From the NCBI RefSeq assembly GCF_000186885.1, contig NC_014972.1, positions 1,620,001 through 1,652,000 of the forward strand: a stretch of DNA of 32,000 nt. Reading direction: 5' to 3'. Under the pieces are notes generated by a model. The model worked only from the letters and a program-made list of their open reading frames with translations, did not search any database and was not told the DNA's origin. The translations under genes and the position numbers were made by a program. This stretch comes from Desulfobulbus propionicus DSM 2032 (GTDB taxonomy: Bacteria; Desulfobacterota; Desulfobulbia; Desulfobulbales; Desulfobulbaceae). Below are positions 1 to 32,000 of this stretch, one piece after another. Each line of letters begins with the position of its first letter. Positions within the stretch are counted from its first letter, which is position 1.

Positions 1-1260
1 ATCGTACTCGCGAATCGCGGTCTGCGCTACCTGGCATAGTTCCTTGAGAATGAAATCGCCGATCTGGTGTCCGTTGACGTCGTTGAATTTCTTGAAGTGG
101 TCGATGTCCGCCAACAAAAGGGAGAGCGGCGCATGATTGCGGATGGCCCGATTGATTTCCGAGTGAAGGGAATGATGGAAAAAACGATGGTTGCTGATCT
201 CGGTCAACCCGTCGAGGTTGGCCAGCTTTTCCAGCAGGCGGTTCCGCTCGGTCAACTGCCGTCGTATCTGTTCCAGCGCGGTCTTGGCCTGGGTCAGTTC
301 GCGGTGCATCGCTTCATAACTGAGATGAAGCAAGCTGAGTCGGATATTGGCCTCCTGGATGATCTCGGCCACCGGTCGCAACGAGGTGATGTTCACCCCA
401 AAAAAGCGGGCTGATTTTTCGATTTCCCGGTTGATGATCTTGAGGATGGTCTTGATTTTCACGTCTTCCAGGCCGAGCAGCCGATGGGCGTGGTCCACAA
501 ACTGGCGGTGAAATCGCTCGGGATGAACGGAAAAGAAAATCCTGGTGACCAGCGCGGACAAGTGAGTGATTTTAATGGCCAGATCCTCTTTCGGATCCGT
601 ACCGGGGTAGGCAAGGGGATCGTGATGGTAGCGGATGGCGGCTAGAATGGGGGAGGGGAGTGCCCATAAACGGCCAATTTCAGCGCCAGAGATGGTGTGT
701 GTCAGGCCAATATATTCTTCTTCCAAGGAAAGTTCGCACACCTCGGCTGAACCAGCCGTCAGGTGCTGTGTTAGCCGGTCGTAACGCCTGGGGATTGTGA
801 GCGCGAAGATTAAACAACCGATATCCTGCAGCAAACCAATGGTAAACATTTCCTCGGGGTCCATCCGCCCGGTCTGTTCGGCAAGCAGGCGAGCGGCTGT
901 CGCGCCAACCAGCGAGCGTTCCCAGAATTGATTGAGATCAAACCGATCGTGGGACTGTGCCTCTCCCATGGAGAGAAAAGTGAAACTCAGGACCAGGCTG
1001 CGCACCGCGTTGATCCCCAGCAGGGAGACAGCTTGACTGATCGAGCCGATCTTTTGCGGAAAACAATACAAGGCGGAATTGGCGACCTTGAGAATTCTGG
1101 CTGAAAGTGCCATGTCCTGGGCGATGAGGGTTGTCAGGTCAGGAAAAGAAATGTCGTCCTGTGAGGTAACTTCGAGGACCTTGGCGGCAACAGCTGGAAG
1201 TGTCGGCAGCGAGGCGGAGGAGAGAATCGCGTTAAGCGCTTTGTTGAGTGGCGTGGACAT
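1..1260 (-). CDS. HDOD domain + GGDEF domain signalling protein (putative diguanylate cyclase); C-terminus cut by window edge
   Basis: Absent from the ORF track because it runs off the window. Reverse-complement translation from the ATG at 1260-1258 gives MSTPLNKALNAILSSASLPTLPAVAAKVLEVTSQDDISFPDLTTLIAQDMALSARILKVANSALYCFPQKIGSISQAVSLLGINAVRSLVL (HDOD-like). After a coiled-coil-like linker it gives LDGLTEISNHRFFHHSL...LLLADIDHFKKFNDVNGHQIGD (start of a GGDEF domain). The frame stays open to position 1. Confidence 0.8.
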   Translation of the reverse strand, partial: MSTPLNKALNAILSSASLPTLPAVAAKVLEVTSQDDISFPDLTTLIAQDMALSARILKVANSALYCFPQKIGSISQAVSLLGINAVRSLVLSFTFLSMGEAQSHDRFDLNQFWERSLVGATAARLLAEQTGRMDPEEMFTIGLLQDIGCLIFALTIPRRYDRLTQHLTAGSAEVCELSLEEEYIGLTHTISGAEIGRLWALPSPILAAIRYHHDPLAYPGTDPKEDLAIKITHLSALVTRIFFSVHPERFHRQFVDHAHRLLGLEDVKIKTILKIINREIEKSARFFGVNITSLRPVAEIIQEANIRLSLLHLSYEAMHRELTQAKTALEQIRRQLTERNRLLEKLANLDGLTEISNHRFFHHSLHSEINRAIRNHAPLSLLLADIDHFKKFNDVNGHQIGDFILKELCQVAQTAIREYD

Positions 1261-1628
1261 GACCGATGCTGTCGTTCGTGCGAGTCGGAATGGACAGGGT
1301 GGTAGCCTAACGAGAAAAAAGATTTTTTTATATCACGCCGTTCCCTGATTTGCTTCTCTCTTTTTGATGGCAGCCGCATTTAATCAAAACCGAACAGGAA
1401 TCATGGCGAAGGAATGCTGAAGGAACGCAATTATCGAGGAAACCTGTCATGGCCGGTAACGCCTTGTGAGACATGCGAAAAAAAGAGTGTTGCTGGGTAA
1501 CGAGACAGGTTGGGGTGAAAGGAGGGGATGAAAAAAATCGACATGAAAAATCAACGGACTGCCAACAAAAACCAAGAAAATGGGAGAGCTGGTAAACAAA
1601 AGTCTTGCGAAGGCTGCTTGAATTTGTC

Positions 1629-1688
1629 TTGACACTCTAATTGTTTGCTGGTATTTGACTTGCGGTTTTCAGCGGTATGCTGTATAAA
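1629..1688 (+). promoter_or_regulatory. Candidate sigma70-type promoter(s) for tRNA-Val/thrS
   Basis: First candidate: TTGACA at 1629-1634, 17-nt spacer, TATTTG at 1652-1657. Second candidate: TTGCGG at 1660-1665, 17-nt spacer, TATAAA at 1683-1688 preceded by TG. Motif match by eye only. Confidence 0.3.
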
Positions 1689-1713
1689 AGCCATTCCAAA
1701 CATCAAATGATGT

Positions 1714-1788
1714 AGGCGCGTAGCTCAGTGGGAGAGCGCTACCTTGACGTGGTAGATGTCGTCGGTTCGACCCCGTCCGCGCCTACCA
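1714..1788 (+). tRNA. tRNA-Val (anticodon GAC)
   Basis: Cloverleaf folded by hand. Acceptor stem AGGCGCG/CGCGCCT. D arm GCTC-AGTGGGA-GAGC. Anticodon arm CTACC-TTGACGT-GGTAG with GAC at positions 34-36. T arm GTCGG-TTCGACC-CCGTC with one U-U mismatch. Encoded ACCA 3' end. Confidence 0.9.
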
Positions 1789-1795
1789 ATTTTTC

Positions 1796-1840
1796 AAAGG
1801 CTAGGATGCAGATTTATCTGCTCATTAGCCTTTCCTTTTT
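1796..1840 (+). terminator. Imperfect hairpin plus T-run after tRNA-Val, ending 10 nt before the thrS ATG
   Basis: Outer stem AAAGGCTA (1796-1803) pairs with TAGCCTTT (1826-1833). Inner stem GCAGA/TCTGC has loop TTTA. The hairpin is followed by CCTTTTT. Confidence 0.4.
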
Positions 1841-1849
1841 ACAGGCACG

Positions 1850-3775
1850 ATGGCAGAGATATCGGTTTCCTTACAAGACGGTGAAAATAAGTCGTTTCCG
1901 CTGGGGACAGCAGTCGCGGATGTGCTCAAGGATCTGGTTTCCGGTAAGCAGCGCAAGCAGACCGTGGCGGTGAAGTGCGACGGTCGTCTGCTGGATTTAT
2001 CGACACCTCTGGCGATGGATGCGGTCATCGAACCGGTATCTGTGCACTCGGAAGCAGGTCTGGAAATTCTGCGCCATTCCACAGCTCATATCATGGCCTT
2101 GGCGGTCAAGGAGCTGTTTGGCGATCAGGTGAAAGTGGCCATCGGCCCGGCGATTGAAGACGGGTTTTACTACGATTTTGATCGGGAAAAGCCTTTTTCC
2201 TCCGAAGAATTCGAGCAGATAGAAGCCAAGATGGCGGAGCTGGCCAACGCTCGTCTCCCTTTTGTCCGGCAAGAGATGCCCAAGGAAGAGGCAATCCGTT
2301 TTTTTGAGCAGCACGGCGAAATTTACAAACTCGAACTGCTGCGGGAGATGGAAGCGGAAACCGTCAGTCTGTACACCCATGGTGGTTTCGTCGATCTGTG
2401 CCGCGGCCCCCATGTTCCGGATTCTTCCTGGATCAAAGTGTTCAAGCTGTTGCGGGTGGCAGGGTCGTATTGGCGGGGCGATGAGAAACGGCAGATGTTG
2501 ACCCGCATCTATGGGACTGCCTTTGCGGACAAGAAAGAGCTGCAACAGTATCTTGCCCGGCTGGAGGAGGCCCGTAAGCGCGACCATCGCAAGCTGGGCA
2601 AGCAGTTGGGATTGTTTACCATTCAAGACCAGATCGGTCCGGGGTTGATCCTCTGGCAGCCGCGTGGCGCCCTTCTTCGCCGGCTGATCGAGGATTACTG
2701 GAAGGATGAGCACTACCGAAACGGCTACCAGTTGCTCTATACCCCGCACATTGCCCGCCAGGATCTGTGGAAAACCTCGGGACATCTTGATTTCTACGGC
2801 GAAAACATGTATTCCGCCATGGAGATCGACGAGGTGATGTATCAGTTGAAGCCAATGAATTGTCCGTTTCACATTGGCGTCTACAATGCCGACAAGCACA
2901 GTTACCGGGAGTTTCCCATTCGCTGGTGCGAGTTGGGCACGGTTTATCGCTACGAACGGACCGGTGCGCTGCATGGCCTGATGCGGGTACGTGGTTTTAC
3001 CCAAGACGACGCGCACATATTCTGCCGTCCCGATCAGTTGGAAGAAGAGATATTTAACATCATTGATCTTAACTTGCATATTCTCAAGACGTTTGGGTTT
3101 GATCAATATGATGTCTATCTTTCCACCCGGCCCGAAAAGTACGTCGGTTCGGATGAGCACTGGCAGTTGTCGACCCAGGCGTTGAAGCAGGCCCTTGAGA
3201 AAAAAGGGTTGGCGTATCAGCTGGATCCGGGAGAGGGGGTTTTCTATGGCCCCAAGATCGATATCAAGATCAAGGATCAGCTGGGACGGTCGTGGCAATG
3301 CTCCACCATTCAGGTTGACTTCAATCTGCCAGAACGATTTCAGATGAACTATACCGGCGTTGATGGCGCTGAGCATCAGCCGATCATGATCCATCGAGCT
3401 TTGATGGGGTCGCTTGAGCGCTTTATCGGGGTGCTGATCGAGCACTACGCAGGTGCCTTTCCCCTTTGGCTCGCTCCGGAACAGGCGCGGATAATGAATA
3501 TTACCGATGACCAGGGCGAATACTGCGAACAGGTGCATGCCCGGTTGCGGGCCATGGGCGTGCGTATTGACAAGGATGTGCGCAACGAAAAGTTGAATTA
3601 CAAAATTCGTGAAGCTCAGCTGATGAAAGTCCCCTACATGTTGATTGTCGGCGAGCGTGAGAAGCAAGAAGGCACGGTTACGGTGCGAAAGAGAGATGGA
3701 GAAAATTTGCCGGCCATGACGCCGGAAGCATTCGTTGATCTCGTTATTGAGGAATGCGGACGTCGTCACGTCTGA
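1850..3775 (+). CDS. thrS: Threonine--tRNA ligase
   Basis: 641-aa ORF. It has a TGS-like N-terminus (ISVSLQDGENKSFPLGTAVADV), the editing-domain motif HSTAHIMA, a class II core (MNCPFH, FRWCELGTVYRYE, GLMRVRGFTQDDAHIF) and a C-terminal anticodon-binding region. It sits in the classic thrS-infC-rpmI-rplT-pheST cluster. Confidence 0.97.
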   Translation: MAEISVSLQDGENKSFPLGTAVADVLKDLVSGKQRKQTVAVKCDGRLLDLSTPLAMDAVIEPVSVHSEAGLEILRHSTAHIMALAVKELFGDQVKVAIGPAIEDGFYYDFDREKPFSSEEFEQIEAKMAELANARLPFVRQEMPKEEAIRFFEQHGEIYKLELLREMEAETVSLYTHGGFVDLCRGPHVPDSSWIKVFKLLRVAGSYWRGDEKRQMLTRIYGTAFADKKELQQYLARLEEARKRDHRKLGKQLGLFTIQDQIGPGLILWQPRGALLRRLIEDYWKDEHYRNGYQLLYTPHIARQDLWKTSGHLDFYGENMYSAMEIDEVMYQLKPMNCPFHIGVYNADKHSYREFPIRWCELGTVYRYERTGALHGLMRVRGFTQDDAHIFCRPDQLEEEIFNIIDLNLHILKTFGFDQYDVYLSTRPEKYVGSDEHWQLSTQALKQALEKKGLAYQLDPGEGVFYGPKIDIKIKDQLGRSWQCSTIQVDFNLPERFQMNYTGVDGAEHQPIMIHRALMGSLERFIGVLIEHYAGAFPLWLAPEQARIMNITDDQGEYCEQVHARLRAMGVRIDKDVRNEKLNYKIREAQLMKVPYMLIVGEREKQEGTVTVRKRDGENLPAMTPEAFVDLVIEECGRRHV

Positions 3776-3803
3776 ACACAACACTACAACTGGAGGAACG
3801 AAC

Positions 3804-4352
3804 ATTAAAAAACGAGGCATTCGAAAACCTTCCACTCAGCAGGATCTGAAAATCAAAATCAACGAAGATATCGATTACCGGGAAATTCGACTCGTTGATT
3901 CCGATGGAACACAACGCGGTATCGTCAGCACCAAAGTCGCTTTGGAGGCGGCCCAGGAGCAGGGCCTTGATTTGGTCGAAGTTTCCGATAAGGCTGATCC
4001 GCCTGTGTGCCGGATCATGAATTTTGACAAGTTCCGTTACGAGCTGAAAAAGAAACAGCAGGAAGCCAAGAAAAAACAGACCGTAATTGAAACCAGAGAA
4101 ATCAAGTTTAGGCCTAAAACCGAAGAACACGATTTGAATTTCAAGATACGTAAAATCAAGGAATTCCTGGCGGAAAAAAATAAAGTTAAGGTGACCATGC
4201 GTTTCCGCGGCCGCGAAATTGTCTATGCCCAGACCATAGGACTTGACGCGCTGACAAAAATCGCTGATACGTTGCGTGAAGATTGCGTGATCATTCAGGA
4301 ACCCAAAATGGAAGGTCGGCAGCTCGTTATGTTTGTCGGTCCCAAAGCCTAA
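3804..4352 (+). CDS. infC: Translation initiation factor IF-3, probable ATT start
   Basis: The ORF contains INEDIDYREIRLVDSDGTQRGIVSTKVALEAAQEQGLDLVEV and KEIKFRPKTEEHDLNFKIRKIKEFL, both typical of IF-3. GGAGG lies at 3792-3796, 7 nt upstream of an in-frame ATT at 3804. The upstream ATG at 3735 would overlap thrS by 41 nt and add a non-conserved extension. Confidence 0.9.
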   Translation: MKKRGIRKPSTQQDLKIKINEDIDYREIRLVDSDGTQRGIVSTKVALEAAQEQGLDLVEVSDKADPPVCRIMNFDKFRYELKKKQQEAKKKQTVIETREIKFRPKTEEHDLNFKIRKIKEFLAEKNKVKVTMRFRGREIVYAQTIGLDALTKIADTLREDCVIIQEPKMEGRQLVMFVGPKA

Positions 4353-4425
4353 AGGTGCAATTCGTTATTCAATAACTACATTCCGGCCAGATGTTGGACC
4401 GGGGAAGATGTAAGGAGCGTGTACC

Positions 4426-4623
4426 ATGCCGAAAATGAAAACCAACCGAGGGGCTGCCAAGCGGTTTAAGGCTACCGGTGGCGGACGGATCCGCCGCGCC
4501 AAGGCCTTTGCCTCTCACATATTGACCAAGAAATCAACCAAGCGGAAACGTAACCTGCGAAAATCCGCCTTGATTGCCGAAGTGGACACCAAAGCCGTAC
4601 GGCGGATGTTGCCATACATGTAA
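4426..4623 (+). CDS. rpmI: 50S ribosomal protein L35
   Basis: 65-aa basic protein beginning [29 protein letters not shown] lies upstream. Conserved position after infC. Confidence 0.95.
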
Positions 4624-4727
4624 GAGACGTAACGGTCTGAGCGGGATGCTCAGGCTCTGCCATCACCATCGGGAGAGTTCCGCCATTTCAGGCGGTCTTT
4701 CTTTTCTTTGCTAGAACGGAGAAGACA

Positions 4728-5081
4728 ATGCCTCGTGTAACACGCGGTTTCAAAGCACGCCGCAGAAGAAATAAAGTACTGACTCTGGCCAAAGGTTTTC
4801 GTGGCGGTAAGCACCGGTTGTTCAAGACCGCCGCTGAAGCGGTTGATCGTGCCTTGTGCTACGCGTACCGGGACCGCCGCGTAAAAAAACGGGAGTTTCG
4901 TCAGCTATGGATCGCCCGCATTAACGCGGCCGCCAAGCAGAACGGCACCAGCTACAGCCGACTGATCAATGGATTGAGCAAGAATTCGATCGAACTTGAT
5001 CGCAAGGTGCTTTCCAACCTGGCCATCGTTGATCCCAACGCCTTTTCAGCAGTGGTCAAGGCCTCCGGGCAGGCCTCCTGA
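4728..5081 (+). CDS. rplT: 50S ribosomal protein L20
   Basis: 117-aa protein beginning [26 protein letters not shown], with [31 protein letters not shown] lies upstream. Confidence 0.95.
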
Positions 5082-5097
5082 ACACGGTTGAAAGTGT

Positions 5098-6111
5098 ATG
5101 GAAAGCGAGCTGCTCAGGCTCAAGCAGGAGGCCGAAGAGGCTTTGGGGCGGATTGATGATCTGGCCCAGCTTGAAACCTTTAGAGTTACCTATCTCGGAA
5201 GAAAAGGCGGTCTGCTCAGCGGTGCCTTGCGGCAACTGGGGAGCGTGGCCGCTGATGAGCGCCCTCGGCTCGGCCAATTGGCCAATGCCATCAAGCAGGA
5301 GATCGAAGACCGGTTCGAGACACTTAAGGCCCAGTTTCAGGCCTCGGCGCTGACACGGGCCGGCGGGGAAGTGGATCTCAGCTTGCCCGGTCGCTATCTG
5401 CCGTTTGGTAAACTGCATCCAGTCACCCAAGTCATGGAGGAAATCTGCTCGATTTTCGAAGGGTTGGGGTTTGCGGTGGCTGAAGGACCGGATGTGGAAA
5501 GCGATTACTATAATTTCGAAGCGCTCAACATCCCCAAACATCATCCAGCCCGTGACATGCATGACACCTTTTATGTCACGGATTCAATTCTCCTGCGTAC
5601 CCATACCTCACCCATGCAGGCAAGGATCATGGAGCAACAGGAACCACCGTTGCGTTACATCGCACCTGGCAAGGTGTATCGGTGCGATTCGGATATCACC
5701 CATACCCCTATGTTTCATCAAGTGGAAGGCTTTCTGGTCGATAGGGAGGTTTCCTTTGCCGATTTGAAAGGGGTGCTGACCAGCTTTACTCACAAGATGT
5801 TCGAGCGGGAACTTGCCTTGCGTTTCCGTCCCAGTTTTTTTCCCTTCACCGAACCCAGTGCTGAGGTTGACATTGCCTGCGTGATCTGTGGCGGCAAAGG
5901 ATGTCGGGTTTGCAAACGCACGGGATGGCTCGAAATTCTTGGGTCCGGCCTTATTGACCCCGAGGTGTTGAAGATGGTGGGGTACGATCCTGATCTCTAT
6001 TCCGGATTCGCTTTTGGTCTCGGCGTTGAACGGATAGCCATGCTCAAATATGGCATTGACGATATCCGTTTGTATTACGAAAACGACCTCCGGTTTCTCT
6101 CCCAGTTTTAG
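5098..6111 (+). CDS. pheS: Phenylalanine--tRNA ligase alpha subunit
   Basis: 337-aa ORF with class II motifs ([50 protein letters not shown]). Confidence 0.96.
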
Positions 6112-6344
6112 AACGCCGCCTTTTCGTTCCTTGCACAAGACCGTCCGCTCCATCTCGTGCGAGGGATGATTCCGACATGGTACCTGCAAGCCGAATCGCT
6201 TGCCGCGCTCCAGCGGTCGACGACCTCACGAGAGGCCGAAAAGGAAGGAGCGCCTCCCGCTTCTTCCTTGATCGGCCTAATTTGGGAAGCGGCAGGTGTC
6301 GAACACAACATTTATCATGATGAGCTGTTGCTGATAGGATCGTT

Positions 6345-8792
6345 ATGAAATTCACGCTGAGTTGGCTGAATCAATTCATTTCCACCGCAGGAATGACTTC
6401 GGCGCAGATAGCCGACCAATTAACCATGCTCGGGCTTGAGGTTGACAGTGTCGAAGAGTTGTCTGCACACCTCGCCCCGATCACTGTGGCCCGGGTAACC
6501 GAGGTCAGCCAACATCCCGATGCCGATAAATTAACGGTATGTGTTGTCGATACCGGCGAGGAGATCGTCCAGGTGGTGTGTGGTGCGCCCAATGTCCGGC
6601 CTGGGATGTTCACCGCCATCGCCAAGCCCGGCGTCAAGCTTCCCGACGGTACCAAAATAAAAAAATCCAAGGTCCGGGGCGTTGTTTCCGCTGGAATGCT
6701 CTGTTCGGCGCGTGAGTTGGGCTTGAACGACGATCATAGCGGCATCCTCGACTTGCAGGGACCGTTTGCTCCGGGGCTGCCACTGGTGGAAGCGCTCGAT
6801 CTTCGCGATACAGTGATCGAGGTCGATCTGACACCGAATCGCCCTGATTGCGCCAGCGTTCGCGGCATTGCCCGTGAAGTCGGCAGTTTCACTGGGGGCG
6901 TCTTGAAGCCGCTCGTCGCCCAAGTAACCCCATTAACCGGAAAGAATATCGATTTTGAAGTGATCATCGATGATCCGACCTTGTGCCCTCGATATACCGC
7001 CCGAAAATTGATCAATGTTACTATCGGACCTTCTCCTCGCTGGATGCAGCAACGGCTCAGTGCCGTGGGGATGCGGCCGATCAACAACATCGTTGATATC
7101 ACCAACTACGTGATGCTCGAGTCCGGGCAGCCGATGCACGCCTTTGATTTCGCTACGTTGCGGGACAGCAAGATCATTGTCCGTCGGCCAACCGTGCAAG
7201 AGACGAGCATCACCACCCTCGACGGCAGTCAACGGCAGCTTGACCCAGACATGTTGCTCATCTGCGATGGCCAGGGCCCCATCGCGGTGGCCGGAGTCAT
7301 GGGAGGATTGGATACAGAAATCACTGACCGTACCACCACTATCCTGCTTGAGTCCGCCTGTTTCAATCCCGTGTCCATACGGCGCACTGCTCGCAAATTG
7401 GGAATTCCATCCGAGTCTTCCTATCGATTTGAACGAGGGGTCGACCCGAACCTCGCGGATATCGCCCTGGAACGGGCTGTGGAGTTGATGGTCGAATATG
7501 CCGGCGCCCAGGCGGATCCGGACGGTATCGATGTCTATCCAGGAAAAAAACCTTTGTTGACCCTGCAACTGCGCGTCAACCGGGTGTGCGGGTTGCTGGG
7601 CATGGAGCTGAATCGCGACCAGGTTGCGGATTATTTGCGATCCATTGAGTTTGCTGTCACCGCACTGGATGAGGCGACCCTGGAAGTTGTGGTTCCAAGC
7701 TTCCGGATCGATATCGAGCGTGAAGTGGACCTGATTGAAGAAGTCGCCCGATTGGTCGGGTACAATTCCATACCCACCGCATTGCCGCTCATTCGGATGG
7801 ACTATCCCAAACGGGATGACCTGCGTGCCTTGCGGCAGGATATTGCCCGTATTCTCACCGCACAAGGCTTTTTTGAGGCAATCAACTACAGCTTTGTCAG
7901 TGAACATCATTTGGATATCTGCCGCCTTGCCGAAAACGACGCCCGGCGACAGGTGACCCGGCTTCTCAATCCGCTCTCGGAGGAACAGGCGGTCATGCGA
8001 TCCATGCTTCTTCCCGGATTGCTTGAGAATGTTCGCCGCAATATCAATTTCCAGTGTCCCGACATTCGATTGTTTGAAACGGGCAAGATTTTCTTGCAGC
8101 AACAACCTAATGCGTTGCCCGAGGAACGATTGTATCTTTGCGCGGTCATGAGCGGGCAGCGTTATCCCAAGGCTGAACCGTTCTACCATGCCAACCAGGA
8201 AATCGATTTCTTTGATGTCAAGGGTGCAGCCGCCAACCTGTTGCAGGTGCTGCGCATGACCGGAAATGATCAGGCACCATTGTTCCGACAAGTCGCTGAA
8301 TTGACGCAACCGTATAGTGACCCCGGCTGTTCGGTAGCGATTATGGATGGCGACATCGTGATCGGATCCGTGGGCCGCGTGCACCCAGAGACTCTCAAAG
8401 GCTTTGCAATCAAACAGCCTGTCTATTTTTTGGAGATTGATCTCCAGCATCTGATGAACCTAAACAGAGTGCCGAAACAGTTCAAGACGTTGCCCAAATT
8501 TCCTTCAGTCAAGCGCGATGCCAGTCTTGTCGTGCCGGACCATGTCCCGGCTGGAGAGTTACTCGTGGCAATCCGAACTCAGCGGCAGAAATATCTTGAG
8601 TCAGCCGAGATCTTTGATGTATATCGTGGCAAACCGATCCAGGCAGGATATAAGAGCGTCTCCCTTTCTTTCACCTATCGTTCGGAGACGGCCACGCTGG
8701 ATGATCAATCGGTTGATAAAATTCACGATAAATTGATGAAATTATTAATGGCAGATTTCAATGCCTGTTATCGCCAAGGATTTGATGCATGA
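6345..8792 (+). CDS. pheT: Phenylalanine--tRNA ligase beta subunit
   Basis: 815-aa ORF. N-terminus MKFTLSWLNQF, a tRNA-binding (OB) region VCGAPNV, B3/4 and B5 regions, and a C-terminal FDX-ACB-like domain (KFPSVKRDASLVV...FDVYRGK). Confidence 0.96.
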   Translation: MKFTLSWLNQFISTAGMTSAQIADQLTMLGLEVDSVEELSAHLAPITVARVTEVSQHPDADKLTVCVVDTGEEIVQVVCGAPNVRPGMFTAIAKPGVKLPDGTKIKKSKVRGVVSAGMLCSARELGLNDDHSGILDLQGPFAPGLPLVEALDLRDTVIEVDLTPNRPDCASVRGIAREVGSFTGGVLKPLVAQVTPLTGKNIDFEVIIDDPTLCPRYTARKLINVTIGPSPRWMQQRLSAVGMRPINNIVDITNYVMLESGQPMHAFDFATLRDSKIIVRRPTVQETSITTLDGSQRQLDPDMLLICDGQGPIAVAGVMGGLDTEITDRTTTILLESACFNPVSIRRTARKLGIPSESSYRFERGVDPNLADIALERAVELMVEYAGAQADPDGIDVYPGKKPLLTLQLRVNRVCGLLGMELNRDQVADYLRSIEFAVTALDEATLEVVVPSFRIDIEREVDLIEEVARLVGYNSIPTALPLIRMDYPKRDDLRALRQDIARILTAQGFFEAINYSFVSEHHLDICRLAENDARRQVTRLLNPLSEEQAVMRSMLLPGLLENVRRNINFQCPDIRLFETGKIFLQQQPNALPEERLYLCAVMSGQRYPKAEPFYHANQEIDFFDVKGAAANLLQVLRMTGNDQAPLFRQVAELTQPYSDPGCSVAIMDGDIVIGSVGRVHPETLKGFAIKQPVYFLEIDLQHLMNLNRVPKQFKTLPKFPSVKRDASLVVPDHVPAGELLVAIRTQRQKYLESAEIFDVYRGKPIQAGYKSVSLSFTYRSETATLDDQSVDKIHDKLMKLLMADFNACYRQGFDA

Positions 8793-9079
8793 AGAAGAAG
8801 AACGTGACCCGCAAGGAACTGGCCATATCCGTGAATGAAAAATTGGGTGTATCCCAGCGGAATGCTGCCGAAATCGTCGATACCGTGTTCGCGATCATGA
8901 AGACCACAATGGTAGCTGGAGAATCGATCAAACTGGTGCAATTCGGCACACTGACGGTTCGGGATAAATCGCCCCGCCGTGGCCGTAATCCACGAACCGG
9001 CGAGTCGATGACCATCACCAAACGACAGATGGTTTCTTTTCGTCCGAGTAAGCGGTTGCGCGAACGGCTCAACAAGTGA
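8789..9079 (+). CDS. ihfA: Integration host factor alpha-like / HU-family DNA-bending protein
   Basis: 96-aa protein with TRKELAISVNEKLGVSQRNAAEIVDTVF and GRNPRTGESMTI (DNA-binding arm). Its ATG overlaps the pheT stop (ATGA at 8789-8792). The position after pheT matches ihfA in many Proteobacteria. Confidence 0.85.
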   Translation: MKKKNVTRKELAISVNEKLGVSQRNAAEIVDTVFAIMKTTMVAGESIKLVQFGTLTVRDKSPRRGRNPRTGESMTITKRQMVSFRPSKRLRERLNK

Positions 9080-9165
9080 AAGCCAATTTGACCTCATCGA
9101 GGCACTGTTTTATACTGTTAGCAACGGGGTGACTTCGTTCAGATAACTCTGCTCTGCGTTGACGA

Positions 9166-9570
9166 TTGAATGTGAAACGATCGGCTTCAGTTTCAGCCAA
9201 GATACCGGATAAAGTTTATTTCCGAATCGGCGAAGTCAGCCAATTGGTTGGAGTTGATCCCCATGTATTGCGCTACTGGGAAACCGAGTTTTCACTCATC
9301 AAACCTTTTCGCGGGAAATCCAAACAGAGACTGTATCGCCGGCAAGATGTGGAAAATTTGCTCCACATTAAAGCGTTGCTCCATGAACAAGGGTATACGA
9401 TTTCTGGAGCGCGAAGGCATCTTGCCCAAACAGACTATTCTTACCCTCTTCAATCCTCGTGCATAGATCAGGAGCCTGCCTCTCGCGATACGGACATATA
9501 CCCCCTACTTTTGTTGATGAAGACAGAACTGCGGGAACTTTTGACTTTGCTCGGGCCGGTAAAAGACTAG
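9166..9570 (+). CDS. MerR-family transcriptional regulator
   Basis: 134-aa ORF with a TTG start per the ORF track. It has a helix-turn-helix [25 protein letters not shown] followed by [18 protein letters not shown]. The exact start is uncertain. Confidence 0.75.
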
Positions 9571-9629
9571 ATTTGCAACTAAAGGTTGACAGCTGTAAGG
9601 GTAGGTGCTAAAAACACCGCACATTTTCT

Positions 9630-9706
9630 CGGAACGTAGCGCAGTCTGGTAGCGCACCTGAATGGGGTTCAGGGGGCCGGAGGTTCAAATCCTCTCGTTC
9701 CGACCA
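9630..9706 (+). tRNA. tRNA-Pro (anticodon GGG)
   Basis: Acceptor stem CGGAACG/CGTTCCG. D arm GCGC-AGTCTGGTA-GCGC. Anticodon arm CCTGA-ATGGGGT-TCAGG with GGG at positions 34-36. T arm GGAGG-TTCAAAT-CCTCT. Encoded ACCA. Confidence 0.92.
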
Positions 9707-9716
9707 GTAAAATCAA

Positions 9717-9755
9717 GGGGTTAGATGCTTTTTCGAGCGTCTAACCCCTTTTTTT
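9717..9755 (+). terminator. Rho-independent terminator after tRNA-Pro
   Basis: 12-bp stem GGGGTTAGATGC / GCGTCTAACCCC (one G-U pair), 8-nt loop, followed by TTTTTTT (9749-9755). Confidence 0.8.
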
Positions 9756-9918
9756 ATACCCACCCCTGTGTTTTCAATGGCTCCAGCCGATTCCCATGTT
9801 TAACATGCTGTTTTAACGCATCATTTTTTCAAGTTGCACTCATTTTTAATCGTTGTATATCGTTGGTTATCGTTTCCTGTGCACGGAAATTTACACTCAA
9901 ATTTACACACGAAAAACG

Positions 9919-10962
9919 ATGGCAACGATTACGAGGATCGATAGAAAATACGGACCAGTGTTTCGCGCAGCAATTTGCGTCAAGGGGAGACGGGAAACCG
10001 CGACTTTTGATAGCAAAGCAAAAGCCATGACCTGGGCCGAGGAGACAGAAGCGCTCCTTCGTGCAGGACAACCATTACCCGGTGAACTACCCGCCAATGA
10101 CCTCAGATTGAATGAGGCAGTCGAAAAATACACCATGGCGGTTGCGCCGAGGAAAAAACGCAACACCCAACGGCTGGACCAGGAAATTGGTGGCCGGCTC
10201 ATTCGCTACTTTGATGGCAAGTCCTTGCAGACCATCACCTCAAAAGACATTGCTGCCTACCGCGATTACCGGTTGCAGCAAGTGGGTCCCAGCTCGGTTA
10301 TCCAGGATTTATCCTTTCTGTCCTGCATGTATCGCATGGCCAGGATTGAATGGGGGCTGGATGTCAATGATCCGGGCGCTGAAATTCGACGTCCCTCTGC
10401 TCCCAAAAACAGACTCTCCTTGCTCACCCCGAAGCAAATCGACACCCTGCTCGACTACTGCTGCGTTTCCAAATCCGAAAAACTCTACTGCTACGTCCTC
10501 CTGCTCCTCCATACGGCCATGCGCCCTTCAGAAGGCGCGGGCCTGCGTTGGGACCAGGTTTTGATTGGGCAAGGGATGATCGATCTCACAGAGACCAAAA
10601 CGGACCCAAGACGCGTTCCGATGACGAGAACCATCAGGAAGATGTTCGAAAGGATGAGGGTAGCTGGAGAGGGTGAAAATGGCTTCGTATTCCTGCCGCC
10701 TGGTAAAGGGTACCGTGATCAGCCCCATCGTTATTTTCGGCGCTCCTTTGACAACGCCTGCCGATATGCGGGGATCTGTAATTTTACCCTCTACGGATTG
10801 CGTCATTCGGCGGCAAGTTATTTGATCATGAACGGAGTCGACATTCGAACCGTTGCCGAAATCATGGGACATCGAAATATTAGCCAGACTATGAAATATA
10901 CACACTTCCTCGATGATCATAAGTTGAGCGCAATCGGTGCGATTGATAATCTAGGGCGGTAA
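9919..10962 (+). CDS. Tyrosine-type site-specific integrase, adjacent to tRNA-Pro
   Basis: The ORF contains HTAMRPSEG (Arg I), LYGLRHSAASYLIMNG (H-x-x-R) and GHRNISQTMKYTH (His/Tyr nucleophile region). ATG at 9919 (MATITRIDRKYGPV) is preferred over the ORF-track start at 9853. It lies about 210 bp after the tRNA 3' end, a classic island-integration arrangement. Confidence 0.9.
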   Translation: MATITRIDRKYGPVFRAAICVKGRRETATFDSKAKAMTWAEETEALLRAGQPLPGELPANDLRLNEAVEKYTMAVAPRKKRNTQRLDQEIGGRLIRYFDGKSLQTITSKDIAAYRDYRLQQVGPSSVIQDLSFLSCMYRMARIEWGLDVNDPGAEIRRPSAPKNRLSLLTPKQIDTLLDYCCVSKSEKLYCYVLLLLHTAMRPSEGAGLRWDQVLIGQGMIDLTETKTDPRRVPMTRTIRKMFERMRVAGEGENGFVFLPPGKGYRDQPHRYFRRSFDNACRYAGICNFTLYGLRHSAASYLIMNGVDIRTVAEIMGHRNISQTMKYTHFLDDHKLSAIGAIDNLGR

Positions 10963-11018
10963 AGAAGAACGTTTTTTTGTGGACGGACTCTTGGGTAGGC
11001 GCTTGGAAAGATAAATTA

Positions 11019-12564
11019 CTCAAGTTTCGGAGTTGCTCTAACTTTCCGTTATTAGGTTTGTACTGTGCGCCAATCTCTTTCCCGTTTGCAGTATATCAAC
11101 GGCAAAGCCCATGACTGCATCAACAATGGCAAGCACTGCATCTTCGGCGATGATGCCGGCACCCCTGGCTTTGTCTAAGGCCAGGCTGAGCAGCCGCTGC
11201 ATGGCCTCAACCAAGCTCAGGTCCTGCTGCTCTTCGCTGCAGGCGTAAAAGAGCGAGCCAAGGGTGCGGGGATCGTCATGGCAGCGTTGCTCAAAAGCCA
11301 GGAAAACATAGCGACTCATGACAATGGTAACATGGCCGATGATACCGTCGAAATCCCGCAGTTGGGTCTCCCGCTCGAGGTTGAGGTAATGTTTCATCAT
11401 CTTGAAAAATACCTCGATATCCCACCGTTTGCCGTAGATGCGGACGATTTCCTCATCCGCAAGGTCGACCTTGGTGGAGAGGATGGCCAGCCACTGGCGT
11501 TTATGACGATGACGGACAAACACGATCCTGACCTTCTGTTCCTTTTTGGCTTCCACCGCCACACTGGCCAGAATCCTGGCCTTACCCGGCCGCTTTTTCA
11601 ATGCGGCAAACAACCTGCCCAACGTCAGCCATTGCCCTTGATGCCGGTAAAAAACCTTCGGCATATCCTTCCCATGCAGATCACCGGCAGATGCTTGCCC
11701 AAGGTGGCGAGGAGGGCTGGGAAAGCAAACCAACTGTCCATCAGGAGGTAGTCGGCCCGGATACCCAGTGCCAGCGCCCGTTTCACCATGGATTCCAGGT
11801 GCTCGGTGGATTTGGTCATGGCCTCCACTCTGCGTTTGTAGCCGCAGTACCGCTTGTCCATCTCTTTCTTGATCCCCTGCAATCGCTTGCTTGCCTCGGA
11901 GGCGGAACAGAGAATGAAATCAAGCGGCAGGAAACTTACTCCATCCGACCAGCCCAGGGTCATGAGCTTGAACCCTTTCAAGCTGCGGTTGGCGTTGTGG
12001 TCATGCACCCAGGCGAGCAATTCGACCACTTTGGAGCGGGACCGGTCATAGGTGCTGTCATCGATGATCAGCACCTTCTCACGTTGCTCGCTGGTCAGTA
12101 CGTCCATGAACCGAACCACCACGGTTACCAATCCCAGCAGAAATTTCCGCCAGTTATACCGGGGATTCTTCAAGAACTCGTAGGCGGCATCCTTCTGGAA
12201 TCTCAGTTCCGGGTTGTTCACGATCCCGCGAGAGAAATTGACCCCGCTAAACGGCAAGGAGAAGATGGCGGCGAACACCGCCAGCGGTTTTGCCCCTCGC
12301 AATTTGCGGATGCCGCTGCCACCCAACAGGGTGCCAACCCTGAAATCCTCCAGAAAGGAGGAAATCCGGTTTTGCAGTCGTTTTGCCTCTTGTTGCTCCT
12401 GATAGTATTGGGTATGGTTCATCTCAGCCTTTTCTTTTTGATATCATTAGGTATTTTCGCAAATCCAATGTATCAGAAAGCAAAAGGCTTTTCACATTAA
12501 AATGTTATTATTTCAAGAGGTTAATGTCGGATCTTCTTTGGCAAGGCCAACCCCGAAACTTGAG
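11019..12564 (-). mobile_element. IS4-family insertion sequence, copy 1 (called IS-A here), 1546 bp
   Basis: Terminal inverted repeats: CTCAAGTTTCGGAGTTG at 11019 and, reverse-complemented at 12564, CTCAAGTTTCGGGGTTGG. It encloses a DDE transposase gene on the minus strand. Confidence 0.85.
11038..12422 (-). pseudogene. IS-A transposase (DDE, IS4 family), frameshifted
   Basis: Two overlapping ORFs, 11625-12422 (265 aa) and 11038-11733 (231 aa), lie in different frames. Motifs: LIIDDSTYDR, YLLMDSWFA, YGKRWDIEVFFKMMK (Y-2-R-3-E-6-K signature). Alignment to copy 2 shows GGGAAGG here (reverse complement of about 11667-11673) against GGGTAAGG there, a 1-nt deletion that splits the gene. Confidence 0.85.
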
Positions 12565-13539
12565 ATTTGAAAAACAATTCGATCTGCCAGCGCTCTTTGT
12601 AGATTTGGGTGATCTCCTTGGCTTTCAGGTGGTGGGCGTTGGTGACAAACCGATACTCGATGCCGGTCGCCGGGTCGGTATAAGCGACCAGACGCAACGG
12701 CTGCTCAACCCCTTTGAGCCGGATGGTCTGATCGTTGGTGATCCCAGCGCTCCTTCGCCCGGCCCGTTTAAGCAGGTATTGGACATCGGCATTGCTTTTC
12801 AGCCGCGAAACAAAGAAAACGGCGTTAGCGGTCAGGTCGCTGTGCCAGCGGTAATCGGTGAAGCCGCGATCAATGCAGACAAAGGAGCCCTTGGGGAGTT
12901 GCAGGGTCCTGGCCCAGTTGATCTCGTGTTCCTTCCCCTTGGTCATGTCCATGAAGACCGGAAGATGCCCATCGGCATCCAGGCCGACATGCAGTTTGAT
13001 GGCTCCCTTTTTCTGCCTGAATTCGGCCCAGGGAAAGGCGGCGAGGCAAAGGTTGATCACCGTGGCATCAAGCAGGTACAGCTTGCCTTTGAAGGAGAAG
13101 CGGTGTTTGGGCGCTACCAGTTGGCACCTGTCCAGCAGCTTGGCGAACAGTGCTTGAGAGCAGCGGGTTGCTCTGCGTTGACCCGAGCCAAGGTTGCTTT
13201 AGTGGTTCGCTTCATACCAAGATGATAGAGCCGCTTGCCCTGTGCCATGAGATTATCGGTGATATCCCGGAGGCTTTTTCTGCCGGAAAGCTGGCCGATC
13301 AGCATGGCTAGGAATTGACTCCAGCGGTTGTAGGAACGGAAATTCTGTCCCGCGTGATGCAGTTGAGCCAGTGTGTCAAATTCATATCTTGGGACAAGTG
13401 TAAGCAATTGCTTGAGGACGGTATCGCTATAGGCCATGGCTCGGATCTCCTTGGTTTGTATGATCTTTATGCAAAATCATTATACCGCCAAGCAGCTCTC
13501 CGAGCCTCCTTATCTTCATTTTTTATGAGACAGCAGTGA
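12565..13539 (-). mobile_element. 5' two-thirds of a second IS4-family element (called IS-B), inverted relative to its 3' part
   Basis: The minus-strand ORFs 13114-13437 (MAYSDTVLKQLLTLVPRYEFD..., DUF4372-like N-terminus) and 12521-13060 (...FVCIDRGFTDY...YKERWQIELFFK) form one transposase with an internal frameshift near 13150-13162. The coding sequence breaks exactly after ELFFK at 12565, where IS-A abuts. The terminal repeat TCACTGCTGTCTCATAAA is the reverse complement of 13522-13539. Confidence 0.8.
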
Positions 13540-13549
13540 TTCATAATAA

Positions 13550-15100
13550 CTCAAGTTTCGGGGTTGGCCTTGCCAAAGAAGATCCGACATTAACCTCTTG
13601 AAATAATAACATTTTAATGTGAAAAGCCTTTTGCTTTCTGATACATTGGATTTGCGAAAATACCTAATGATATCAAAAAGAAAAGGCTTAAATGAACCAT
13701 ACCCAAAACTACCAGGAGCAACAAGAGGCAAAACGACTGCAGAACCGGATTTCTTCCTTTCTGGACGATTTCAAGGCCGCCACCCTGCTGGCTGGCAGCG
13801 GCATCCGCAAATTGCGAGGGACAAAACCGCTGGCAGTGTTCGCCACCATCTTCTCCTTGCCATTTCATGGGGCCAACTTCTCCCGGGGTATCGTCAATAA
13901 TACGGAGTTGGCATTCCGCAAGGATGCCGCCTACGAGTTCTTGAAGAATCCCCGGTATAACTGGCGGAAATTTCTGCTGGGATTGGTAACCGTGGTGGTT
14001 CGGTTCATGGAGGTGCTGACCAGCGAGCAACGTGAGAAGGTGCTGATCATCGATGACAGCACCTATGACCGGTCCCGCTCCAAAGTGGTCGAATTGCTCG
14101 CCTGGGTGCATGACCACAACGCCAACCGCAGTTTGAAAGGATTCAAGCTCATGACCTTGGGCTGGTCGGATGGAGTGAGCTTCCTGCCGCTTGATTTCAT
14201 CCTCTGCTCCGCCTCCGAGGCAAGCAAGCGGCTGCAGGGGATAAGGAAAGAGATGGACAAGCGGTACTGCGGCTACAAACGCAGAGTGGAAGCCATGGCC
14301 AAATCCACGGAGCACCTGGAATCCATGGTAAAGCGGGTGTTGACGTTGGGCATCCGGGCCGACTACCATCCTGATGGACAGTTGGTTTGCCTTCCCAGCC
14401 CTGCTTGCCACCCTGGGCAAACATCTGCCGGTGATTTGCATGGGTAAGGACATGCCGAAGGTCTTTTACCGCCATCAAGGGCAATAATGGTTGAGGCTGG
14501 GGCGGCTCTTCGCCAAGCTGAAAAAGCGGCGAGGCAAGGCCAGGATTCTGGCCAGCGTGGTGGTCGAAACCAAAAAGGAACAGAAGATCAGGATCGTCTT
14601 TGTCCGCCATCACCACAAACGCCAGTGGCTGGCCATCCTCTCGACCAAGATTGATCTGGCCGACGGGGAAATCATCCGCATCTACGGCAAACGGTGGGAT
14701 ATCGAGGTGTTCTTCAAGATGATGAAACACTACCTCAACCTCGAACGGGAGACCCAACTGCGGGATTTTGATGGCATCATCGGCCATATCACCATTGTGA
14801 TGAGCCGCTATGTCTTTCTGGCTTTCGAGCAGCGTTGCCATGATGATCCCCGTACCCTTGGCTCGCTCTTTTACGCCTGCAGCGAAGAGCAGCAGGACTT
14901 GAGTCTGGTTGAGGCGCTGCAGCGGCTGCTCAATCTGGCCTTGAGCAAAGTCAGGGCTGCCGGTGTCATAGCCGAAGATGCAATGCTTGCTATTGTTGAT
15001 GCAGTCATGGGCTTTGCCGTTGATATGCTGCAAACGGGAAAGAGATCAATGCAGATTAGAAACACAATAACAACAAATTAAAACAACTCAGAAACTTGAG
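13550..15100 (+). mobile_element. IS4-family insertion sequence, copy 2 (IS-A), 1551 bp, inverted relative to copy 1
   Basis: Ends: CTCAAGTTTCGGGGTTGG at 13550 and CAGAAACTTGAG at 15089-15100. The first 139 bp are identical to the reverse complement of 12426-12564. The rest is visibly diverged, with roughly 90 percent protein identity by eye. Confidence 0.85.
13692..15081 (+). pseudogene. IS-A transposase copy 2, disrupted
   Basis: ORFs 13692-14447 and 14491-15081. Relative to copy 1 there is an extra A at 14368 (GACTACCATCCTGATGG versus GACTACCTCCTGATGG). There is also an in-frame TAA at 14485-14487 (CAATAATGG versus CAATGG). These lesions differ from the one in copy 1. Confidence 0.85.
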
Positions 15101-15377
15101 TCAAATGGATCAAGCAAAACCTGAAGATCAAGACTTTCCTCGGCACCACAAGCAACGCGGTGTTGACCCAGGTTTGGATTGCCCTCTGTGTCTACCTCAT
15201 GCTGGCTTACCTGAAATTCAAAGCCAAATTAGGCAGTTCCATGCAACAGATACTTCGCCTACTACAACTCAACCTCTTCGCGAGAAGAGATTTGATCGAA
15301 TTGTTTAAACCGCCATCAACTCAAACGACTGTTTCTCCACAAATTTTACTGTGGAGAAATTTATGAGACAGCAGTGA
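15101..15377 (+). mobile_element. 3' part of IS-B (transposase C-terminus plus right terminal repeat)
   Basis: The + strand reads (F)KWIKQNLKIKTFLGTTSNAVLTQVWIALCVYLMLAYLKFKAKLGSSMQQILRLLQLNLFARRDLIELF...*, with the stop at 15364-15366. This continues the ELFFK break at 12565. The fragment ends with TTTATGAGACAGCAGTGA (15360-15377), the same sequence as 13522-13539. Confidence 0.8.
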
Positions 15378-15592
15378 AAGGCCCTTCAAAGTCGAAAACA
15401 GTTTTTCGACTTTCTCACCTTCCGCATTCTCCACCATCTCTTTTTTCCTTATCAGGAACCTGCTCACCTGGATTGAATCGCTTTTTGTTTAAGATGGCCG
15501 AACCCGGTCCGAAAAGAACTATTGAATACGTAAAGTTCTGTTAACGAAGGATCAACATACCAACCCGGAATCAGCAACCTCAAGGAGCAACG

Positions 15593-16120
15593 ATGCAGGT
15601 CGGTAACGCCATCACTCCCGCCACGATATTTTTCCGAAACAACACCTCCGTCAAAGCGACGCCGTTTGAACCGGAGCAATCTCCCGTCCTCAAAGAACAG
15701 GATTTTCCTCTTCAGAAGGCACCTGACGAGAGGTCGGCATCCGATTTACGCAATCTGCTTTCCATGCCCGGCATCAACGAATACCAGAGCCAGCTCGAAA
15801 AGCAGGGGCAGATGGAACAATCCATGGTGATCAGCAAGGGCGGCCAAGTGGTAGGGGCCGTCGGCCGAAATGGCGGGACGATGTTTCAGGAGTCTTCCAT
15901 CCAGGGGTTGTGGCAGAGAGCGAACAGCAACCCGGCCGGCTTTGCCCAACTGCTCAGGCAGCAGGGGTATGAAGTGGAGACTTATCGACCGGGTGCTGGC
16001 CCCAGATATGCCGAGGTCCATGAAATGATCCACCACGAGAGCTATGAAACGCTAATAGCCCGGCAGTCGGTTGAGTACTGCCGGGAGCTTTCCATCTGGT
16101 CGGGTTGCTCTGCCTACTGA
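15593..16120 (+). CDS. Hypothetical protein (175 aa), no recognisable domain
   Basis: ORF with AGGAG 8 nt upstream of the ATG. It lies between IS debris and a convergent hemerythrin fragment. No motifs recognised. Confidence 0.4.
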   Translation: MQVGNAITPATIFFRNNTSVKATPFEPEQSPVLKEQDFPLQKAPDERSASDLRNLLSMPGINEYQSQLEKQGQMEQSMVISKGGQVVGAVGRNGGTMFQESSIQGLWQRANSNPAGFAQLLRQQGYEVETYRPGAGPRYAEVHEMIHHESYETLIARQSVEYCRELSIWSGCSAY

Positions 16121-16184
16121 GTTGGAGGCGTTGGGACCAATCCGGTCTGGTTTTTCCATTTACCCAAGGGAGAGCACGAAATCC

Positions 16185-16407
16185 TCAGGCGGCTTGCTGG
16201 CTTTTCGCGGCGGCAAGAAATTTGCCGAATTTGACGTCGATCCCCTGGATGTGTGACAGCAGCCAACTATTCAAGAAGGCCAGCAGCTCGAAGGAAACCC
16301 GTTGGTTGCAACAGGAAAAGCCCGCCTGCAGTTCCTTGAGGCGTTTGACGAACTGATCATGCAGGACCTTGTGGCTTTCATACTCAGGGTAATGCCAATC
16401 CTGCATC
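16185..16407 (-). pseudogene. Hemerythrin-like protein, C-terminal fragment (N-terminus lost)
   Basis: Minus-strand translation gives ...LMQDWHYPEYESHKVLHDQFVKRLKELQAGF...SFELLAFLNSWLLSHIQGIDVKFGKFL*, which matches the second half of hemerythrin-type four-helix metal-binding domains (H-x3-H, WL-x-x-HI-x-x-x-D). The upstream part of ORF 16185-16514 is antisense to IS-derived sequence. Confidence 0.6.
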
Positions 16408-16572
16408 AAGGAGCAGAAGGTCAAAATCGTCTTTGTCCGCCATCGCCACAAACGCCAGAGGTTGGCCGTCCTCTCGACCAAGATTGACCTCGCCGACGAA
16501 GAAATTGTCCGCATCTACGGCAAACGGTGGGATATTAACGGCAAGTTGGAGCAAGCAAGTCAGAAACTTGAG
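16408..16572 (+). mobile_element. Third IS-A copy, remnant with 5' truncation and internal deletion
   Basis: 16408-16536 aligns to the IS-A transposase segment encoding KEQK(V/I)RIVFVRHRHKRQ..LSTKIDLADEEIVRIYGKRWDI. 16537-16572 aligns to the last ~37 bp of the element (TAACGGCAAGTTGGAGCAA...CAGAAACTTGAG; compare the reverse complement of 11019-11055). Confidence 0.75.
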
Positions 16573-16597
16573 TTAACTATTTATCCACCTGTTAAGC

Positions 16598-16697
16598 AAC
16601 TGTTCGACTATTGCTGCGTTTCCAAATCCGAGAAACTCTACGGCTACGTCCTCCTGCTCCTGCACACGGCCATACGCTCTTCAGAAGGTGCTGCCAT
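16598..16697 (+). pseudogene. Fragment of a second tyrosine integrase gene
   Basis: It encodes LFDYCCVSKSEKLYGYVLLLLHTAIRSSEGA, clearly homologous at nucleotide and protein level to integrase residues LLDYCCVSKSEKLYCYVLLLLHTAMRPSEGA (10438-10545). There is no integrase sequence on either side. Confidence 0.8.
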
Positions 16698-16890
16698 CAT
16701 CCAGGTGGAGAACAAAGTCTGTGTCATTTTTTCTCAGTTGGGGGGGTAATGATTTCAATGCCTACACGGCAAAACGCTGTTTTTTCGAATATAAAATGAA
16801 AAAACTCTCTTGACTTCATATTTGTAATCGAAGAGACTTGTCAAGGTCGCCTGCTTACAACACTTACCTCAACCGAATTTGCTTCCTCCC

Positions 16891-17931
16891 ATGTCTAATC
16901 GTCACCATATTTTTTCGTTTACCGTCGCGTTGATCGTCCTGGTCAACATATCACCTGCCATCGGCGCAACCACGGAACCACAAACCAAACAGTTTGTCCA
17001 GCTCCTGCCCAAACCAGGCAAACAGGACACGAAAAATGCCCCGCTCCAACTCAACATCAAGAATGGTAAGAACGGCGTTCTCCTCGCCATTACCTTCGCC
17101 GGAGAAAAAATCACCCTTGAGAAAGGCGCGCAACCTGCTCCTCCTGGGGGTATGTACACTGTCTCGCTCGACGGCTCCATGGTACTGCAGGAAACCTTTA
17201 GCGAACCAACCCTGCACATCGAAAAACCATTGCCCATGCAAACTCTGGGGAACGGTGATCATGTTGTGCGCTGCGAGGTACACTACTCCATCGGCAAGAC
17301 CTATGAGGCAGAACTCCCCTTCAGTTTCGATGCAACGCCGATCATCACCCTGGAAAAACCTGGTTCTAAATCACCTGTACCCGATCCTTTGGTGGGCTTC
17401 CAATTTTACAACGAAAAGCAAGAGGTCGTCGGCTTTCTCGATGTCGCTGTGGATGAAAGATCGCTTGGGGTAACGCAAATCACCTCTCAGGCCAATGGTG
17501 AGAAGAAACCGCTGTCGCAATGGACGGGCAAGCCGATCTCCATCGCGGAACTCCCTCCAGGACAGCATCTGATCAGATTAACAGCCACGGGAACCAATGG
17601 CGGCGAAAGCGTCCAATTTGTTCCTTTCGAGGTGGAAGCCTTGCCGATGCTCAATGTGGACAAAAACAAGGAAGGAGCCATGGAAAGCATCAAAGCCACT
17701 TTTCTTCAGGCCAGCAGTGCCTACTCCGGCTCGGTGGAGATTTTCTACCAACATGGCGTCATCCTGTCTCTTCAAAGCAAAGAACCATCTGTGCTCATCA
17801 AAAAAAGCGACATAGTGCAGGCGTTTGCACAGCACAAACTGTCACTTCCTACCAAACCGGTCCCCCTGGTTGTGGGGCTTCGCTCCGCCAACAATACGGA
17901 GAACTGGCAGACAATCCTGTTTTTGCCGTAA
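16891..17931 (+). CDS. Secreted hypothetical protein with Ig-like beta-sandwich features (first gene of the rhs module)
   Basis: Signal peptide MSNRHHIFSFTVALIVLVNISPAIG/ATTEP. Recurring motif L-x-x-G-x-H-(V/L)-(V/I)-R (LGNGDHVVRCEV, LPPGQHLIRLTATGTNGGES), similar to the next gene. The start is ambiguous (TTG 16879 or ATG 16891) and no clear SD is present. Confidence 0.6.
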   Translation: MSNRHHIFSFTVALIVLVNISPAIGATTEPQTKQFVQLLPKPGKQDTKNAPLQLNIKNGKNGVLLAITFAGEKITLEKGAQPAPPGGMYTVSLDGSMVLQETFSEPTLHIEKPLPMQTLGNGDHVVRCEVHYSIGKTYEAELPFSFDATPIITLEKPGSKSPVPDPLVGFQFYNEKQEVVGFLDVAVDERSLGVTQITSQANGEKKPLSQWTGKPISIAELPPGQHLIRLTATGTNGGESVQFVPFEVEALPMLNVDKNKEGAMESIKATFLQASSAYSGSVEIFYQHGVILSLQSKEPSVLIKKSDIVQAFAQHKLSLPTKPVPLVVGLRSANNTENWQTILFLP

Positions 17932-17968
17932 CTCTTTCTCACCTTTCTTTTCAAGCAAGGAAAACCGA

Positions 17969-19681
17969 ATGTGCTGCTTTGCTCTGATCAGACGGCTGAG
18001 TGTCTGGATTCTGACCGTTCTTAGTATTTTTGCATTTATACCGGCATTAGCCGCCGCCACTAGTGCCTCTATTTCTATCAGCGGGCAGGAGGGTGCGCTC
18101 CCCCTGCAAGCATCAGGTGAATTCAGCGAATACACTTTTTGTGACGGAGCTCACCCGCCCAACTGCTGGACAGATAATTCAGGATCATTGACGGTTCGCC
18201 AAACATTCCCGAGCGGCGGTACCTATTCCATAGGAAGCAAATCCGGCAAAGGTTCGGCTGACTGGTCCACCACCTTAGATACCGGTGCCATGGCCCAGGG
18301 GACACACACATTTGTCGCAACAGCTTGCGACGTAAAAGGAAATTGCAGTTCTAACTCCCAAAGTATCACAATCGACAACACGCCGGCAGTAACGAGCACT
18401 GTAAGCAAAACGGAAGGTGAGCTTGATATCAAGGGAACCGTAGATTTCAAAGAATATGTCGGCGGCAATGAAGGATCCGTTACCCTTTATCACATATACC
18501 CTAACAACTCATATGCATATCGGATCCAGAGCAAATCCTTTGAAGGAACAAACGTCATAAACTGGACCTATCAGGAGATTGTTGGAGCCATTGCCGATGG
18601 GGGATCATGGGCACAAGGAAAGCACATCATTCGAGCCGTCGCCACAGCACACAATGGCGCCTCAACTTCTATTGATATCCCCATCACCATCGATAACACC
18701 CCGGAGGTTACGGGTTCAGCCAATAAAGTTGAAGGTGATCTCAATATTAAGGGGACAGTCGATTTCAAGGAATACGTCAGCGGCAATGAAGGATCCGTTA
18801 CCCTTTATCACATATACCCTAACAACTCATATGCATATCGGATCCAGAGCAAATCTTTTGAAGGAACAAACGTCATAAACTGGACCTATCAGGAGATTGT
18901 TGGAGCCATTGCCGATGGGGGATCATGGGCACAAGGAAAGCACATCATTCGAGCCGTCGCCACAGCACACAATGGCGCCTCAACTTCTATTGATATCCCC
19001 ATCACCATCGATAACACCCCGGAGGTTACGGGTTCAGCCAATAAAGCTGAAGGCGATCTCGACATTAAGGGAACAGTCGATTTCAAGGAATACGTCAGCG
19101 GCAATGAAGGATCCGTCACCCTCTATCACATATACCCTAACAACTCATATGCATATCGGATCCAGAGCAAATCCTTTGAAGGAACAAACGTCATAAACTG
19201 GACCTATCAGGAGATTGTTGGAGCCATTGCCGATGGGGGATCATGGGCACAAGGAAAGCACATCATTCGAGCCGTCGCCACAGCACACAATGGCGCCTCA
19301 ACTTCTATTGATATCCTCATCACCATCGACAACACGCCGGAGGTAAAAATCATCGGTCCTCGATGTTATGCCGACCTCACCTGTGACATTCTGGGCACGG
19401 TGCAATTCAAGGAATATGTCGGTGGAGCCGAGGGGAGCGTCACGCTGTATCTGAAGGATGTCAGCGCCTCCAGCTACAGCAGTTACGGCAGCAAGAGCTA
19501 TGAGGGAACGAGCATCAACTGGAAATATGCCGACTTCGCCGGAGCCCGGATAAGCAAGGCGACCTGGGGTGGCAGAGAACTGATGGTGCAGGTGGTGGCC
19601 AAGGCCGCCAACGGCGCCACGATGACCAGCTGGCAATACTTGATGATTCCGGCGCTTGGCTGCCCAATCCCGTTACGGTAA
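17969..19681 (+). CDS. Secreted protein of five tandem ~106-aa Ig-like domains
   Basis: ATG at 17969 gives MCCFALIRRLSVWILTVLSIFAFIPALAAATSAS (signal peptide), in frame with ORF 17825-19681. Five repeats each end in a G-x-H-x-x-x-x-V-A-x-A-x-N-G...I-T-I-D-N-T-P motif. It starts 37 bp after the previous gene and ends 22 bp before the rhs ATG. Confidence 0.75.
   Translation: MCCFALIRRLSVWILTVLSIFAFIPALAAATSASISISGQEGALPLQASGEFSEYTFCDGAHPPNCWTDNSGSLTVRQTFPSGGTYSIGSKSGKGSADWSTTLDTGAMAQGTHTFVATACDVKGNCSSNSQSITIDNTPAVTSTVSKTEGELDIKGTVDFKEYVGGNEGSVTLYHIYPNNSYAYRIQSKSFEGTNVINWTYQEIVGAIADGGSWAQGKHIIRAVATAHNGASTSIDIPITIDNTPEVTGSANKVEGDLNIKGTVDFKEYVSGNEGSVTLYHIYPNNSYAYRIQSKSFEGTNVINWTYQEIVGAIADGGSWAQGKHIIRAVATAHNGASTSIDIPITIDNTPEVTGSANKAEGDLDIKGTVDFKEYVSGNEGSVTLYHIYPNNSYAYRIQSKSFEGTNVINWTYQEIVGAIADGGSWAQGKHIIRAVATAHNGASTSIDILITIDNTPEVKIIGPRCYADLTCDILGTVQFKEYVGGAEGSVTLYLKDVSASSYSSYGSKSYEGTSINWKYADFAGARISKATWGGRELMVQVVAKAANGATMTSWQYLMIPALGCPIPLR
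18371..19324 (+). repeat. Three near-identical in-frame tandem repeats of 318 bp
   Basis: The ATCGA(C/T)AAC (IDN) landmark recurs at 18371, 18689, 19007 and 19325, exactly 318 bp apart. Shadow ORFs at 18579 and 18897 (+) give almost identical 99-aa translations. Diverged units flank the block at about 18053-18370 and 19325-19650. Confidence 0.95.
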
Positions 19682-19703
19682 CCATTTCCTATCGATAACG
19701 GTC

Positions 19704-22700
19704 ATGAAACGCTTCTTTCGCCCCATACAGTGTTTGCTCCTCTGCCTCGGGATCCTCCTTGCCGCGATCCCCTCCCTTGCCGGCAGCAACCCGTTTATTT
19801 CCAATCACGGTATCAACTTCTCCACTGGCAACAAGTTTATCCGTGAACGCGACGTCAGCCTGGCCGGGCCGGTGGAGCCGCTCAACTTCTCCCGTTACTA
19901 CAACAGCCAGAGCAAGGAGGACACGAGCTTTGGCTACGGCTGGTCATTCTCCGAGCTTGAGTCCCTGCAGATCGAGACCGGTCTTGAACTGATCGTCTAC
20001 ATCCGTACCGACGGCCACCTGCTGCACTTCACCGCCAACGGCACGACCGACCAGTGGGCCAATGAAGTCGGCCCCCGGGCACTGATCACCAAGACCGAGG
20101 AAGGCTACCTGCTGCGCCTGCCCGATGGACGCGCCCGGCAGTTCAACTTCGCGGGACAACTCCTTTTCCGGAAAGACGCCAACGGCAACCAGATCAACTA
20201 CACCCATGAAGGAAAGAATCTCAAGAGCATTACCGATAACTTCGGCCGGACTCTGAGTCTGGGGTACAACGAGGCGGGCAAGGTTGCCACGCTCACCGCT
20301 CCAATCGGTGTGTTCACCTACGCCTATGACTCCAACGGCAATCTGGTTTCCGTCACCCGCCCCGACGGCAAGCAGCGCACCTATCTCTACGAAAACGCCA
20401 CCAATCCGCATTGCCTGACCGGCATTGTCGACGAAACCGGCATTCGTGTGCTCACCGCTACCTACGACACCATGGGCCGGGTCGTTACCTCGGCCTTCGC
20501 CAACAACCGTGAGAAGGTGACCATTGCCTATCAGGCGGGTTTCAAGCGGGTGATCACCGACAGCCTGGGAGCCGTCACCACCTACCAGCTCGAATCCTGG
20601 AATGGCGTGGCCCAAGTCAAGTCGTTCACCGGTCCCGGTTGTTCCTCCTGCGGGTCCGACAGCGCCAGCCAATACACCTACGACCTGCGCCAACAGGTGC
20701 TTTCGCAAACCGACGCACGGGGCGTTACCAGCACCTACGCCTATGACGAACAGGGCAACCGGATCCGCGAGACCCGCGCCATCGGGACCGCCCAGGAATA
20801 TACGACCACCACCACCTACACGCCCAATTTTGACAAACCGGCGACCATCACCGAACCATCGACAGGCAACCCCGGGCAGTACAAGGTGACGTCCTTCTCC
20901 TATGACGCGGCGGGCAACCCGCTTACCCGCACGGAAACGGGATACAACGCCAGTGGAGCGATCAGCCGAACAACCACCACCGTCTATGACAGCCTGGGTC
21001 GCATCGTCTCCATCGACGGACCAAGAACCGATGTCAACGACATCATCACCTTGAGCTATTATGACAACACCCCGGGCCAGAGACTCAACCGGGGCTTTCT
21101 CCGCAGCGTCACCAATGCCGCTGGTCACCAGGTGGTATTCAGCGACTACAACAACCAGGGACTGCCCGGACAAATCACCGATGCCAACGGGCAAACAACC
21201 CTGCTTGCCTACAATGCGCAAGGCCGCCTCATCGAACGGCAGAGCAGCGGCCGTGTCACCCAATACCGCTACAACGACGCCGGCGCCTTGACGTCCGTGA
21301 TTCTTCCCGGCAACCGCACCCTCTCCTACAGCTATAACGCTGCCGGTCAAGTGGCTCAGGTCACCGACCAAATCGGCAACACCATTAGTTATGACTATGA
21401 CAGTGAAGGCCGCGTGCTGCGCCGGGAAGTTCGCGACCCGGAGGGCAACCTGACCACCGCGCTCTCCGCCGAATATGACCAGGCCGGCCGGATCCTCAAG
21501 CTGACCCATCCCGACGGCAGCAACGAGCAACGCAGCTATGACCAGACGGGCAATCTGACGGAACTGACCAACGGCCTGGGACAAACATCCGCCTACAGTT
21601 ATGACGTCCTGAACCACATGAGCGCGGCGGATGAACCAGCCGGCAATGTCAGCTTCCGTTACGATCTCCACGGCAACCTGAGCGCTGTCACCGACGCAAA
21701 AGGCAGAACAACCCGGTACACGTATGATGATTTCGGCAACCGGGTTGCCGAGGTCTCACCGGATACCGGCACGGTCACCATGCGCTATGACGCCGCCGGC
21801 AACCTGATCGAGAAAACCGACGCCAACACTATCACCGTCTCCTACGTCTATGATGCGCTCAACCGGTTAACCGGGATCTTCTATCCGGATAACGCGCTGA
21901 ACGTGGCGTACACCTACGATGCCGGAAGCAACGGCAAGGGCCGGTTGACCGCTGTGCGCGACAACAGCAGCAGTTATGGCTTCAAATACAACGCCTTTGG
22001 CGAATTGAGCGCCGAGACCGCCGCCATCACCGACCACACCTTCACCACCAACTACAGCTACAATGACAACGGCGAGCTGGTGGCCGTTACTTATCCCAGC
22101 GGCCGGATCGTCACCTCCGAGCGCGACGCCGCCGGCAACGTCACCGCGATCCGCAGTGTCTACCAGGGGCAAACCAGTATCGTCGCCGAGAGCATCGCCC
22201 GTCTGCCCTTCGGCCCTCCCACGGCCATGACCCTGGGAAACGGCCTGTCCGTGGCTTCAACCTACGATCAACTCTACCGCCTGACGTCCATACAAGCCGG
22301 CGGACTCATGCACCGGAGCTACAGCTATAACGCGATCAGCCAGGTAACCGCCATCGCCGACCAGCTGGCCAGCGCCAAATCCCAAACCTTTGCCTACGAC
22401 GAGGCCAGCCGCCTGCTCTCCGCTCAAGGCGTCTACGGAGCAATCAACTATACCTATGATGAGGCCGGCAACCGATTGACCAGCGTCCAGGACGGGGCCA
22501 CCTCAACCTATACCTATGCCCAATCCAGCAATCGATTGCAGCGTATCCAGGGTGCCGAGTCCATTGACTACAGCTACGACGCGGCCGGCAACCCGCTCAG
22601 CAAGGGCAACCAGGCCTACACCTGGAACCAGGAGAACCGGCTGGCACGGGTCACTCTCAACAACGCGGTGGCCGGCCAATACAGCTACGACTTCCGGGGG

Positions 22701-25700
22701 TTGCGAAAAACAGCCGTCACCACAGCCGGCACGACCCTGTTTCTGCACGATCCGAGCGGTAACCTGCTGGCCGAGGCCGATATCCAGGGGACCATCCTGC
22801 GGGAATATGTCTACCTCGATGGCCAGCGGTTGAGTGCGTTTGACTATACCGCCCTGCCCGCGTTCGCCGTCACCGTGACCACTTCGTCCGGGGTTGTTGT
22901 CGAGGGGGTTCAGGCCTATGCCTTTGACGAGCAGAACCAATACACCAATCTCCATGTCGCCACTGACGCCGAGGGCAAGGCGACGTTCAATCGCGATGAC
23001 TTTGGCGAGGGCGCATACCGGTTCCGGGTCGATTACCTGGGGCATCAGTTGTGGACCGAACCGGTGACGGTCAAGACCAGCCAGGGTGTCAGCCTGGTGA
23101 TCAGCGAGACGCCAGTCGCCGTGCAGGTACCGACAAGCGATGCCACCCAGGCCGGCGCCACGGTTTACGTGTTCAGCGAATCGGGTGAATACCTGGGAAT
23201 TTCCGGGACCATTGACGAAACGGGCAAGGTCTCGTTCACCCTGCCCGTGGGAGGCAAATACACGTTCCGCACGGAACTCTTCGGCCAGCTGTACAGCAGC
23301 GCCCTGACCACGGCGGCTGCCGGGGCCTCGGTCACGGTCGATTCCGGTGGCGGGGTTCTCACCGTACAACTCGCCGATGACGCCAGTGCGATCCTTTCGG
23401 GGATCAAGACCACGCTCCACAGTTCAGGGGGGGCCTACCTGGGCCTCACCCGGACCAGCGATACCACCGGTAAGGTCAGCTATACCATGCCTTCCGGGAG
23501 CTATCTGCTCAAGGCCGAGTTCCTGGGCTATCCGTTCTGGAGCACCACGCTGAGTGTCACCTCCGACACGGCCGCCACCCTCACCATTCCCCGCCGTGAC
23601 CTCACCGCGCGCGTAACCCTGCAATACGAGGGTGCGGCCACGCCACTGAGCTCGGTGCCCTGCACCCTCTTCACCCCTGAAGGGGTGGAATTGGGCCAGC
23701 AGCGGAGCACCAATACCCAGGGCGAGGCCATATTTTCCGTGCCGCAAAAGCCTTACCGGATCAAGGCCACCTATCTGGCCCAGGAATATTGGTCGGCCGA
23801 CGTGACCTGGGAAAACGCTCCCATCGTCATCGCCGGCGGCAAGGCGGTGGTCAATACGACCAACAACGGCATGCCGCTGGCAGGGGCCACCCTGCGGGTG
23901 TATACCGCCACGGGGACCGATACCGGCATAACAGCTCTGACCGACAGCGAGGGAAAAACCACGTTCACCCTGCCCGGAGGTTCGTACCGTTTCCAGGCGA
24001 CCCATGAAGGCCAACTGTTCTGGAGCGGGAATCTGACCGTCACGCCCGACCAGACCATCCACACCACTATCTCCACCGGTGGCGGTTCCTATGTGCTGAA
24101 CGTGACCAACGGAACAGCGGGGATCGCCGGGGTCAAGACCATGCTGTTCTCGGCCTCCGGCTCCTACCTCAGTCAGTCGGTCACCACCTCCAGCACCGGC
24201 GAGGCGGCGTACAACCTGGCCGATGGCAGTTACCGGGTCACAGCCAATTACCTGGGGTATGAGTACAGCACCGATCCGTTCACCGTGCCCCTGATCGCCT
24301 CCCAGACCCTGGCCATTCCCCACCTGGCCCACACGGTCTCGGTGGTCCGGAGTTACCAGAACGATCGCGTCCCCCTGGCCAACATCGAGGCCACCCTGTG
24401 CTCCGTGGACGGATCCCCGCTGGCGCTCACCGTCGCCACCGGCACCGACGGCACCCTGCAATGGAGTCTGCCGGCACAGGCCTATGCGGTTCAGGCGCGC
24501 TATCTGGGGCGAACCTATCTCAGCTCGACCTTCACCAACGATGACCCTACCGTACTCATCCCCGAAGGCCTGGCCAGGGTGACGCTCCTTCAAGGCGGGA
24601 CAGCCCTGGCGAACACCCAGGTCCTTGCTATCAGCGAGAGTGATCCCGATCATCCCAAAAGCCTGATCACCAACGACAGTGGCGTGGCTGAATTCCGGCT
24701 GCCGGCCGGTTCCTACACCTTCAAGGCGACTCTGGGCGAAACCGTATACCAGGGTATCGGCACAGTCGTTGCTGATCAGATCACCAACGTCACACTCAAT
24801 CTGGGGACAAGTACCCTGTCGATCACCGTGCGCACGAACGAAACCACCGTCCTGCCTGGCGTTGTCTGCTCTCTCTATACAGCCGAAGGCGAACCGCTCA
24901 ACCGCAGCGCCACCACCGATGGTTCCGGCGTGGCCTCCTTTGCGGTGGAGGCCGGGACCTATCGAGTCAAGGCCTGGCATCTGGGCTATGACTTCACCAG
25001 CGAGGTGATCGAAACACCGGTGGTTCTCTCTGCCAGCCTGACCATCCCCCATCGCGATCTAGCCGTCCACGTGCTCAAGGATCAGGGGGACGGCGTGGAA
25101 CCGGTCTCCGGGCTGCGCTGTTATCTCTACTCCCTGGGCGAAGGCGAGGGGCTGAACGCCACCGAACTCCATGCCGACAGCGACGATCAGGGCATGGTTC
25201 ATTTTGTGGTGCCCGAGGAGCGGGCCTATTACGCCGTGGCCACCTTGCTCGGCCGCGAGTTCATCAGCGTGGAAAGCGAGGGCCAGGCCACCCTGACCAT
25301 CGAGCTGGGCACGATGACGGTTACCGTGCGCGACGACAGTGCGGTCACCGAGACCAATCCCGATGGTTTGGTACAGGGAGCAGTGGTGACGCTCTACACC
25401 AATGAAGGGACAGCCCTGGGCCAGGAACTGAGCACCGGGGCCGACGGCCAGGTCTGCTTCACCCTGCCCGAGGGCAGCTACAGACTGCGCGTCGGCTATA
25501 ACGATCAGCAGTTCTGGAGCGGGGTGATCAATACCTATCCCCTGGGCGACACGCCGGTGGAAATGATCAATGGCTCCGGCGGAATACTGAGCCGGCTGCA
25601 CGATCCCCATCCCTCCCTCTGGCACGGAACACCGCCGCAATACCGGCCACTATTGGCCCTGGCCTCAGGCTCGCTGGCCGGGATGCTGACCACCACGTCA

Positions 25701-26483
25701 ACACCCGTTGCCGCCACACCCCAGGTGGTCTATTATCTCAACGATCACCTGGGCACAGCGCAACTGCTCGTCGACGCCGCAGGGACCGTGATCTGGCAGG
25801 GTGACACCCAGCCCTTTGGCCAGGTGACTGAGGTGATTAACCAGATCGACCACCGGTTCCGCTTCCCCGGCCAGATGGTTGATCCTGAGAGCGGGTTGTA
25901 TTACAACTGGAACAGGTTCTATGATACTTCCACCGGGCGATACCTATCTCCTGATCCGATTGGGTTGGATGGGGGGATGAATTTTTATGCTTATGTCGGA
26001 GGGGATCCGGTCAACTGGGTGGATCCGTGGGGATTGGCAAAATGCACTTATTCAATATCAAAACACACGTTGATTTGTGTTTCAAATACTACAGATGATA
26101 TAAATTTTATAGGTCCTCACGAGCAAAGGCAAGTTGGGCCTGAAGGTGTTTTTTCTGGTCAAGGTGAATGCCAAGATGTTCCTTCTGACGAATGCACTGA
26201 TGACAAATACAATGGTCCAATTGTACCAGGTAACTATAATATAAATGAAGACAATAGACCTGGTCATAATGATTGGTTCAGGTTAGAGCCATCACCAAAA
26301 ATTCCCGGTTGGAAGGTCCTGTCAGGATTAGAACGAGGTGGTTTCGCATTTCACCTTGGAAGCAGGTCGGCTGGTTGCATAAATGCGAATAAAAATAATC
26401 AAGAAACGGTACAACAGTTTAGAAATTTACAGAATTTGATAAAACGAGAAAGTGGTTCCAACACTTTAAAGGTTGGGCCATGA
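19704..26483 (+). CDS. RHS/YD-repeat polymorphic toxin: signal peptide, YD-repeat region, 11-domain beta-sandwich array, RHS core (DPWGL), DUF2778/Tlde1-like C-terminal toxin
   Basis: ATG at 19704 gives MKRFFRPIQCLLLCLGILLAAIPSLAG/SNPF. There are many YD repeats (YxYDxxGNL, e.g. YAYDSNGNLVSV, YSYDAAGNPLTR, YRYDLHGNLSAV). The RHS-associated core reads VVYYLNDHLGTAQLLVDAAGTVIWQGDTQPFGQV...RFPGQMVDPESGLYYNWNRFYDTSTGRYLSPDPIGLDGGMNFYAYVGGDPVNWVDPWGL, with DPWGL at 26022-26036. No PAAR-like N-terminus recognised. Confidence 0.93.
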   Translation: MKRFFRPIQCLLLCLGILLAAIPSLAGSNPFISNHGINFSTGNKFIRERDVSLAGPVEPLNFSRYYNSQSKEDTSFGYGWSFSELESLQIETGLELIVYIRTDGHLLHFTANGTTDQWANEVGPRALITKTEEGYLLRLPDGRARQFNFAGQLLFRKDANGNQINYTHEGKNLKSITDNFGRTLSLGYNEAGKVATLTAPIGVFTYAYDSNGNLVSVTRPDGKQRTYLYENATNPHCLTGIVDETGIRVLTATYDTMGRVVTSAFANNREKVTIAYQAGFKRVITDSLGAVTTYQLESWNGVAQVKSFTGPGCSSCGSDSASQYTYDLRQQVLSQTDARGVTSTYAYDEQGNRIRETRAIGTAQEYTTTTTYTPNFDKPATITEPSTGNPGQYKVTSFSYDAAGNPLTRTETGYNASGAISRTTTTVYDSLGRIVSIDGPRTDVNDIITLSYYDNTPGQRLNRGFLRSVTNAAGHQVVFSDYNNQGLPGQITDANGQTTLLAYNAQGRLIERQSSGRVTQYRYNDAGALTSVILPGNRTLSYSYNAAGQVAQVTDQIGNTISYDYDSEGRVLRREVRDPEGNLTTALSAEYDQAGRILKLTHPDGSNEQRSYDQTGNLTELTNGLGQTSAYSYDVLNHMSAADEPAGNVSFRYDLHGNLSAVTDAKGRTTRYTYDDFGNRVAEVSPDTGTVTMRYDAAGNLIEKTDANTITVSYVYDALNRLTGIFYPDNALNVAYTYDAGSNGKGRLTAVRDNSSSYGFKYNAFGELSAETAAITDHTFTTNYSYNDNGELVAVTYPSGRIVTSERDAAGNVTAIRSVYQGQTSIVAESIARLPFGPPTAMTLGNGLSVASTYDQLYRLTSIQAGGLMHRSYSYNAISQVTAIADQLASAKSQTFAYDEASRLLSAQGVYGAINYTYDEAGNRLTSVQDGATSTYTYAQSSNRLQRIQGAESIDYSYDAAGNPLSKGNQAYTWNQENRLARVTLNNAVAGQYSYDFRGLRKTAVTTAGTTLFLHDPSGNLLAEADIQGTILREYVYLDGQRLSAFDYTALPAFAVTVTTSSGVVVEGVQAYAFDEQNQYTNLHVATDAEGKATFNRDDFGEGAYRFRVDYLGHQLWTEPVTVKTSQGVSLVISETPVAVQVPTSDATQAGATVYVFSESGEYLGISGTIDETGKVSFTLPVGGKYTFRTELFGQLYSSALTTAAAGASVTVDSGGGVLTVQLADDASAILSGIKTTLHSSGGAYLGLTRTSDTTGKVSYTMPSGSYLLKAEFLGYPFWSTTLSVTSDTAATLTIPRRDLTARVTLQYEGAATPLSSVPCTLFTPEGVELGQQRSTNTQGEAIFSVPQKPYRIKATYLAQEYWSADVTWENAPIVIAGGKAVVNTTNNGMPLAGATLRVYTATGTDTGITALTDSEGKTTFTLPGGSYRFQATHEGQLFWSGNLTVTPDQTIHTTISTGGGSYVLNVTNGTAGIAGVKTMLFSASGSYLSQSVTTSSTGEAAYNLADGSYRVTANYLGYEYSTDPFTVPLIASQTLAIPHLAHTVSVVRSYQNDRVPLANIEATLCSVDGSPLALTVATGTDGTLQWSLPAQAYAVQARYLGRTYLSSTFTNDDPTVLIPEGLARVTLLQGGTALANTQVLAISESDPDHPKSLITNDSGVAEFRLPAGSYTFKATLGETVYQGIGTVVADQITNVTLNLGTSTLSITVRTNETTVLPGVVCSLYTAEGEPLNRSATTDGSGVASFAVEAGTYRVKAWHLGYDFTSEVIETPVVLSASLTIPHRDLAVHVLKDQGDGVEPVSGLRCYLYSLGEGEGLNATELHADSDDQGMVHFVVPEERAYYAVATLLGREFISVESEGQATLTIELGTMTVTVRDDSAVTETNPDGLVQGAVVTLYTNEGTALGQELSTGADGQVCFTLPEGSYRLRVGYNDQQFWSGVINTYPLGDTPVEMINGSGGILSRLHDPHPSLWHGTPPQYRPLLALASGSLAGMLTTTSTPVAATPQVVYYLNDHLGTAQLLVDAAGTVIWQGDTQPFGQVTEVINQIDHRFRFPGQMVDPESGLYYNWNRFYDTSTGRYLSPDPIGLDGGMNFYAYVGGDPVNWVDPWGLAKCTYSISKHTLICVSNTTDDINFIGPHEQRQVGPEGVFSGQGECQDVPSDECTDDKYNGPIVPGNYNINEDNRPGHNDWFRLEPSPKIPGWKVLSGLERGGFAFHLGSRSAGCINANKNNQETVQQFRNLQNLIKRESGSNTLKVGP
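22860..25585 (+). repeat. Array of 11 tandem ~80-90-aa beta-sandwich (CarboxypepD_reg / prealbumin-like) domains inside the rhs gene
   Basis: Each unit follows the pattern (hydrophobic strand)-G-(V/A)-x-(V/L)-x-L(Y/F)-x-x-x-G-x-x-x-x-x-x-x-T-(D/N)-x-x-G-x-x-x-F-x-(L/V)-P-x-G-x-Y-x-(F/V)-x-A-x-x-x-G. Examples: TDSEGKTTFTLPGGSYRFQATHEG, TNDSGVAEFRLPAGSYTFKATLGE, TDGSGVASFAVEAGTYRVKAWHLG. Confidence 0.8.
26037..26483 (+). other. C-terminal toxin domain CT1: DUF2778 / Tlde1-like L,D-transpeptidase-fold
   Basis: 148 aa after DPWGL, in visibly AT-rich DNA. Motifs: VFSGQGECQDVPSDECTDDKYNGPIVPGNYNI (compare the SG-x-G...N-x-P...GPIPPG-x-Y pattern of DUF2778) and ERGGFAFHLGSRSAGCINA (a His...S-x-G-C-I-(N/R) YkuD-like catalytic motif). 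Confidence 0.55.
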
Positions 26484-26935
26484 AAGTCGTCAAGCGAATA
26501 ATCATAATGTTATCTTTAAGCTTAGTTGTATTAATGCTAAGTTTTTTATTAAAAAATTATGTGTTTGATAAAGCAATCTTACACTTAAAGGAAGAAAATC
26601 ATGAATATGCTCTTTATTATTTGAAGCCATTGGCATTTGTTGGGTATTCTGAAGCGCAAAAAATTCTTGGTGAATGTTTTGCTTTTGGCCATGGTGTTGA
26701 AAAAAACAAGGAAAAAGCTAAATACTGGTTAAGACGTGCTCATGATGGCAGTGACTGTAACAGCGATCGATGTATCGCTGCCGATTTATATTTTATCGGT
26801 GAAAATTATTTAGAAGGAGTTGGTGTTGAGATTAATCGTGAAGAAGCTATGAATTGGATTAAAATGGCGGCAGATAACGGCTACCCCAAGGCTGTTGAAT
26901 ATATGTCTCAACCCCGGAGCCCTGAAGCTCGATAG
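26480..26935 (+). CDS. Sel1-like repeat protein with N-terminal membrane anchor; cognate immunity candidate for CT1
   Basis: Its ATG overlaps the rhs stop (ATGA at 26480-26483). N-terminal hydrophobic segment IIIMLSLSLVVLMLSFLL. Sel1/SLR motifs: AQKILGECFAFGHGVEKNKEKAKYWLRRA and YFIGENYLEGVGVEINREEAMNWIKMAADNGYPKA. AT-rich like CT1. Confidence 0.75.
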   Translation: MKVVKRIIIMLSLSLVVLMLSFLLKNYVFDKAILHLKEENHEYALYYLKPLAFVGYSEAQKILGECFAFGHGVEKNKEKAKYWLRRAHDGSDCNSDRCIAADLYFIGENYLEGVGVEINREEAMNWIKMAADNGYPKAVEYMSQPRSPEAR

Positions 26936-26990
26936 CTTGAAATTAGGGGAGGCACCAAGATGTTTCTCTCCCACCTGGCGCTCACCCACC

Positions 26991-28880
26991 AGCGGCAACC
27001 CGACCGTACTCATCCCCGAGGGCTTGGCCAGGGCGACACTGCTCCAGGGTGGAGCTGCCCTGGCGAACACCCAGGTGGTGGCGATCAGTGACAGCGATCC
27101 CGACCATCCCCAAAGCCTGACCAGCGATGCCAGCGGCGTGGCCGAATTGCGTTTGCCGGCCGGCTCCTACACCTTCAAGGCTACCCTGGGTGAAACCGTG
27201 TACCAGGGCATCGGCACGGTGCTCGCCGACCAGACCACCAACGTCACCCTCAATCTGGGGACAAGTACCCTGTCTATCACTGTGCGCAAGAATGAGACCA
27301 CCGTCCTGCCTGGCGTTGTCTGCTCTCTCTATACGGCCGAAGGCGAACCGCTTGACCGCAGCGCCACCACCGATGGTTCCGGCGTGGCCTCCTTTGCGGT
27401 GGAGGCTGGGACCTATCGGGTCCAAGCCCGGTATCTGGGCTATGACTTCACCAGCGAGGTGATTGAAACACCGGCGGTTCTCGCCGCCAGCCTCACCATC
27501 CCCTATCGCGACCTGGCCGTTCGCGTGCTCAAGGATCAGGGGCAAGGCACGGAACCGGTCTCCGGGCTGCGCTGTTATCTCTACTCCCTGGGGGAAGGCG
27601 AGGGGCTGAACGCCACCGGGCTCCATGCCGACAGCGACGATCAGGGCATGGTCCATTTTGTGGTGCCCGAGGAGCGGGCCTATTACGCCGTGGCCACCCT
27701 GCTCGGCCGCGAGTTCATCAGCGTGGAAAGCGAGGGCCAGGCCACCCTGACCATCGAGCTGGGCACGATGACGGTTACCGTGCGTGACGACAGTGCGGTC
27801 ACCGAGGCCAATCCCGATGGTTTGGTGCAGGGGGCGGTGGTGGAGCTCTACACCAGTGAAGGGACGGCTCTGGGCCAGGAACTGAGCACCGGGGCCGACG
27901 GCCAGGTCTGCTTCACCCTGCCCGAGGGCAGCTACAAGCTGCGCGTCGGCTATAACGATCAGCAGTTCTGGAGCGGGGTGATCAATACCTATCCCCTGGG
28001 CAACACGCCGGTGGAAATGGTCAATGGCTCCGGCGGTATACTGAGCAGGCTGCACGATCCCCATCCCTCCCTCTGGCACGGAACACCACCGGAATACCGG
28101 CCACTATTGGCCCTGACCTTGGGATCACTGGCCGGGATGCTGACCACCACGTCAACGCCCGTTGCCGCCACGCCCCAGGTGGTCTATTACCTCAACGATC
28201 ATCTGGGCACGGCGCAACTGCTCGTCGACGCCACAGGAATAGTCATCTGGCAGGGTGACGCCCAGCCCTTTGGCCAGGTGACTGAGGTGATCAACCAGAT
28301 CGATCACCGATTCCGCTTCCCCGGCCAGATGGTTGATCCTGAAAGCGGGTTGCATTACAACTGGAACAGGTTTTATGATCCTGCCACTGGGAGGTACCTA
28401 TCACCTGATCCGATTGGGCTGGATGGGGGGACGAATTTGTATGGGTATGTCGGAGGGGATCCGGTGAACTCGATTGATCCGCTTGGATTATTTAATCCCA
28501 CCAAAGGAATTGCTTCACTTGGCAATGCAGCAAACGCTGGTCGGCTGTACGCTGGAGGTGTTTTGAAACTTGGCGCAGCAGCTGGTTTGACAAGCACTGG
28601 GTTAGGGGCACCTGCTGGAACTGGAGTCGCAGCGCTTGGTACATGGAACTTGTGGTCTGCACAATCTGCCTGGAATCGCTCGTTACAACAATGGAATGAG
28701 GCTTGGAATGAAAGTTGGGACGACGCAACGTGGAAAAATCTTCTGGGTATATTGCCCTTTGGTACCGAGTTTGATGACCCTTGTGAGCCTTCGGCATGGG
28801 ATGTCCTGAAAGCTAAAGCAAAGAATTTCAAGGATAAACCTGACGAAATAATCAGAGAAATAGGAACTTGGGGATTCTAA
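26991..28880 (+). CDS. Orphan rhs C-terminal module 1 (array units 8-11 + RHS core + alternative toxin CT2); no credible own start
   Basis: From about 26998 it is colinear and highly similar to main-gene 24547-26036 (PTVLIPEGLARATLLQGG... to ...GGDPVNSIDPLGL, with DPLGL at 28476-28490). It then diverges into an AT-rich 129-aa tip: FNPTKGIASLGNAANAGRLYAGGVLKLGAAAGLTSTGLGAPAGTGVAALGTWNLW... Confidence 0.85.
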   Translation, partial: SGNPTVLIPEGLARATLLQGGAALANTQVVAISDSDPDHPQSLTSDASGVAELRLPAGSYTFKATLGETVYQGIGTVLADQTTNVTLNLGTSTLSITVRKNETTVLPGVVCSLYTAEGEPLDRSATTDGSGVASFAVEAGTYRVQARYLGYDFTSEVIETPAVLAASLTIPYRDLAVRVLKDQGQGTEPVSGLRCYLYSLGEGEGLNATGLHADSDDQGMVHFVVPEERAYYAVATLLGREFISVESEGQATLTIELGTMTVTVRDDSAVTEANPDGLVQGAVVELYTSEGTALGQELSTGADGQVCFTLPEGSYKLRVGYNDQQFWSGVINTYPLGNTPVEMVNGSGGILSRLHDPHPSLWHGTPPEYRPLLALTLGSLAGMLTTTSTPVAATPQVVYYLNDHLGTAQLLVDATGIVIWQGDAQPFGQVTEVINQIDHRFRFPGQMVDPESGLHYNWNRFYDPATGRYLSPDPIGLDGGTNLYGYVGGDPVNSIDPLGLFNPTKGIASLGNAANAGRLYAGGVLKLGAAAGLTSTGLGAPAGTGVAALGTWNLWSAQSAWNRSLQQWNEAWNESWDDATWKNLLGILPFGTEFDDPCEPSAWDVLKAKAKNFKDKPDEIIREIGTWGF

Positions 28881-29042
28881 ATGTCAACCTTTACATTTAT
28901 TACAATTGCTCTCTCTGTAGTTTTTATGATTTACTGCACAGTACTTTATGTTCGGGATCTTAAGGTCGGAAAAGACTCATTTATCAAGAAAACAGGACGG
29001 TGGCTTAAAAACGTAATCGATGTTTTTTTTGGTGCTGGATAG
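28881..29042 (+). CDS. 53-aa single-pass membrane protein; immunity candidate for CT2 (below ORF-track size cutoff)
   Basis: The ATG at 28881 directly abuts the orphan-1 stop (TAA ATG). Translation: MSTFTFITIALSVVFMIYCTVLYVRDLKVGKDSFIKKTGRWLKNVIDVFFGAG*, with TAG at 29040-29042. One clear hydrophobic helix. AT-rich like CT2. Confidence 0.55.
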   Translation: MSTFTFITIALSVVFMIYCTVLYVRDLKVGKDSFIKKTGRWLKNVIDVFFGAG

Positions 29043-29086
29043 CCCTTACATAGGGCCGCCGTTTCAGCCAGATATGTTGCATCGCC

Positions 29087-30979
29087 GCCCTGCCCAACAC
29101 CCAGGTCATGGCGATCAGCGACATCGATCCCGACCATCCCCAAAGCCTGACCACCGACGCTGGCGGCGTGGCCGAATTCCGGTTGCCGGCCGGCTCCTAC
29201 ACCTTCAAGGCCACCCTGGGTGAAACCGTGTACCAGGGCATCGGCACGGTGCTCGCCGACCAGACCACCAACGTCACCCTCAACCTGGGGGCCAGCACCC
29301 TGGCGATCACCGTGCGCACGGACGAAACCACCGTCCTGCCCGGTGTGGTCTGCTCCCTCTATACAGCCGAAGGCGAGCCGCTTAACCGCAGCGCCACCAC
29401 CGATGGTTCCGGCGTGGCCTCCTTTGCGGTGGAGGCTGGGACCTATATGGTCCAAGCCCGGTATCTGGGCTATGACTTCACTCTCGAAGCGATCGAAACA
29501 CCAACGGTTCTCGCCGCCAGCCTCACCATCCCCCATCGCGACCTGGCCGTCCGCGTGTTCAAGGATCAGGGGAACGGCGCGGAACCGGTCTCCGGGCTGC
29601 GCTGTTATCTCTACTCTCTGGGCGAAGGCGAGGGGCTGAACGCCACCGGGCTCCATGCCGACAGTGACGATCAAAGCATGGTTCATTTTGTGGTACCCGA
29701 GGAACGGGCCTATTACACCGTGGCCACCCTGCTCGGCCGCGAGTTCATCAGCGTGGAAAGCGAGGGCCAGGCCACCCTGACCATCGAGCTGGGCACCATG
29801 ACCGTCACCGTGCGCGACGATAGCCAAATCACCGAGGCCAATCCCGATGGTTTGGTACAGGGGGCAGTGGTGACGCTCTACACCAATGAAGGGACAACCC
29901 TGGGCCCGGAACTGAGCACCGGGGCCGACGGCCAGGCCTGCTTCACCCTGCCCGAGGGCAGCTACAAGCTGCGCGTCGGTTATAACGATCAGCAGTTCTG
30001 GAGCGGGGTGATCAATACCTACGCCCTGGGCAACACGCCGGTGGAAATGGTCAATGGCTCCGGCGGCCTGCTCAGCCGGCTGCACGATCCCCATCCCTCC
30101 CGCTGGCACGGGACGCCACCGCAATACCGGCCACTATTGGCCCTGGCCTCGGAGTCGCTGGCCGGGATGCTGACCACCACGTCAACCCCGGTTACCGCCA
30201 CGCCCCAGGTGGTCTATTATCTCAACGATCACTTGGGCACAGCGCAACTGCTCGTCGACGCCGCAGGGACCGTGATCTGGCAGGGCGACACCCAGCCCTT
30301 TGGCCAGGTGACCGAGGTGATCAACCAGATCGATCACCGATTCCGCTTCCCCGGCCAGATGGTTGATCCTGAGAGCGGGTTGTATTACAACTGGCACAGG
30401 TTTTATGATCCTTCCACGGGGAGGTACCTATCCGCTGACCTGATTGGGTTGAATGGGGGGATTAATCTCTTTGCTTATGTTGGTGGCGATCCGGTGAATT
30501 TGATCGATTTAGAGGGACTTGCTGGTTGCAAGGTACTGTTTCCCAACATGCCTATTGATACAGGTATGGGTTTTACATCAACAAGTCTTGGAGGTCACGG
30601 AGGAATTCTTACCTATGATACCAATGGTACAACTAAGTATTACGAGTATGGGCGTTATCCAGCGAGCCAAGCTGTTGGATCAGGCTTGCCTTCAGATGAA
30701 GGCAATGTTCGTCGACTTAGCGTACCCAACCTACAGCTAGATAAAAACGGTCAACCAACCCCTGAGTCACTGGCGGCATTGAAAGAGTTTCTTGAGAAAA
30801 AAGCTGGGAAGGATACAGATTCTGAGTTGACTTGTGACGCTAATGCTGATGAGAAAAAAATTCTTGATTATATTGATAAAATTTCCAAAGATCCGAAGCG
30901 ACCTAAATATAAATGGAATCCATGGAACAGTAATCATTGTCGCGATTTTGCTACACGGGCATATAATTCAGGGCGATAA
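29087..30979 (+). CDS. Orphan rhs C-terminal module 2 (array units 8-11 + degenerate RHS core + alternative toxin CT3)
   Basis: Similarity to the main gene begins at about 29087 (ALPNTQVMAISDIDPDHPQSL versus ALANTQVLAISESDPDHPKSL at about 24603) and runs to GGDPVNLIDLEGL (30506-30520). An AT-rich 152-aa tip follows (AGCKVLFPNMPID...GGHGGILTYD...NSNHCRDFATRAYNSGR). The in-frame ATG at 29108 has no SD. Confidence 0.85.
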   Translation, partial: ALPNTQVMAISDIDPDHPQSLTTDAGGVAEFRLPAGSYTFKATLGETVYQGIGTVLADQTTNVTLNLGASTLAITVRTDETTVLPGVVCSLYTAEGEPLNRSATTDGSGVASFAVEAGTYMVQARYLGYDFTLEAIETPTVLAASLTIPHRDLAVRVFKDQGNGAEPVSGLRCYLYSLGEGEGLNATGLHADSDDQSMVHFVVPEERAYYTVATLLGREFISVESEGQATLTIELGTMTVTVRDDSQITEANPDGLVQGAVVTLYTNEGTTLGPELSTGADGQACFTLPEGSYKLRVGYNDQQFWSGVINTYALGNTPVEMVNGSGGLLSRLHDPHPSRWHGTPPQYRPLLALASESLAGMLTTTSTPVTATPQVVYYLNDHLGTAQLLVDAAGTVIWQGDTQPFGQVTEVINQIDHRFRFPGQMVDPESGLYYNWHRFYDPSTGRYLSADLIGLNGGINLFAYVGGDPVNLIDLEGLAGCKVLFPNMPIDTGMGFTSTSLGGHGGILTYDTNGTTKYYEYGRYPASQAVGSGLPSDEGNVRRLSVPNLQLDKNGQPTPESLAALKEFLEKKAGKDTDSELTCDANADEKKILDYIDKISKDPKRPKYKWNPWNSNHCRDFATRAYNSGR

Positions 30980-30981
30980 AC

Positions 30982-31323
30982 ATGAAGAAATTGACGCTGT
31001 TTCTTTTGCTTTCTCTATCTGTTAGTATAATTTGCTGTGCTTTTTTTGCCTATTTTTGGATAGATAGGTCTATCTCTCTTGACTATCTCCAACAATCTTA
31101 TGAAACTGAGCGAAGTTCTGTAGCAAATTTACAAAAATTAATTGCTTCGGAATGGAAGGGTTTACCTGAAGGGCAAGTACAAAAAAAACTAGAGCAAGTA
31201 GCAGCTAAATCGCCAGAACGTCGCATTGTTGTAAAAAAAGAGGGTTCGATCATTTGGTTCGATCAGGTTCCTTTCAATATCGAGCAAGGAAGACTCGATA
31301 GCGTGGGGCCAAGTACTCGTTAA
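30982..31323 (+). CDS. 113-aa membrane-anchored protein; immunity candidate for CT3
   Basis: It starts 2 nt after the orphan-2 stop. N-terminal hydrophobic anchor MKKLTLFLLLSLSVSIICCAFFAYFWI, then a soluble domain. AT-rich. Confidence 0.6.
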   Translation: MKKLTLFLLLSLSVSIICCAFFAYFWIDRSISLDYLQQSYETERSSVANLQKLIASEWKGLPEGQVQKKLEQVAAKSPERRIVVKKEGSIIWFDQVPFNIEQGRLDSVGPSTR

Positions 31324-31651
31324 CCTGTTATTTAGAGGAGTTCAGGGTAAACCCGATAAGGCGGGCACAGCCCCACCGTGGCCGCCGTTACTCATCTTTC
31401 CCCCCTCGCGCGGCGACAAGCCACGGGCAATATTCTCAATCGCCATTCCCCAGGCGTGTAGGTATAGGGGGAGATCTTGAACCTTGAATCGTTCCAGAGA
31501 GTCTTCTCTGCATGACCCAACCACTCCGCATAGAACCGCCTGACGTCGCAGACCTTGCCCAAAGCAAGATAACGTCTATACGGTGTGTTGCAACGTACGC
31601 AACAAGCAGGCCGGGCTTGTCGATGCCGCACGATAAGGGGACACATTTATT

Positions 31652-32000
31652 TCCTCGGCCTCCGGCTCCTACCTCAATCAGTCGGTCACCACCTCCAGCA
31701 CCGGCGAGGCGGCGTACAACCTGGCCGATGGCAGTTACCGGGTCACGGCCAACTATCCGGGGTATGAATACAGCACCGATCCGTTCACCGTCCCCCTGGT
31801 CGCCTCCCAGGCCCTGGCTATTCCCCACCTGGCCCACACGGTCTCGGTGGTCCGGAGCTACCAGAACAACCGCGTGGCCTTGGCCAACATCGAGGCCACG
31901 CTGTGCACTGTGGACGGTACCCCCCTGGCGCTCACCGCCGCCACCGGAGCCGACGTCACCCTGCAATGGAGTCTTCCGGCACAGGCCTATGCGGTTCAGG
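31652..32000 (+). CDS. Orphan rhs module 3, 5' portion (array units 6-7 onward); continues beyond the window
   Basis: Not in the ORF track because it has no stop in the window. The frame starting at 31655 reads SASGSYLNQSVTTSSTGEAAYNLADGSYRVTANYPGYEYSTDPFTVPLVASQALAIPHLAHTVSVVRSYQNNRVALANIEATLCTVDGTPLALTAATGADVTLQWSLPAQAYAVQ. This is colinear with main-gene 24148-24500. Confidence 0.85.

Follow-up and report, generated by a model that had tools for sequence, protein, structure and literature searches.

How would a large Rhs toxin that carries a Sec-type signal peptide be put to work by a diderm bacterium, and what part could two secreted proteins encoded just upstream of it play? The question is raised by a three-gene unit of Desulfobulbus propionicus DSM 2032, which an earlier note had observed in the 32-kb stretch of DNA analysed here (the window) and which we confirm:

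16891..17931, plus strand: gene A (Despr_1438, identified by exact look-up), 346 aa
17969..19681, plus strand: gene B (Despr_1439), 570 aa, second of the three co-directional genes
19704..26483, plus strand: the rhs gene, 2259 aa, third of the three

Indeed, all three lie on the plus strand with gaps of only 37 bp (A-B) and 22 bp (B-Rhs), the layout that had been described. The start at 16879 given for gene A is a mechanical TTG ORF start, and homologue alignment favours the ATG at 16891. Promoter and terminator signals around the unit did not go beyond chance, so that co-transcription is suggested by the short spacing and by synteny. We infer that the three genes make up a delivery module.

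The region upstream has the look of a mobile island, for which a tRNA gene is the likely integration site:

9630..9706, plus strand: tRNA-Pro(GGG), found with ARAGORN
9853..10962, plus strand: tyrosine recombinase/integrase, NCBIfam and Pfam matches
after 10962 to about 16750: IS fragments and a second integrase remnant, NCBIfam and Pfam matches

The integrase gene immediately follows the tRNA gene, and a 92-nt copy of its positions 10447-10538 recurs at 16600-16691 with 90% identity. Besides these, the window holds thrS, infC, rplT, pheS, pheT, IHF-like and MerR genes, as well as immunity and orphan-toxin genes. No hcp, vgrG, tss or tpsB gene was found among the genes of the 32-kb window, as the earlier note had stated.

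The association of A and B with the toxin recurs elsewhere. The full triad was found at five loci, the window and four others (L001, L008, L009 and L010), whose flanks differ (Tn3, IS110, lptD-mltA and others). In that order, identity to the window proteins is 76, 90, 42 and 32% for A, 88, 74, 61 and 42% for the N-terminal domain of B, and 82, 86, 55 and 41% for Rhs; the divergence of the three is thus correlated. A-B pairs occur at L003-L007 and L015/16; D. alkaliphilus has such a pair, as does a metagenomic relative at 40% identity. Gene order and spacing are kept in at least five complete and at least six partial loci, and A without a downstream B was not found in any locus, the apparent exception (L014) having been resolved. 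The comparative-genomics check of the linkage of A and B with signal-peptide rhs genes came out in its favour: A, B and Rhs form a conserved unit, co-inherited in unrelated genomic contexts.

Sec leaders were judged by a heuristic (basic n-region, hydrophobic core, small residues at -1 and -3) rather than by SignalP. All 15 A, B and Rhs proteins of the five loci have a basic n-region, a hydrophobic core starting at residue 9-14 (best 10-aa Kyte-Doolittle mean 2.4-3.2) and candidate cleavage sites with small -1/-3 residues at residues 18-32, and nine presumed cytoplasmic proteins of the window, used as controls, scored 1.6 at most. In the AlphaFold2 model of B, residues 3-22 form a lone helix before the first beta-sandwich. 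The claim of a Sec signal peptide on each protein is thus supported in all five loci. On reading the sequences, no Cys was found at +1 of any candidate cleavage site in A, B or Rhs, which argues against lipoprotein-like leaders.

The anatomy of the Rhs protein is as follows, all on the plus strand:

19704..19784: signal peptide (MKRFFRPIQCLLLCLGILLAAIPSLA/G-S), from the heuristic and conservation over five loci
19806..20030: DUF6531 N-terminal cocoon plug, aa 35-109, Pfam 64 bits
20031..22859: YD/RHS-repeat shell, aa 110-1052, RHS_repeat 274 bits, YD_repeat_2x 215 bits
22860..25712: single insertion of about 950 aa, aa 1053-2003, between shell and Rhs core
25713..26036: Rhs-associated core / C-terminal plug, TIGR03696 88.6 bits, PF03527
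26037..26483: C-terminal toxin of 148 aa, Tlde1 domain, PF10908 51.5 bits against a cutoff of 30.1

The signal peptide does not lead straight into the YD repeats, as had been written; the DUF6531 plug stands between them. With this plug, the YD shell and a core that carries the aspartyl autoprotease motif PxxxxDPxGL (PVNWVDPWGL, aa 2102-2111), the cocoon is complete. In the first 170 residues only DUF6531 is matched in Pfam, even at E<=10, and full-length scans gave no PAAR, DUF4150, VgrG, SpvB or TPS domain; the HMM check agrees here with the claimed absence of a PAAR/DUF4150/VgrG-type segment. The best PDB sequence match is RhsA (4.9e-62), and phmmer against RhsA of 7q97 aligns H34-G35 with its H304|P305 autocleavage site; the cleavage-equivalent position reads HG versus P(I/V). 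The insertion holds 11 tandem CarboxypepD_reg/prealbumin-like domains (aa 1058-1952, self-profile repeat detection; Pfam CarboxypepD_reg 131 bits, SpaA 79 bits). The 1256-aa Rhs of L010 is devoid of it and aligns to the window Rhs in two blocks, with 41% identity over aa 3-1052.

The Tlde1 toxin (L,D-transpeptidase-like, peptidoglycan-targeting; motif HLGSRSAGC, GC 0.39) is followed by a series of small genes and cassettes, again on the plus strand:

26480..26935: Sel1-repeat protein with an N-terminal hydrophobic anchor, Pfam Sel1 58.8 bits
26998..28880: orphan rhs cassette 1, blastn 1.48 kb at 91% DNA identity to rhs 24544-26027, Pfam
28881..29042: 53-aa hydrophobic ORF from the ORF list, directly after orphan 1
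29087..30979: orphan rhs cassette 2, blastn 90% identity to rhs 24603-26011
30982..31323: Imm58 immunity protein (Despr_1443), PF15581 191 bits
31654..32000: start of a third orphan rhs cassette, blastn 92% identity to rhs 24149-24495

The Sel1 gene (GC 0.36), which shares its first 4 bp with the end of rhs, is a candidate for the cognate immunity gene of the Tlde1 toxin. Orphan 1 ends in an unrelated 129-aa Gly/Ala-rich C-terminal domain, and the 53-aa ORF, which has no Pfam match, is by its position a candidate immunity gene for it. Orphan 2 ends in a TseH-like (NlpC/P60-type) toxin (PF25218 TseH, 42.9 bits), and the third cassette continues past the window end. Moreover, seven mutually unrelated C-terminal domains were found across the loci. 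This part of the region is a classic polymorphic toxin locus.

Which secretion systems does the genome offer? Table S3 of TXSScan gives, for NC_014972, zero T6SSi/ii/iii, T5bSS and T9SS, and the T346Hunter table gives zero T6SS for D. propionicus; the genome-wide check for a T6SS that had been suggested thus found none of any type. TXSScan also reports no complete T1SS or T2SS, and Campbell et al. report T2SS components only. We estimate that a secretin may be too narrow to pass the folded cocoon. Domain scans and models revealed nothing resembling an outer-membrane channel or translocator in the module.

In the product of gene B, a signal peptide is followed by five Ig-like domains of bacterial type and, at the end, by a short conserved tail (MIPALGCPIPLR). 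Its AF2 model (pLDDT 88.4) consists of five beta-sandwich domains, its top PDB match is 6xi3 (the extender repeats of a large adhesin) and Pfam gives a sub-threshold Big_13 match. The middle Ig domains are encoded by a tandem repeat within the gene:

18413..19344, plus strand: 2.9 copies of a 318-bp unit, 96% matches, TRF

Across the five loci B measures 570, 994, 882, 775 and 780 aa, and the domain number varies accordingly. Thermodesulfobacteriota that are more distant have B-like Ig arrays and DUF6531/Rhs joined in a single polypeptide (P0026, P0034, P0037, P0039 and P0040), and the B tail is colinear with the linkers of these proteins. The boundary between the B and rhs genes falls within this linker and precedes by 8 residues the position that aligns with the RhsA H304|P305 site. 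Because of the fused relatives and of this boundary near the cleavage-equivalent position, we infer that B is best read as a detached N-terminal stalk of the Rhs toxin.

The A product is probably secreted and all-beta, with about three domains of Ig/FN3-like type; its AF2 model is weak (pLDDT 58), with fold matches to tandem FN3/BIg proteins, and it has no Pfam or NCBIfam match. Word-indexed search retrieved 10 clusters of relatives, and an exhaustive HMM search gave 33 representatives among 1.84 billion at E<1e-30, a small family located beside B. A profile made from A also matches the B repeats, in line with the Ig-type motif that the two had been said to share. A is best read as a clade-specific secreted partner of the toxin. 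Fold models and searches show A and B as soluble, all-beta proteins of Ig/FN3-like type in which neither barrel nor channel features are seen, and a role as outer-membrane translocator is thus unsupported. The suggestion that they act in scaffolding, presentation or export accordingly holds in its scaffolding or presentation part for B (an Ig rod, with Rhs fusions in relatives), and loses its export part.

We consider it rather probable that D. propionicus carries, on an island, a polymorphic Rhs toxin system that is exported by Sec, independent of a T6SS and equipped with B as its stalk. B would be physically separate from the toxin and would form a rod with five to nine Ig domains; after Sec export, it may rejoin the plug end of the cocoon non-covalently through its conserved C-terminal tail. 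This re-association is proposed by analogy with Tse5 and RhsA, whose autocleaved N-terminal fragments remain bound to their cocoons, DUF6531 being the plug that anchors the Tse5 fragment. B would then present or tether the cocoon for contact with neighbouring cells, and A, a related Ig-type protein limited to the split clade, could provide further scaffolding or help in assembly. Towards its opposite end the cocoon has the 11 prealbumin-like domains looped out, which may add binding surface, and the aspartyl autoprotease would cut the C-terminal toxin, which would act in the target periplasm.

Unlikely, in our view, is periplasmic storage, with release of the toxin through outer-membrane vesicles or lysis of some producers, as for Tc toxins, and with A and B stabilising or aggregating the cocoon instead of displaying it. 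The module encodes no outer-membrane translocator, TXSScan lists no complete T1SS, T2SS, T5bSS, T6SS or T9SS, and the hydrophobic anchors of the immunity candidates are consistent with guarding the cell's own periplasm. However, the variable-length, adhesin extender-like rod and the typical surface-protein architecture of the fused relatives fit display better, the signal-sequence Rhs proteins of Myxococcus are thought to work at the surface, and no lysis cassette is visible in the window. It is more doubtful still that cocoon and stalk serve mainly cell-cell adhesion or kin recognition in aggregates, teneurin-like, with the toxin/immunity pair a mere addiction or identity marker. Bacterial teneurin-like YD-shell proteins have been discussed as possible cell-cell interaction molecules, and the adhesion-type arrays of the locus (B, A and the 11 prealbumin-like domains) are large; but the Tlde1 catalytic motif is intact, and three orphan cassettes and, across loci, seven unrelated C-terminal domains are the signature of diversifying antagonism.

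That A and B are ordinary adhesins lying beside rhs on a mobile island, with no functional connection, is highly improbable and already largely refuted: Ig-repeat surface proteins are common and neither protein has a diagnostic domain match, but the conserved order and spacing amid different flanks, the correlated divergence, the B found downstream of every A and the fusions in other lineages all speak against it. The least credible reading, already contradicted, is cryptic T6SS cargo, with the hydrophobic N-terminus as a prePAAR-type membrane domain and a T6SS elsewhere in the genome. The Tlde1 and TseH families were originally described as T6SS effectors; against this, there is no PAAR or prePAAR, no Eag, other adaptor or VgrG gene nearby, only one hydrophobic segment followed by a small-residue cleavage site, and no T6SS in NC_014972 in two published scans.

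Signal-peptide Rhs and YD-shell toxins of diderms are already catalogued. Zhang, de Souza, Anantharaman, Iyer & Aravind (2012, PMC3482391) classed signal peptide plus RHS repeats as 'T2SS/Sec-dependent', the most prevalent class, in all bacteria, and described Tox-LD-peptidase with RHS repeats and T2SS/T6SS export, deltaproteobacteria included. Like ours, their Sec-dependent toxins combine a signal peptide and RHS repeats with a C-terminal toxin that varies, and they too come with an immunity gene and orphan cassettes; however, no A- or B-type accessory genes, split N-terminal module or prealbumin-domain insertion are described, and no mechanism is given by which such toxins would pass the outer membrane of a diderm. 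Myxococcus xanthus Rhs4/Rhs5 (review PMC10433427), with signal sequences, T6SS-independent antagonism and presumed surface display, are by description similar in their diderm host and in being large Rhs proteins on mobile elements; they differ in being single polypeptides of about 4000 aa, and A/B partners are not reported. Together with the YD-shell toxins of Thermodesulfobacteriota, these cases contradict the earlier statement that Sec-dependent Rhs relatives come only from monoderms. These last, the bacterial teneurin-like proteins (PDB 9ifo, 9pt5; PMC13018210, 2026), are Sec-targeted toxins of diderms, Thermodesulfobacteriota among them, with a delivery route explicitly stated to be unknown; they can be likened to this locus in that their N-terminal adhesion modules are diverse, their C-terminal domains polymorphic and immunity genes present. 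However, they are defined by FN-plug, NHL and YD-shell, whereas the D. propionicus plug is DUF6531, domain scans detected neither NHL nor FN-plug, and similarity to 9ifo and 9pt5 is limited to shell residues 529-1051.

The T6SS cocoons compared (P. protegens RhsA, 7q97; P. aeruginosa Tse5, 8cp6; P. laumondii Rhs1/Tre23, 7pq5) have the same DUF6531 plug, YD shell and C-terminal PxxxxDPxGL autoprotease, and an N-terminal delivery module that likewise ends at the plug. They rely on PAAR/prePAAR or VgrG coupling, whereas in D. propionicus there is a Sec leader, the delivery module is an Ig rod from a separate gene, a Gly stands in place of the autocleavage Pro and published scans find no T6SS. WapA of Bacillus and Streptococcus suis is also a Sec-dependent Rhs with DUF6531, and in S. 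suis its export depends on srtB and a secF-like gene, the two genes that lie next to it upstream (PMC12704120); its host is however monoderm, its N-terminus binds the cell wall, and these two neighbours code for a sortase and a SecF-like protein instead of Ig-domain proteins. In the catalogue of Zhang et al., MafA/MafB already show a toxin anchored by a secreted partner whose gene is conserved upstream. An Ig protein matching the toxin's own detached stalk would give a concrete handle on toxin presentation without a T6SS.

The locus comprises three consecutive genes: Despr_1438 and Despr_1439, called A and B here (346 and 570 aa), followed by the gene for a 2259-aa Rhs protein (ADW17596.1, annotated 'YD repeat protein').

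16891-17931, + strand, A (Despr_1438)
17969-19681, + strand, B (Despr_1439)
19704-26483, + strand, Rhs

The intervals of 37 bp and 22 bp bear out the tight, co-directional arrangement that the earlier note had read from the bare sequence. Names were assigned by exact look-up, which also located the window on the chromosome of D. propionicus DSM 2032, as was Despr_1443 for the Imm58 gene discussed below; we found no mention of Despr_1438-1440 in the literature. The note had also placed a Sec signal peptide on each product. Indeed, A, B, Rhs and their orthologues in four other loci all have a basic N-terminus, a hydrophobic core with a Kyte-Doolittle score of 2.4-3.2 and small -1/-3 residues at positions 18-32, and nine presumed cytoplasmic proteins of the window, taken as a control, score at most 1.6. 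The call is thus a heuristic one (charge, hydrophobicity, small -1/-3 residues) and not a SignalP prediction, and on this basis the leader is conserved in five loci.

The initial 9.6 kb of the window hold tRNA-Val, thrS, infC, rplT, pheS, pheT, an IHF-like gene, a MerR gene and tRNA-Pro. After tRNA-Pro come a tyrosine integrase and then a patchwork of IS fragments, with a fragment of hemerythrin and the remains of a second integrase. The island that carries the rhs locus thus adjoins tRNA-Pro and has undergone much rearrangement. Two duplicated pieces lie directly upstream of A: an IS fragment (16408-16535) that matches 14575-14702 at 89% identity, and an integrase fragment of 92 nt (16600-16691) that matches 10447-10538 at 90%. 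They suggest that islands inserted at tRNA-Pro in nested or tandem fashion. Nearer to A, a terminator-like hairpin with a T-run (16766-16790) precedes an inverted repeat, CTTGAC...GTCAAG (16809-16846), situated about 45-80 bp from the start of A, which could be the operator or promoter region of an A-B-Rhs operon. Our promoter and terminator scan scored no better than on shuffled sequence.

The Rhs protein is a cocoon-type Rhs/YD-repeat polymorphic toxin, in which shell, plug, core and variable C-terminus are all present. Its leader is followed by a DUF6531 plug (PF20148, 64-69 bits, aa 35-109), a YD shell reaching aa 1052 (PF05593, 274 bits; TIGR01643, 215 bits), an insertion of about 950 aa, the Rhs-associated core (TIGR03696, 88.6 bits) with the autoprotease motif PxxxxDPxG(L/W/F) as PVNWVDPWGL (aa 2102-2111), and a 148-aa Tlde1 toxin domain with the motif HLGSRSAGC. 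The insertion (22860-25712, aa 1053-2003) carries 11 tandem CarboxypepD_reg/prealbumin-like domains (aa 1058-1952), which all enter at a single site, after the YD shell and before the core. Its limits were set against the 1256-aa orthologue from locus L010: this protein lacks the prealbumin-like domains, is otherwise colinear, and gives two aligned blocks, aa 3-1052 and aa 2004-2111.

Do A, B and Rhs form a unit? The A family is small: a word-indexed search of 5.8 billion proteins gave 10 clusters, and an exhaustive HMM search of 1.84 billion representatives gave 33 full-length ones (E<1e-30), all of about 320-376 aa; the 11 that we inspected all start with a hydrophobic, signal-peptide-like segment. 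Repeating the word-indexed search with distant A members returned 8 proteins, with one further locus accessible. Gene order and spacing agree in every informative locus. Full A-B-Rhs triads are found in L001 (adjoining Tn3), L008 (adjoining IS110), L009 (after lptD and mltA) and L010. Elsewhere the contig breaks inside the repetitive B gene and leaves an A-B pair: in L003-L006, in L015/L016 (A 40% identical) and in D. alkaliphilus DSM 24258 (A 43% identical), the one species representative recovered by an A-profile search of genome contigs. L002 is uninformative, as it ends at the stop codon of A. An apparent counter-example, L014, in which A is not followed by B, proved to be L015 again, its B gene interrupted by a gap in the scaffold. 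The divergence of A, B and Rhs is moreover correlated across loci. Given the constant order and spacing, this correlation and the resolution of L014, the linkage of the two upstream genes with rhs, whose absence the earlier note named as an argument against a module, is conserved.

Two observations on these loci should be added. In L001 (ERZ21862645, a 3.4-Mb contig) the proteins are labelled 'uncultured Vibrio sp.' in the source, a label that seems doubtful, since A, B and Rhs are 76-88% identical to their D. propionicus counterparts. Directly upstream of A, a fourth gene occurs in L010 (6557-8818) and L015 (3205-4659), and also in L014 and L016; its product (L010, L015) combines one or two RHS repeats with Glce_b_sandwich domains and with calcium-binding repeats of the bacterial TSP3 type. 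The D. propionicus window has no counterpart of it, and IS and integrase debris lies upstream of A.

Searches of A and B with Pfam, NCBIfam and PADLOC gave nothing diagnostic, apart from a sub-threshold Big_13 match for B, and a sequence search of the PDB with B gave no match. The AlphaFold2 model of B (pLDDT 88) consists of a leader helix and five beta-sandwich domains, and its best structural match is 6xi3, the extender repeats of a large adhesin. As in adhesin extenders, the domain number varies by locus, from five to about nine, through near-identical 318-bp repeats. The model of A is poor (pLDDT 58, from an 11-sequence alignment); it suggests about three beta-sandwiches, and Foldseek matched it to tandem FN3/Ig (FN3/BIg) proteins and to nothing more specific. 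The Ig motif that the note had seen in both proteins is borne out by a profile of A, which cross-matches the B repeats. A and B are soluble-type Ig proteins without barrel features, and the module by itself does not account for crossing of the outer membrane. In mature A the only Cys is C128 (nt ~17272), conserved in 4/5 loci; mature B has paired Cys residues and one lone conserved Cys, C565 (nt ~19661), in its C-terminal tail. Speculatively, these lone residues might link A to B (or B to Rhs) by a disulfide bond in the periplasm.

The most telling evidence on B comes from its more distant homologues. Five of these (P0026, P0034, P0037, P0039 and P0040, P0034 being from a Thermodesulfobacteriota MAG) are single polypeptides made of a leader, B-like Ig repeats, DUF6531 and RHS repeats. 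The linker between their last Ig domain and the plug motif (e.g. ...GSCEIRPFTTG-PINFSTGNKF) runs colinearly through the B tail (...MIPALGCPIPLR) and on into the mature N-terminus of Rhs (SNPFISNH-GINFSTGNKF). By phmmer, H34-G35 of Rhs align with the 'HP' of the plug motif HPVHAATG of P. protegens RhsA, which we take to be H304-P305, the numbering differing in the deposited chain. It is at H304-P305 that the PAAR-bearing N-terminal region of RhsA is cut off, and in Tse5 the cleaved N-terminal fragment stays anchored through the DUF6531 plug. At the cleavage-equivalent position, HG is found in all five Rhs proteins encoded separately from B (split type), and Pro is kept in 4/5 of the fused relatives, P0034 having Ala. 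From the fusions, the colinear linker, the RhsA alignment, the Tse5 plug and these residue states, we infer that the boundary between B and Rhs probably corresponds, at gene level, to the canonical N-terminal cleavage, and that the stalk of the toxin would be B, docked on the plug end of the cocoon. We found no A homologue next to the fused-type loci L011-L013. Not every B-Rhs system thus includes A, which belongs to the split clade alone and whose role is the least secure part of our reading.

Among known export routes, delivery by a T6SS is the first to be considered. The note had seen no PAAR or adaptor segment at the N-terminus of Rhs and no T6SS or TPS hallmark in the window. Indeed, DUF6531 alone matches this N-terminus, even at E<=10; neither Pfam nor NCBIfam finds VgrG, Eag, DUF4123, DUF2169 or PAAR/prePAAR in Rhs or in the window, and nothing there resembles hcp, vgrG, tss, PAAR or TpsB. 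Unlike cytoplasmically loaded T6SS effectors, Rhs keeps a Sec-type leader in five orthologues, by the same heuristic. For the genome as a whole we relied on published scans. TXSScan (Supplementary Table S3, NC_014972) lists T1SS 0, T2SS 0, T4P 0, Tad 0, flagellum 1, T3SS 0, all T4SS 0, T5aSS 3, T5bSS 0, T5cSS 0, T6SSi/ii/iii 0 and T9SS 0; T346Hunter likewise lists no T6SS (Table S7), and Campbell et al. report type II components only in the D. propionicus genome. Both scans thus also speak against a T6SS cluster just outside the window, which the note had named as a finding that would count against its reading. The absence of linked PAAR, prePAAR, VgrG or adaptor, the Sec-type leader and the scans together set a T6SS-delivered Rhs effector aside. 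Two-partner secretion or CDI fares no better: the toxin has no TPS domain, the window has no TpsB/CdiB transporter gene, and TXSScan gives T5bSS 0 for the genome.

Other Rhs-like architectures share only part of this plan. Rhs shares the signal peptide of the WapA type, but searches found no LysM or cell-wall-binding domain in it, and the host is a diderm, judging from lptD adjoining related loci and from the place of the genome in the TXSScan diderm set; S. suis WapA does require two upstream genes (PMC12704120). Teneurin-like proteins are defined by an FN-plug, an NHL beta-propeller and a YD-shell superfold, and Rhs matches neither NHL nor FN-plug, its YD shell alone aligning to 9ifo and 9pt5. 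Tc BC (TcdB-TcaC) toxins are marked by SpvB and a beta-propeller upstream of the RHS shell and by a TcA partner; we found no SpvB or propeller match, and the Rhs core alone aligns to TcdB2-TccC3. With Myxococcus Rhs4/5 the protein shares large size, a signal sequence and a diderm host; in M. xanthus these proteins antagonise kin without a T6SS (PMC10433427). Zhang et al. 2012 (PMC3482391) assign the combination 'signal peptide + RHS repeats' to the Sec/T2SS route, the most prevalent one for polymorphic toxins, describe in MafA/MafB a toxin with a conserved upstream secreted anchor, and tabulate Tox-LD-peptidase with RHS repeats and T2SS/T6SS export, deltaproteobacteria included. The listing of signal peptide plus RHS, the Myxococcus proteins and the Sec-targeted teneurin-like proteins of diderms contradict the premise of the note that Sec-dependent Rhs relatives are monoderm.

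Downstream of rhs, the genes form a polymorphic toxin array of the textbook kind, its toxins directed at the periplasm. The first, a Sel1 gene of low GC content, overlaps the stop codon of rhs, and three orphan cassettes follow with 90-92% DNA identity to about 1.4 kb of rhs. One encodes a Gly/Ala-rich C-terminal domain, another a TseH-like C-terminal domain followed by Imm58, and the third is cut by the window end. The toxin/immunity pairs are Tlde1 with Sel1 (candidate) and TseH with Imm58; members of the Tlde1/Tae5 family exert their toxicity in the target periplasm. None of the seven C-terminal domains of the window and four orthologous loci is related to another. The orphan cassettes start no later than within prealbumin repeat 8, and homology for toxin swapping thus comes from these repeats as well. 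Immediately 3' of the Gly/Ala-rich orphan toxin, a 53-aa hydrophobic ORF (28881-29042) without Pfam match is plausibly a small membrane immunity protein. The autoprotease region of orphan cassette 2 (29108-30979) reads SADLIGLNGG...PVNLIDLEGL, with Pro to Leu twice and one Asp to Asn relative to the main gene, and keeps aspartates equivalent to both catalytic residues. The third cassette (31654-32000) shares 92% identity with rhs 24149-24495 and continues beyond the window, which means that the array extends further than its visible part.

In conclusion, the observation of the earlier note, a signal-peptide Rhs protein with two secreted Ig-repeat proteins, is confirmed, and its interpretation as a candidate delivery module is supported in part. 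Sec-exported Rhs polymorphic toxins of diderms that do not depend on a T6SS are already a known kind of system, to which this locus probably belongs. What appears to be new is the conserved A/B accessory pair, the evidence for B as a detached N-terminal stalk split at approximately the canonical cleavage site, and the 11-domain prealbumin insertion. A bolder reading, which we regard as unlikely, is that A, B and Sec constitute an undescribed, dedicated route of Rhs-cocoon presentation in a diderm that has no T6SS or TPS and in which TXSScan finds neither a complete T1SS nor a complete T2SS. The B tail would insert into the cocoon and act in trans as a 'seal peptide', A would tie the complex to the envelope, possibly via the lone cysteines A-C128 and B-C565, and the complex would get to the surface or to a neighbouring cell outside any numbered secretion system.

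The exit of Sec-exported Rhs/YD-shell toxins from diderms to their target is an acknowledged gap, explicit for bacterial teneurin-like proteins, Sec-targeted YD shells of diderms (2026, PMC13018210), and implicit for Myxococcus Rhs4/5. The D. propionicus locus is useful in this respect, as it comes from a type strain that is in culture, has a closed genome and shows no T6SS in published scans; it also has two conserved accessory proteins open to deletion or pull-down, and offers a natural 'split' of the toxin near the canonical N-terminal cleavage site, with fused counterparts for comparison. Together these features yield a precise hypothesis for structural and biochemical work, that the B tail docks on the DUF6531 plug. 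The locus also places peptidoglycan toxins of the Tlde1 and TseH types, known as T6SS effectors, on a chassis that is probably independent of a T6SS.

Follow-up and report, generated by a model that had tools for sequence, protein, structure and literature searches.

The Rhs protein encoded in a stretch of 32,000 nucleotides of Desulfobulbus propionicus DSM 2032 (hereafter the window) carries eleven tandem beta-sandwich domains between the last hairpin of its YD-repeat wall and its RHS core. We lean towards reading this array as an external, segmented beta-sandwich arm on a Sec-exported Rhs toxin cage, one that would tether or position the cage at the cell surface.

Results

An Rhs cage protein interrupted before its core

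The Rhs open reading frame (19656-26483, plus strand) is intact, with a probable start at ATG 19704 (MKRFF...), from which all amino acid numbers count. The gene, its parts outside the array, and the gene that follows it are:

19704..26483, plus strand: complete Rhs polymorphic-toxin gene, 2259 aa (single ORF, Pfam, NCBIfam)
19704..19787, plus strand: putative Sec-type signal peptide, aa 1-28, MKRFFRPIQCLLLCLGILLAAIPSLAGS (read from sequence)
19806..22847, plus strand: DUF6531 (aa 35-109) and YD-repeat shell wall (aa 110-1048) (Pfam/NCBIfam)
25725..26036, plus strand: RHS core with self-cleavage motifs YYLNDHLGT ... DPIGL ... DPWGL (PF03527, TIGR03696, motif positions)
26037..26480, plus strand: C-terminal toxin, 148 aa, 16.3 kDa, Tlde1-like L,D-transpeptidase fold (PF10908)
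26480..26935, plus strand: putative immunity protein, Sel1 repeats and an N-terminal membrane anchor (PF08238, E=5.6e-16)

Pfam finds PF05593 (RHS_repeat) in 13 stretches of the protein (E=1.5e-83), and NCBIfam finds TIGR01643 in 12; the other Pfam matches are DUF6531, RHS (PF03527) and Tlde1_dom. The core is matched by TIGR03696 at 88.6 bits (cut-off 32.5) and by PF03527 at 36.7 bits, and the predicted self-cleavage motifs DPIGL...DPWGL occupy aa 2086-2111. PF10908 matches the toxin at 51.5 bits against a cut-off of 30.1, and GC falls to 0.40 over this region. Judging from its position, the Sel1 protein is probably the cognate immunity protein. The locus thus combines what defines a polymorphic toxin: multiple YD repeats, RHS core motifs, a variable toxin with an adjacent immunity gene, and orphan cassettes. 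When joined to the core, aa 641-1048 align with the solved Rhs cages 8H8A (E=2e-51) and 7Q97 (E=1.5e-48), an alignment that predicts a YD-repeat cage.

The YD text ends in ...REYVYLDGQRLSAFDY (last residue aa 1048), exactly as an earlier note on this DNA had quoted it, and the core motif VVYYLNDHLGT begins at aa 2008, the claimed 960 aa past that end. In between lies the array (aa 1052-1957, nt 22857-25574), close to the 22860-25585 proposed earlier. A self-trained, iterated HMM counts exactly 11 units, the number given in the note, each with iE<1e-20 and starting at aa 1055, 1135, 1216, 1304, 1378, 1460, 1546, 1621, 1707, 1790 and 1877; it finds nothing comparable in the rest of the Rhs protein, the YD-repeat region included. 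A Pfam scan, which the note had suggested, matches CarboxypepD_reg to the array in 8 stretches (E=2.8e-38, 130.6 bits against a cut-off of 32.3), and SpaA, bMG3, CarbopepD_reg_2 and SdrD_B also match. With an HMM match above the gathering score and a predicted beta-sandwich fold, the units are CarboxypepD_reg/prealbumin-like (PF13620 clan), the family to which they had been assigned.

In solved Rhs proteins and the closest relatives the loop at this site measures 8-10 residues (8-9 aa in the closest RHS cores, e.g. REYQTNPGT), and a construct from which aa 1049-2003 are removed aligns without gaps across the junction with both 8H8A and 7Q97. By these alignments the array is, as first proposed, an insertion that separates the final YD hairpin from the RHS core. 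The alternative, that the units are divergent YD repeats and belong to the shell, is ruled out by the unit HMM, the CarboxypepD_reg score, the gap-free shell alignment without the units, and the separate beta-sandwiches predicted by AF2 (pLDDT 80-95), for which Foldseek returns CnaB, pilin and adhesin domains.

The repeat leaves little trace in simpler searches: BLASTP of the array region against itself gives the identity match only, a sequence search of the PDB gives one weak match (6FWV), and Tandem Repeats Finder reports no tandem repeat in the array DNA. The last result means that the repeat is old and visible only in the protein, which over the array has a mass of 95.6 kDa. Long antisense ORFs also run across the array, e.g. 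23424-25052 on the minus strand, and are taken to be by-products of a GC-rich coding strand, not genes.

A three-domain super-repeat built as C-A-B modules

The earlier note had sorted the units into three classes recurring with period 3. Within the D. propionicus protein alone this periodicity is weak: the mean Smith-Waterman score between units is 88.8 at lag 3 and 65-77 at other lags (permutation p = 0.08), with class 3/6/9 clear, class 2/5/8/11 moderate and class 1/4/7/10 weak. It is significant in homologues of the same architecture (p 0.0-0.004), and 41 of the 44 best matches between units and homologues fall on the same position or on one shifted by 3. We used these best-match and lag analyses in place of average-linkage clustering of the units, which was uninformative and dominated by three divergent units. 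Moreover, 22 tri-domain modules align nearly gap-free at a length of 243-248 aa. Judged by these comparisons the three-domain super-repeat is real, and the module of about 250 aa proposed earlier keeps its length; it is, however, better framed structurally as C-A-B (units 3-4-5, 6-7-8 and 9-10-11), preceded by units 1-2 as an N-terminal cap:

22857..23339, plus strand: units 1-2, N-terminal cap pair A1-B2, ending in an SGGG hinge (HMM units)
23340..24071, plus strand: tri-domain module 1, units 3-4-5, C-A-B (AF2, module alignment)
24072..24806, plus strand: tri-domain module 2, units 6-7-8, opening with a TGGG hinge (HMM, AF2, module alignment)
24807..25574, plus strand: tri-domain module 3, units 9-10-11, of which 10 and 11 are terminal-type (HMM, homologue comparison, module alignment)
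25575..25724, plus strand: conserved return linker, aa 1958-2007 (family alignment)

Units 1 and 2 are each orthologous by position in 3 of the 4 homologues compared, and also in most full-length representatives; units of these two types also open most non-Rhs and N-terminal arrays (see below). Unit 10 holds a lineage-specific insertion of ~12 aa.

AF2 models one C-A-B module (aa 1210-1453) with a pLDDT of 94.5 and a pTM of 0.82, and long strands (89-99 and 161-175 of the model) cross its C/A and A/B borders. Strands break at aa 1212-1216, and they stop at the Gly-rich breaks (TGGG) that separate the modules. The hinge LGTS has a pLDDT below 50, as does the return linker when modelled without the shell, and for the array as a whole a pLDDT of 80-90 for all 11 units goes together with a pTM of 0.34. 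The C-A-B modules are therefore predicted, at the level of these models, to be stiff rods joined by Gly-rich hinges. The best Foldseek matches are stalk or extender arrays, namely the neck of the grappling hook GhpA (9FLP, E=1.6e-17), TIE, pilins and the SdrD/Cna B repeats; with TMq at or below 0.35, none of the solved structures is built in the same three-domain fashion. Conservation across units (YLG, DYLG.QFWS) has a structural look more than that of a binding pocket, and a by-eye reading of the 22-module alignment gives no Lys, as an isopeptide bond would need, among the listed invariant columns.

Probable placement outside the cage

The array has a volume of ~116,000 A3 and the toxin one of about 19,700 A3. 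Published cavities measure ~25,000 A3 (T6SS Rhs), ~37,000 A3 (Tc BC) and ~44,000 A3 (a bacterial teneurin-like protein), so the array is 3-5 times the size of any measured Rhs/YD cavity. It also lies N-terminal of the DPWGL self-cleavage site. From this size and topology we infer that the array is an external appendage. The earlier note had alternatively considered it part of the encapsulated cargo, which fails on both the volume and the position upstream of DPWGL. Nothing beyond its place inside an Rhs gene speaks for either cargo or divergent shell repeats, and with the unit HMM, Pfam score, predicted folds, shell alignment, volume and cleavage site all against them, we give these two readings practically no credence. 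The note's other suggestion, an external stalk or receptor-binding region, fits the evidence best, its external site following from size and topology.

Pfam finds no PAAR or VgrG domain in the Rhs protein, and there is no T6SS gene within the window or at the locus of a distant homologue (L004), which sets it apart from T6SS effectors; genes of such a system may nevertheless lie elsewhere in the genome. Of the teneurin-like class, Pfam finds no NHL or FN-plug match and scores TEN_YD-shell at 11.7 bits against a cut-off of 50. Likewise, there is no TcB beta-propeller or SpvB N-terminal Pfam match as in Tc BC proteins, and similarity to TcdB2-TccC3 is confined to the core.

A conserved cassette found in several settings

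Four homologues (P0004/5/6/20) share the insertion point and 11 positionally orthologous units at 35-43% identity. The number of units is 11 in 7 of the 10 full-length representatives, with 7- and 8-unit variants at the same site, which indicates that no precise geometry is required. We had considered that 11 units (2+3+3+3) might be needed for chain closure, and dropped this idea in view of these variants and because the 11-unit cassette is also found where no closure is needed. The return linker (~60 aa in the family) has the consensus L.L..LA..LTNDPNP.RFDG.PP.Y.P....ASL.SL.GLL.Q, and a search of 1.84 billion representatives with its profile yields only 114 clusters, which makes the inserted architecture rare. 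Several homologues are apparent split genes, which may mean that some copies are in decay; errors in assembling long repeats would explain the splits just as well. The cultured Desulfobulbus rhabdoformis has a related gene that appears to be fragmented.

Outside the inserted Rhs proteins, the array occurs in array-only proteins (signal peptide, YD hairpin and array), at the C-terminus of non-Rhs extracellular proteins, which end 12-17 aa past the last unit, and N-terminally in other Rhs proteins. The grammar 1-2-(C-A-B)n-10-11 is common to the Rhs-inserted and the other settings, its specialised first and last units included. On sequence grounds the array is thus a mobile cassette that is found outside Rhs proteins too, joined to many exported proteins in Desulfobacterota and Dehalococcoidia of anoxic habitats. 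Its presence in several non-inserted settings suggests that it is a self-sufficient module for surface binding or tethering.

These data bear on whether the arm does anything specific at all. It could simply decorate the exterior of the cage or act as a passive spacer, binding nothing in particular and serving as a distance keeper, a protease shield or something merely tolerated. The mostly core or structural nature of the conserved residues, the 7, 8 or 11 units at one site, and the wide use of this domain family as an extender in adhesins and pilins are all in keeping with such a role. However, the array is terminal in many non-Rhs proteins, where nothing lies beyond it to be spaced; purifying selection on it is comparable to that on the core (dN/dS of the array tail 0.18-0.23); and homologues retain both the specialised end units and the return linker at 35-43% identity. 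A passive role therefore seems unlikely to us.

Could the arm rather act on the plug? Binding to it, or a pull on it, might be passed through the linker to the plug strands, so that the cage opens and the toxin is released. All inserted homologues have the array at one and the same point, directly ahead of the core that forms the plug, a dedicated conserved linker joins unit 11 to the first core strand, and stiff modules, if they form as predicted, could transmit force. Yet this reasoning is purely topological, and since the cassette is also N-terminal in other Rhs proteins and present in non-Rhs proteins, its function appears independent of the plug. Furthermore, Tc toxins release their cargo at the opposite end of the cocoon. 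We consider such a mechanical or conformational trigger quite improbable. The same grade applies to its fuller form, in which the arm would be sensor and lever of a T6SS-independent device, and on binding to a neighbour the cage would open where contact is made and deliver wall-degrading toxins into the periplasm; were it true, a bacterial Rhs cage would for the first time be described with a release trigger of its own.

Orphan cassettes and the upstream neighbour

Downstream of the immunity gene, parts of the array recur with other toxins, and a secreted protein is encoded upstream of the Rhs gene:

17966..19681, plus strand: secreted protein with five ~100-aa Ig-like repeats, possible partner (ends 23 nt before the Rhs start)
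26987..28880, plus strand: orphan cassette 1, units 8-11, linker, core and an alternative toxin (90.7% DNA identity to 24533-26035)
28881..29042, plus strand: 53-aa membrane protein, putative immunity for the orphan-1 toxin (53-aa gene also after P0003 in L001)
29087..30979, plus strand: orphan cassette 2, units 8(part)-11, linker, core and a TseH-like toxin (90.1% identity to 24603-26014)
30982..31323, plus strand: Imm58 immunity protein for the TseH-like toxin (PF15581, E=5e-57)
31654..32000, plus strand: start of a third orphan copy (units 6-7), which leaves the window (92% identity to 24149-24495)

Homology of the main gene with the orphan copies stops at 26014-26035. The orphan-1 toxin sits on the main Rhs gene (P0003) of the relative GCA_053528815, and relative to that genome the toxin of the main D. 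propionicus gene has been exchanged. The 53-aa membrane protein is the probable immunity protein for the orphan-1 toxin, its likeness to the 53-aa gene in L001 being one of position and length. The orphan homology tract extends 1.1-1.5 kb back into the array; with cassettes recombining within the array, the tract used for toxin switching can reach far upstream of the classical core.

The upstream gene raises the possibility that the array serves export or assembly, being read by an outer-membrane export route or docking the Ig-repeat protein into a surface structure. In L001, a close Desulfobulbus relative, this gene, at 76% identity, likewise directly precedes the Rhs gene, and all full-length members have putative signal peptides, with N-termini that resemble the start of the D. 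propionicus protein, and no known outer-membrane export signal. The conserved neighbour is seen in that close relative only, however, and at L004 no Ig-repeat gene is called upstream of the split Rhs gene. We regard an export or assembly role as quite improbable, too.

Discussion

The reading we prefer, an external arm that tethers or positions the cage, can be put as a path of the chain. After the last YD hairpin the chain would exit the cage wall, make 11 prealbumin-like domains, namely the two-domain cap and then three stiff C-A-B rods with Gly-rich hinges between them, and come back by way of the conserved ~60-aa linker into the RHS core; this core would plug the cage and cut off the toxin. 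The 16-kDa Tlde1-like toxin would thus be freed inside the cage, and the arm, being upstream of DPWGL, would remain covalently on it. As the cassette is the terminal element of many exported proteins, it most likely binds something itself, for instance a component of the cell surface or matrix. Such binding would hold the cage to the producing cell or to a neighbour, and wall-attacking toxins (Tlde1-like, TseH-like) could then reach the periplasm of a neighbour without a type VI system. Both the tethering role and this independence of type VI secretion are what we infer from the settings of the cassette and the composition of the locus.

To our knowledge, how Rhs cages reach and open at a target cell without type VI firing is poorly understood. 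The family described here pairs a large, conserved, modular arm beside the plug with toxins that act in the periplasm, and thereby offers a concrete system for studying surface display, target recognition and cage opening. Moreover, since the cassette sits on many exported proteins, its ligand would inform on more than one toxin.

Relation to known systems

The inserted-arm Rhs is a rare but conserved variant of a well-known toxin family. The earlier note knew of no described architecture of this kind, and our literature search likewise found no paper on it. WapA represents the Sec-exported type of Rhs/YD toxin. With it, and with RhsA (7Q97), the 8H8A Rhs, Tse5 and Tse15, the D. propionicus protein shares the YD cage, the DPxGL core, a variable toxin with its immunity protein, and orphan cassettes. 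Where those proteins have a pre-core loop of 8-10 aa, it has a 956-aa insertion (11 domains and linker); it differs from T6SS Rhs in a putative signal peptide in place of PAAR or VgrG, and from other Rhs in the 1.1-1.5 kb by which orphan homology extends into the array. T6SS Rhs cages, moreover, have been described as smooth and without protrusions.

With the CnaB/prealbumin-like stalks of Gram-positive pilins and MSCRAMM adhesins, and with the GhpA neck, the array shares the domain fold and the tandem arrangement, these being its best structural matches. Here, however, the host protein is a toxin cage, and a conserved isopeptide-type Lys is not evident by eye.

Bacterial teneurin-like proteins, some of which occur in Thermodesulfobacteriota, are likewise Sec-exported YD-shell toxins with variable beta-sandwich adhesion domains, carboxypeptidase-regulatory-like ones included (PMC6425310; PMC13018210). 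Their N-terminal adhesion domains are thought to govern surface display (PMC13018210). They differ in that these domains precede the scaffold, and in having TTR, FN-plug and NHL propeller domains, none of which was detected in the D. propionicus Rhs.

RHS repeats with lectin domains set among them have been noted before (PMC3482391). In mosquito SGS1, Tc TcB/TcC and teneurin shells, folded domains, Ig-like beta-sandwiches included, are inserted in the Rhs/YD repeats and lie outside the shell; in SGS1 the Ig-like CBM and lectin domains decorate the exterior and have been proposed as receptor domains (PMC9935623). Those inserts are single domains or propellers elsewhere in the shell, whereas the D. 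propionicus protein carries an 11-domain, period-3 array at the boundary of wall and plug, and does so in a bacterial antibacterial toxin.

An array of eleven domains between the YD repeats and the RHS core

The Rhs toxin gene lies within a single intact ORF (19656-26483, + strand), where the ATG at 19704 is the likely start of a 2259-aa protein, whose N-terminus, MKRFFRPIQCLLLCLGILLAAIPSLAGS, looks like a Sec signal peptide. Annotation with Pfam and NCBIfam yielded the following domains:

aa 35-109, DUF6531 (Pfam/NCBIfam)
13 stretches, RHS/YD repeats (E=1.5e-83)
8 stretches, CarboxypepD_reg (E=2.8e-38; 130.6 bits vs a cut-off of 32.3)
aa 2009-2043, RHS motif PF03527
aa 2036-2111, RHS-associated core TIGR03696
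aa 2149-2252, C-terminal Tlde1 domain

Matches to SpaA, bMG3, CarbopepD_reg_2 and SdrD_B overlap the CarboxypepD_reg stretches. The window is from a Desulfobulbus; its closest genomic loci belong to a Desulfobulbus sp. MAG (92% identity) and to D. rhabdoformis DSM 8777 (75%).

With a unit HMM trained iteratively on the Rhs protein, we obtained exactly 11 units, each at iE<1e-20 and with consecutive starts spaced by 74-88 aa, and nothing comparable in the rest of the protein. Together they occupy aa 1052-1957 (nt 22857-25574; 906 aa, 95.6 kDa, pI 4.5), their DNA showing no tandem repeat at the nucleotide level. Both the extent and the count of 11 proposed in the earlier note are thereby borne out, and the flanks it quoted are accurate: the last residue of SAFDY is aa 1048 and the first of VVYYLNDHLGT is aa 2008. 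When aa 641-1048 were fused to aa 2004-2125 and aligned to solved Rhs cages, the construct aligned without a gap at the junction to 8H8A (E=2e-51) and 7Q97 RhsA (E=1.5e-48), and likewise to S. bongori Rhs, Tse5 and Tse15. Among the database entries with the closest RHS cores are some named Desulfobulbaceae, Ca. Electrothrix and Desulfocapsaceae; in those of the closest cores that are long enough to check, only 8-9 residues separate the '...YLDGEPLA' strand from 'YYFINDHLGT', at a site where the present protein has 956. Judged from these alignments, the array is a clean insertion, as had been claimed, between YD region and core.

A three-domain module

The super-repeat of three domains, also claimed earlier, is modest in this protein alone, where the mean local-alignment score is 88.8 at lag 3 vs 65-77 at other lags (permutation p=0.08). 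It is well pronounced in four homologues of the same architecture (P0004, P0005, P0006 and P0020; 35-43% identical), for which p = 0.0-0.004, and in 41 of 44 unit comparisons between our protein and homologues the best match has the same position or lies three positions away. The period is confirmed by the homologues. Twenty-two modules can be aligned nearly gap-free at a length of 243-248 aa. Each begins with TGGG, has TIPH(Q/R) where its first two domains meet, and W.D..V.I.EG where the second meets the third; in the lineage studied here an insertion in unit 10 lengthens the third module to 260 aa.

Structure prediction for aa 960-2115 (alignment of 17 sequences) returned all 11 units as beta-sandwiches (pLDDT 80-90; pTM 0.34), with the linker returning to the core and the core itself below pLDDT 50, as expected with the shell absent. 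In this model, long unbroken strands span borders 3/4, 6/7 and 9/10 (aa 1297-1308, 1540-1551 and 1783-1793) as well as 4/5, 7/8 and 10/11 (aa 1372-1387, 1616-1630 and 1861-1877), while strands break at 2/3, 5/6 and 8/9 (SGGG, TGGG and LGTS). A single module (units 3-4-5, aa 1210-1453), predicted from the 22-module alignment, reached pLDDT 94.5 and pTM 0.82, which indicates that its three domains would adopt a fixed arrangement. Our reading of these models is a predicted layout of [1-2]-hinge-[3-4-5]-hinge-[6-7-8]-hinge-[9-10-11]. At the level of single domains, Foldseek matched stalk and extender arrays, namely the GhpA grappling-hook neck, B. anthracis TIE, alpha-2-macroglobulin MG domains, Gram-positive pilins, and SdrD and Cna B repeats. 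No solved structure searched shares the three-domain geometry of the module, since TMq stayed at or below 0.35. With stalks and extenders among the matches, the array could also be a passive spacer, a less likely reading against which its occurrence as a terminal element (see below) counts.

Inside or outside the cage

The packed volume of the array is about 116,000 A3, and that of the toxin about 19,700 A3. Cavities measure about 25,000 A3 in T6SS Rhs and 37,000 A3 in Tc BC (10.1101/2024.02.26.582050), and about 44,000 A3 in a bacterial teneurin-like protein (PMC13018210). Furthermore, the array precedes the DPWGL cleavage site in the chain, and cargo comes after that site. Therefore, we infer from size and topology that the array must lie outside the cage and stay attached after cleavage. 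The suggestion of encapsulated cargo is thus excluded; the array as part of the shell is likewise excluded. The alternative proposed alongside, an external stalk or receptor-binding region, fits best, with binding as a putative role.

Distribution of the cassette

An identical insertion point and a conserved return linker of about 60 aa (L.L..LA..LTNDPNP.RFDG.PP.Y.P....ASL.SL.GLL.Q) occur in proteins whose names point to Deltaproteobacteria, Desulfatiglandaceae and Dehalococcoidales MAGs. In a profile search of 1.84 billion representatives, this linker matched only 114 clusters, of which 81 reached E<=1e-10. In alignment A3, the last unit of every inserted-array Rhs is followed by the ~60-aa linker with its strongly conserved TNDPNP.RFDG.PP.Y...ASL.SL.GLL; at 25575-25724 of the window it has diverged (RLHDPHPSLWHGTPPQY). 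Ten full-length representatives span 1676-2747 aa, and most of those with a complete N-terminus have a signal-peptide-like start. Seven carry 11 units, two carry 7 and one carries 8, the last best matching positions 1-4 and 8-11, that is, minus one three-unit period. Database entries name these proteins only 'RHS domain-containing protein', and our literature search found no description of an inserted-array Rhs, in agreement with the earlier note, which knew of none. The observation is solid, and the family, though rare, is real.

Outside the inserted context the arrays keep the same grammar, opening with units of types 1 and 2 and closing with types 10 and 11. In five proteins (P0009, P0011, P0013, P0017 and P0023), a signal peptide and one or two YD repeats precede an array of 11 or 13 units, and there is neither cage nor toxin; these proteins look like the 'insert' in free form. 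Elsewhere the array forms the very C-terminal end of proteins that carry chitobiase-C, PhoD_N, cohesin or FN3 domains, or lies N-terminally in other Rhs proteins, ahead of DUF6531 (P0026, P0061 and P0065). Therefore, the array is a mobile, autonomous cassette. Its frequent position at the end of a protein makes it likely to act in its own right, binding being the simplest possibility. In 13-unit and some 10-unit arrays (P0009, P0012 and P0055) similarity peaks at lag 5 instead of lag 3 (unit order 1-2-3-4-5-6-2-3-4-5-6-10-11), which indicates that the block duplicated as the cassette grew was not the same in every lineage.

Gene calls divide the giant Rhs gene of three relatives into at least two ORFs (locus L001, 540-7262; L003, 6961-12973; L004, 4852-14338), the break falling inside the array or ahead of it. 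Either genuine decay or assembly or frameshift errors in long repeats could account for this.

The locus

Upstream of the Rhs locus lie thrS, infC, pheS and pheT. Further features of the locus are:

9630-9706, tRNA-Pro(GGG)
9853-10962, phage-type integrase
16879-17931 (+), 350-aa ORF with a signal-peptide-like N-terminus, upstream of the Ig-repeat gene
17966-19681 (+), secreted protein with five Ig-like repeats of about 100 aa (weak Big_13)
26987-28489, orphan 1 homology tract, starting in unit 8
28881-29042 (+), 53-aa ORF with a hydrophobic helix, directly 3' of the orphan-1 toxin
29087-30498, orphan 2 homology tract, starting in unit 8
31654-32000, orphan 3 homology tract, starting in unit 6

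The integrase is followed by several DDE transposase fragments (tRNA to transposases, 9630-15081), which suggests that the Rhs locus is part of an island inserted beside the housekeeping cluster. No T6SS genes were found in the window, and Pfam gives no match for the 350-aa ORF. The Ig-repeat gene, whose middle three repeats are almost identical, ends 23 nt 5' of the Rhs start and is kept in the same position in L001 at 76% identity, making its product a possible Rhs partner. An export or assembly role for the array, together with this Ig-repeat protein, is a rival reading.

Downstream, a membrane-anchored Sel1 protein is the likely immunity protein, and GC drops from about 0.61 to 0.40 over the Tlde1 toxin and Sel1 genes (26001-27000), a drop characteristic of toxin/immunity modules that are exchanged horizontally. 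In their DNA the tracts of the three orphan Rhs 3' cassettes match the end of the main gene at about 90-92% identity; they begin inside the array and stop at DPWGL. Orphan 1 combines an unassigned toxin with the 53-aa membrane protein, probably a small immunity protein, which has no family assignment; a gene for 53 aa also lies 3' of that toxin in L001. Orphan 2 combines a TseH-like toxin with Imm58. Since the main gene of the relative GCA_053528815 carries the orphan-1 toxin, sequence comparison gives direct evidence that toxins are switched between strains. Between main and orphan copies, the array tail shows a dN/dS of 0.18-0.23 and the core one of 0.11-0.17. Both identifiable toxins (Tlde1-like and TseH-like) are of peptidoglycan-attacking types, which suggests that delivery need only cross the target's outer membrane; Tlde1 is a characterised family of periplasm-acting effectors (PMC9638812).

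A putative arm and its precedents

The best-supported reading, and the one we prefer, is that the array would form a hinged arm on the outside of a Sec-exported Rhs cage, built of stiff three-domain rods, and that this arm may tether or position the cage at a cell surface. The insertion point at the wall/plug boundary is where a further rival would act, namely the array as a mechanical trigger on the plug. Folded domains set into a YD shell and displayed on its exterior have precedents in the CBM and lectin domains of SGS1 (PMC9935623), the N-terminal adhesion domains of teneurin-like proteins, and lectin domains lying among RHS repeats (PMC3482391). T6SS Rhs cages, in contrast, are described as smooth (10.1101/2024.02.26.582050), whereas the cage here would bear the array on its outside. 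Unlike the precedents, this array comprises 11 domains and 96 kDa, with an internal grammar, a dedicated return linker and a position at the boundary of wall and plug.

Follow-up and report, generated by a model that had tools for sequence, protein, structure and literature searches.

A C-terminal displacement model was reportedly proposed by Jackson and colleagues in 2009. In Salmonella Typhimurium LT2 an Rhs main gene is accompanied by orphan rhs-CT/rhsI modules (STM0291/STM0292; Koskiniemi et al. 2014, PMC3967940), and a toxin switch of the main gene by way of the shared arms has been demonstrated there (PMC3967940). Orphan rhs-CT/rhsI modules of Enterobacteria were also described by Poole et al. 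2011 (PMC3150448). The locus analysed here, within a stretch of 32,000 nucleotides (the window), resembles these enterobacterial orphans. Behind a full-length rhs gene come fragments without a start, which repeat its conserved sequence as far as a DPxGL motif and then change to an unrelated C-terminal tip (CT) and a small putative immunity gene; homologous recombination can act on the shared region.

Very probably the locus, from a Desulfobulbus-type bacterium, is one of the orphan rhs-CT/immunity arrays that form by C-terminal displacement, here with two intact cassettes and a decayed arm remnant. The kind of locus is already known; the carrier is unusual. The first-pass annotation had proposed the same orphan and displacement reading. 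Colinear start-less fragments, toxin and immunity domains, arms diverged under purifying selection, a tip and immunity pair on a full-length gene in another genome and natural variants all support it, but its third tip and its out-of-register exchange did not survive.

The full-length gene and its beta-sandwich array

The features of the left part of the locus are as follows.

9630-15081, no strand: left edge of a genomic island, with tRNA-Pro, tyrosine integrase and nested IS fragments
9630-9706, strand not given: tRNA-Pro at the island edge
9853-10962, strand not given: tyrosine integrase at the island edge
19704-26483, plus strand: full-length rhs gene, 2259 aa from ATG 19704
22878-25580, plus strand: array of 11 beta-sandwich units of ~82 aa each, between YD shell and RHS core
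24533-26036, plus strand: main-gene homology arm (end of unit 7, units 8-11, linker, RHS-associated core to DPWGL)
26037-26483, plus strand: main toxin tip CT1, Tlde1 domain (L,D-transpeptidase-like, cell wall target; PF10908, 51.5 bits against a cut-off of 30.1)
26480-26935, plus strand: putative immunity gene 1 (151 aa), with Sel1 repeats behind a hydrophobic N-terminal segment

The 19 kb upstream of rhs hold thrS-infC-pheST, the tRNA-Pro, the integrase, IS fragments and three ORFs without assigned function. The IS fragment at 12185-13552 is the same element that truncates the third orphan in a related contig (L008). The mechanical ORF of the main gene opens at TTG 19656, and its product runs from a Sec-type signal peptide through DUF6531, YD/RHS repeats (RHS_repeat, E 1.5e-83; PF03527 is also matched in Pfam), 11 CarboxypepD_reg-like beta-sandwich units and the RHS core to the Tlde1 tip. 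TIGR03696 (Rhs_assc_core) covers aa 2036-2111, and its end point is the DPxGL motif in the main gene and in the first two orphans; in the main gene the motif reads DPWGL (26022-26036). The tip has a GC content of 0.39, and the ATG of immunity gene 1 overlaps the rhs stop codon (ATGA).

Two other classes of locus were considered and are not supported by what the window contains. For a T6SS-delivered Rhs effector, Pfam gives DUF6531 with a Sec-type signal peptide and no PAAR, and the window has no vgrG, EagR-type chaperone or T6SS genes. For a CdiA/CdiB orphan array, Pfam and NCBIfam find no filamentous haemagglutinin repeats, VENN or CdiB in the main gene or the fragments.

The homology substrate had been described as internally repetitive, with the suggestion that out-of-register exchange could alter the number of units. 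As DNA the array is not repetitive: the units are only 17-36% identical to each other in amino acids and 33-53% in nucleotides, exact matches out of register reach no more than 15 nt, and TRF found no tandem repeat in the array. The length through the array to DPxGL is equal in four orthologs (2111-2114 aa, at 77-83% amino acid identity), all of which have 11 units. Given this weak similarity and the fixed length, out-of-register exchange is unsupported. The sole one-unit deletion seen lies in the decayed third orphan and arose at a microhomology of ~10 nt, not by homologous recombination.

In a more speculative reading, the array would be a beta-sandwich stalk inserted where shell and core connect, and the arms would encode its distal four to five units, so that a switch would co-transfer these units with the toxin. 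Should they contact a partner on the target cell or in secretion, a switch would change specificity along with the toxin, as happens with the receptor-binding and CT modules of CdiA, and deletions on the scale of a unit, like the exact one-unit loss in the third orphan, could then tune stalk length. We regard this reading as unlikely; neither pN/pS, which is below 1 in every array unit, nor the fixed 11 units of the four orthologs favours it.

Two intact cassettes and a decayed remnant

Downstream of immunity gene 1 the window contains the following.

26987-28490, plus strand: arm of orphan 1, which aligns in frame and without gaps to main 24533-26036 (90.7% identity)
28491-28880, plus strand: orphan 1 tip CT2, 129 aa, a Gly/Ala-rich hydrophobic stretch and then a Trp-rich part
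28881-29042, plus strand: putative immunity gene 2, coding for 53 aa with a single hydrophobic helix
29084-30520, plus strand: arm of orphan 2, in frame and gap-free (identity 90.1% with main, 90.7% with orphan 1)
30521-30979, plus strand: orphan 2 tip CT3, TseH-like cysteine hydrolase (NlpC/P60-type cell-wall hydrolase; PF25218, 42.9 bits against a cut-off of 27)
30982-31323, plus strand: immunity gene 3, Imm58 family (PF15581, E 5e-57), 113 aa, N-terminal hydrophobic segment
31324-31653, no strand: spacer of 330 bp between Imm58 and orphan 3
31654-32000, plus strand: orphan 3 arm fragment, running off the window (blastn, 92.2% identical to main 24149-24495)

Pairwise alignment places the fragments colinear with the main gene, gap-free and 90-92% identical. 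In blastn, 26987-28489 matches main 24533-26035 (90.7%, 1503 bp, 0 gaps), 29087-30498 matches main 24603-26014 (90.1%, 0 gaps), and 29084-30508 of orphan 2 matches 27054-28478 of orphan 1 (90.7%); all arm matches have E values of 0 to 1e-144, far beyond chance. The 5' breakpoints are sharp and differ for each arm. The first-pass annotation had put the points of re-entry at about 24547, 24603 and 24148, which the measured ones match within 15 nt, and its placing of them at the unit 7/8 border (orphan 1), inside unit 8 (orphan 2) and inside unit 6 (orphan 3) agrees with an independent segmentation into 11 units.

The two complete fragments do run colinearly through the core, as had been claimed, and their similarity to it stops at the codons for DPxGL (main 26022-26036, orphan 1 28476-28490, orphan 2 30506-30520). 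As eleven beta-sandwich domains lie between YD shell and core, ~70% of the arm is made of units 8-11 and ~30% of linker and core. The predicted switch beyond DPxGL to an unrelated AT-rich tip and a small gene is equally clear in orphans 1 and 2: tips and immunity genes have a GC content of 0.35-0.48 (tips alone 0.39-0.48), against 0.61-0.63 for the arms. Each CT is directly trailed by a small ORF, for a Sel1 protein, a 53-aa membrane protein and Imm58 respectively. CT2 gave no family match, while CT3 also matches PDB 6v98 (deposited as a cysteine hydrolase) at E 9e-5. Envelope-targeting toxin and immunity domains are recognisable, as predictions, in the Tlde1/Sel1 and TseH/Imm58 pairs. The motif of orphan 1 reads DPLGL (28476-28490). 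In orphan 2 both DPxGL motifs have proline changed to leucine, giving DLIGL (30437-30451) and DLEGL (30506-30520), and these changes might hamper release of the tip after a switch.

Could the fragments be small toxin genes in their own right, starting internally (TTG 26895; ATG 29108) and giving stand-alone proteins of 620-660 aa? Their ORFs are open, gene callers predict products of 661 aa and 623 aa, and they carry signatures of purifying selection. Neither complete fragment, however, has YD repeats, a signal peptide or DUF6531; the fragments start inside domains, and the first 32 codons of the orphan 1 ORF are a non-homologous junction that overlaps the end of the immunity gene. No Shine-Dalgarno sequence was found at them, but none was found at bona fide genes either. 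Independence of this kind is very improbable. No expression signal was identifiable at the locus.

The third orphan is of a different quality. Its continuation was read from four contigs (L006, L007, L008 and L010) that are 99.5-100% identical to the window there. In these it extends to main position 24688 and then shows three internal deletions, a one-unit in-frame loss of 246 nt, a frameshifting one of ~400 nt and a third of ~227 nt, before an IS element (DUF4372 and DDE_Tnp_1) cuts it ahead of any DPxGL. It is a decayed, IS-truncated remnant, and not all orphans are maintained. At least three displaced toxin tips had been counted; with these deletions and the IS cut no third tip is shown, and the window has only two. 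Part of the spacer before the remnant (31360-31429) is 77% similar to a stretch 3' of a tip and immunity pair in another locus (L001).

Exchange between the arms and the origin of the array

We compared 18 metagenome contigs with the window, over 20,011 bp of arm and 22,204 bp of non-arm sequence. Almost all mismatches to the window (199 of 201) fell in the arms, only two lying outside them, and 182 of the arm mismatches (91%) equalled the base of a paralogous arm, where chance gives 5%. An identical patch of 10 sites was found in four contigs from four samples and two archives (ENA and JGI). In contigs L006 and L007 the main arm has 47 sites of orphan 2 type interleaved with 9 of main type, at a spacing of 9-13 bp, and a clean crossover from orphan 1 to orphan 2 within an identical run of 59 bp has removed cassette 2; the two contigs may come from related cultures or assemblies, and an assembly jump could explain that one event. 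Values of pS range between 0.08 and 0.42 along the arm, and the sites at which one arm is the odd one out fall in blocks; both indicate a mosaic history. These related contigs show that the shared arms of ~1.5 kb swap sequence patches in nature. No identical run between arms exceeds 85 bp, and 15-17 of them reach 25 bp or more; with arms only ~90% identical and identical runs this short, exchange should be infrequent.

Repeats that are 90% identical are a classic source of assembly error, and a single gene, wrongly assembled from a mixed population, might have produced the arms. We give this almost no credence: each arm has unique flanks, the protein of the window occurs on a 3.85-Mb contig, and the order immunity gene 1, orphan 1, immunity gene 2, orphan 2, Imm58, orphan 3 recurs in independent contigs from different samples (L008, L009 and L020).

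The first-pass annotation held that the array allows toxin switching by homologous recombination. The arm-to-arm patches and the crossover bear this out in part, but among about 30 contigs none joins main-specific sequence to an orphan tip, and no switch of the main-gene toxin was seen. This absence of switch recombinants also fits a possible but less likely reading, in which selection retains the cassettes for nothing but their immunity genes, the arms are remnants in decay with no part in toxin switching, and the patches are incidental gene conversion. Orphan 3 is full of deletions and cut by the IS, both orphan 2 prolines are mutated, and orphan-immunity-only arrays occur at T6SS loci (PMC5361080). 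Lineage-unique changes, synonymous to non-synonymous, are 12:3 in the main arm against 6:6 in orphan 1 and 11:15 in orphan 2, although the numbers are small and a ratio of 13:13 is found in the L033 main gene as well. Against decay, the frames of orphans 1 and 2 (629 and 630 codons) are open and without indels at a dS of about 0.27. Over 1.4-1.5 kb their arms have no stop or indel, with dN/dS of 0.18-0.23 and dS of 0.26-0.29, and their divergence occurred under purifying selection (dN/dS about 0.2). Retention for immunity is compatible with the displacement array, and the two are not mutually exclusive.

Other loci bear on where the arms came from. As the arms are colinear and in tandem, the 3' end of the resident gene might have been duplicated in place and its tips replaced later, rather than whole modules of arm and tip arriving; ongoing gene conversion means that the arms could be older duplicates, partly homogenised. 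Yet the arms of the window are no closer to each other (89.5-91.3%) than to those of other strains (86-92.5%), which fits acquisition from diverged alleles, and the nearest arm to that of orphan 1 is an orphan arm in L030 (92.5%). The 5' breakpoint differs per arm, and CT2 and its immunity gene are found on a full-length gene elsewhere: a colinear ortholog in another genome (L029), itself with one in-frame stop, bears the CT2 tip (79% amino acid identity) followed by the 53-aa ORF (77%). Duplication in place is therefore unlikely. No full-length carrier of CT3 was found. Fragments with other breakpoints are present in L030, L002, L031 and L033, and other tips in L030 and L002.

On the preferred reading, a displacement array, each orphan would derive from an earlier or a foreign rhs allele, of which it would keep the 3' end with arm, DPxGL, toxin tip and immunity gene, pushed downstream as a new tip recombined onto the main gene. 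Read-through would transcribe the orphan immunity genes and give protection against neighbours with those toxins, the arms would permit a toxin switch of the main gene, and decay of the array would proceed from its distal end, at orphan 3.

Comparison with known systems

Several properties set the locus apart from enterobacterial Rhs. The arm is 1.4-1.5 kb long and ~90% identical between copies, whereas that of LT2 measures 522 bp with 95% identity (PMC3967940), and ~70% of the arm here encodes four beta-sandwich domains that are absent from canonical Rhs. The carrier has a Sec signal peptide, with no PAAR or VgrG within the window, and the events observed are gene conversion in patches and the loss of a cassette instead of a toxin switch under selection. 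Like the orphan cdiA-CT/cdiI arrays of CdiA loci (PMC3150448), it has tandem displaced cassettes of tip and immunity gene that retain a conserved upstream piece; unlike them, it has no CdiA/TPS architecture or VENN, and its demarcation motif is the DPxGL of the Rhs core.

Kirchberger et al. 2017 (PMC5361080) describe sequential displacement in Vibrio cholerae T6SS effector and immunity loci, which leaves arrays of orphan immunity genes. As there, newer modules would push older ones downstream; unlike those arrays, two displaced tips here are intact beside their immunity genes, on long coding arms. The immunity paralogues of Firmicutes T7SS loci (PMC9484751) offer a further parallel: homologous recombination between tandem paralogues at a toxin locus leads to exchanges and deletions and makes strains differ. 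The repeats there are the immunity genes, whereas here they are the arms of the toxin carrier.

The rhs gene, its island and its toxin cassettes

The locus consists of a full-length rhs gene (the main gene) followed by fragments that repeat its 3' conserved region, here called the arm, which is made up of beta-sandwich units and core and ends at a DPxGL motif. The main gene and the features that mark its setting are as follows.

9630-9706, tRNA-Pro(GGG)
9853-10962, tyrosine integrase
19656-26483, + strand, rhs open reading frame, likely ATG at 19704, 2259 aa
about 22878-25580, beta-sandwich array within rhs, 11 units of about 82 aa (our own segmentation)

Upstream of rhs lie thrS-infC-pheS-pheT, tRNA-Pro, the integrase, nested IS fragments and three ORFs without a family match. 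The tRNA-Pro, integrase and IS fragments place the rhs locus in an island adjoining tRNA-Pro. On the left side of the island (9630-15081), fragments of two or more IS types (DUF4372 with DDE_Tnp_1, and DDE_5) lie nested and inverted, their transposase frames broken. The ORF directly 5' of rhs (17825-19681) contains a tandem repeat (18413-19344, 2.9 copies of 318 nt or 106 aa, 96% identical) and weakly matches the Ig-like family Big_13. Both it and the ORF at 16879-17931 (350 aa) are kept beside the rhs orthologs of the related loci L029 and L031-L033, and the two may encode accessory or partner proteins. Rfam identified two tRNAs and nothing else over the whole window.

The Rhs protein comprises a Sec-type signal peptide (MKRFF...SLAGS), DUF6531, RHS/YD repeats (E 1.5e-83), a run of CarboxypepD_reg/SpaA-type beta-sandwich domains, the PF03527 RHS motif, the RHS-associated core (TIGR03696, aa 2036-2111) and a Tlde1 tip. 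The 11 beta-sandwich units make up about 900 aa; the last YD-shell strand (...EYVYLDGQRLSAFDY) precedes them, and the 'YYLNDHLGT' RHS motif and core follow. The array has identical length in the orthologs of L029, L031/L032 and L033. There are no PAAR, VgrG or T6SS genes in the window. This architecture is unusual: the Sec signal is combined with 11 beta-sandwich domains that separate shell from core, and no T6SS marker lies nearby.

Members of the Tlde1 and TseH families act on the cell wall. The main tip matched Tlde1 at 51.5 bits (cut-off 30.1), and its neighbour, imm1, encodes a 151-aa Sel1-repeat protein with a hydrophobic segment at its N-terminus, the ATG overlapping the rhs stop codon. 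The tip of orphan 2, CT3, is TseH-like (PF25218, 42.9 bits against a cut-off of 27), matches the cysteine hydrolase PDB 6v98 (E 9e-5) and is followed by an Imm58 gene (E 5e-57). The tip of orphan 1, CT2, has 129 aa with a hydrophobic Gly/Ala-rich stretch, and its partner ORF, imm2, has 53 aa forming one helix; neither had a credible match in Pfam at E up to 0.1 or in a PDB sequence search. The hydrophobic stretch and the membrane-helix partner suggest that CT2 is a membrane toxin. Sub-threshold hits of this pair to Exo70_C, DUF3923 and Crov539 were dismissed as chance or compositional. The small proteins downstream of all three tips start with a hydrophobic segment and, given the Tlde1 and TseH family memberships, the three cassettes look like envelope-targeting toxin/immunity pairs, a prediction from sequence.

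The orphan arms and their decay

Comparing the region downstream of rhs with the window by blastn gave four gap-free matches.

26987-28489, orphan 1, matches main 24533-26035, 90.7% over 1503 bp
29087-30498, orphan 2, matches main 24603-26014, 90.1%
29084-30508, orphan 2, matches orphan 1 27054-28478, 90.7%
31654-32000, orphan 3, matches main 24149-24495, 92.2% over 347 bp

These matches, at 90-92%, bear out the fragment coordinates and the colinearity with the main gene proposed in the first-pass annotation. Its re-entry depths (the unit 7/8 boundary, inside unit 8 and inside unit 6) agree with our unit segmentation, which puts one breakpoint on the border of units 7 and 8, one 10 aa inside unit 8 and one 19 aa inside unit 6. 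The 5' breakpoints are abrupt, with upstream identity at random level in in-register alignments. At the other end, homology stops exactly past the DPxGL codons (DPWGL 26022-26036, DPLGL 28476-28490, DLEGL 30506-30520) and GC, which is 0.61-0.63 across the arms, falls to 0.35-0.48 over the tips and small ORFs, confirming the switch to a different AT-rich tip in orphans 1 and 2. Both DPxGL motifs of orphan 2 carry a proline-to-leucine change (DLIGL 30437-30451, DLEGL 30506-30520), the corresponding motifs being intact in main (DPIGL and DPWGL) and orphan 1 (DPIGL and DPLGL); this may alter autoproteolytic release of the TseH tip.

Several smaller features accompany the arms. Long antisense ORFs over the GC-rich arms (26982-28079, 28946-30124 and 31436-31966, all on the minus strand; 365, 392 and 176 aa) look like composition artefacts and not genes, and the one on orphan 3 was called as a 240-aa gene by gene callers in contigs L008 and L010. 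Where imm1 meets the arm of orphan 1 (26940-26962), a strong Shine-Dalgarno-like AGGGGAGG stands 8 nt 5' of an ATG at 26960. This ATG begins an ORF of 43 codons that does not share the frame of orphan 1; the signal could be coincidence or left over from a former start. Shine-Dalgarno sequences were absent at the candidate starts, those of the main and immunity genes included, so this search cannot discriminate among starts. A promoter and terminator consensus scan of 25900-32000 was uninformative, as its counts were no higher than in shuffles. The 330-bp spacer between Imm58 and orphan 3 (31324-31653, GC 0.55) holds an 84-aa minus-strand ORF (31392-31646) with no family match, and 31360-31429 is 77% similar to a stretch of L001 (1373-1443) downstream of another tip/immunity pair. 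The spacer may derive from what was once another junction or a mobile element.

Only the first 347 bp of orphan 3 lie inside the window, and we extended it with contigs found via the Imm58 protein, 99.5-100% identical to the window over this stretch. In L006, L007, L008 and L010, orphan 3 follows main up to 24688 and then jumps exactly 246 nt, one unit and in frame. This jump joins unit 8 to the corresponding position in unit 9 and coincides with about 10 nt of microhomology (GGCGTGGC). Orphan 3 next follows main 24912-24984, makes a frameshifting jump of about 400 nt into unit 11, continues to main 25612 and jumps to 25839-25864, beyond which L007, L008 and L010 run into an IS element; L006 stops short of it. 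This element, encoding DUF4372 and DDE_Tnp_1, corresponds to window 13552-12185 in reverse. A look-up of its DUF4372 protein, made to read past the IS, returned only contigs under 2 kb, and none of the four contigs reached a DPxGL motif or tip of orphan 3. The window therefore holds a pair of displaced tips plus the decayed remnant of one arm, and not the at least three displaced tips first counted, since orphan 3 is internally deleted and cut by the IS before DPxGL in these near-identical contigs. The window copy at 12185-13552 is 99.7% identical, inverted, to the IS truncating orphan 3 in L008, and inverted copies of the IS bracket the entire rhs locus.

It had also been suggested that out-of-register exchange could change the number of units. 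The 11 units share 17-36% protein and 33-53% DNA identity, and the longest exact out-of-register match across array and orphans was 15 nt in a k-mer scan. Blastn at 1e-5 returned in-register matches only, and TRF detected no tandem repeat in the array in the same run that detected the 318-nt repeat of the upstream gene. In four orthologs, 77-83% identical, DPxGL lies 2111-2114 aa from the start codon, indicating that unit number is conserved. The array is thus repetitive as a fold and not as a recombination substrate, which leaves the suggestion unsupported; the only exact one-unit deletion seen was the microhomology-mediated one in decayed orphan 3.

Origin of the arms and exchange in natural populations

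Pairwise dN/dS between arms is 0.18-0.23 (dS 0.26-0.29), differences fall mostly at third codon positions, and there are no stops or indels over 1.4-1.5 kb, so most of the divergence accrued in translated genes. The window arms differ among themselves (89.5-91.3% identity) as much as they differ from publicly available arms of other strains and species (86-92.5%), and the nearest relative of the orphan 1 arm is an orphan arm in L030. This favours arrival of the arms from diverged alleles over recent duplication in place. Lineage-unique synonymous and non-synonymous changes numbered 12:3 in the main arm, 6:6 in orphan 1 and 11:15 in orphan 2, suggesting that selection on the orphans is relaxed, but the counts are small and the L033 main gene resembles the orphans, so this contrast is not a robust one.

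L029 (GCA_053528815.1) has a colinear full-length rhs ortholog (77% aa identity over 2111 residues), preceded by a homolog of the 618-aa window ORF 17825-19681. Its tip is 79% identical to CT2, and the next ORF, of 53 aa, is 77% identical to imm2. Other relatives carry different tips, including DUF4329 and families without a name, and their arm fragments begin at main aa 1480, 1585, 1698, 1731/1769 and 1764. Diverged translated arms, CT2 on the L029 main gene, and varied tips and breakpoints form the pattern expected of C-terminal displacement. The L029 gene has a single in-frame stop (4644-4646, a Trp codon in unit 4) and for that reason appears in the annotation as two genes; the stop reflects either true pseudogenization or an error in the MAG consensus. 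The isolate Desulfobulbus rhabdoformis DSM 8777 (L002) has two arm fragments (9870-11413 and 12567-12863), one with a DUF4329 tip and a 128-aa ORF. These are orphans without an adjoining main gene, no full-length rhs like main being found within 10 kb upstream.

We compared 18 metagenome contigs with the window base by base. There were 199 mismatches in 20,011 bp of arm and 2 in 22,204 bp outside the arms; 182 of the 199 (91%) equal the homologous base of another window arm, where random substitution would give 5%, and the variants are clustered in patches. An identical 10-site patch (28233-28343, orphan 1 to main-like) occurs in L008, L009, L020 and L021, each from a separate sample, with two archives (ENA and JGI) represented. 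The main arm of L024 is orphan 1-like at 18/18 sites over 25548-25856, and the orphan 1 arm of L022 is main-like over 27453-27937.

Only two features set L006 and L007 apart from the window, to which they are otherwise identical. Over main 25074-25911 all 47 differences are the orphan 2 base, interleaved with 9 main-base sites at spacings down to 9-13 bp. The second feature is a clean switch from the orphan 1 to the orphan 2 arm (last orphan 1 site 28283, first orphan 2 site 30373) in a 59-bp identical run, deleting CT2, imm2 and most of the orphan 2 arm. Short-read assemblies can mix paralogs, the placing of the deletion junction in an identical run of 59 bp calls for caution, and L006 and L007 are perhaps not independent. 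Stitched k-mers from window-type copies cannot explain interleaving at 9-13 bp, and as recurrent patches and such tightly interleaved diagnostic sites are hard to produce as artefacts, the variants are best read as gene conversion between arms. The window arms themselves have a blocky odd-one-out pattern, with pS of 0.08-0.42 among segments, pointing to a mosaic history. CT2 and imm2, whose presence would have marked the deletion as an assembly jump, were not found in JGI samples 3300002219 and 3300000568, a weak negative as the 53-aa gene is often uncalled (for example in L008, where it is present). The last 47 nt of L023 (2076-2122) diverge fully from the window inside the orphan 1 arm, from the equivalent of 27568, which points to a structural variant or else to a chimera at the end of the contig.

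The arms had been thought to allow toxin switching by recombination. Inter-arm patches and the loss of a cassette uphold the recombination; the main-gene toxin switch itself was not seen, no contig among L006-L035 joining main-specific sequence to CT2 or CT3.

A working model and its relation to known systems

The locus belongs to the Rhs main-plus-orphan class, orphans 1 and 2 having every structural property of the class that we tested, and the orphan layout itself is textbook. In Salmonella, 522 bp at 95% identity is enough for a main/orphan switch (Koskiniemi 2014, PMC3967940). By analogy with that work and Poole 2011 (PMC3150448), incoming modules of arm, tip and immunity gene would recombine onto the main gene, displacing the old tip downstream. 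Orphan immunity genes would protect against neighbours, probably from read-through transcripts, as there are no convincing terminators. The arms would permit occasional switching or cassette loss, and a crossover anywhere in these gap-free arms would give an in-frame 11-unit chimera. Degraded orphan 3, the leucines in both DPxGL motifs of orphan 2 and the weak non-synonymous excess in the orphans are signs of decay.

The overall interest of the locus is modest, and its most useful by-product is the metagenome-level evidence that arm exchange drives almost all of its variation. This natural-population record from public metagenomes consists almost wholly of inter-arm copying, with one cassette lost by arm-arm crossover, and gives in-situ support to a recombination model otherwise shown mainly in laboratory Salmonella. 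Found in a sulfate-reducing Desulfobulbus, the locus would be reasonably suited to studying the delivery of non-T6SS Rhs toxins. Compared with those of Salmonella Rhs, the arms here are longer and more divergent. Compared with the Rhs main-plus-orphan class, the locus has no T6SS hallmarks nearby and places 11 beta-sandwich domains between shell and core, so that about 70% of the arm encodes such domains.
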